In this document: positions 1-32,000 of the stretch, one piece after another | Position numbering within the stretch: position 1 is the stretch's first letter | How the letters are laid out: every line of letters starts with the position of its first letter | NCBI GenBank assembly: GCA_017510065.1 | Contig: JAFWOB010000115.1 | Coordinates: 1 to 32,000 of the forward strand | Direction: 5' to 3' | Length of the DNA stretch: 32,000 nt | From: Parasporobacterium sp. | GTDB lineage: Bacteria; Bacillota; Clostridia; Lachnospirales; Lachnospiraceae | Notes under the pieces: generated by a model | What the model saw: the letters and a program-made list of their open reading frames with translations, nothing else | Databases searched by the model: none | What the model was told of the DNA's origin: nothing | Translations under genes and position numbers: made by a program

Positions 1-1
1 C

Positions 2-88
2 CGGAAGACATATACGGCGCTGATCAGTTCAGATGTCCCAGGTCAGCTGGTGGTCATTGCCAGGCAGCAACTGCTGCAGGCAGCTTAG
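2..88 (+). CDS. 3' end of an unidentified upstream gene (partial, last ~28 codons)
   Basis: Frame +2 is open from the window edge to TAG at 86-88 (...DVPGQLVVIARQQLLQAA*). A strong terminator follows at 143-176. The fragment is too short to identify. Frame +1 is also open here, so the frame choice is tentative. Confidence 0.3.
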   Translation, partial: RKTYTALISSDVPGQLVVIARQQLLQAA

Positions 89-142
89 GTTATCAAGGTT
101 CTATGCCTAAAGGTAATTTACACACAATTTTGGACTTGACTG

Positions 143-176
143 GCGGATACTGTTTGTCAAACAGTATCCGCTTTTT
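143..176 (+). terminator. Rho-independent terminator
   Basis: Perfect 13-bp stem gcggatactgttt (143-155) / aaacagtatccgc (159-171) with a 3-nt loop, followed by ttttt (172-176). Confidence 0.8.
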
Positions 177-288
177 GCATGAGATGATAAATGTAATATT
201 TTCGCAAGAAATTCACCAATATGTATAATGTACACAAATAAATACTGTAAATATTAAAAGAAAATATACAAAATGCACAGAACTTTTG

Positions 289-317
289 TTTACAAAGAAA
301 ATCCCGTGTAGTATAAA
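289..317 (+). promoter_or_regulatory. Candidate sigma70 promoter for the 370-2517 gene
   Basis: TTTACA (289-294), 17-nt spacer, TATAAA (312-317). This gives a leader of about 45 nt before the ATG at 370. Confidence 0.4.
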
Positions 318-369
318 TCCAATGATAGAAGGGAAACTGTCGTTTACTACATTACTGAAAGGAGATTTT

Positions 370-2517
370 ATGAAACGTTTTATAGCAATCTTTATGGCTA
401 TCGTCTTCTGCGTTTCCATGCTTTCCATGACTGCTTTCGCGGAGCCGGCTCCGGAAGGCGGATCACCGGAAGGGGAAGCTGTGGCAGAACAGCCGGCAGG
501 GGAGTCTGAAGGCGAATCTGCAGAAGGCGAATCTGCGGAAGGCGAATCTGCGGGAGAATCCGCAAGTTCAGGCGGATCTGCATCACCCATGCAGGATATC
601 ATTCTGACCGATGGAGCAGAAGAAGTCTACGAAAACATTGACTGGGAAGGCACGGGCGGCTATCTGGCTCTCCTCGGCGCAACGGCTCATGTCGGCGGCG
701 ATGAAGACAATTACCAGGTAGAAGGCCTTCTGGTACCGGTGACGCAGGAGTATTTTGATGCCAGCGCTGTGCAATTTGACGGAGGCGTCAACTCCGTATT
801 TACCGGAACCCAGGATGCGACTGGTGGCGGCGCCACCTTTAATGTCACCGGCGAAGGATCTGCGCTGTATGTGAACAATGCGTATATTTCCTCCCAGGGA
901 TCACAGACTGCGGCTATGTACACAGACGAGCTCAACAACAAAGTCGTCGTAAAGGATTCCTATCTGGAATCTTACGGAAGTGTTCCGGGCTATGAAGATG
1001 TCATGGATTTCATTGCCCTTCAGGGACTTCTTTCCTGGGGACATACAAGGACCAACCTGTCCCAGGGCGTTACCTCCACATATTATTACAATTCTGCCGT
1101 TGTCGCTGACGGCTGGGCAGCCATGTCCACGGACGGCGCGCAGGGACTGGGAGTGAACTTCGTAGCGGTCAATTCCTATGCGGAGACTACGGATGGCGGC
1201 TATGCGATCTATTCGGATCATGAATGCCGTGACTATGTTCTGGGTACTACGCTGGTCGGTGCTGAGTATGGTGCTATCATCGCAGCCGGCGGAGAACTGT
1301 ATCTGCTGGACGGCGAGGCTGTGGATCCGGCAGCAACAGAGCTGAACGGCTGGAGACAGGCATTCATGGATGAGCACCCGGCCAATCTGATGAATACTTC
1401 TTATCAGGATTTTGCTGCAGAACATCCGGTGATCGCTCTGGAAGAATATGACGGCGAGCCGATGGAGATCGGACGTACCACCATCGTAGGCGGACGTAAC
1501 TGCGTCCTGATGCATAAGCCTGATGAACAGCATGAAGGCCTGCCGGCAGCAAGCCAGAATGTCCTTTATGCAAAAGGGACCGATTTCATTGTGGATGAAG
1601 CATTATTTGATCTGAATGCGATGCCGGAAGGATGGTATACACCGGAAGACGTGACTTCCTCCGCTTCCTTCTTTAACGATGATACCCTGAACTATGTGTA
1701 TTTCACATCCGGCGCGGCGATCCTGATGAGAAGCTGCTCCACGCTGGTGTATCTGGACGATGTCACATACACAAACAACTATGGCAGCACCGCTCTTGGC
1801 TATGATGATCTGTTCCTGTTGTCTGTGATCAACAGCGACGGCAACGCCAACCTGATCCCGGATGGCGAGCAGGCAAGCCCAATGGATATCACCGTGGCCA
1901 ACTCTGAGATCAACGGCAATATCGCGGACATGGATTATCAGAGAGCAATGCTCCTTACCTTTGACAATTCCACACTGAACGGCTGGATCAAATGGGTCGA
2001 CTGTGAAGGCTGGAATGAGATCTGGGGCGAGAATGGCATCCTGGGACACGGCGCATACGCGTATGATGAGTCTTATGAAACGGTCTGGGGACCTGTCGTC
2101 ACTCTGAAGAACGGGTCCAAGTGGGTCGTGACAGAAGAAAGCTATGTGAAAGACATTTACGTGGATGAGACCTCAGAAGTCGTCGGCAACATTGAAGTCT
2201 TTGAAAACGGCTGCAAAGTGACCCCGCTGGAAGGAACAGCAGTAGCGGAAGAAGCAGCTGCAGCAGCAGGCGATACTTCTGAAGAGGCATATCATGCATA
2301 CCTGAAGGAGTTTGTAGATGCGGTTCCGGCTGTATCGGACGAGCATCTTCCGGATTTTTTTGCCCTGATCGATGCTTCCGATTATACCACCATGCCGGCA
2401 GATATGATGTTTAATCCCCAGTGGTGGGGCTATGCGGCCATGACCTATGACGAGTTCGTGGCAGCAGGCGGCGTGTACGAGATCCCGGCATTTGATCCGA
2501 ACCTGGTTCCGGATTGA
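370..2517 (+). CDS. Secreted protein of unknown function with an N-terminal Gly/Glu/Ser/Ala repeat linker
   Basis: Long ORF. The in-frame ATG at 370 is preceded by GAAAGGAG (358-365). It opens with a typical Sec signal peptide, MKRFIAIFMAIVFCVSMLSMTAFA|EP. An acidic (GESAE)n linker follows, then about 650 aa of Gly/Thr/Asn/Tyr-rich, probably beta-rich sequence. I saw no LPXTG, SLH or choline-binding motif. The 286 start in the ORF track lacks an RBS. Confidence 0.85.
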   Translation: MKRFIAIFMAIVFCVSMLSMTAFAEPAPEGGSPEGEAVAEQPAGESEGESAEGESAEGESAGESASSGGSASPMQDIILTDGAEEVYENIDWEGTGGYLALLGATAHVGGDEDNYQVEGLLVPVTQEYFDASAVQFDGGVNSVFTGTQDATGGGATFNVTGEGSALYVNNAYISSQGSQTAAMYTDELNNKVVVKDSYLESYGSVPGYEDVMDFIALQGLLSWGHTRTNLSQGVTSTYYYNSAVVADGWAAMSTDGAQGLGVNFVAVNSYAETTDGGYAIYSDHECRDYVLGTTLVGAEYGAIIAAGGELYLLDGEAVDPAATELNGWRQAFMDEHPANLMNTSYQDFAAEHPVIALEEYDGEPMEIGRTTIVGGRNCVLMHKPDEQHEGLPAASQNVLYAKGTDFIVDEALFDLNAMPEGWYTPEDVTSSASFFNDDTLNYVYFTSGAAILMRSCSTLVYLDDVTYTNNYGSTALGYDDLFLLSVINSDGNANLIPDGEQASPMDITVANSEINGNIADMDYQRAMLLTFDNSTLNGWIKWVDCEGWNEIWGENGILGHGAYAYDESYETVWGPVVTLKNGSKWVVTEESYVKDIYVDETSEVVGNIEVFENGCKVTPLEGTAVAEEAAAAAGDTSEEAYHAYLKEFVDAVPAVSDEHLPDFFALIDASDYTTMPADMMFNPQWWGYAAMTYDEFVAAGGVYEIPAFDPNLVPD

Positions 2518-2571
2518 TCAGATACTGAATCGGCTATCAGGATCCGTTCAGGATTTAGAAGCTGAATTTTT

Positions 2572-2631
2572 CAACTTTGGCAGCGTTTTTCGGCTCATTT
2601 CGAGTGAAAATGCTGCCAAAGTTGTTTTTTT
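2572..2631 (+). terminator. Rho-independent terminator (long hairpin, member of a dispersed hairpin family)
   Basis: 13-bp stem caactttggcagc (2572-2584) / gctgccaaagttg (2612-2624), followed by ttttttt (2625-2631). The arms are nearly identical to the hairpin at 13314-13370. Confidence 0.7.
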
Positions 2632-2703
2632 CTGCATTTCAGGCTGCCGAACCTGAAAAGTTCTGCAGAAGAAAAATGAAATCTCGAAAAATAAAAAAAG
2701 TGA

Positions 2704-2732
2704 TTGCATTTTCCGGCGGGATGTACCATAAT
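2704..2732 (+). promoter_or_regulatory. Candidate sigma70 promoter for tRNA-Pro
   Basis: TTGCAT (2704-2709), 17-nt spacer, CATAAT (2727-2732). The -10 element ends 12 nt before the mature tRNA 5' end. Confidence 0.5.
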
Positions 2733-2744
2733 AGGGAAGTCTTT

Positions 2745-2819
2745 CGGGGTATGGCTCAGTTTGGCTAGAGCGCTCGGCTGGGGGCCGAGAGGTCGCAGGT
2801 TCAAATCCTGTTACCCCGA
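2745..2819 (+). tRNA. tRNA-Pro (anticodon GGG)
   Basis: Hand-folded cloverleaf:
- acceptor stem cggggta/taccccg
- D stem gctc/gagc
- anticodon stem ctcgg/ccgag with loop c-t-GGG-g-g
- 5-nt variable loop
- T stem gcagg/cctgt with loop ttcaaat
- discriminator A
CCA is not encoded. Confidence 0.93.
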
Positions 2820-2827
2820 CACAGATT

Positions 2828-2862
2828 TGCCAGGCAGTATTATACATTGCCTGGCATTTTTT
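2828..2862 (+). terminator. Rho-independent terminator after tRNA-Pro
   Basis: 9-bp stem tgccaggca (2828-2836) / tgcctggca (2848-2856), followed by tttttt (2857-2862). Confidence 0.8.
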
Positions 2863-3009
2863 AAGAAATGGTGCGGGAAATGGCAAAAAATGCCCAATTT
2901 TCCTGCCATTTTGGTCTGTCATTTTTTTGACAATGCCTATATCTTATTCACACCGAGTGTGGTATAAATTAGGGCAGATTATTTTAAATTGGTGCATTAG
3001 GAGGGAGAC

Positions 3010-3300
3010 ATGGAATATTCCAATTTGTTTGTGTGTCTGATGGGAATATGCACGGTGTTTGTCGGACTGATCTGTATCATTATCCTGATCACGATCATGA
3101 GCGGTATCATGCGCCGTGCGGACCGTAAAAATGAGAGGGCTGTGAGCCCTGCCGCAGCACCTGCTGCAGCACCGGCAGCGGCAGCCGCCGGAACAGTGAC
3201 GCCTCAGATGGCGGCAGCTGTCAGCGCTGTGATCGCAGAGGAGATGGGGACTGATGTCAGCGGTCTCAGGATCGTATCATTTAAGAAGATCAACTCATAA
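3010..3300 (+). CDS. oadG: Na+-translocating decarboxylase small membrane subunit (OadG family)
   Basis: RBS AGGAGGG lies upstream. The protein has one N-terminal TM helix, an Ala/Pro linker and a C-terminal AAAVSAVIAEEMG...IVSFKKI tail typical of OadG-type subunits. It is the first gene of the decarboxylase operon. Confidence 0.8.
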   Translation: MEYSNLFVCLMGICTVFVGLICIIILITIMSGIMRRADRKNERAVSPAAAPAAAPAAAAAGTVTPQMAAAVSAVIAEEMGTDVSGLRIVSFKKINS

Positions 3301-3312
3301 AGGGAGGACATG

Positions 3313-3672
3313 ATGAGAAAATACAGAGTAAATGTAAACGGAACAGTTTTTGAAGTAGAAGTAGAAGAGATCAGCGGCGCAGCAGCACCGGCAGCAGCTC
3401 CTGCGGCAGCACCTGCACCGGCACCGGCTCCTGCAGCAGCACCGGCAACTCCGGGCCAGGGCGAGCGGATCCTGTCTCCGATGCCCGGCAATATCCTTGA
3501 TGTGCGCGTGAAAGCAGGCGACGCCGTGAAATCCGGCGACGTGCTGATGATCCTGGAAGCCATGAAGATGGAAAATGAGATCATGTCCCCGAAGGACGGC
3601 AGAGTTGCTTCTGTATCTGTTAGAAAAGGCGACACAGTCGAACCTGATACCTTATTATGCGTGATTGAGTAA
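3313..3672 (+). CDS. Biotin carboxyl carrier protein of the decarboxylase (biotinyl/lipoyl domain)
   Basis: It carries the biotinylation motif EAMKMENEI, an (Ala-Pro)n hinge and an N-terminal YRVNVNG..FEVEVEE segment. There are two adjacent ATGs at 3310 and 3313. GGAGG (3303-3307) is spaced better for 3313. Confidence 0.9.
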   Translation: MRKYRVNVNGTVFEVEVEEISGAAAPAAAPAAAPAPAPAPAAAPATPGQGERILSPMPGNILDVRVKAGDAVKSGDVLMILEAMKMENEIMSPKDGRVASVSVRKGDTVEPDTLLCVIE

Positions 3673-3687
3673 ACGGAGGAGTCGTCT

Positions 3688-4950
3688 ATGCAGGCTATAG
3701 CTAATTTCTGTCAGTCGACAGGATTTTTCCAGTTCTTCCAGGGTGACAACTGGAAATGCGTGATCATGATCGTGATCGCCTGTGTTCTGTTGTACCTGGG
3801 AATCGTTAAGAAATTTGAACCGCTCCTGTTGGTCCCTATTGCAGTCGGTATGCTTGTGACCAACCTTCCGGGAGCAAATATGTTCCACGAAATATTGTTT
3901 GCCGGAGGCCACGTGCACTGGGATCTGTTCGGCGGAGCTCCGATCTCTGCGGATTTTATCTCTGAAATGCAAGGCCTGGGGGTCTCGGAATCGATCCTCG
4001 CCAGCATTACGGTAGGGCAGACCATCACACCGGGTCTTGTTGATATCCTGTATCTGGGTATCAAGCTGGGAATCTATCCCTGCCTGATCTTTATGGGCGT
4101 CGGCGCCATGACAGACTTTGGTCCGCTGATCGCGAACCCGAAGTCCCTGCTTCTCGGAGCAGCAGCCCAGCTGGGTATCTTTATGACCTTCCTCGGATGC
4201 CGCCTGAGCGGGCTCTTCACCGGACGTGAGGCAGCTTCTGTCGGTATTATCGGCGGAGCGGACGGCCCGACAGCGATCTTCGTAACAGCGCTTCTGGCAC
4301 CGGCTCTTCTGGGTCCCATCGCGGTATCTGCCTATTCCTATATGGCACTGGTACCGGTAATCCAGCCGCCGATCATGAAGCTTCTGACCACGGACAAGGA
4401 ACGCAAGATCGTGATGCGTCCTCTTCGTCAGGTCAGCAAGAGAGAAAAGATCGTTTTCCCGATCGTTGTAACCATCTTTGTTGCCCTTCTGGTGCCGTCA
4501 GCAGCTCCGCTGATCGCCTGCCTGATGTTCGGCAACCTGCTGAAGGAATGCGGCGTAACGGAACGCCTCAGCAAGACCGCACAGAACGAACTGATGAACA
4601 TCGTTACCATTTTCCTGGGCATCTCCGTTGGCGCGACAGCTACCGGCAAGACTTTCCTGGATCTGAAGACCCTGATGATCCTGGCAATGGGTATCGTGGC
4701 ATTCTCCTTCGGTACTGCAGGCGGCGTGCTCCTGGCCAAGTTCATGAACCTGTTCCTGAAAGAGAAGATCAACCCGCTCATCGGATCTGCCGGTGTATCG
4801 GCTGTTCCTATGGCTGCCAGAGTCAGCCAGAAGGTCGGCCAGCAGTACAATCCGGGCAATTTCCTGCTGATGCATGCCATGGGCCCGAATGTGGCCGGCG
4901 TTATCGGATCCGCCATTGCAGCCGGCGTGCTGATCTCGCTCTTTGGCTGA
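3688..4950 (+). CDS. oadB: Na+-translocating decarboxylase beta subunit (integral membrane pump subunit)
   Basis: 420-aa polytopic membrane protein. It resembles the OadB/GcdB/MmdB family (e.g. GADGPTAIF, GSAGVSAVPMAARV). RBS GGAGGA lies 7 nt upstream. Confidence 0.9.
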   Translation: MQAIANFCQSTGFFQFFQGDNWKCVIMIVIACVLLYLGIVKKFEPLLLVPIAVGMLVTNLPGANMFHEILFAGGHVHWDLFGGAPISADFISEMQGLGVSESILASITVGQTITPGLVDILYLGIKLGIYPCLIFMGVGAMTDFGPLIANPKSLLLGAAAQLGIFMTFLGCRLSGLFTGREAASVGIIGGADGPTAIFVTALLAPALLGPIAVSAYSYMALVPVIQPPIMKLLTTDKERKIVMRPLRQVSKREKIVFPIVVTIFVALLVPSAAPLIACLMFGNLLKECGVTERLSKTAQNELMNIVTIFLGISVGATATGKTFLDLKTLMILAMGIVAFSFGTAGGVLLAKFMNLFLKEKINPLIGSAGVSAVPMAARVSQKVGQQYNPGNFLLMHAMGPNVAGVIGSAIAAGVLISLFG

Positions 4951-4983
4951 TAGGCATTTCACAACTAGAAAGAGGTAAACTTC

Positions 4984-6444
4984 ATGAAGTTTTTATCGGA
5001 TAAACCATTATTGATCACTGATACGATCCTGAGAGATGCTCATCAGTCTCAGGCAGCGACCAGAATGACGATCGAAGACATGATCCCGGCCCTTGAGCTG
5101 TTGGATTCCATCGGTTATTATTCCCTGGAATGCTGGGGCGGAGCCACATTTGACTCCTGCATGAGATTCCTGAACGAAGATCCATGGGAAAGACTCAGGA
5201 CGATCCGCAAATATGTTAAAAACACGAAGCTGCAGATGCTGTTCCGTGGTCAGAATATCCTGGGATACAAGCACTATGCGGACGACGTGGTAGATATGTT
5301 CTGCGCCAAATCCATTGAAAACGGCATCGATATCATCCGTATCTTTGACGCACTGAATGATGTGCGCAATCTGGAACAGGCCATCAGGTCTACCAAGAAA
5401 TACGGCGGCCAGGTAGAGGCGGCAATGTCCTATACCATTTCCCCGATCCATGATGAAGCTTATTTTGTAAAGCTGGCGCAGGATCTGGAGCAGATGGGAG
5501 CTGATACGATCTGCATCAAGGATATGGCAAACCTTTTGCTTCCGGATGCTGCGTATTCCCTGATCAAAGCTTTGAAGGAAAAGGTCAGCGTACCGATCCA
5601 CCTTCACACCCACAATACTACAGGAACCGGTGATATGGTTAACCTGATGGCAGCATTTGCAGGCGTGGATATCGTAGATACGGCGCTGTCACCGTTGGCA
5701 AACGGAACCAGCCAGCCGGCAACCGAATCTCTGGTAGCGACCCTGAAAGGGACCGCCCGGGATACGGGGCTTGATCTGGATAAGATGTCCGATGCAGCCG
5801 TTCATTTCCGTAACGTTGCGGCAAGGCTGGAGTCAGCAGGCATCCTGAATTCCAAAGTTTTGCGCGTGGATACCAATACGCTCAGGTACCAGGTACCCGG
5901 CGGCATGCTGTCCAACCTGCTCAATCAGCTGAAGGAAGCCAGAAAAGAAGACAAATTCTATGATGTGCTTGCAGAGATTCCGAAGGTGCGGAAAGACTTC
6001 GGCTATCCGCCGCTGGTCACACCGACTTCCCAGATTGTGGGTACCCAGGCTGTCATGAACGTGATCATCGGCAAATACAAGAATTTCCCGAAAGAGTCAC
6101 GTGCCCTGATCAAAGGGGAATACGGCAAGCTCCCCGGTGAGGTCAATCCTTCTGTTCTGGCGGCAGCAGGCATCTTACCGGAAGATGTGATTACCTGCAG
6201 GCCGGCAGACCTTCTGGAACCTGAACTTGAAAAGTATCGTAAAGAATATGCGGACATCGCAAAGAGCGACGAGGATATCCTGAGTCTGGCGCTGTTCCCG
6301 CAGGTAGCGCCTAAATTCCTGGCTTACAGGGATTCGGACAAGACAGAAGCTGCTCCTGCCAAAGCTCCGGAAGCTGCGGCTAAGGCTGCTCCGGCAGATC
6401 CGAACGCCGTCCGGGAACTCTATGTGGAATTCAAAGGATTATAA
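4984..6444 (+). CDS. oadA: Oxaloacetate decarboxylase alpha subunit, carboxyltransferase part (PycB-like; no fused biotin domain)
   Basis: It has the HMGL-like TIM-barrel N-terminus (ITDTILRDAHQS...ECWGGATFD) and a conserved carboxylase domain. An Ala/Pro-rich tail ends without an AMKM motif, because the BCCP is the separate gene at 3313. Confidence 0.9.
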   Translation: MKFLSDKPLLITDTILRDAHQSQAATRMTIEDMIPALELLDSIGYYSLECWGGATFDSCMRFLNEDPWERLRTIRKYVKNTKLQMLFRGQNILGYKHYADDVVDMFCAKSIENGIDIIRIFDALNDVRNLEQAIRSTKKYGGQVEAAMSYTISPIHDEAYFVKLAQDLEQMGADTICIKDMANLLLPDAAYSLIKALKEKVSVPIHLHTHNTTGTGDMVNLMAAFAGVDIVDTALSPLANGTSQPATESLVATLKGTARDTGLDLDKMSDAAVHFRNVAARLESAGILNSKVLRVDTNTLRYQVPGGMLSNLLNQLKEARKEDKFYDVLAEIPKVRKDFGYPPLVTPTSQIVGTQAVMNVIIGKYKNFPKESRALIKGEYGKLPGEVNPSVLAAAGILPEDVITCRPADLLEPELEKYRKEYADIAKSDEDILSLALFPQVAPKFLAYRDSDKTEAAPAKAPEAAAKAAPADPNAVRELYVEFKGL

Positions 6445-6473
6445 GATCATAAAAGAACTGAAATGAAATTGTC

Positions 6474-6496
6474 GTCCCGGCAGAACATGCCGGGAC
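6474..6496 (+). other. GC-rich hairpin between oadA and the next gene (weak terminator or processing site)
   Basis: 9-bp stem gtcccggca/tgccgggac with a 5-nt loop. No U-tract follows, so it is not a canonical intrinsic terminator. Confidence 0.3.
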
Positions 6497-6513
6497 AACT
6501 TATGAGGTGAGTA

Positions 6514-7182
6514 ATGTCCGTAACAAATGAATCGATCCAGTTTATGCTTGGAAAATGGCAGACGCTGCCGGTGTATTCCCTGGAAAGCTTCGGTGCCTAT
6601 CTGGGAAATGAGAAAGACAGGGTACTGCTTCCTATCAAGCAGGTGAGCAAGGATATCCGTGTGGGAGACCGTCTGAAGGTTTTTCTGTACAGGGATTCTG
6701 ATGACCGTCTGATCGCGACAATCCATACCCCGAAGATCACAATAGGTGAGATTGCTGTCCTGAAAGTTAAACAGGTCTCTCCGATCGGAGCCTTTCTGGA
6801 CTGGGGCCTGGAAAAAGATCTGTTCCTTCCGTTCCGTCAGCAAACAGAGAAGGTGGAGGAGGGAATGTATTATCCGGTGGCTCTGTATGTGGACAAATCA
6901 GAACGTCTTGCAGCGACCATGTGGATCGACAAACACATTTCCGGGGCAGACCTTGATGAAAAACGGAAAAAGAAGGCAATGCTGAAGCTTCAGGCGGATG
7001 CGGAAAATGTTTATACCCGCATTAGCCGCAAAGGAGGGCATCTGCCTTACAATGACAAGGCGGACCCGGAAGTGATCGAACGGGACTTCCACCTCAGCAA
7101 AAACGCGTTTAAGCGGGCGGTAGGGGTTCTCTATAAAGCCCGCAGACTGGAGATAGCAGAAGACGGGATCACACTGGTGTGA
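6514..7182 (+). CDS. cvfB: S1-like RNA-binding protein, CvfB/YitL family
   Basis: RBS GAGGTGA lies upstream. It has S1-like modules (FGAYL...LLP, GAFLDWGLEKDLFLP) and a C-terminal winged-helix-like AFKRAVGVLYKARRLE. At 222 aa it is shorter than the ~300-aa members I know. Confidence 0.7.
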   Translation: MSVTNESIQFMLGKWQTLPVYSLESFGAYLGNEKDRVLLPIKQVSKDIRVGDRLKVFLYRDSDDRLIATIHTPKITIGEIAVLKVKQVSPIGAFLDWGLEKDLFLPFRQQTEKVEEGMYYPVALYVDKSERLAATMWIDKHISGADLDEKRKKKAMLKLQADAENVYTRISRKGGHLPYNDKADPEVIERDFHLSKNAFKRAVGVLYKARRLEIAEDGITLV

Positions 7183-7196
7183 TCCCGTCTTTTTAT
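7163..7196 (+). terminator. Rho-independent terminator, possibly bidirectional
   Basis: 11-bp stem acgggatcaca (7163-7173) / tgtgatcccgt (7178-7188) overlaps the cvfB stop codon. It is followed by ctttttatttct. It sits between convergent genes. Confidence 0.7.
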
Positions 7197-7224
7197 TTCT
7201 GCTGAAAAGAGCAGAACGCTATCA

Positions 7225-8262
7225 TTATTTCAGGTAATCCTTCAGCAGATCGGCGAAGGGATTGTTCGGAACATACTCGCTGTGATATTCCTTGGCTTCT
7301 TCTTCCACCTGCTGTTCCTTCGCAGCTTCGATCGCTTTCATGGACAGGCTGACTTTTCCGTTTTCAATCCGAAGGACCATGACATTGACTTTCTGTCCGG
7401 TACGAAGGACTGCTTTCGGGTGGCTGATCCGTTCTGCGCTGATCTCGGAAATATGAAGAAGTCCTGAAATGCCGTCTCCCAGATCCACAAAAGCTCCGTA
7501 ATTCTGCAGGGACTCCACGGTTCCGGTGAGAATGCTGCCGACCGACAGGCGCTTCACGTTTTCTGCCTGCTGCTTCACATATGCTTCGGTAGCGCTCTCT
7601 TTAGCGGAAAGGATCAGTTTCTTGCGTTCTTCATCTACTTCGATAATGCGGACAGAGAGCTTTTTGCCGGCATACGTGGAAGTATCTTCCACATATCTGA
7701 CATCCAGCTTAGAAGCGGGAATGAAGCCCCGGATCCCTTCCACGTACATGACTGCGCCGGACTTGACCGCTTCTGATACGGTACCGGTGACTACAGTTCC
7801 TTCTTCTTTCATTTTCCTGAGTTTATCCCAGGAGTTCTCGGATTCACAGGCTTTCTTGGACAGCAGGATATTGCCCTTGCCGTCGTCGACGGACTTGACC
7901 ATGGCCTGGAAACGGTCGCCGACTTTTACATCCGTCATAATATTGAATGTGGGATCGGCACTCATTTCCTCAACAGGCACACGTCCGGTGGCAAAGTAAT
8001 TAAGATCCAGGATCACACCATGCTCATTAAAGGCGATGACTTCGCCTTCCATGATATCTCCTTCATAGATCTTGCGCACGGAAGATTCCACTTCTTTGGA
8101 ATAATCTTCCATTTTCTCAGTGACTTCCGGCTTGGCAGGCGCTTCCGGCTCGGCGGGAGCTTCCGACGCGGCAACTTCCGGTGCGGCAACTTCAGGTTCC
8201 GCAGCAGAAGTGAGCTCCGGTTCTTCAGCAGCATTCATGACAGTATCCAGCGTATCGTTCAT
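7225..8262 (-). CDS. rpsA: Ribosomal protein S1-like protein (tandem S1 domains) with an acidic Pro/Glu/Ala N-terminal extension
   Basis: Repeated S1-fold signatures are present (GEVIAFNEHGVILDL, GTVSEAVKSGAVMYVEG.RGFIP, GTVESLQNYGAFVDLGDGISGLLHISE). The start is set at the ATG at 8262 (MNDTL...), which has AAAGGAG 7 nt upstream. The 8295 ATG has no RBS. Confidence 0.8.
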   Translation of the reverse strand: MNDTLDTVMNAAEEPELTSAAEPEVAAPEVAASEAPAEPEAPAKPEVTEKMEDYSKEVESSVRKIYEGDIMEGEVIAFNEHGVILDLNYFATGRVPVEEMSADPTFNIMTDVKVGDRFQAMVKSVDDGKGNILLSKKACESENSWDKLRKMKEEGTVVTGTVSEAVKSGAVMYVEGIRGFIPASKLDVRYVEDTSTYAGKKLSVRIIEVDEERKKLILSAKESATEAYVKQQAENVKRLSVGSILTGTVESLQNYGAFVDLGDGISGLLHISEISAERISHPKAVLRTGQKVNVMVLRIENGKVSLSMKAIEAAKEQQVEEEAKEYHSEYVPNNPFADLLKDYLK

Positions 8263-8432
8263 TTGAGCAACTCCTTTTACAATTGTAATTTTCACAGATT
8301 ATATTTCTTTTTTAGGATCAGAACAAGTGGAAATGCGCTTAAAATACAGATTCTTTTATATTTGCGGCAATATGGGCGGTGTGGTATTCTTGCAGCAGGT
8401 AATAAATCTGACGAAAACAGTGAGGCAATAAT

Positions 8433-9350
8433 GTGATGGAGATAAAGAATCTGATCGATCCCGCCAGGAAGATCGTCGTGATCGGAACGGTATTTATGGA
8501 TATCAAGGGCTATCCGGAAGGGGCGTTCAATCCTGTCGGCCGGAACGTGGGAAGGATTGAATATAAGTATGGAGGCGTTGCCAGAAATGTAGCAGATGAT
8601 CTGGCAGGACTGGGGATCAGGCCTTTCTTTGTCAGCATGATCGATGAAGACGGACCCGGGGGAGCCATCCTGGATCATCTAGTTGAAGCCGGCGTGAACT
8701 CGGAATATGTCCTGCGAAGGCCTGACTGCATCGGTACCTGGATGGTGATCCTCAATCCACAGGGAGATGTCTGTGCGAACCTGTCCCGGAGACAGGATCT
8801 GCTTCCGCTTCACGAAGTACTGGAATGCAAGGGAGATGAGATCTTTCAAAATGCAGACGGCGTGCTGCTGGAGATGGATGTGGAAGAGCGGATCGTAGAA
8901 GATGTCTTTCATCTGGCGCAGAAGCATCATACCAGGGTATATGGGGTGATCTCCAACATCAACATTGCTTTGGAGAGGATGCCGTATATCCGGCGGACGG
9001 GCTGTGTTATCTGCAACCGGCAGGAAGCGGGCGTCATGTTCGGGCATGACACCGGGGATCTGTCAGCTCCCGAACTGCTGCAGCTTCTTAAGAAAGGCAT
9101 GACTGAAACCGGAATCCAGGCAATGGTGATTACCATGGATAAAGACGGGGCTGTTTATGCCGGTTACGGGGAAGGAGGGCACTGTAAAGCCGAGCAGGTG
9201 ACGGTGGTGGATTCCACCGGTGCCGGAGATGCATTTTTCGCGGGAGTATGCGCCGGACTGATCAGCAATGTCCCGCTTTCACAGGCCTGCCGTATTGGAA
9301 CGGGAATGGCCGCTAAAGTGATCCAGTCCCGGGAAAACGTATATCGGTGA
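8433..9350 (+). CDS. PfkB-family carbohydrate/nucleoside kinase (ribokinase fold)
   Basis: It carries the C-terminal PfkB signature DSTGAGDAFFAGV and an N-terminal glycine-rich VVIGTVFMDIKG. The start is either GTG 8433 or ATG 8436. The substrate cannot be told from the sequence. Confidence 0.85.
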   Translation: MMEIKNLIDPARKIVVIGTVFMDIKGYPEGAFNPVGRNVGRIEYKYGGVARNVADDLAGLGIRPFFVSMIDEDGPGGAILDHLVEAGVNSEYVLRRPDCIGTWMVILNPQGDVCANLSRRQDLLPLHEVLECKGDEIFQNADGVLLEMDVEERIVEDVFHLAQKHHTRVYGVISNINIALERMPYIRRTGCVICNRQEAGVMFGHDTGDLSAPELLQLLKKGMTETGIQAMVITMDKDGAVYAGYGEGGHCKAEQVTVVDSTGAGDAFFAGVCAGLISNVPLSQACRIGTGMAAKVIQSRENVYR

Positions 9351-9385
9351 CGTCTTTAGGCCCCGCAGATGATCCGGTGCAACGG

Positions 9386-9541
9386 GTTTTCATGCGTTTT
9401 TGAAGAAATTGAAATTCTGCATGATAATTTGGCGGCCGTTTTCATGCGTTTTTGAAGAAAATGCAATTTTACATGATAAATCGGCGGTCGTTTTCATGCG
9501 TTTTTGAAGAAATTCAAATTTTGCATGAAAAATCCAGGAAA
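9386..9541. repeat. Three tandem 52-bp direct repeats (left part of a longer phased motif array)
   Basis: Units start at 9386, 9438 and 9490. All three begin gttttcatgcgtttttgaagaaa. By my count units 1 and 2 share 45 of 52 positions. Unit 3 diverges in its last ~13 nt. Confidence 0.9.
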
Positions 9542-9660
9542 TTATTCATGTAAAAATAACATTTTTGAAAAAACGCATGAAAATACGAAGAAAAATATCA
9601 TGCGAAATCTAAGAAATTTAAAAAATGCATGAAACGCATGATAAATAACGAATGCGAAAT

Positions 9661-9698
9661 AAAAAATACAGATCCCGCAGGAGTTATCCTGCGGGATC
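9661..9698 (-). terminator. Rho-independent terminator of the minus-strand NYN operon
   Basis: 11-bp GC-rich stem gatcccgcagg (9671-9681) / cctgcgggatc (9688-9698). On the minus strand it is followed by tgtatttttt. Confidence 0.8.
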
Positions 9699-9705
9699 TT
9701 CCGTC

Positions 9706-9879
9706 TTACATCTGATGTTTTACCGTGTCGTATTCATCTCCGTTCTTCCAGAAAGGGCATTCCCGGTAGCGGCCGGAGATTAAGCGCGCCATGTCGTCCT
9801 CATCCATATCGACATCGCAGAAGTATTCTTCAAATTCTTCATCATACACATAGTATGCACAGGATTCACAAAGGTTCAT
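9706..9879 (-). CDS. 57-aa acidic Cys4 mini-protein (putative zinc-binding; not in the ORF track)
   Basis: Hand translation gives MNLCESCAYYVYDEEFEEYFCDVDMDEDDMARLISGRYRECPFWKNGDEYDTVKHQM*. It has a CxxC pair plus two further Cys. Its ATG overlaps the upstream gene's TGA (ATGA at 9876-9879), and the terminator follows directly. I recall similar short clostridial DUF proteins, but this is unverified. Confidence 0.65.
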   Translation of the reverse strand: MNLCESCAYYVYDEEFEEYFCDVDMDEDDMARLISGRYRECPFWKNGDEYDTVKHQM

Positions 9880-11159
9880 GACTGGAAATCCATAAAGATC
9901 TCTTTGATCTGTTTATATACTTCGCCGCCTTTGCTGCTGCCGAAGGTCTTTACCAGAAGATTGTTCAGGGCCAGTTTGTCGTAGCTGTTCAGGATCGCTT
10001 TGTAAATGGAAGCATAGTAGGCGGAAGGAATGTTTCTGCCTTTCAGTGCGGTGCGGACTCTCTTACGGAAGGATTCCGGAAGGGTTTCCACTTTTTCGGG
10101 GGCGGGTTCAGCTGTTTCTTCCGCAGCGGTAACTGCAGGTTCTGTCGCAGCTGTTTCGGGCTGTGGGGCAGTCTCCGGTTCCGGTGCTGCGATATCCTGT
10201 GAAGCAGAAGTTTCTTCTTTGATCTCATCGGATTTTTTCGAACTGCTTCGTCTGGACTTGCTCTGACGGCTGGAGCGTGTACTTGATGCTTTAGCTGTCA
10301 CTTCCTCTGCGGAAGATCCGTTTTCGCCTTCCGACTCTTTCTGCTCAGAGCTGTCTGCAGCTGTCGGGGTATCCGAAACAGCTTCTTCTTTCTGGACAGG
10401 CGCTTCTTCAGCAGGTTTTTCAGAGGCTTTCGAAGAACGGCTCTTTTTCTTCTTTCCGGAAGAACTGTTTTTCGGGGCAGGAGCCACAGGCTCTGCAGCA
10501 GCTACAATTTCTGTCGGCGCATCGATTTCTGCGGGAATGTCGATTTCTTCGAAATTGTCAGCCTCTGATGTAAGGATCACTTCTTCAGAGAAAACCTCTT
10601 CAGCAGGAGTATCTGCCGTTTCCGGAAGAACAGTCTCTTCCTCCGGAAGGGTTCCCTGCACTTCTTTAGACGCAGAACTGACATCCAGCTTGTATAAGGA
10701 CTGTACATCCGGGTTGGTGATCACATTTCCCTGCTTGAACGTTACCAGGGCAGGGGGCGTATTGTGAGTTGGATTCTGGCCGGTGGATTTTCCGAGATTG
10801 CGGTTGAATCCGATTGAAGGCTGGCGGATGATCGTTACGCCATGATCCTTCCAGTAATCGATCGCACTGTCGTACCCGGTGTCTTTGCTGATGATATAGA
10901 ACGGGCCTTCAAACCCGGCGCCGATGATATATCCCAGATGAGTGCAAAGCTGAAAGTCCAGATAGTTTTTGGCCGCGCGGCGTAACTTGATGTATTTGAC
11001 TTTTGCGGCGGTTTTCATGATATTGACGTGAGTTTCGAAAGACATATGCTCCGATTTGACACTGTAAAAGATACAGAGCTCGTCATTTTCCGAGAGCGTC
11101 GTCACACCGGAAATCCCGGAATCGTGAACATTCTCGAAGTCCAGTAAGTAAATAGCCAT
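9876..11159 (-). CDS. NYN (LabA-like) domain protein with a long acidic/Ser-rich disordered linker and a small helical C-terminal domain
   Basis: The N-terminal ~130 aa carry NYN-type Asp motifs (IYLLDFENV; NYLDFQL; FYIISKDTGYDSAIDYW..HGV). About 230 aa of E/S/A/P/K-rich low-complexity sequence follows, then a ~70-aa helical tail. The start is at the ATG at 11159, with AAAGGAGG 7 nt upstream. The 11216 start has no RBS. Confidence 0.75.
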   Translation of the reverse strand: MAIYLLDFENVHDSGISGVTTLSENDELCIFYSVKSEHMSFETHVNIMKTAAKVKYIKLRRAAKNYLDFQLCTHLGYIIGAGFEGPFYIISKDTGYDSAIDYWKDHGVTIIRQPSIGFNRNLGKSTGQNPTHNTPPALVTFKQGNVITNPDVQSLYKLDVSSASKEVQGTLPEEETVLPETADTPAEEVFSEEVILTSEADNFEEIDIPAEIDAPTEIVAAAEPVAPAPKNSSSGKKKKSRSSKASEKPAEEAPVQKEEAVSDTPTAADSSEQKESEGENGSSAEEVTAKASSTRSSRQSKSRRSSSKKSDEIKEETSASQDIAAPEPETAPQPETAATEPAVTAAEETAEPAPEKVETLPESFRKRVRTALKGRNIPSAYYASIYKAILNSYDKLALNNLLVKTFGSSKGGEVYKQIKEIFMDFQS

Positions 11160-11758
11160 AGTCGGGCCTCCTTTTGTATACAAATAACAGACCGTGCATA
11201 TAGCAAAAATACTCATCTACAATGAGATCCGGAAAATGATATTCAAAAGAAAGAAAACAGGCAAGGACAGGCTCTGATGCTGTTAAATGCGGGTACCTTA
11301 TGTTTCCCGATGCGTCTTCAGACTGCACAGAATGGAACATAGTACGGTTTGGAACACCTGGGCAGACATGTTTTGCAAAAGGAGGTAAGGAAAACCTGGT
11401 ATGGTCTTTGCGTCAGCCCGTCATGCAAAAGATGAAATACGACAAAGAAGATGCTCTTTGTAATACATTTTCTGCAGCAGAAAGACGAAAGAAGATGATC
11501 CATACAGGGTTCTGATCGATCCTGTGCAAAGCGTGCAGGTCACGATGATCCGGGCCCTACATGTTTTCCGTATGCGCTCTTACGGCAGCTCCGAAAAACA
11601 GGGAACACAGCATTTACCGGAAAAGAATTTTCCTGGTCTTTGGGGTTTCTTTCGTGAATGATCATGAGCGGATATCATAAAATACATGAGAAATCCTGCT
11701 GAAAATGCATTCTGCTTGTTTCCACCTTAATACATCGCCGGATAAAATGTAAGAAAAT

Positions 11759-11787
11759 TTGACTTTGGAGGACTCTGACAGTATAGT
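11759..11787 (+). promoter_or_regulatory. Sigma70 promoter for the carboxypeptidase gene
   Basis: TTGACT (11759-11764), 17-nt spacer, TATAGT (11782-11787). Confidence 0.6.
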
Positions 11788-11823
11788 AGGAACTGAAAAA
11801 AATCCAGAAAGAAAAGAGAACAT

Positions 11824-13272
11824 ATGATGAAAAAAGTATTCTGTCTTCTGATCCTGATCTGTCTTCTGACTGGCGCAGCGGCACCTGTCTGCGTTTATGC
11901 CCATAAGGTGGATCTGGTCACTCTTCCGGTCAGTGTGGATGGCGGACCGGTAGTACAGCTGACAGCTTACGAATCCAATTATGCCAATAATTACTATATA
12001 TCACTGCGGAATCTGGCAATCCTTCTGACCGGAACAGTAAGCCAGTTCCGTTTTTACAATGATGAAGAGGGCTGTTATCATGTCGATACCGGACTTCCCT
12101 ATGATCCATCCCTGGAGCCCATGGACCGGCCGGAAGGCGCAGGTGAAGAGGAAGAGATTCCGAAGGAAAGGATGGTAAAGCGGGACCTGACGCCGACTCA
12201 GTCTACTTATATCGAAAACAGCACCTATTGGCTCCAAAAAAACGGAGAAGGCGCCATGTATTATACGTATGCGGATTACAGTATTGAAGATCTGTATATG
12301 AGCCTTCTTGACGTGCAGATGATGCTGGATCTGAACATCATCTATGAGAATGGCGTATACAATATCATTACGGATAAACATTTTCACATGGACCTGGACC
12401 GTCTGAACGAACAGGGGTATTTTGACTATTTGCACGGAACTGTGTTGGGAGACGCCACTACGGGCGAGATTTTCATGGAGTGTAAAGGTGATCTGTCGGT
12501 TCCGATCGCAAGTACGACCAAACTGATGACAGCATTTATCGCAGAACGGATGATCGAACTGGGAAAGATTACTCTTGACGATCCCGTAACGATCTCTGCC
12601 AATGCGGCGAGGGTATCCCTGGCGGATGATTCTGTTGTGGGCATGTATGAAGGAGAGGTCACAACGGTCCGGGATCTCATGTATGCCATGCTGGTAGCTT
12701 CCAGCAATGAATCCGCCCTGGCACTTGCGGAATACATTGCCGGATCTCAGGAAGAGTTTGTGGAGATGATGAATGCCATGGCGTTTAAACTGGGCATGGA
12801 TTCTGCTGTGTTTTATAATCCTCACGGACTTCCGGAATATCTGAAGGGAGATGCGGTAGTCATGGTGGAAAACCATGCCAGCGCAAAGGATATGTTCAAA
12901 CTGGCCACCGCCCTGATGCGTAAATATCCCGAGATCACAGAATTTACCTCTGCCGACGTGGTCTGGCTGGAAAGTTTATGGGCAGAATTGTATGCCACCA
13001 ATTCCCTGATGATCAATATGCCTGATGTCTATGGCCTTAAGACCGGGACGACTGATGCGGCAGGGAAATGCCTGATTTCCTCCCGTACGGTCAATGTAAA
13101 CGGCCAGGATCATGTGATCATTGCCGTTGTTCTTGGGGCGGAATTCAACAGCGACAGATTCCAGGTATCGGAACTGCTGCAGAAAGGGGCAGCTTTCTAT
13201 CTGTATCCGGAAACGGAAGAAACGGAAGAAACAGGAGAAGCGGAGCAGGAAAGCGAGACACCTGCAGCATAG
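11824..13272 (+). CDS. D-alanyl-D-alanine carboxypeptidase (serine peptidase S11, low-MW PBP) with N-terminal stalk-like domains
   Basis: It has a signal peptide (MMKKVFCLLILICLLTG). The active-site triad motifs are ASTTK (SxxK), SSNE (SxN) and KTGTT (KTG). The N-terminal ~200 aa resemble copper-amine-oxidase-N-like repeats. The C-terminal tail is acidic, with TEE repeats. Confidence 0.88.
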   Translation: MMKKVFCLLILICLLTGAAAPVCVYAHKVDLVTLPVSVDGGPVVQLTAYESNYANNYYISLRNLAILLTGTVSQFRFYNDEEGCYHVDTGLPYDPSLEPMDRPEGAGEEEEIPKERMVKRDLTPTQSTYIENSTYWLQKNGEGAMYYTYADYSIEDLYMSLLDVQMMLDLNIIYENGVYNIITDKHFHMDLDRLNEQGYFDYLHGTVLGDATTGEIFMECKGDLSVPIASTTKLMTAFIAERMIELGKITLDDPVTISANAARVSLADDSVVGMYEGEVTTVRDLMYAMLVASSNESALALAEYIAGSQEEFVEMMNAMAFKLGMDSAVFYNPHGLPEYLKGDAVVMVENHASAKDMFKLATALMRKYPEITEFTSADVVWLESLWAELYATNSLMINMPDVYGLKTGTTDAAGKCLISSRTVNVNGQDHVIIAVVLGAEFNSDRFQVSELLQKGAAFYLYPETEETEETGEAEQESETPAA

Positions 13273-13313
13273 GTGACTTAGGACACCAGGGAATACGCGT
13301 CTTCAAAATAGTT

Positions 13314-13370
13314 CAACTTTGGCAGCCTTTCGGGGCATTTTCAGATCATCTGATGCCAAAGTTGTTTTTT
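13314..13370 (+). terminator. Rho-independent terminator (second copy of the dispersed hairpin)
   Basis: 11-bp stem caactttggca (13314-13324) / tgccaaagttg (13354-13364), followed by tttttt (13365-13370). Confidence 0.7.
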
Positions 13371-13391
13371 GTGTGATCAGAAAAAAATATG

Positions 13392-13420
13392 TTGCAATAC
13401 ATTTAACTGTGTGTTATAGT
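13392..13420 (+). promoter_or_regulatory. Sigma70 promoter for clpB (extended -10)
   Basis: TTGCAA (13392-13397), 17-nt spacer, TGT-TATAGT (13412-13420). An imperfect dyad ctgtgtgt/acacatag brackets the -10 element. Confidence 0.6.
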
Positions 13421-13490
13421 ACACATAGAACAGATATAGCAGAAACTATGCTTACATGTTCGAATGATAATGATACAAGGTGGTGATCGT

Positions 13491-16076
13491 ATGAATATCA
13501 ATAAATTTACGAAGAATGCTATCGAAGCGATCAATAACTGCCAGAAACTGGCAAATGAATACGGCAACCCGCAGATCGACTGCGAGCATCTGCTGTATGC
13601 GCTGACGGAACTGGATGACAGCTTGCTCGTGAAACTGATCCGGAAGATGGAGATCGATCCGGAGGAATTCAAGGGCTCTGTGATGGCCCTGATCCAGAAG
13701 AAACCGAAAGTAAGGGGCGGACAGCAGAATATCAGTGTTGCACTGAACGATGTGCTGATCAATGCGGAAGATGAAGCCAAGGCGATGGGAGACGAATACA
13801 TCGCTGTGGAACATCTGGTTCTCTGCATGATGAAGAAGGGCAGCAGGGAAGTGAAGAACCTGTTCTCCCAGTTTGACATTACAAGGGAAAAGTTCCTACA
13901 GGCGCTGGCGCCTATACGGGGCAACCAGAAGATCACAACGGATAATCCGGAAGCAACCTATGAAGCCCTTGAGAAGTATGGACAGGACCTGGTGCAGAAG
14001 GCACGTGAACAGAAGCTGGATCCTGTAATCGGCAGGGACAGCGAGATCCGCAACGCGATCCGGATCCTTTCCAGAAAATCCAAGAACAACCCGGTGCTGA
14101 TCGGTGAACCGGGCGTCGGCAAGACGGCTGTGGTGGAAGGTCTGGCGCAGAGGATCGTAAAGGGGGATGTTCCCGAGGGCCTGAAGGATAAAACGATCTT
14201 CAGCCTGGATATGGGATCTTTAGTGGCAGGCGCTAAGTACAGAGGTGAGTTTGAGGAACGTCTGAAAGCAGTCCTGCAGGAAGTGAAGGAAAGCGAAGGA
14301 AGGATCATCCTCTTTATCGACGAGATCCACACGATCGTCGGTGCCGGCGCAGCGGAGGGCTCCATGGATGCCGGCAATATGTTAAAGCCCATGCTGGCAA
14401 GGGGTGAACTGCACTGCATCGGCGCTACGACGCTGGATGAATACCGCAAGTATATTGAGAAAGACAAAGCTCTGGAAAGAAGATTCCAGCCTGTTCTTGT
14501 AGAAGAACCTTCCGTGGAGGATACCATTTCTATCCTTCGTGGGATCAAGGAACGGTATGAGAATTATCATGGCGTCAAGATCACGGACTCGGCCCTGGTC
14601 AATGCTGCCGTGCTTTCGGACCGCTATATTTCCGACCGGTATCTGCCTGACAAGGCGATCGACCTTGTGGATGAAGCCTGTGCCATGATCAAGACCGAGA
14701 TGGATTCCATGCCGACGGAAGTAGACGAACTGAGACGCCGTGTGATGCAGCTGGAGATCGAAGAAACGGCACTGAAGAAAGAAACCGATAAATTAAGCAT
14801 GGAACGTCTTGCGGAGCTCCAGAAAGAGCTTGCGGAGTTAAGGGACGAATACAAGTCCAAGGTTGCCCAGTGGGAGAATGAAAAGACCGAGGTTGAGAAA
14901 GTATCCGCTCTGCGTGCCAGGATCGAAGAGATCAACAACGAGATCGAGATGGCCGAAAGAAACTACGACCTGGATAAGCTGAGCCAGTTGAAATACGGGG
15001 AACTCCCCCAGGCGGTAAGAGACCTGGAAGATGCCGAGGCAAAACTGTCGGGCGAGGATCTTTCCCTGGTACACCAGGCAGTAACAGACGAAGAGATCGC
15101 CAGGATCGTTTCCCGTTGGACCGGTATTCCGGTCGCCAAACTGAACGAAACAGAGCGTAACAAGATCCTGGGTCTGTCGGAGATCCTTCACAGGAGGGTC
15201 ATCGGTCAGAACGATGCTGTCACCAAGGTGGTGGACGCCATCTGGAGAAGCAAAGCAGGTATCAAAGAGCCGGGAAGACCGATCGGATCGTTCCTGTTCA
15301 TGGGACCTACCGGCGTGGGAAAGACCGAGCTGGCGAAAGCTCTGGCTGAGGCTTTGTTCGATGATGAAGGCAATATTGTCCGGATCGATATGTCCGAGTA
15401 TATGGAGAAACATTCCGTATCCCGTCTGATCGGAGCGCCTCCGGGATATGTAGGGTATGACGAAGGAGGGCAGCTGACAGAAGCCGTTCGGAGAAGACCG
15501 TATTCCGTTGTCCTGTTTGATGAAGTGGAGAAAGCCCATCCGGATGTTTTCAATGTCATGCTGCAGGTGCTGGATGACGGCCGCATAACCGATTCCCAGG
15601 GAAGGACGGTGGATTTCAAGAATACGATCATTATCCTGACATCCAACATAGGATCGCAGTTCCTGCTGGAGGGGATCGATGACAACGGGGAGATCAAACC
15701 GGAGGCTTCGGAACTGGTTATGGAGCAGCTGCGGCGGAGCTTCCGTCCGGAATTCCTGAACCGTTTGGATGAGATCATCATGTTCAAGCCTTTAACGAAA
15801 GATGATATTTCCAGGATCATAAGTCTGCAGATCAGTGAGATCAACAAACTGCTGGCTGAAAAGGAACTCAGGATCGAACTGACAGAAGAAGCAAAGAACC
15901 TGGTGGCAGACAGAAGCTATGATCCGGCTTATGGCGCAAGACCTCTCAAGAGGTTCCTGCAGAAATATGTGACTACACTGGCAGCCCGCATCATACTTGA
16001 AGGCAATATAAAGCCCGATGATGTGATCGAAATCTATGTGGATGAAAGAAAAGAACTGGCAGCCCGTGTGAAATAA
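13491..16076 (+). CDS. clpB: ATP-dependent chaperone/disaggregase ClpB
   Basis: It has a Clp N-domain and two AAA+ modules (GEPGVGKT and GPTGVGKT Walker A motifs). A long coiled-coil middle domain separates them, and a C-terminal ARPLKR motif is present. The start is at ATG 13491 (MNINKFT...), preceded by AAGGTGGTGA. Confidence 0.95.
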
Positions 16077-16106
16077 GTAAGGATGATCCATCTTATCATT
16101 ATCAGA

Positions 16107-16149
16107 GGGGGACGCTGTATGGAGAACATGCGGCGTTCCCCGATTTTAT
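16107..16149 (+). terminator. Probable terminator after clpB
   Basis: Stem ggggacgc / gcgttcccc with a one-base bulge, followed by gattttat. It lies between convergent genes. Confidence 0.45.
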
Positions 16150-16160
16150 GATGAAATGGG

Positions 16161-16559
16161 TCAGCTGATATGGCTTTTTTTAACAGTGGTATAGATAAAG
16201 AAGGCCGGGATCAGGATACCGATTCCAAACTGTACCAGAAGATACCCGATGATGATGCCGTTGAAAAACGACAGGATAACAGACAGAAGACAGAAAATAA
16301 TGGCGATTGCCGGGAGACGGATGACGATGGGGGAATTGATGCGTTTGCTGGAACTTCTGACACCGCCGATCCCTGATATGATGTCCATGATAAAACCGAC
16401 ACAGGCACAGGCAGCGCAGATAAACGTGAGACCCGGAGAGGCGCCGGGAGATCCGTATCGTTCCAGTACAATAAGGACCTGTTCGGCGATGCCTCCTGCT
16501 CCCGCCAGTATCATCAGGATGCTGAAAACAGTGAAAATGACACTTCTGGCAGTTCCCAT
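16161..16559 (-). CDS. Small integral membrane protein (about 4 TM helices), unknown function
   Basis: Hydrophobic 132-aa product starting at MGTARSVIF..., with AAGAGG 5 nt upstream. The longer 182-aa version in the ORF track has no RBS. Confidence 0.6.
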   Translation of the reverse strand: MGTARSVIFTVFSILMILAGAGGIAEQVLIVLERYGSPGASPGLTFICAACACVGFIMDIISGIGGVRSSSKRINSPIVIRLPAIAIIFCLLSVILSFFNGIIIGYLLVQFGIGILIPAFFIYTTVKKSHIS

Positions 16560-16621
16560 AAAAACCTCTTTAAAAAAAATGTTAAATCTATTATAGTAAA
16601 TGAGATATACTATGTAAAGAT

Positions 16622-17962
16622 TTGGATTACTGCATGGATATTTTTGAATATGCCCATCAGAACAGAATAAAACAGGAAGCTCCATTGGCATCCAGGATGA
16701 GGCCTGCAACCCTGGACGAGTTCATGGGGCAAAAGCATATTCTATCGGAAGGCAGCCATCTGTATCGTTCTATCAAAGCGGACAGACTGTCGTCTGTTAT
16801 TTTTTATGGACCAAGCGGTACCGGAAAGACGACACTTGCCAGAGTGATCGCTAACCAGACCTCTGCAGATTTCCGGCAGATCAATGCAACAGTTGCCGGG
16901 AAAAAGGACATGGTCGAGATCGTGGAACAGGCCAAGATCACCAGGGCAGGATTCGGACGCAAGACGATTCTGTTCATTGACGAGATCCACCGCTTCAATA
17001 AGGCGCAGCAGGATTATCTGCTTCCCTTTGTGGAAGACGGGACCGTGACCCTGATCGGTGCCACCACAGAGAATCCTTATTTTGAAGTGAACGGGGCGCT
17101 GATCTCCCGGTCTACGATCTATGAGTTGAAACCACTGGAAAAAGAAGATATCCGTGCCATTATTCTCAAGGCTGTCTACGACAAAGAAAAAGGCATGGGT
17201 ATGTATCATGCGGTGATCGATGACGAGGCAGCGGATTTTCTGGCGGATTTTTCCGGCGGTGATGCCAGGACAGCGCTGAACGCCGTTGAACTGGCAGTCC
17301 TTACGACGCCTCCGGAACCTGAGCAGCAACAGATCCATATTACGACGCAGGTGATCGCGGAATGTATCCAGCGCAAAAACCTCAGATATGACAAGGACGG
17401 AGACAATCATTATGATACGATTTCCGCCTTTATCAAGAGCATGCGGGGATCCGATCCGGATGCGGCGGTGTATTACCTGGCCAAGATGCTCTATGCAGGA
17501 GAGGATGTGAACTTTATCGCCCGCCGGATCATGATCTGTGCCGCGGAGGATGTGGGATGCGCCGATCCGAGAGCCCTGCAGGTAGCGGTGGCTGCCCAAC
17601 AGGCTGTACATCTTCTGGGGATGCCGGAAGCCAGGATCCCTCTGGCGGAAGCGGTGATCTATGTGGCAGGAGCTCCGAAGAGCAATTCTGCTGTCATGGC
17701 GATCGATAAGGCTATGGCACTGGTGGAGCAGACAGACATCCGGGAAGTGCCTTCCCATCTGCGTGACGGACATTATCCGGGTGCATCCAAACTGGGACGG
17801 GGCCTGGATTACAAATATGCCCATGATTTCCCGGAACACTATGTAAAGCAGCAGTATCTTCCGGACGAACTGGAAGGTACGAAGATCTACGAGCCCGGAA
17901 CCCTGGGGTATGAAAAGAACATGAAGGACAGGCTGGACCGCCTGAAAAACAGGAATGAGTAA
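16622..17962 (+). CDS. rarA: Replication-associated recombination protein A (RarA/MgsA AAA+ ATPase)
   Basis: It has Walker A YGPSGTGKTTLARVIA and Walker [17 protein letters not shown]. The MgsA C-terminal region is present (YDTISAFIKSMRGSDPDAAVYY...ARRIMICAAEDVG). The start may be ATG 16622 or 16634; neither has a clear SD. Confidence 0.93.
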   Translation: MDYCMDIFEYAHQNRIKQEAPLASRMRPATLDEFMGQKHILSEGSHLYRSIKADRLSSVIFYGPSGTGKTTLARVIANQTSADFRQINATVAGKKDMVEIVEQAKITRAGFGRKTILFIDEIHRFNKAQQDYLLPFVEDGTVTLIGATTENPYFEVNGALISRSTIYELKPLEKEDIRAIILKAVYDKEKGMGMYHAVIDDEAADFLADFSGGDARTALNAVELAVLTTPPEPEQQQIHITTQVIAECIQRKNLRYDKDGDNHYDTISAFIKSMRGSDPDAAVYYLAKMLYAGEDVNFIARRIMICAAEDVGCADPRALQVAVAAQQAVHLLGMPEARIPLAEAVIYVAGAPKSNSAVMAIDKAMALVEQTDIREVPSHLRDGHYPGASKLGRGLDYKYAHDFPEHYVKQQYLPDELEGTKIYEPGTLGYEKNMKDRLDRLKNRNE

Positions 17963-20900
17963 TCTTTTGTATGATGCGCTCATGCTGGGACGCAACAAGA
18001 AGGTAGCAAATGAAGAATACCAGGTTGCTTCCGGCAGAAAAGAGCAGGCATCATTCCATGTGGAAGAAGAATACGTTACGATCTCCAACGTCATCTCGGA
18101 TGGCGAATTTTCTGTACATCTGCGCCAGGATGTGGCCGGTTACATGGAGATCGAAGTCTTCTGTGACGATCCTTTCCTGATCTTCGACCGGAAAGTCCTG
18201 ACGACAGACGAATTCACCAACGGGGTCTTTGAGTTCAAATTCATGGTGATCTCTGACCGGCTGCATAACGGAAGGAACTATACTTCCATTCAGTTCCGCA
18301 CTTCCTGTCAGAATCTGGTTCTTCCCGTGGTGGTTGACAACAAGATCCGGATCGGTCTTACAGGAGACAGCCCCAGGGAACGGTATCTGCGTATTGCGAA
18401 GGAACTGATTTCTCTGAAAATGGGGAAGACAGAGAAGTGGCAATGGATCGAATCCTCCCAGGAACTGCTGAACGAGATTCCGGGAGAAGATGAAGCGTCT
18501 TTATTTCTGATGCTCCTTAAGGCACAGGTTTACATAACAGCCGGAGACGATATTCATGCCAGGAATTATATCGAGCATGTAGGTACCCAGATTCCCAAAC
18601 TGGAAGAGAAAAATTACGATATTTACTGCTATTTTATCTATCTGGCCAGCCTTTATGAAGAAGTGGATGGCGTTCTGAACTTTGCCGAAGCTGACCTTCC
18701 GGTCCCGGACAGTATGCCCCGCGGAAACCGGCAGCAGGGGAGAAGCTCGTCTCCTTCCAATATTATGGATATGTCGGCTCTGCAGAAAGTGAGATGGGTC
18801 TATTCCCACAATCCCAGCTGGTGGATCCTGTTCCTCCTGTTCTATATGGATCCGGGCTACGGGAACGATCCTGTCAGGCGTCTTGAAGAGATGAGGGAGA
18901 TGTTTTATGACCTCGGATGCATAAGCCCTCTTATGTATCTGGAATCCCTGAAGATCCTGTCGGAACTTGCGAAAACTATGACGGAAGCAGGGCCGTTTGA
19001 GATCCAGCTGCTTCATTTTGCTGTAAGGAACGACTGCCTGAACAAAGAACTGGCGGTGCGCGCAGCTTCGCTGGTCTGCAAAGAGGAAGGTGCTGCATTA
19101 TCCCTGTCCGATGTCAGACTGGCTGTCGGGATCTTTCGATATGCCTATGACCGGTTCGGCTCAGGCGAGATCCTGGAAGCACTTTGCCGGATGCTGATCC
19201 GGGCCGAACAAAGGGATGTATCCTGCCACCGGTATTTCGAGCAGGCCGTACAGGAAGGAAGTACGGATGAAGAAATCCTGAATTACTATATCTATACCAT
19301 CGATCAGACACAGATGGAGAGGATGGACAGCCGGGCAGTGAAGTACTTTCTGGAGCATACAGAGCTTCTGTATGAATACCAGGCCTATATCTATGCCAAT
19401 ATCATCACTAACCGGTATTACGATCCGGGGATCTATGAAGAAGCCAGAGCTGCTGTCCTGCGGTTTGCAGAGTACCGTATGATCCAGGGGCATAATGACG
19501 CGCTTATGGCTGTCATTTACAGAGATATCCTGGACAGCGGCCAGGTGTCTCAGGTGATGAAGGAGCATCTTTTTGAGGTGGTCTGCACAAAGGAGGTGCT
19601 CTGTGACAATGACCGTATGAGCGCTGTTCTGGTGTTTCATGATGAACTGCAGGTATATCAGGAGAGTCTGCTCAGGAAGGGAAAAGCATGCATCAGGATT
19701 TATTCTTCGGATGCGGTGATTCTCTTTAAGGATGTCACCGGAAATCTTTATTACAATGTTCCCTATAAAGTCGACCGGCTGCTGGAGACCAGGGAATACA
19801 TAGACCAGTGTATCAGGGATGTCAGGATCAGTCCCTATATGCTGCTGAAGGAAACATTTCCGATCCTGAGAGCCTATAAACCCCCGTTGGAGATCCTGCA
19901 GTATTTTACTTCAAACCAGATGGCCGGACAGTTCCGAAAAGGCTATGAACAGGAACTTCTGACCAGGATCATTTCCTATTATGTCAAGAATTCCAGGGAT
20001 GAGAAGGTCTATGATGAACTTCCTAAACTCATCCGCTTTGATCTGTCTCCGGATACCAGAGGACAGCTGATCCGGATCATGTTGGAACGCGATCTGATGG
20101 AAGAAGCTTATGAACAGGTGCGTGAGTACGGCCCCTGTGGACTTTCCCCAGCAGATCTGGCGAGGCTGGCGCATGGCTATATCGCTCTTAACGGGCTGGA
20201 TGAAGAGCCGCTTCTGACCTATCTGTGCGAAAGCGGATTCAATGCCGGAGGTTTTGACGAAGATATTTTCGAATATCTTTACCGGCATTATAACGGACGA
20301 ATGGATCTTCTGATCGAAATCTACCGTTCCTGCAATGCCTATCACAAAGAGGCGGCCGCCATAGAGGAGAGGATCCTGTGTAAAGCCGTATCCACAGGGG
20401 AGCATCCTGAGATCGTTTCCCAGATATTTAAACGCTTCTATGAAGAAGGCGGCAGCAGAAAGGTCCTCAGCAGGTATCTGGAATACCGTGCAGGTCTTTA
20501 TCTGTACCGTCTCATGACACAGGATACATCGCAGCAGGAAGAAAAAGACCTGGAGTTTTTCGATTACCTGGAAAAGGATCTGATGAAAGGGATTTCTTTC
20601 GGAGACGACTCTCTGGCAGCATATCTGCTGTACCGGACAGAGCTGGAAGATCCTGATGAAAGGCAGATCCGTACCATGGAACGGGTTCTTAAGGATCTGG
20701 TACGAAGAGGAAAAATGCTGGAGGAATTCAAGTACTACCAGAAATTTTTTGAGTTGCCTTCCACCCTCGCAAATAATATAATCATATCTGCGTTTTCAGA
20801 GGACGGCAGGGAAGTTCCCCATATCGCCTACAAAGTGACGGGTCCGGGACCCGCTGTTTCAGGTGAGGAAGAAATGGAGGAGATCTTCCGCCGCTGCTAT

Positions 20901-21125
20901 GTCAAATACTTCACGCTTTTCTATGGGGAAAAGGTGGTGTTTTCCATGGGAGGACAGGAAAATACCGAAGTAAGATATGCGGATCTGTCGATCCGAAGGG
21001 ATGGATCCATGTACGCGCAGTTAGATGACCTGATCAGGATGAAGAGCCAGGGCAATACGGAAGGCTTCCTGCAGGCGGCACGGGAATACTATTTGAAGCA
21101 GAAACTGATCGAGAGATTGTTGTAA
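17955..21125 (+). CDS. 1056-aa cytoplasmic protein of unknown function (beta-rich N- and C-terminal modules flanking a long alpha-helical repeat region)
   Basis: The reading frame is uninterrupted for 3.2 kb. Its ATG overlaps the rarA stop by 8 nt (ATGAGTAA). I saw no signal peptide, TM segment or catalytic motif. I recall similar ~1000-aa Lachnospiraceae proteins annotated only as a DUF (possibly DUF5717), but this is unverified. Confidence 0.85.
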   Translation: MSNLLYDALMLGRNKKVANEEYQVASGRKEQASFHVEEEYVTISNVISDGEFSVHLRQDVAGYMEIEVFCDDPFLIFDRKVLTTDEFTNGVFEFKFMVISDRLHNGRNYTSIQFRTSCQNLVLPVVVDNKIRIGLTGDSPRERYLRIAKELISLKMGKTEKWQWIESSQELLNEIPGEDEASLFLMLLKAQVYITAGDDIHARNYIEHVGTQIPKLEEKNYDIYCYFIYLASLYEEVDGVLNFAEADLPVPDSMPRGNRQQGRSSSPSNIMDMSALQKVRWVYSHNPSWWILFLLFYMDPGYGNDPVRRLEEMREMFYDLGCISPLMYLESLKILSELAKTMTEAGPFEIQLLHFAVRNDCLNKELAVRAASLVCKEEGAALSLSDVRLAVGIFRYAYDRFGSGEILEALCRMLIRAEQRDVSCHRYFEQAVQEGSTDEEILNYYIYTIDQTQMERMDSRAVKYFLEHTELLYEYQAYIYANIITNRYYDPGIYEEARAAVLRFAEYRMIQGHNDALMAVIYRDILDSGQVSQVMKEHLFEVVCTKEVLCDNDRMSAVLVFHDELQVYQESLLRKGKACIRIYSSDAVILFKDVTGNLYYNVPYKVDRLLETREYIDQCIRDVRISPYMLLKETFPILRAYKPPLEILQYFTSNQMAGQFRKGYEQELLTRIISYYVKNSRDEKVYDELPKLIRFDLSPDTRGQLIRIMLERDLMEEAYEQVREYGPCGLSPADLARLAHGYIALNGLDEEPLLTYLCESGFNAGGFDEDIFEYLYRHYNGRMDLLIEIYRSCNAYHKEAAAIEERILCKAVSTGEHPEIVSQIFKRFYEEGGSRKVLSRYLEYRAGLYLYRLMTQDTSQQEEKDLEFFDYLEKDLMKGISFGDDSLAAYLLYRTELEDPDERQIRTMERVLKDLVRRGKMLEEFKYYQKFFELPSTLANNIIISAFSEDGREVPHIAYKVTGPGPAVSGEEEMEEIFRRCYVKYFTLFYGEKVVFSMGGQENTEVRYADLSIRRDGSMYAQLDDLIRMKSQGNTEGFLQAAREYYLKQKLIERLL

Positions 21126-22400
21126 ATGGCAGGAAGAGGATTAACGATCGGCATTGATTATACAGACCAGTACTGTCAGGCCTGCTATTACAGCGAGCGG
21201 CATGGAAGGCCTGAGTCGGTTTCCGGAGGTACGGATGTTCTCAGATATCTGATACCTTCCGTTTTATGCCTTGATCAGAACAATTTCGAGTGGGTCATCG
21301 GCAATGCGGCCCTGAGGATCGAAGAACAGGAAAGAGTCCTTACTTTCCGGGATCTTCTGAAGCATGCCAGGGAAAACGACACGGTCTTTACGGGAGAACG
21401 GGAGTATACTTATGTACAGCTTCTGGCAGCCTTTTTCGGACAGCTGCTGGAGTTTATCCGGATCCGGACTTCCGTGATGACGGTAGAGAGCATTACCGTT
21501 ACCATGAAACAGACCGACCGTCTGACTAAGGATATCCTGGAACAGGCCTTTGGCATTCTTCAGATCCCGGCATCCTGCATAAAGCTTTTGAGTGCCAGCG
21601 AAAGTTTCGGTTATTACATCCTCAATGAGGATCCCGGGCTGTGGCAGGACGGGGCACTGGTGTTTGATTTCAGCTCGGAAGGGTTCTTTGTGAAGCAGCT
21701 CCATGTGCAGTTTCACAAAGATCAGCCGGTCATCTGTGTTAATGACTATGATTTTTCCGCTGATTTTTCCGTCGACAGTCTGGCCAGTGAAGTGCTTCGA
21801 AACCAGATGGATCTTAAGATTTCCAATCTGTATCTGGACCTGATCTCCAAAGGGGAGAATGCAAGTGTCTATTTTACGGGGGAAGGATTTGATGAACAGT
21901 GGTTTCTGGCGACCCTGAACAGTATTTCGGGAAACCGCAGAGCTTTTAAGGGAAACAATATCTATGTAAAGGGTGCCTGTATTGCGGGACATTTACGAAG
22001 TGAAGGGATCGTGCAGGGATTTCCGATCATCTGCAGGGGCAGGACCAGAGCCGATATATACCTGCAGGCATGGGACAATGGAAAGCTTTCTGACATCCTT
22101 CTTTCCCCGGCTGCTACAGACTGGTATGATGCCGGCTATGAAGGCGATTTTATCCTGGAGGAGGAAGAAAAGGTTCTTTTCAGGATCGTCTCCATTATGA
22201 CAGGCGCAGTCGCCAGTGTGGAACTGGATCTTTCAGCTTTTCCGAAACGGCCTTCCAAGGCGACCAGGATCAGGATCCGGATCTGTTATTCGGGAGAGTA
22301 CGATTGTGAGATTTCGATACAAGACAAAGGATTCGGGGATTTTTTCCCGGATTCAGGAGCACGAGTTTCCAGAAGGATCAATCTGGAAGGATATATTTAA
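21126..22400 (+). CDS. Divergent Hsp70/actin-fold (ASKHA-like) protein with degenerate nucleotide-binding loops
   Basis: Its ATG directly abuts the upstream TAA. Four segments are collinear with Hsp70 NBD motifs:
- LTIGIDYTDQYCQA
- SITVTMKQTDRLTKDILEQAFGILQIPASCIKLLSASESFGYYIL
- ALVFDFSSEGFFV
- SVYFTGEGF
The Gly-rich loops are replaced. Confidence 0.8.
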   Translation: MAGRGLTIGIDYTDQYCQACYYSERHGRPESVSGGTDVLRYLIPSVLCLDQNNFEWVIGNAALRIEEQERVLTFRDLLKHARENDTVFTGEREYTYVQLLAAFFGQLLEFIRIRTSVMTVESITVTMKQTDRLTKDILEQAFGILQIPASCIKLLSASESFGYYILNEDPGLWQDGALVFDFSSEGFFVKQLHVQFHKDQPVICVNDYDFSADFSVDSLASEVLRNQMDLKISNLYLDLISKGENASVYFTGEGFDEQWFLATLNSISGNRRAFKGNNIYVKGACIAGHLRSEGIVQGFPIICRGRTRADIYLQAWDNGKLSDILLSPAATDWYDAGYEGDFILEEEEKVLFRIVSIMTGAVASVELDLSAFPKRPSKATRIRIRICYSGEYDCEISIQDKGFGDFFPDSGARVSRRINLEGYI

Positions 22401-22403
22401 CAC

Positions 22404-23201
22404 ATGCTGACCGCAACAAAACAGGCAGAAACCGGATATTGGATCGAAGCCCTGAAGAAAAATGTGTATTCCCTGGAGGAGATCAACTATTATCTCTATC
22501 ATCACATGGAACTGGTCTACAGGGATTTCTTCAGTGATGCTCTGTTCGAGTACATCGAAAAGGAGCTGGAGCAGCCTGCCATCGCCCAGGATCTGAGAGA
22601 GATTTCCCTGAAAGGCGGTGGGATCGGCGACTTTGTCAGATATCTGCTGAGCGAATCCTATTACTTTAACAGCCGGGAACTGGCACAGATCTCGGCCCTT
22701 GTATCCGGGATCGATGACATGGGACAGGCAGAACGGATGAAAGTGCAGGGGGATTCTCTGTATCAGTCAGGCCGTTTGAATTCTGCCCTCAGGTGCTATC
22801 TGGAGATCCTGAGGAAACGGGAATCGGAACCTGTCAGCGATTCTTTTTATGCCAGAGTTGCGTATTCGATCGGTACGATCTATGCGAGGCAGTTTATGTG
22901 CAGGAGTGCCAATACCTATTTTTCCCTTGCCTACGAACTGTCACCGGATCCTGCCTATGCCAGAGCCTGCCTGTATATGAGCCTTCTGGCAGGGGATGAC
23001 GAAGAACTGCTTTCTTCCATCGTGAAATACAAGATCAGTGATGACTATCTGGATGCCGTACGGCAGAGGATCAGGGCAACCCGGAACGAAACGGAATCTT
23101 CCGAAGAAACACAGCTCTTTTTCCGTAATCTGGAAGAAGAAACGTTCGCCCGGGACATGCTGGAACAATGGAAGAATGAATATTATACTATTTTGAAGTA
23201 A
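22404..23201 (+). CDS. TPR-like helical protein, unknown function
   Basis: It starts 3 nt after the upstream stop. The central region has TPR-like helix pairs (MKVQGDSLYQSGRLNSALRCYLEIL; YARVAYSIGTIYARQFMCRSANTYFSLAYELSPD). Confidence 0.8.
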   Translation: MLTATKQAETGYWIEALKKNVYSLEEINYYLYHHMELVYRDFFSDALFEYIEKELEQPAIAQDLREISLKGGGIGDFVRYLLSESYYFNSRELAQISALVSGIDDMGQAERMKVQGDSLYQSGRLNSALRCYLEILRKRESEPVSDSFYARVAYSIGTIYARQFMCRSANTYFSLAYELSPDPAYARACLYMSLLAGDDEELLSSIVKYKISDDYLDAVRQRIRATRNETESSEETQLFFRNLEEETFARDMLEQWKNEYYTILK

Positions 23202-23213
23202 AAGAGGAACACA

Positions 23214-25874
23214 ATGAAGGAATTAGCAAAAACCTACAATCCGAAAGAAATCGAACAGAGTATCTATGATAACTGGCTGAAGCAGAAGTATTTTCATGCT
23301 TCCTGTGATGAGAGCAAAAAGCCGTTTACCATCGTCATGCCGCCTCCGAATATTACAGGGCAGCTCCATATGGGCCATGCCCTGAACAATACGCTACAGG
23401 ATATTGTGATCCGGCAGAAGAGGATGCAGGGGTATGATGCCCTGTGGCAGCCGGGGTGCGACCATGCCTCTATTGCAACTGAAGTCAAGATCATCGAAGC
23501 GTTGAAAAAGGAAGGCATTGACAAGCGTGACCTGGGCAGAGAGAAGTTTCTGGAAAGAGCCTGGCAGTGGAAGGAAGAGTATGGCGGACGGATCGTCAAC
23601 CAGCTGAAAAAGCTCGGTTCTTCTGCCGACTGGGACAGAGAGCGCTTCACAATGGATGAAGGACTTTCGGATGCTGTCCTGCAAGTGTTCGTAAAAATGT
23701 ATGAGAAAGGCCTGATCTATAAAGGGACCAAGATCATCAACTGGTGTCCGAAATGTCTGACAACGGTCTCGGATGCGGAAGTGGAGCATAAGGATACGCC
23801 GGGTCATTTCTGGCATATCAATTATCCGATCAAGGGGGAAGACCGCTGCATCGAGATCGCGACAACGCGTCCCGAGACCATGCTGGGTGATACGGCAGTG
23901 GTAGTGCATCCGGATGACGAGAGGTATCAGGACCTGATCGGCAAGACTGCGATCCTGCCGATCGTAAACCGGGAACTGCCGATCATCGCCGACACCTATA
24001 TTGATCTGGAAGTCGGAACAGGAGCCATGAAGGTTACTCCGGCACATGATCCCAATGACTTCGAACTGGGCAAACGTTACCAGCTGGAAGAGATCTGCGT
24101 CTTTACAGACGATGGACATATCAATGAAAACGGCGGGAAATACGAAGGCATGACGACTCTGGAATGCCGGGAGGCGATCGTCAAAGAACTGGAGGAAATG
24201 GGGCTTTTAGTGAAGGTAAAAGCCTATGAGCACAGTGTGGGCCATCATGACCGCTGCGGCTGTATCATTGAACCCATGATCAAACAGCAGTGGTTCGTGA
24301 AAATGGACGAACTGATCAAGCCGGCGATCAAAGCGGTGGACGAGGGAGAAATCCGTCTGATCCCCGCCCGTATGAATAAGCTTTATCATAACTGGACGGA
24401 CAACATCAGAGACTGGTGTATTTCCAGACAGCTGTGGTGGGGACATAGGATCCCGGCATACTACTGTGACAGCTGCGGTCATATGACGGTGGCACGGGAA
24501 TGTCCGGATGTCTGTCCGGAATGCGGCGGTACTTCTTTCCAGCAGGATGAGGACTGCCTGGACACCTGGTTTTCCTCGGCCCTGTGGCCGTTCAGTACTT
24601 TGGGATGGCCGGAGCAGACACCGGAACTGAAGCATTTTTATCCGACCAATCTCCTGATCACCGGTTATGATATCATCTTCTTCTGGGTGATCCGGATGAT
24701 CTTCTCCGGGTATGAGCATATGGGAGAGAAGCCTTTTGACGCCGTTTTGTTTACCGGTCTGGTCAGGGACGAACTGGGACGGAAGATGAGCAAATCCCTC
24801 GGTAACGGCATTGATCCCCTGGAGGTGATCGATAAATATGGCGCTGATGCTCTCCGGTTTACACTGGTCACCGGCAATTCTCCCGGAAATGACATGCGCT
24901 TCTCCTGGGACCGCGTGGAAGCGAACCGGAACTTTGCCAATAAGATCTGGAATGCATCCCGGTTCATCCTGATGAATCTGCCGGAAGAAGGGGTGAAGAC
25001 ACCAAAGGAAGAAAGCCTGCATGATGCAGATAAATGGATCCTGTCAAGGGCCAACAAACTGACCCGTGTTGTGACCGAGAACATGGATAAATATGAGATC
25101 GGTATGGCAGCAGACAGACTGTATGAATTTATCTGGGATGAACTGTGCGACTGGTATATCGAAATGGTGAAACCGAGACTGTACGGTGAAGACGAAGAAA
25201 GCAAACATGCGGCGTTATATACCCTGCGTACAGTGCTGATGACTTCCCTGAAACTCCTGCATCCGTATATGCCGTTTGTCACGGAAGCGATCTACGGTTC
25301 CCTGCAGCCGCTGGCAGCAGACCTTTATCCGGAGGAGTCCATCATGATCTCCGCCTGGCCGGTATATGATGAGACCATGGATTATGAGGAAGCGGAAAGA
25401 AGGACACAGATGATCATGGAGGCGGTAAGAGGTATCCGGAATGTTCGTTCCGGCATGAATGTTCCGCTTTCACGCAAGTCAAAAGTCTATGTCGTATCGG
25501 AGTCTGAAGAGATCCGGGAGATCTTCGAGCACGGACATGTGTTCTTTGCAACCCTGGGAAAAGCCAGTGAGGTTATGATCCAAAAAAATACAGAGGGAAT
25601 TGCAAAAGATGCCTTGTCAGTTCAGCTGGCGGGTGCTACTATATACATTCCTCTGGAGGATCTGGTGGACATCGATAAGGAAATCGAGCGTCTGGAGAAG
25701 GAAAAGATACGGCTTGAAGGCGAGCTGAAGCGTGTTGACGGCATGCTCTCCAATGAGAGATTCCTTTCCAAGGCTCCTGAAAGCAAGATCCGTGAAGAGC
25801 AGGAAAAGAAAGAGAAATATGCAGGCATGATGGCCCAGGTGGAAAGCCAGTTGGCATCCCTCAGAAGATCATAA
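23214..25874 (+). CDS. valS: Valine--tRNA ligase
   Basis: It has a class I HIGH motif (PNITGQLHMGHA), KMSKS (RKMSKSLGN), an editing-domain insertion and a C-terminal coiled coil. RBS AAGAGGA lies upstream. The gap to the upstream gene is only 12 nt. Confidence 0.97.
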   Translation: MKELAKTYNPKEIEQSIYDNWLKQKYFHASCDESKKPFTIVMPPPNITGQLHMGHALNNTLQDIVIRQKRMQGYDALWQPGCDHASIATEVKIIEALKKEGIDKRDLGREKFLERAWQWKEEYGGRIVNQLKKLGSSADWDRERFTMDEGLSDAVLQVFVKMYEKGLIYKGTKIINWCPKCLTTVSDAEVEHKDTPGHFWHINYPIKGEDRCIEIATTRPETMLGDTAVVVHPDDERYQDLIGKTAILPIVNRELPIIADTYIDLEVGTGAMKVTPAHDPNDFELGKRYQLEEICVFTDDGHINENGGKYEGMTTLECREAIVKELEEMGLLVKVKAYEHSVGHHDRCGCIIEPMIKQQWFVKMDELIKPAIKAVDEGEIRLIPARMNKLYHNWTDNIRDWCISRQLWWGHRIPAYYCDSCGHMTVARECPDVCPECGGTSFQQDEDCLDTWFSSALWPFSTLGWPEQTPELKHFYPTNLLITGYDIIFFWVIRMIFSGYEHMGEKPFDAVLFTGLVRDELGRKMSKSLGNGIDPLEVIDKYGADALRFTLVTGNSPGNDMRFSWDRVEANRNFANKIWNASRFILMNLPEEGVKTPKEESLHDADKWILSRANKLTRVVTENMDKYEIGMAADRLYEFIWDELCDWYIEMVKPRLYGEDEESKHAALYTLRTVLMTSLKLLHPYMPFVTEAIYGSLQPLAADLYPEESIMISAWPVYDETMDYEEAERRTQMIMEAVRGIRNVRSGMNVPLSRKSKVYVVSESEEIREIFEHGHVFFATLGKASEVMIQKNTEGIAKDALSVQLAGATIYIPLEDLVDIDKEIERLEKEKIRLEGELKRVDGMLSNERFLSKAPESKIREEQEKKEKYAGMMAQVESQLASLRRS

Positions 25875-25937
25875 TACCTTCAGACTGCCTGCAGCAGATA
25901 TGAGAGAAGAGATTATAAAGAAGATGAGAGGATAAAC

Positions 25938-26087
25938 ATGATTAATTTTGACGAAGCGATCAAACAGTTTCATCCGAGCCTGGAGATCAATGAAGTGGAA
26001 CAGGCTGTAAAAAAAGAAAACGCAGTGGAAGATATCACGGACATTATGTTGGAAATCATGAATCAGACATCCAAGAAGGGCAAATAG
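25938..26087 (+). CDS. 49-aa hypothetical protein (not in the ORF track)
   Basis: Hand translation gives MINFDEAIKQFHPSLEINEVEQAVKKENAVEDITDIMLEIMNQTSKKGK*. GAGAGGA lies 6 nt upstream. Its stop is 1 nt before the next ATG. Confidence 0.5.
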   Translation: MINFDEAIKQFHPSLEINEVEQAVKKENAVEDITDIMLEIMNQTSKKGK

Positions 26088-26088
26088 G

Positions 26089-27510
26089 ATGAAATGTTAT
26101 AAGTGCGGAAGTTTTTTATATGACGGGGAATACTGCAGCACCTGCGGAGCTGATGTGACCGTATACCGGAAGATCGTTCTGAAATCCAACGATCTTTATA
26201 ACAGCGGTCTTCAGTTTGCCAGGGACAGAAACCTGAGCAAGGCTGCAGAATACCTGAAAATGAGTCTGAAACTTTATAAAGGGAATATCAACGCTCACAA
26301 TCTTCTGGGACTGGTATATTTTGAACAGGGAGAATACACGCTGGGATTTGCCCACTGGATCATCAGTAAGAATATCCAGCCGGACAACAATCTGGCCAAT
26401 CTGTTTCTGGATCAGATCCAGGAAGATAAAGCCTATGTAGATTCTCTGAATGCCAATATCAAGAAATACAACAAAGCCATCAGCTATGTGGAGCAGGAAA
26501 GCTATGATCTGGCAGAGATTCAGTTGAAAAAGATACTGAACGATAACACCGCCCATATGGTCAAAGCCTATCAGCTTTCTGCCCTGTTAAGGATTCGCAA
26601 GAAGAAATATGCAGCGGCAAGAAAGATCCTGGAGAGAGCCCAGAACATTGATGCGGGGGATTCCACAACCATTGCTCTTATGACAGCCGTGAACAGTCAG
26701 ATCCAGGAAGAAGAGAAGGATCTGACCACAGGGGAACTGAAGGTTAAACGGCAGCAGGAGACCTCTGAAGAGGATGCCCATCTTCCGCTTTCGGGAGATG
26801 ATGTGATCATTCCGAAACCGTCTTATAAGGATTATAATCCGACGACGGTAGCGATCATCCAGATCCTGATCGGGTTCCTGGTGGGGGCAGCCCTGATCTT
26901 CTTTGTTGTCGTGCCGGCCAAGACGAATTCGATACGGAACGAATCTTCCGCCCTGCAGCTGCAGCTGGAGGAACAGGTCTCCATGCTGTCTGAGGAAAAT
27001 GCCAAGCTGAGCGCGGATGTGGAGCAGCAGTCGAAAGCAGCGGAGGATCTGCAGACAGCAGCCAATGACGCGTCTGCGGCAGCATCTGCCGCGGCACAGA
27101 CGACCCAGCAGGATGAGACTCTTCTTCTGGAAGCCTATGATCTGTATCAGAGGGGCGAAAATGAAGCCTGCGGCAACAAACTTCTGGAGATTGGCCATCC
27201 GGAATCCTTTACCGGCGCCAATAAGATGGTCTACGACACCATCAGCTATACCAAGGACGCCATTCCGGATTACTGGTATAACGATGCCATGGCATTGTTC
27301 GAACAGGATGATTTCACAGGAGCTCTGGAACTCTTTACCAAGGTCTATGAAACAGCCAATACGACCGGGGAATCCTTATACTATATGGGACTTTGCCATT
27401 ACAATCTGGATCAGTCAGAACAGGCTGCTTCCAGGTTCCGGGAATATCTGGAATCATTCCCGGAAGGACCCCATGCCGCGGAATGTGACTGGCTGTTGTC
27501 TCTTCTGTAG
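26089..27510 (+). CDS. Zinc-ribbon / TPR-repeat single-pass membrane protein
   Basis: It has an N-terminal CxxC...CxxC (MKCYKCGSFLYDGEYCSTCG), followed by TPR repeats. One TM helix (VAIIQILIGFLVGAALIFFVVV) comes next, then a coiled-coil/Ala-rich stretch and further TPR-like repeats. Confidence 0.85.
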   Translation: MKCYKCGSFLYDGEYCSTCGADVTVYRKIVLKSNDLYNSGLQFARDRNLSKAAEYLKMSLKLYKGNINAHNLLGLVYFEQGEYTLGFAHWIISKNIQPDNNLANLFLDQIQEDKAYVDSLNANIKKYNKAISYVEQESYDLAEIQLKKILNDNTAHMVKAYQLSALLRIRKKKYAAARKILERAQNIDAGDSTTIALMTAVNSQIQEEEKDLTTGELKVKRQQETSEEDAHLPLSGDDVIIPKPSYKDYNPTTVAIIQILIGFLVGAALIFFVVVPAKTNSIRNESSALQLQLEEQVSMLSEENAKLSADVEQQSKAAEDLQTAANDASAAASAAAQTTQQDETLLLEAYDLYQRGENEACGNKLLEIGHPESFTGANKMVYDTISYTKDAIPDYWYNDAMALFEQDDFTGALELFTKVYETANTTGESLYYMGLCHYNLDQSEQAASRFREYLESFPEGPHAAECDWLLSLL

Positions 27511-27532
27511 AATTTCTTGGGATTAAGATGGG

Positions 27533-28198
27533 TCAGAACTGATAGAGCAGGGGCTTTCCTTCTGACAGGATAAACGACATGGTATTTCCCTCATGGATCT
27601 TTGCCTGTGCGTTGGTTGCTTCCGTGACCTTGCGGACAAAGAGATCGATCTGTTCATCGGGGATCGTCATGCGGAAGGTAACCTGCTCATCATAGATGGT
27701 ATCGGATACCGGAATCAGCATCTGGCTGATCATATACTGGATTTTTCCGGAAAGATTATAAGAACAGCTGACGGACAGCTCCCGGCCGTGAAAAACGGCT
27801 GAGGTGCTGCCGTTTTTTTCTGCCTCGGTCAGACCTTCTGAGGACGCCTGTGTGTAGGCACGCAGAAGCCCTCCGGCACCCAGTAATATTCCGCCGAAAT
27901 ACCTGGTTACCACAATGAGGGTGTTGTGATAGCCTTGCTTTGTCAGAACTTCAAGAATGGGTTTCCCTGCAGTGCCCTGGGGTTCTTTGTCGTCGGAAAA
28001 ACGCTGGATTTCGCTTCGTTCGCCCAGTACATAGGCGTAGCAGTTATGCCTGGCGTCATAGTACTGTTTCCTTACGGACTCCAGGATCTGAAAGGCTTCT
28101 TCCTCAGAATGGATCTCATATACATTTGCAATGAACCGGGACCGTTTCTCGGTAATCTCAGCCTGAGCGTGTCCCATCATGACTCTCGTTTCTTTCAT
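27533..28198 (-). CDS. yigZ: YigZ/IMPACT-family protein (UPF0029)
   Basis: It has the N-terminal EITEKRSRFIANV and ARHNCYAYV motifs typical of the YigZ family, plus a C-terminal DUF1949-like half. The start codon is uncertain (28198 or 28180). Confidence 0.85.
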   Translation of the reverse strand: MKETRVMMGHAQAEITEKRSRFIANVYEIHSEEEAFQILESVRKQYYDARHNCYAYVLGERSEIQRFSDDKEPQGTAGKPILEVLTKQGYHNTLIVVTRYFGGILLGAGGLLRAYTQASSEGLTEAEKNGSTSAVFHGRELSVSCSYNLSGKIQYMISQMLIPVSDTIYDEQVTFRMTIPDEQIDLFVRKVTEATNAQAKIHEGNTMSFILSEGKPLLYQF

Positions 28199-28204
28199 GC
28201 CTGT

Positions 28205-28233
28205 ATCATAGCATCAATCTTCAGGATGGTCAA
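28205..28233 (-). promoter_or_regulatory. Candidate sigma70 promoter for yigZ
   Basis: Minus strand: TTGACC (28233-28228), 17-nt spacer, TATGAT (28210-28205). The -10 element ends 6 nt before the ATG at 28198. Confidence 0.5.
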
Positions 28234-28247
28234 AACAAATGCCTTTT

Positions 28248-28276
28248 TTGACAACAGTGTATTAATAGCGTATAAT
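28248..28276 (+). promoter_or_regulatory. Sigma70 promoter for the class A PBP gene
   Basis: Consensus TTGACA (28248-28253), 17-nt spacer, consensus TATAAT (28271-28276). Confidence 0.75.
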
Positions 28277-28332
28277 ACTTTAGATTATGTGCAGAAATCG
28301 CTGTTTTTTGTGCAGCGGCACGGGAGGTTTTG

Positions 28333-30939
28333 ATGAAACGTACTTATGAATATCAATACGAAGACAGATCCGGTAGGATCAGGACCCGCCTGATCAAGGA
28401 AAAAAGTGTAGGCGGAAGTGTTCTGAAGGGATTCCTCCTGTTTCTGCTCTCTGTATTCTGTATCGTCATGAGTATTGTGGCCGGATCTGCCTTCGGACTG
28501 ATCCAGTCGACTCCGCAGATCACTGCGCAGGATGTGAAGCCCAGTGAATATCCTTCCCATATCTATGACCGCAACGGCAATGAAATGATCGAACTGACCA
28601 CTACCGGGTCCAACCGGAAGGAAGCTTCCTACGAAGAGATCCCTGCCATGCTGCGGGACGCTTTTATTTCTATTGAAGACGAACGGTTTTATGATCACAA
28701 CGGTGTAGATCTCAGGGGTATCATCCGTGCCGTTTTTGTTGATATCGCAGAAGGCAAAAACGAAGGTGCAAGTACGATCACCCAGCAGCTTGTCAAGAAC
28801 AACGTGATCGAGACAGGCGGCTATGAACGAAGCACCGGATCATTGCTTCGAAGAAAAGTTCAGGAATGGGTTATGGCCCTTGATCTGGAAAAACAGATGA
28901 GCAAGAGTGAGATCCTGACCAACTATCTGAACACCATTTACCTCGACAGCAACTGCAACGGCGTCAAAGCCGCGGCAGAATACTATTTCGGCAAGAAGGA
29001 TCTGTATGACCTGACACTTGCGGAATGTGCCTCTCTGGCTGCCATTACCAATAACCCCTCCGCCAATAACCCGGCAAGACATCCGGAAACCAACCGAAAG
29101 AGAAGGGATCTGGTCCTGGATTATATGGAACGGCAGGGCTATATTTCTCCCTCACAGTGCGAAGAAGCCAAGAAAGACAATATTTACAGCAGGATCGTGG
29201 CAAATACCTCGGAAGAAGCCAGTATCTACACCTATTTCGAAGATGCTCTGATCTCCGGCGTACTGAAAGATCTGCAGTCGGTGGGATATACCTATACACA
29301 GGCATACAATCTGCTGTTTTCCGGCGGCGTTTCCATTTATTCCACACAGGATACCGCGATCCAGGCAATCATTGAAGAAGAGATCAACAATCCGATCCAC
29401 TATCCTATGGAGACGTCTTACTCCATCAGCTGGGACCTGTCAATCCAGAAAAGTGACGGTACCATGCGGTATTACTATGCAGGTGACATCGCACGGTATC
29501 ATCGTAATGAACTCGGGGATGTGACATACCGTCTGGATTTTGCTACAAAAGAGGAAGCGGATGCGGAAGTGGAAGCTTATAAAGCCGTAATATTGGAAGA
29601 GGGCGACCGTATCACCTATGAAGATATTACCTACACGCTGCAGCCTCAGATCTCCTTTACGGTGATGGATTATACGAGCGGCCAGGTGCTGGCAGCCGTA
29701 GGCGGCCGCGGTGACAAACAGCAGAGCCTTTCCATGAACCGGGCAACAGACGTCCTGCGTCAGCCGGGCTCTACACTGAAGGTCCTGGCGGCTTTTGCGC
29801 CTGCCATGGATGGCGCCGGCTATACGCTCGCTACGGTACAGGACGATTCACCGTTTGAATATGAAGGCAATATCAATCGTGAAGTAAAGAACTGGTGGGG
29901 AGATTCCTATCGGGGCCTCAGCAATATACGGGACGGTATCCGGGATTCCATGAACATCGTTGCGGTCAAGACCTTGTATGATATCGGCCCGGCGCTGGGA
30001 GTTAAGTATCTGGAAGAATTCGGATTTGAACACATCGATCCGGTAGAAGATGCGACGCTTCCTACCGCACTTGGCGGACTCACCAATGGTGTGACCAACC
30101 TGGAACTCTGTGCTGCATATTCCGCCATTGCGAATCAGGGGACTTATATTGAACCCATCATGTATACGAAGATTGTCGGCAGGGACGGAACCGTACTCAT
30201 GGAAGCAGATCAGACTACAAGACAGGTGATCCGGCCTACCGTTGCTGCTTTGCTTACGGACGCCATGGTGGATGTGGTGGAAGAAGGAACCGGTGAGAAA
30301 TGTCAGCTGACCAATGCGACACTTGCCGGAAAGACGGGTACCACGTCCAATGATTATGACCTGTGGTTTGCCGGGTATATTCCTGCCGGACTGTGCGGTA
30401 CGATATGGGCCGGCTATGATGAAAACATCACCATTGAGGAGGAAGAATTCCACAAGGATATGTATGCCGCGATCATGAACCGGATCGTCAATGAGCAGGG
30501 TTACTGGGGCGGGCAGTTCCTGTGGCCGGCCGGCATTGTGCAGGCCAGTGTCTGCCATAAATCCGGTAAGCTGCCGGAGGATTGGCTGTGCCAGTATGAT
30601 CCCACCGGAAAGAGCACCTACATGGAATATTTTGAAGAAGGAACGGTTCCGACGGACTTCTGCGATGTGCATATGTCGGCATATATATGCTCTGTGACGG
30701 GTCTTCTGGCCAATGAATACTGTCCTGGTTATTACCAGGTGTGTATTATCAGGCCGGATGATATCAAGGGCGGACCTCCGAGAGGTTATACCATCGATTC
30801 CAACTTTGCTTATCCTGGTATTTATTGTGATCTTCATAATGCACAGACTATGGCAGGTGGGGGACCGGACGAGGAGGACGAGGAAGGACCGCCGGAGGAT
30901 GAGTTTTATGAAGAAGAGTATTATTATGAAGAGTATTGA
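28333..30939 (+). CDS. Class A penicillin-binding protein (bifunctional glycosyltransferase/transpeptidase, PBP1A-type)
   Basis: It has an N-terminal TM anchor. GT51 motifs are present (EDERFYDHNGVD, GASTITQQL, RKVQEW). Transpeptidase motifs STLK, SMN and KTGTT are present. ATG 28333 has GGGAGG 5 nt upstream. The C-terminal tail is unusually acidic and Tyr-rich. Confidence 0.95.
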   Translation: MKRTYEYQYEDRSGRIRTRLIKEKSVGGSVLKGFLLFLLSVFCIVMSIVAGSAFGLIQSTPQITAQDVKPSEYPSHIYDRNGNEMIELTTTGSNRKEASYEEIPAMLRDAFISIEDERFYDHNGVDLRGIIRAVFVDIAEGKNEGASTITQQLVKNNVIETGGYERSTGSLLRRKVQEWVMALDLEKQMSKSEILTNYLNTIYLDSNCNGVKAAAEYYFGKKDLYDLTLAECASLAAITNNPSANNPARHPETNRKRRDLVLDYMERQGYISPSQCEEAKKDNIYSRIVANTSEEASIYTYFEDALISGVLKDLQSVGYTYTQAYNLLFSGGVSIYSTQDTAIQAIIEEEINNPIHYPMETSYSISWDLSIQKSDGTMRYYYAGDIARYHRNELGDVTYRLDFATKEEADAEVEAYKAVILEEGDRITYEDITYTLQPQISFTVMDYTSGQVLAAVGGRGDKQQSLSMNRATDVLRQPGSTLKVLAAFAPAMDGAGYTLATVQDDSPFEYEGNINREVKNWWGDSYRGLSNIRDGIRDSMNIVAVKTLYDIGPALGVKYLEEFGFEHIDPVEDATLPTALGGLTNGVTNLELCAAYSAIANQGTYIEPIMYTKIVGRDGTVLMEADQTTRQVIRPTVAALLTDAMVDVVEEGTGEKCQLTNATLAGKTGTTSNDYDLWFAGYIPAGLCGTIWAGYDENITIEEEEFHKDMYAAIMNRIVNEQGYWGGQFLWPAGIVQASVCHKSGKLPEDWLCQYDPTGKSTYMEYFEEGTVPTDFCDVHMSAYICSVTGLLANEYCPGYYQVCIIRPDDIKGGPPRGYTIDSNFAYPGIYCDLHNAQTMAGGGPDEEDEEGPPEDEFYEEEYYYEEY

Positions 30940-30945
30940 TCTTGA

Positions 30946-31779
30946 ATGAAACTGTCTGCGTCGAATATCTGCTGGGAAGAAAAATACGATGAAGACATGT
31001 ACCGGTTTCTGAGCGATCACAATATTGCCCTGGAAGCCGTGCCATCGAGGATCTTCAAATGGGAGGACAGCCGGCTGAACGGCCGTCCCATCAGTCCTTT
31101 TGAAAAAATACAGGATGCAGTGAGCTGGTACCGGATCGTACACCGGTTTTACGGACTGGATATCGCATCCATGCATTCGCTTCTGTATAAGATCGAAGAA
31201 AACCTGTTTGCTACTGCGACCTATCGCCGCTATCTGACAGAATACCTGAAGAGTGCGGTACGGTTCGCTGTCCGGATCGGCTGCCCCAATCTGTGCTTTG
31301 GCGCAGCCCAGAACAGGAACATCCCGCCTCATATCAATCTGGAAGATGCCGGAAGGATTGCTGTTGAATTCTTCAAGGAACTGGCGGACTATGCCTGGGA
31401 ACATCGGGTTTGTCTGTCCATCGAGCCTCTTCCGGAGAAATACGGGACCAATTTCATCAATTATACGTACCAGGCGTTTGATCTGGTAAAGGCAGTAAAC
31501 AGCCCGGGACTGCAGGTAGATGTGGATCTGGGAACGGTGATGGAGAATCAGGAAGATATCCGGGAGATCTTTACCAAAGAACACATTTCCATGATCCATC
31601 ATGTCCATTTCTCAGAACCGGATCTCGGACCGATCCAGGAACGGGATATTTATGCAGAATCAGCAGAACTGCTGAAAAAATGCGGCTATAGAAGATTTGT
31701 TTCCCTGAAGATGCTGGAATTTCCGGATGTGACCCTGATACAGGGAGTACTCAGGTATTTCCAGCATCTGACGGTATGA
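30946..31779 (+). CDS. Sugar phosphate isomerase/epimerase (xylose-isomerase-like TIM barrel family)
   Basis: The 277-aa product has the general pattern of the AP-endonuclease-2/xylose-isomerase-like TIM-barrel family (..FGAAQNR.., ..LSIEPL.., ..VDVDLGT.., ..HVHFSE..). The assignment rests on resemblance only. Confidence 0.6.
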   Translation: MKLSASNICWEEKYDEDMYRFLSDHNIALEAVPSRIFKWEDSRLNGRPISPFEKIQDAVSWYRIVHRFYGLDIASMHSLLYKIEENLFATATYRRYLTEYLKSAVRFAVRIGCPNLCFGAAQNRNIPPHINLEDAGRIAVEFFKELADYAWEHRVCLSIEPLPEKYGTNFINYTYQAFDLVKAVNSPGLQVDVDLGTVMENQEDIREIFTKEHISMIHHVHFSEPDLGPIQERDIYAESAELLKKCGYRRFVSLKMLEFPDVTLIQGVLRYFQHLTV

Positions 31780-31783
31780 AAGC

Positions 31784-31813
31784 ACCCCGTTTTATGATGC
31801 GGGGTTTTATTTT
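31784..31813 (+). terminator. Rho-independent terminator
   Basis: Stem accccg (31784-31789) / cggggt (31800-31805), followed by tttatttt. Confidence 0.55.
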
Positions 31814-31821
31814 GTGAAAAT

Positions 31822-32000
31822 ATGCAGAAAAGAATTCTGGTGGTCAGCCGGCATTTCTGGCCGGAACACACAAGACTATATGATCTGTGCGAAAAACTTG
31901 TGTCCTGCGGATTCCGCGTGGATGTGCTGTGCGGGCAGCCCTCCGGCGAAGACGGGGAGTTCATGAAAGGGTATAACTCTTTCAAGGTTCGGCGGGAAAC
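31822..32000 (+). CDS. Glycosyltransferase family 4 (WbuB-like), N-terminal fragment running off the window
   Basis: MQKRILVVSRHFWPEHTRLYDLCEKLVSCGFRVDVLCGQPS... matches the typical GT4 N-terminus (ILvvsq.FwPE...G..V.Vl). The ORF is open to the window end. Confidence 0.6.
   Translation, partial: MQKRILVVSRHFWPEHTRLYDLCEKLVSCGFRVDVLCGQPSGEDGEFMKGYNSFKVRRE

Follow-up and report, generated by a model that had tools for sequence, protein, structure and literature searches.

Canonical Hsp70 chaperones (DnaK, BiP, Hsc70) consist of a two-lobed ASKHA nucleotide-binding domain (NBD) followed by a beta-sandwich substrate-binding domain (SBD). Ssz1 (PDB 6sr6, 7x3k), which derives from Hsp70 and has a truncated substrate domain, can dispense with catalysis and serves as a permanent complex subunit, not as a cycling chaperone; in closteroviruses, the homologue Hsp70h has been recruited for a structural or assembly role instead of general chaperoning. 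In eukaryotes, Hsp70s work with TPR proteins (Hop/Sti1, CHIP, Tom70, Sgt2), whose TPRs grip the EEVD carboxylate at the free C-terminus of Hsp70. Here we analyse a locus in the window (the whole stretch of 32,000 nucleotides that was studied, from a rumen/gut Lachnospiraceae bacterium) in which three consecutive genes, A, B and C, encode an Hsp70 homologue and its putative partners. A and B are clear members of Pfam families DUF5717_N (PF18984), DUF5717 (PF18983) and DUF5716_C (PF18980), entries that state no function, fold assignment or operon partnership. A preliminary description of the window knew of no characterised system of this composition; likewise, we found no paper describing the DUF5716/DUF5717 module and no characterised homologue, and RefSeq names B orthologues “DUF5716 family protein”. 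The module is kept in hundreds of gut species, and its homologues carry no family names beyond DUF5716/DUF5717. We give about even odds (probability approximately 0.5) to the reading that A, B and C together form a stable cytoplasmic assembly that is non-enzymatic and centred on a pseudo-Hsp70, an assembly that a fourth protein, D, would tether to the membrane in most Lachnospiraceae.

Organization of the module and its transcription

16107..16141, + strand: strong intrinsic-terminator-like hairpin after clpB (15-bp stem, 9 GC pairs, T-tract; sequence scan)
16569..16597, + strand: candidate sigma-70-like promoter ahead of rarA (TTTAAA-17-TATAGT; consensus match only)
16622..17962, + strand: rarA/mgsA, AAA+ replication-associated recombination protein, syntenic upstream neighbour (Pfam MgsA_C 2e-71, AAA_assoc_2, RuvB_N)
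17955..17962, + strand: ATGAGTAA, 8-nt start/stop overlap of rarA and A (sequence inspection)
17955..21125, + strand: gene A, 1056 aa, DUF5717 family, predicted giant repeat scaffold (Pfam, AF2, Foldseek)
21123..21128, + strand: TAAATG, in-frame A/B junction (sequence inspection)
21126..22400, + strand: gene B, 424 aa, DUF5716 family, Hsp70 homologue without a lid and with a degenerate catalytic site (pseudo-Hsp70; AF2, Foldseek, profile, active-site statistics)
22404..23201, + strand: gene C, 265 aa, family-specific N-domain, two to three TPRs and C-terminal helices (Pfam, profile comparison)
23214..25874, + strand: valS, valyl-tRNA synthetase, a neighbour outside the module, with its own strong Shine-Dalgarno sequence and no T-box leader here

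The three packed open reading frames between rarA and valS had been reported at these lengths, and on rechecking all coordinates and junctions held. The stop codon of A abuts the ATG of B, C starts 3 nt past the stop of B, and all three genes share one reading frame (A-TAA-B-TAA-CAC-C); valS begins 12 nt beyond C, preceded by AAGAGGA. An AGGA lies directly against the ATG of A with zero spacer, so initiation of A is probably coupled to, and dependent on, translation of rarA. Judged by the Pfam matches of A (DUF5717_N: E = 2.5e-146; DUF5717: E = 2e-40) and B (DUF5716_C: E = 1.5e-69), which also bear out the two DUF numbers that the preliminary description had suggested, A, B and C are real genes rather than chance open reading frames. 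The hairpin after clpB probably delimits the transcription unit on its upstream side, and no comparable terminator was found from rarA to the end of valS. The region contains no more promoter-like sites than shuffled controls do. Nine loci of one clade carry an invariant sigma-A-type promoter (TTGCTA-18-TGtTATAAT), and expression of the module appears vegetative.

Conservation, inheritance and a fourth gene

Relatives of B are encoded in at least 255 species genomes, almost all of them Lachnospiraceae (699 B-family representatives at E ≤ 1e-30). The three genes co-occur well beyond the window: A-B-C was collinear in all 81 fetched loci as far as the contig reaches, as well as in four loci found later, with short junctions (median of about 15 nt). 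The link to the flanking genes proved conserved in part, rarA lying immediately 5′ of A in 54 of 81 loci and valS abutting C in the window's clade only; in the three other-clade loci that gave a match in the scan, valS has its own T-box leader. The rarA/valS linkage is inherited gene order, not functional coupling. Identities of A, B and C follow that of rarA (rho = 0.76) and the GC content of the module is native, yet all three diverge fast relative to neighbouring housekeeping genes; the module is vertically inherited yet fast-evolving. Such rapid divergence, together with matches in “Bacteriophage sp.” records and IMG/VR contigs, could point to a conflict or defence module or to mobile-element cargo. 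However, those records are unverified metagenomic scaffolds carrying the ordinary chromosomal block rarA..A-B-C-D-valS, the module gave no PADLOC or PHROG match and none in 72,556 plasmids, and its proteins contain no nuclease, toxin or other effector domain. With a fixed chromosomal position in addition to native GC and vertical inheritance, we regard that explanation as extremely improbable.

Most lineages have a four-gene unit, with D after C (directly downstream in 45 of 81 loci) and a longer A, whereas the window's clade lacks both. D is a two-TM protein whose TM helices are flanked by coiled coils. All 28 short-A loci with enough downstream sequence are without D, as are long-A loci L035, L060 and L080 at the adjacent position; the co-loss of D and the first ASH domain of A (ASH1) counts as a single evolutionary event. 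Hydropathy detected no TM segment in A, B or C, in agreement with the preliminary description, whose cytoplasmic module of three genes fits the window's clade but not most lineages.

Gene B is a degenerate Hsp70

21126..22010, + strand: B residues 1 to about 295, compact Hsp70-type NBD (alignment, profile, active-site statistics)
22023..22385, + strand: B residues about 300-420, Hsp70 SBD-beta-like beta-sandwich (alignment, AF2, Foldseek)

The top 50 PDB matches of the AF2 model of B (pLDDT 91.3, pTM 0.89) were Hsp70s without exception (Foldseek; E down to 1e-19, TMq up to 0.60), and the model fits full-length DnaK/BiP over both the NBD and the beta-sandwich substrate domain. SBD-docked DnaK structures matched best (7kru/7krv: TMq 0.59-0.60) and ADP-type undocked structures more poorly (TMq 0.46-0.47, rmsd 15-23). 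The B profile also matched the DnaK NBD sequence, weakly yet significantly (E = 3e-4); a Pfam scan gave no HSP70 match. The modelled chain terminates straight after the beta-sandwich and thus has no alpha-helical lid. In the window's B, the phosphate-1 loop (IGIDYTDQYCQ, residues 8-18) and phosphate-2 loop (DFSSEGF, residues 181-187) are degenerate, R75 occupies the Lys70 position and the adenosine motif is retained (TGEGF, residues 251-255). Across 149 B representatives, Lys70 and both phosphate loops are substituted, mostly by acidic residues: the Lys70 position is acidic in 53% (D 36%, E 17%) and Lys in 9%, the Thr11/Thr12 positions are D, N or E (T 5% or less), and the Gly196-198 positions are G in just 13%, 9% and 7%. 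Retained are the Asp8 equivalent (D 91%), the Asp194 equivalent (D 70%) and the adenosine-motif glycines (G 100% and 87%), and Glu159, which is invariant, sits no more than one helical turn away from the Glu171 position; B may therefore still bind a nucleotide or metal. Part of lobe IB is deleted in one subfamily. The most invariant surface motifs of the family fall in the SBD-beta-like domain (W333, P373/R375, T380/R381, D400-G-F-G404). Together, structure matches, the DnaK profile match and active-site statistics support B as an ASKHA protein of Hsp70 descent whose ATP loops are degenerate, as the preliminary description had read it.

That description called B chaperone-like or cytoskeleton-like, and the comparison does not favor the second. 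A cytoskeletal or cell-shape system, in which B polymerises actin-style or A/D filaments shape or organise the often curved, motile rods that carry the module, would draw on the ASKHA fold, on the long coiled coils and membrane anchor of D, and on the many host genera that are curved rods (Roseburia, Lachnospira, Eshraghiella/Butyrivibrio, Falcatimonas). Nonetheless, no actin, MreB, ParM or FtsA appeared among the top 50 matches of B, which share its substrate-binding beta-sandwich, and actin-like polymerisation normally requires nucleotide while the site of B is degenerate, making a cytoskeletal role quite improbable.

Gene C and natural B-C fusions

Gene C, described beforehand as TPR-like, indeed contains TPRs (about residues 105-195), preceded by an N-domain particular to this family (residues 1 to about 100, with the motif YS.EEL.YYLYNN) and followed by C-terminal helices carrying WK.EYR; like D, it belongs to no named family. 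Seven B-C fusion proteins occurred among the top 150 B-family representatives, matching the C profile with a probability of 100% (hhalign; E = 1.5e-42 and 8e-37). They are spread over up to five separate clades or lineages, two of them well supported; three fusion representatives are singletons and possible stop-codon errors, and one fusion was found on two independent assemblies within an otherwise normal rarA-A-[BC]-D-valS locus. These natural fusions support a physical association of B and C. Because the C-terminus of B is internal in the fusions, an EEVD-type carboxylate clamp is not the conserved mode of TPR binding.

The fusions also bear on whether B is an active, specialised Hsp70 that cycles ATP through a divergent site on dedicated clients, with C and A as TPR co-chaperones or adaptors comparable to the eukaryotic Hsp70-Hop/CHIP/Tom70 systems. 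TPR proteins are classical Hsp70 co-factors, and B keeps the Hsp70 body including SBD-beta along with the conserved Asp, Glu and glycine positions listed above. Such a machine is nevertheless unlikely, as the Lys70 position is mostly acidic, charged residues replace the phosphate-binding Thr/Gly, there is no lid for trapping clients, lobe IB is incomplete in one subfamily, the C-terminus is not free in the fusions, and Pfam scans of the window's A, B and C and of D from five related loci gave no DnaJ or GrpE match. The same scans weigh against a ribosome- or translation-associated holdase like the yeast ribosome-associated complex (RAC), in which B would act as Ssz1, a non-hydrolysing Hsp70 without a lid that its SBD keeps in a stable complex, and be positioned by A and C, since they yielded no Zuo1-equivalent J-domain partner. 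Ssz1/RAC structures are among the Foldseek matches of B (7x3k_B, 6sr6; E about 5e-16 to 3e-15), B and Ssz1 have a truncated SBD and dispensable catalysis in common, and valS is a gene neighbour. However, Ssz1 matches B no better than DnaK or BiP does, the valS link is synteny only, valS having its own T-box leader in the three other-clade loci where one was detected, and the membrane protein D of most lineages is ill-suited to a ribosomal role; we consider a holdase very improbable.

Gene A is a putative repeat scaffold

18051..18341, + strand: A residues 33-129, PapD/ASH (MSP)-like beta-sandwich (AF2, Foldseek)
18372..19586, + strand: A residues 140-544, first TPR-like alpha-solenoid (AF2 secondary structure/pLDDT, Foldseek)
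19587..19778, + strand: A residues 545-608, small all-beta domain between the solenoids (AF2 strands, pLDDT about 85-89)
19788..20792, + strand: A residues 612-946, second alpha-solenoid (AF2)
20820..21122, + strand: A residues 956-1056, C-terminal alpha/beta module, end of Pfam DUF5717 (Pfam; AF2 pLDDT mostly 44-58)

The AF2 model of A is moderate only (pLDDT 78.6, pTM 0.50; alignment of 16 sequences). It places a beta-sandwich where an N-terminal beta module had been proposed, matching the HYDIN PapD-like domain 2e6j (TMt 0.65, rmsd 4.4, 110 columns) and Chlamydomonas central-pair proteins (rmsd 3.0-3.2, 104 columns, prob 1.00). Helical repeats follow, as had been suggested, although as two solenoids split by the central beta-domain rather than one uninterrupted run, and the supposed beta-rich C-terminal module gives way to about 100 residues of mixed alpha/beta structure modelled with low confidence. 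Foldseek matches of the first solenoid were of the Ctr9, Ski3, Prp6, IFT-A, APC/C and Tom70/71 class; its loop 236-269 is poorly conserved and of low confidence. H562, E564 and D593 of the central beta-domain are nearly invariant. Neither Foldseek of the model nor conservation analysis detected a catalytic fold or motif in A, and no PDB sequence relative was found. As the matches are to TPR/solenoid scaffolds and PapD-like domains only, the model supports A as a giant non-enzymatic scaffold.

A proposed assembly around the pseudo-Hsp70

The assembly we favor builds on directly established features, namely folds, active-site degeneration, gene-set conservation, B-C fusions, vertical inheritance and the one-clade sigma-A-type promoter. 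In the window, A, B and C would probably be produced by start/stop-coupled translation from a single rarA-A-B-C-valS transcript. The body of B would be an NBD onto which the beta-sandwich substrate domain docks, the arrangement of the ATP-type conformation; having lost the catalytic lysine, both phosphate-binding loops and the lid, B is most likely a rigid protein-binding module, not an ATP-cycling chaperone. C would bind B directly, its N-terminus near the C-terminus of B. For A and D we infer membership of the complex, for A from operon conservation: A would provide a platform of roughly 1000 residues, built from PapD/ASH and TPR-solenoid parts, to recruit or organise additional partners or clients, and D, as a two-TM hairpin with both coiled-coil arms cytoplasmic, would anchor the assembly to the cytoplasmic membrane in most Lachnospiraceae, the window's clade presumably having lost D and the first of two ASH domains of A. 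Our best guess for the cellular role is that of a platform for assembly or targeting, situated at the membrane or the cell envelope.

Comparison with known systems

Like canonical Hsp70s, B combines the two domains in the same order and has counterparts of the five signature segments: GID..., ESF.YY (NEPTAAA-like), DF...GF (D.GGGTF-like), the adenosine G.G, and GNN.YVKGA (N.DEAVA.GAA-like). In contrast to them, it is about 200 residues shorter, lacks the C-terminal tail motif as well as the lid, and does not conserve Lys70 or the phosphate loops; scans of module proteins revealed neither a J-protein nor a nucleotide-exchange factor. Ssz1 resembles B in its truncation, yet still binds ATP and pairs with the J-protein Zuo1 on the ribosome, whereas the partners of B would be TPR proteins, joined by a membrane protein in most lineages; no specific relationship beyond common Hsp70 ancestry was detected. 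Closterovirus Hsp70h gave the best BFVD matches of B, but keeps an active ATPase site, comes from eukaryotic plant viruses and is structurally no closer to B than cellular DnaK (TMq about 0.55). The eukaryotic Hsp70-TPR pairs share with the module an Hsp70-fold protein working with TPR proteins, and Tom70/71 and STIP1 turned up as weak matches in the searches with A and C; unlike their EEVD clamp, the mode of TPR binding here must differ, as the tail of B is not conserved across the family and is internal in the fusions. The domain order of A (ASH, solenoid, beta-domain, solenoid, alpha/beta) is without a solved counterpart, and its resemblance to TPR super-helical scaffolds (Ctr9 of Paf1C, Ski3 of the Ski complex, APC/C TPR subunits, IFT-A) and to PapD/ASH proteins (HYDIN, ciliary central-pair proteins) is a likeness of fold class only (whole-chain TM ≤ 0.14, 9-12% identity). 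Nonetheless, those proteins have in common with A long TPR-like solenoids or a PapD/ASH-type beta-sandwich, and they serve as non-catalytic platforms for multi-protein assemblies, as A would.

Organization of the locus and family assignment

The junctions between rarA and valS were re-read in the sequence and match the preliminary description exactly: the start of A overlaps the rarA stop (ATGAGTAA), A and B meet at TAAATG, B and C at TAA-CAC-ATG, and C is separated from valS by 12 nt (23202-23213) with AAGAGGA within. The genes concerned are as follows.

13464-16076, plus strand: clpB
16622-17962, plus strand: rarA/mgsA (listed start TTG)
17955-21125, plus strand: ORF A, 1056 aa, a giant repeat protein
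21126-22400, plus strand: ORF B, 424 aa, Hsp70-like
22404-23201, plus strand: ORF C, 265 aa, a TPR protein
23214-25874, plus strand: valS

Shine-Dalgarno sequences were weak or badly spaced for A, B and C, and strong for valS. The three ORFs share a single reading frame with only single stops between them (A-TAA-B-TAA-CAC-C), so that read-through of one stop would yield a fusion protein; this shared frame is not kept in other loci, where overlaps lie in other frames. A strong terminator follows clpB (16107-16141) and none of comparable quality was found in the window between rarA and the end of valS, which fits a single predicted rarA-A-B-C-valS transcript. Promoter-like matches in the region were not more numerous than expected by chance and therefore do not constitute evidence. 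The GC content of the module (48.5-49.8%) is the same as that of its flanks, and the remaining genes of the window are ordinary housekeeping genes (oxaloacetate decarboxylase subunits, CvfB, an S1 protein, PfkB, a DD-carboxypeptidase and a class A PBP). Between clpB and rarA, a 182-aa hydrophobic ORF on the minus strand (16161-16709) overlaps the listed TTG start of rarA, so the true start is probably the ATG at 16634 (MDIFEY...). A 743-aa ORF (286-2517) had no Pfam match at E ≤ 1e-5 and is followed by a tRNA gene (2745-2819). Downstream of valS, and in synteny there in 23 loci, a 473-aa protein (26089-27510) combines an N-terminal zinc-ribbon-like CxxC pair, TPRs, one TM helix (250-282), a coiled coil and C-terminal TPRs.

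Protein A matched Pfam DUF5717_N (E = 2.5e-146, 489.2 bits) and DUF5717 (E = 2e-40, 139.2 bits; cut-off 25), and B matched DUF5716_C (E = 1.5e-69; 234.7 bits versus a gathering cut-off of 34.7). As a single sequence, C gave only sub-threshold TPR matches in Pfam (TPR_12, 23.3 bits versus 30.1). No match for A, B or C was obtained in NCBIfam, PADLOC or PHROGs. Window B has an identical (100%) counterpart in a Parasporobacterium sp. MAG, and RefSeq labels the Eshraghiella crossota orthologue only as "DUF5716 family protein". Sequence searches of the PDB with A, B, C and D (a fourth gene, downstream of C in other lineages) returned only a weak match of the B profile to the DnaK NBD, generic TPR proteins for C and coiled-coil noise for D. 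Full-text searches of the literature with the DUF names and Pfam accessions returned no relevant paper, the lone match being a spurious motif call in human MAX. The families of A and B already exist in Pfam as DUFs and the genes themselves are not new; the sources searched contain no description of the folds assigned here, of the loss of the ATPase site throughout the B family, of the obligate A-B-C(-D) partnership, of the fusions of B with C or of the membrane partner.

Predicted fold and nucleotide site of B

The AlphaFold2 model of B, built on 42 diverse homologues, was confident (pLDDT 91.3, pTM 0.89). Its best 50 Foldseek matches in the PDB were all Hsp70s (DnaK, BiP, Hsc70, mortalin, Ssz1, Ssb and Hsp110; E = 1e-19 to 4e-14, identity 10-14%), the best being full-length or lid-truncated proteins aligned over about 500-530 columns, gaps included. 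Superposition was best on DnaK with SBD-beta docked on the NBD (7kru and 7krv, TMq 0.59-0.60), followed by ATP-bound open forms (TMq about 0.52-0.54), and was worse on ADP-type undocked forms (TMq 0.44-0.48, rmsd 15-23 Å). Viral structural matches were generic Hsp70 homologues only. Independently of the structure search, the B-family profile matched the DnaK NBD sequence (E = 3e-4); PF00012 (HSP70) had no Pfam match in B at E ≤ 1, and NCBIfam returned nothing. Because Foldseek finds Hsp70s and the profile independently matches the DnaK NBD, B is a derivative of Hsp70. In the model, a compact NBD of Hsp70-type ASKHA topology (about residues 1-295) is followed by an all-beta region (about residues 300-420) corresponding to a beta-sandwich SBD. 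There is no alpha-helical lid: the chain ends at residue 424 with only a four-residue helix after the beta-sandwich, and family members are about 415-440 aa long.

Residues of the B family at nucleotide-site positions of DnaK (HMMER alignment of B versus DnaK; counted in 149 representatives, one per 50%-identity cluster)
Asp8: D 91%
Gly10: G 21%
Thr11: D 37%, N 26%, E 14%
Thr12: D 38%, E 25%, T 5%
Lys70: D 36%, E 17%, K 9%, R 8% (R75 in the window)
Asp194: D 70%, E 17%
Gly196, Gly197, Gly198: G only 13%, 9% and 7%
Thr199: G 48%
Adenosine-motif glycines: G 100% and 87%

Residue counts at these positions indicate that the catalytic lysine and both phosphate-gripping loops have been lost across the family. 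The replacements are often acidic, and what is kept is the fold and a few acidic and glycine positions. Judged from the alignment, B is very probably a pseudo-ATPase, which may retain residual binding of nucleotide or metal. The most serious rival reading is that of an active specialised chaperone; the Hsp70 fold, the Asp8 position and the adenosine-motif glycines are what B would bring to such a role, to be set beside the missing lysine, phosphate loops and lid, and beside Pfam scans that found no DnaJ or GrpE domain in window A, B or C, nor in D of five related loci. An invariant glutamate of B, Glu159, may be the counterpart of DnaK Glu171, although the HMMER alignment sets it four residues downstream of that position. 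One subfamily (P0062, P0065 and ten representatives of 365-391 aa) is without about 40-50 residues of lobe IB, the region that bears Lys70 in DnaK.

Distribution, synteny and inheritance

To establish the distribution of the module, one genome per GTDB species was surveyed; at least 255 species genomes encode a B relative, nearly all of them Lachnospiraceae (among them Parasporobacterium, Roseburia, Lachnospira, Anaerocolumna, Lachnoclostridium, Catonella, Lachnotalea, Falcatimonas and Anaeromicropila), and 80 loci were fetched. A HMMER search of 1.84 billion representatives recovered 699 B-family clusters at E ≤ 1e-30 and 1272 at E ≤ 1e-10. Co-occurrence of the three genes across genomes, on which the preliminary description had made its module depend, was found throughout: A, B and C lie side by side, co-oriented and in unchanged order, in every locus whose contig reaches far enough. 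Intergenic gaps are short (median about 15 nt), overlaps and 0-3-nt gaps being typical of the window's clade. Conservation of the link to the flanking genes held for one side only in part and for the other not at all beyond that clade, with rarA directly upstream of A in 54 of 81 loci and valS adjoining C in the window's clade alone. Among the loci of other clades that were scanned, three D-bearing ones gave a T-box leader before valS (L084, 11262-11476; L037, 13356-13560; L064, 13435-13680), and none was found before valS in the window, L007 or L081; the valS of the window's clade has lost the usual tRNA-sensing leader and lies 12 nt behind C. A functional link of the module to rarA or valS was set aside for inherited synteny, given the variable linkage and the T-box that valS possesses of its own in the three other-clade loci.

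As rarA identity declines, so does the identity of A, B and C to their window counterparts (Spearman rho = 0.76), yet much faster (at 65-70% rarA identity, about 24% for A, 31% for B and 28% for C versus 65% for valS), a pattern that points to vertical inheritance with rapid divergence. Four MAG contigs labelled Anaerotignum, Treponemataceae, Bacteroidaceae and Ruthenibacterium (L004, L005, L006 and L028) carry a Lachnospiraceae-type block (clpB-rarA-A-B-C-valS in L004-L006, B-C-valS on the short L028 contig) with B 38-51% identical to that of the window; these are probably mis-binned or mislabelled. Association with phages or plasmids was not borne out: there were no plasmid matches to the module, and matches labelled "Bacteriophage sp." or from IMG/VR are chromosomal fragments carrying the ordinary A-B-C-D block. 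The phage-labelled L088 (MT835486.1, in which rarA and valS flank the block) and L089 (MT835719.1), together with the IMG/VR UViGs L086 and L087, are host DNA or misclassified scaffolds. A defence module, as a rival reading, has the rapid divergence of the three proteins to be set on one side, and on the other their vertical descent, their chromosomal setting and the empty PADLOC search.

Expression

In the Anaerocolumna/Lachnoclostridium clade, A is the first gene of a separate unit, preceded by a promoter of invariant sequence (TTGCTA-18-TGtTATAAT) and by a GGGGTGG ribosome-binding site. By its sequence this is a sigma-A-type promoter with an extended -10, and control of A by a sporulation or flagellar sigma factor was rejected where A heads the unit; expression of the module appears to be vegetative. 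Just upstream of this promoter (L064, ~6020-6045), the closely related Anaerocolumna-group sequences among the nine aligned share a conserved box, ATGTGAACATTTGACTATCCAC, which could be an UP element or the site of a regulator. In the window, the module lies between rarA and valS, an essential gene, with no detectable terminator, and valS is here without a leader of its own.

Protein C and its predicted association with B

From an alignment of 31 orthologues drawn from the loci, C comprises an N-terminal domain of about 100 residues, two to three TPRs and C-terminal helices ending in WK.EYR. Its profile matches TPR proteins (consensus TPR, SKI3, SPINDLY and KLC) over positions of about 109-195 only, and the domains on either side are family-specific, the N-terminal one with invariant E25 and E26 and the motif YS.EEL.YYLYNN.

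Among the 150 best B representatives, seven are 703-727 aa long and carry a complete C as their C-terminal half (hhalign probability 100%, E = 1.5e-42 and 8e-37 against the C profile). In a neighbour-joining tree these B-C fusions form five separate fusion-only clades, one of them deep, its three representatives all sharing <50% identity with one another. One fusion, P0152, is identical on two independent assemblies and sits in a normal locus (rarA, A, B-C fusion, D, T-box, valS); the three singleton fusions could be stop-codon errors. The fusions lend Rosetta-stone support to a predicted direct contact of B with C in which the C-terminus of B would lie near the N-terminus of C, and they also exclude an EEVD-type clamp on a free carboxylate as the conserved mode of binding. 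The tails of B vary among clades (..LEGYI, ..IWEKEISF, ..DDLLL) with no conserved free C-terminal acidic motif. EEVD-like docking of the window tail (..NLEGYI) in the TPR groove of C was accordingly rejected, the tail being unconserved across clades and internal in the fusions.

Protein A and the membrane protein D

The model of A rests on a shallow alignment of 16 sequences and is only moderate (pLDDT 78.6, pTM 0.50), so its domain boundaries are to be trusted more than its overall shape. The modelled domains are as follows.

N-terminus: helix
33-129: beta-sandwich
140-544: first alpha-solenoid, with a low-confidence loop at 236-269
545-608: all-beta domain
612-946: second solenoid
After the second solenoid: alpha/beta C-terminus, poorly modelled

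In Foldseek searches the solenoids showed fold-class likeness to TPR super-helical scaffolds (Ctr9, Ski3, Prp6, IFT-A, APC/C subunits and Tom70/71), and the beta-sandwich to PapD/ASH-type domains of HYDIN and ciliary central-pair proteins. The latter likeness had a probability of 1.00 yet an E value of about 1e-2, and was without sequence-profile support; superposition gave TMt 0.65 and rmsd 4.4 Å on HYDIN (2e6j), and rmsd 3.0-3.2 Å over 104 columns on central-pair proteins. A cytoskeletal system, a further rival, could draw on the ASKHA fold of B and on the coiled coils and membrane anchor of D, and is to be weighed with the uniformly Hsp70 matches of B. No sequence relative of A was found in the PDB, either with the single sequence or with a 27-sequence diverse profile, its invariant residues include no recognisable catalytic motif, and hydropathy gave no sign of a TM segment in A, nor in B or C. 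That the loop at 236-269 is a conserved pseudo-substrate for the SBD of B was unsupported, as the loop is not conserved beyond the close clade.

Clustering of all genes in the loci revealed D, of about 400 aa, which directly follows C in the same orientation in 45 of 81 loci and likewise in four further loci (for example L030, 12103-13293; L064, 12130-13353; L081, 12113-13288; L084, 9971-11182). It consists of a charged coiled-coil N-half, two adjacent TM helices with a short loop, and a coiled-coil C-half, an arrangement that would place both arms in the cytoplasm, and it has no match in Pfam, NCBIfam or the PDB. Neither tblastn nor an HMM search found D anywhere in the window, and it is absent from the whole clade with the short, window-type A. 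Lineages with D have an A of 1179-1215 aa, the roughly 150 extra residues being an N-terminal beta-sandwich and a helical linker; in L064 (6136-9696), for example, the first ~160 residues form an extra PapD/ASH-like beta-sandwich with such a linker. Because both are jointly absent from the window's clade, D and the extra domain may work together, a weak suggestion since it involves a single evolutionary event and three long-A loci are also without an adjacent D.

Interpretation and comparison with known systems

The evidence best supports a non-enzymatic assembly with a pseudo-Hsp70 at its centre, an Hsp70/TPR partnership turned pseudo-enzyme scaffold; the complex proposed in the preliminary description is partly supported. 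B would serve as a rigid adaptor, C as a TPR partner bound directly to it, A as a large ASH/TPR platform and D, in most lineages, as the membrane tether. A bolder reading, to which we give a probability of roughly three in ten, is of a Lachnospiraceae-specific, constitutively expressed machine, tethered to the membrane in most lineages, in which an Hsp70 has become a structural adaptor independent of nucleotide and stays in permanent complex with its TPR partner and an ASH/TPR platform of ~1000-1200 residues. The process served might, at low confidence, be that of a membrane-proximal assembly or targeting platform. On the bolder reading, the module would be a bacterial pseudo-chaperone scaffold without a described counterpart, and what it organises on the cytoplasmic side of the membrane could be the targeting or assembly of proteins, growth of the envelope or the shape of the cell. 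The analysis predicts direct contact between B and C, nucleotide independence of B, and tethering of the assembly to the membrane by D. The analysis gives folds to two DUF families and defines two further partner families that lack annotation (C and D). Hosts include abundant Lachnospiraceae of the human gut and rumen (Eshraghiella crossota, Roseburia, Lachnospira and Anaerocolumna). The conservation of the module, its apparent vegetative expression and its size (5-6 kb of conserved operon) suggest that it probably has a significant clade-specific cellular function, invisible in model Firmicutes.

Hsp70s are among the best-studied protein machines, and the module is unusual for their bacterial biology: to our knowledge, essentially no bacterial Hsp70 has been described that gave up ATP hydrolysis and the lid to become a fixed subunit, and Ssz1, the known precedent, is eukaryotic. 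A translation factor resembling the yeast ribosome-associated complex (RAC) is the rival that this precedent brings with it; unlike the Ssz1 system, the module includes no J-protein, and no specific relationship between B and Ssz1 was found. For the pseudo-Hsp70 scaffold favoured here, the closest mechanistic precedent for B is nonetheless Ssz1 of that complex, a lid-less Hsp70 that acts as a permanent subunit.
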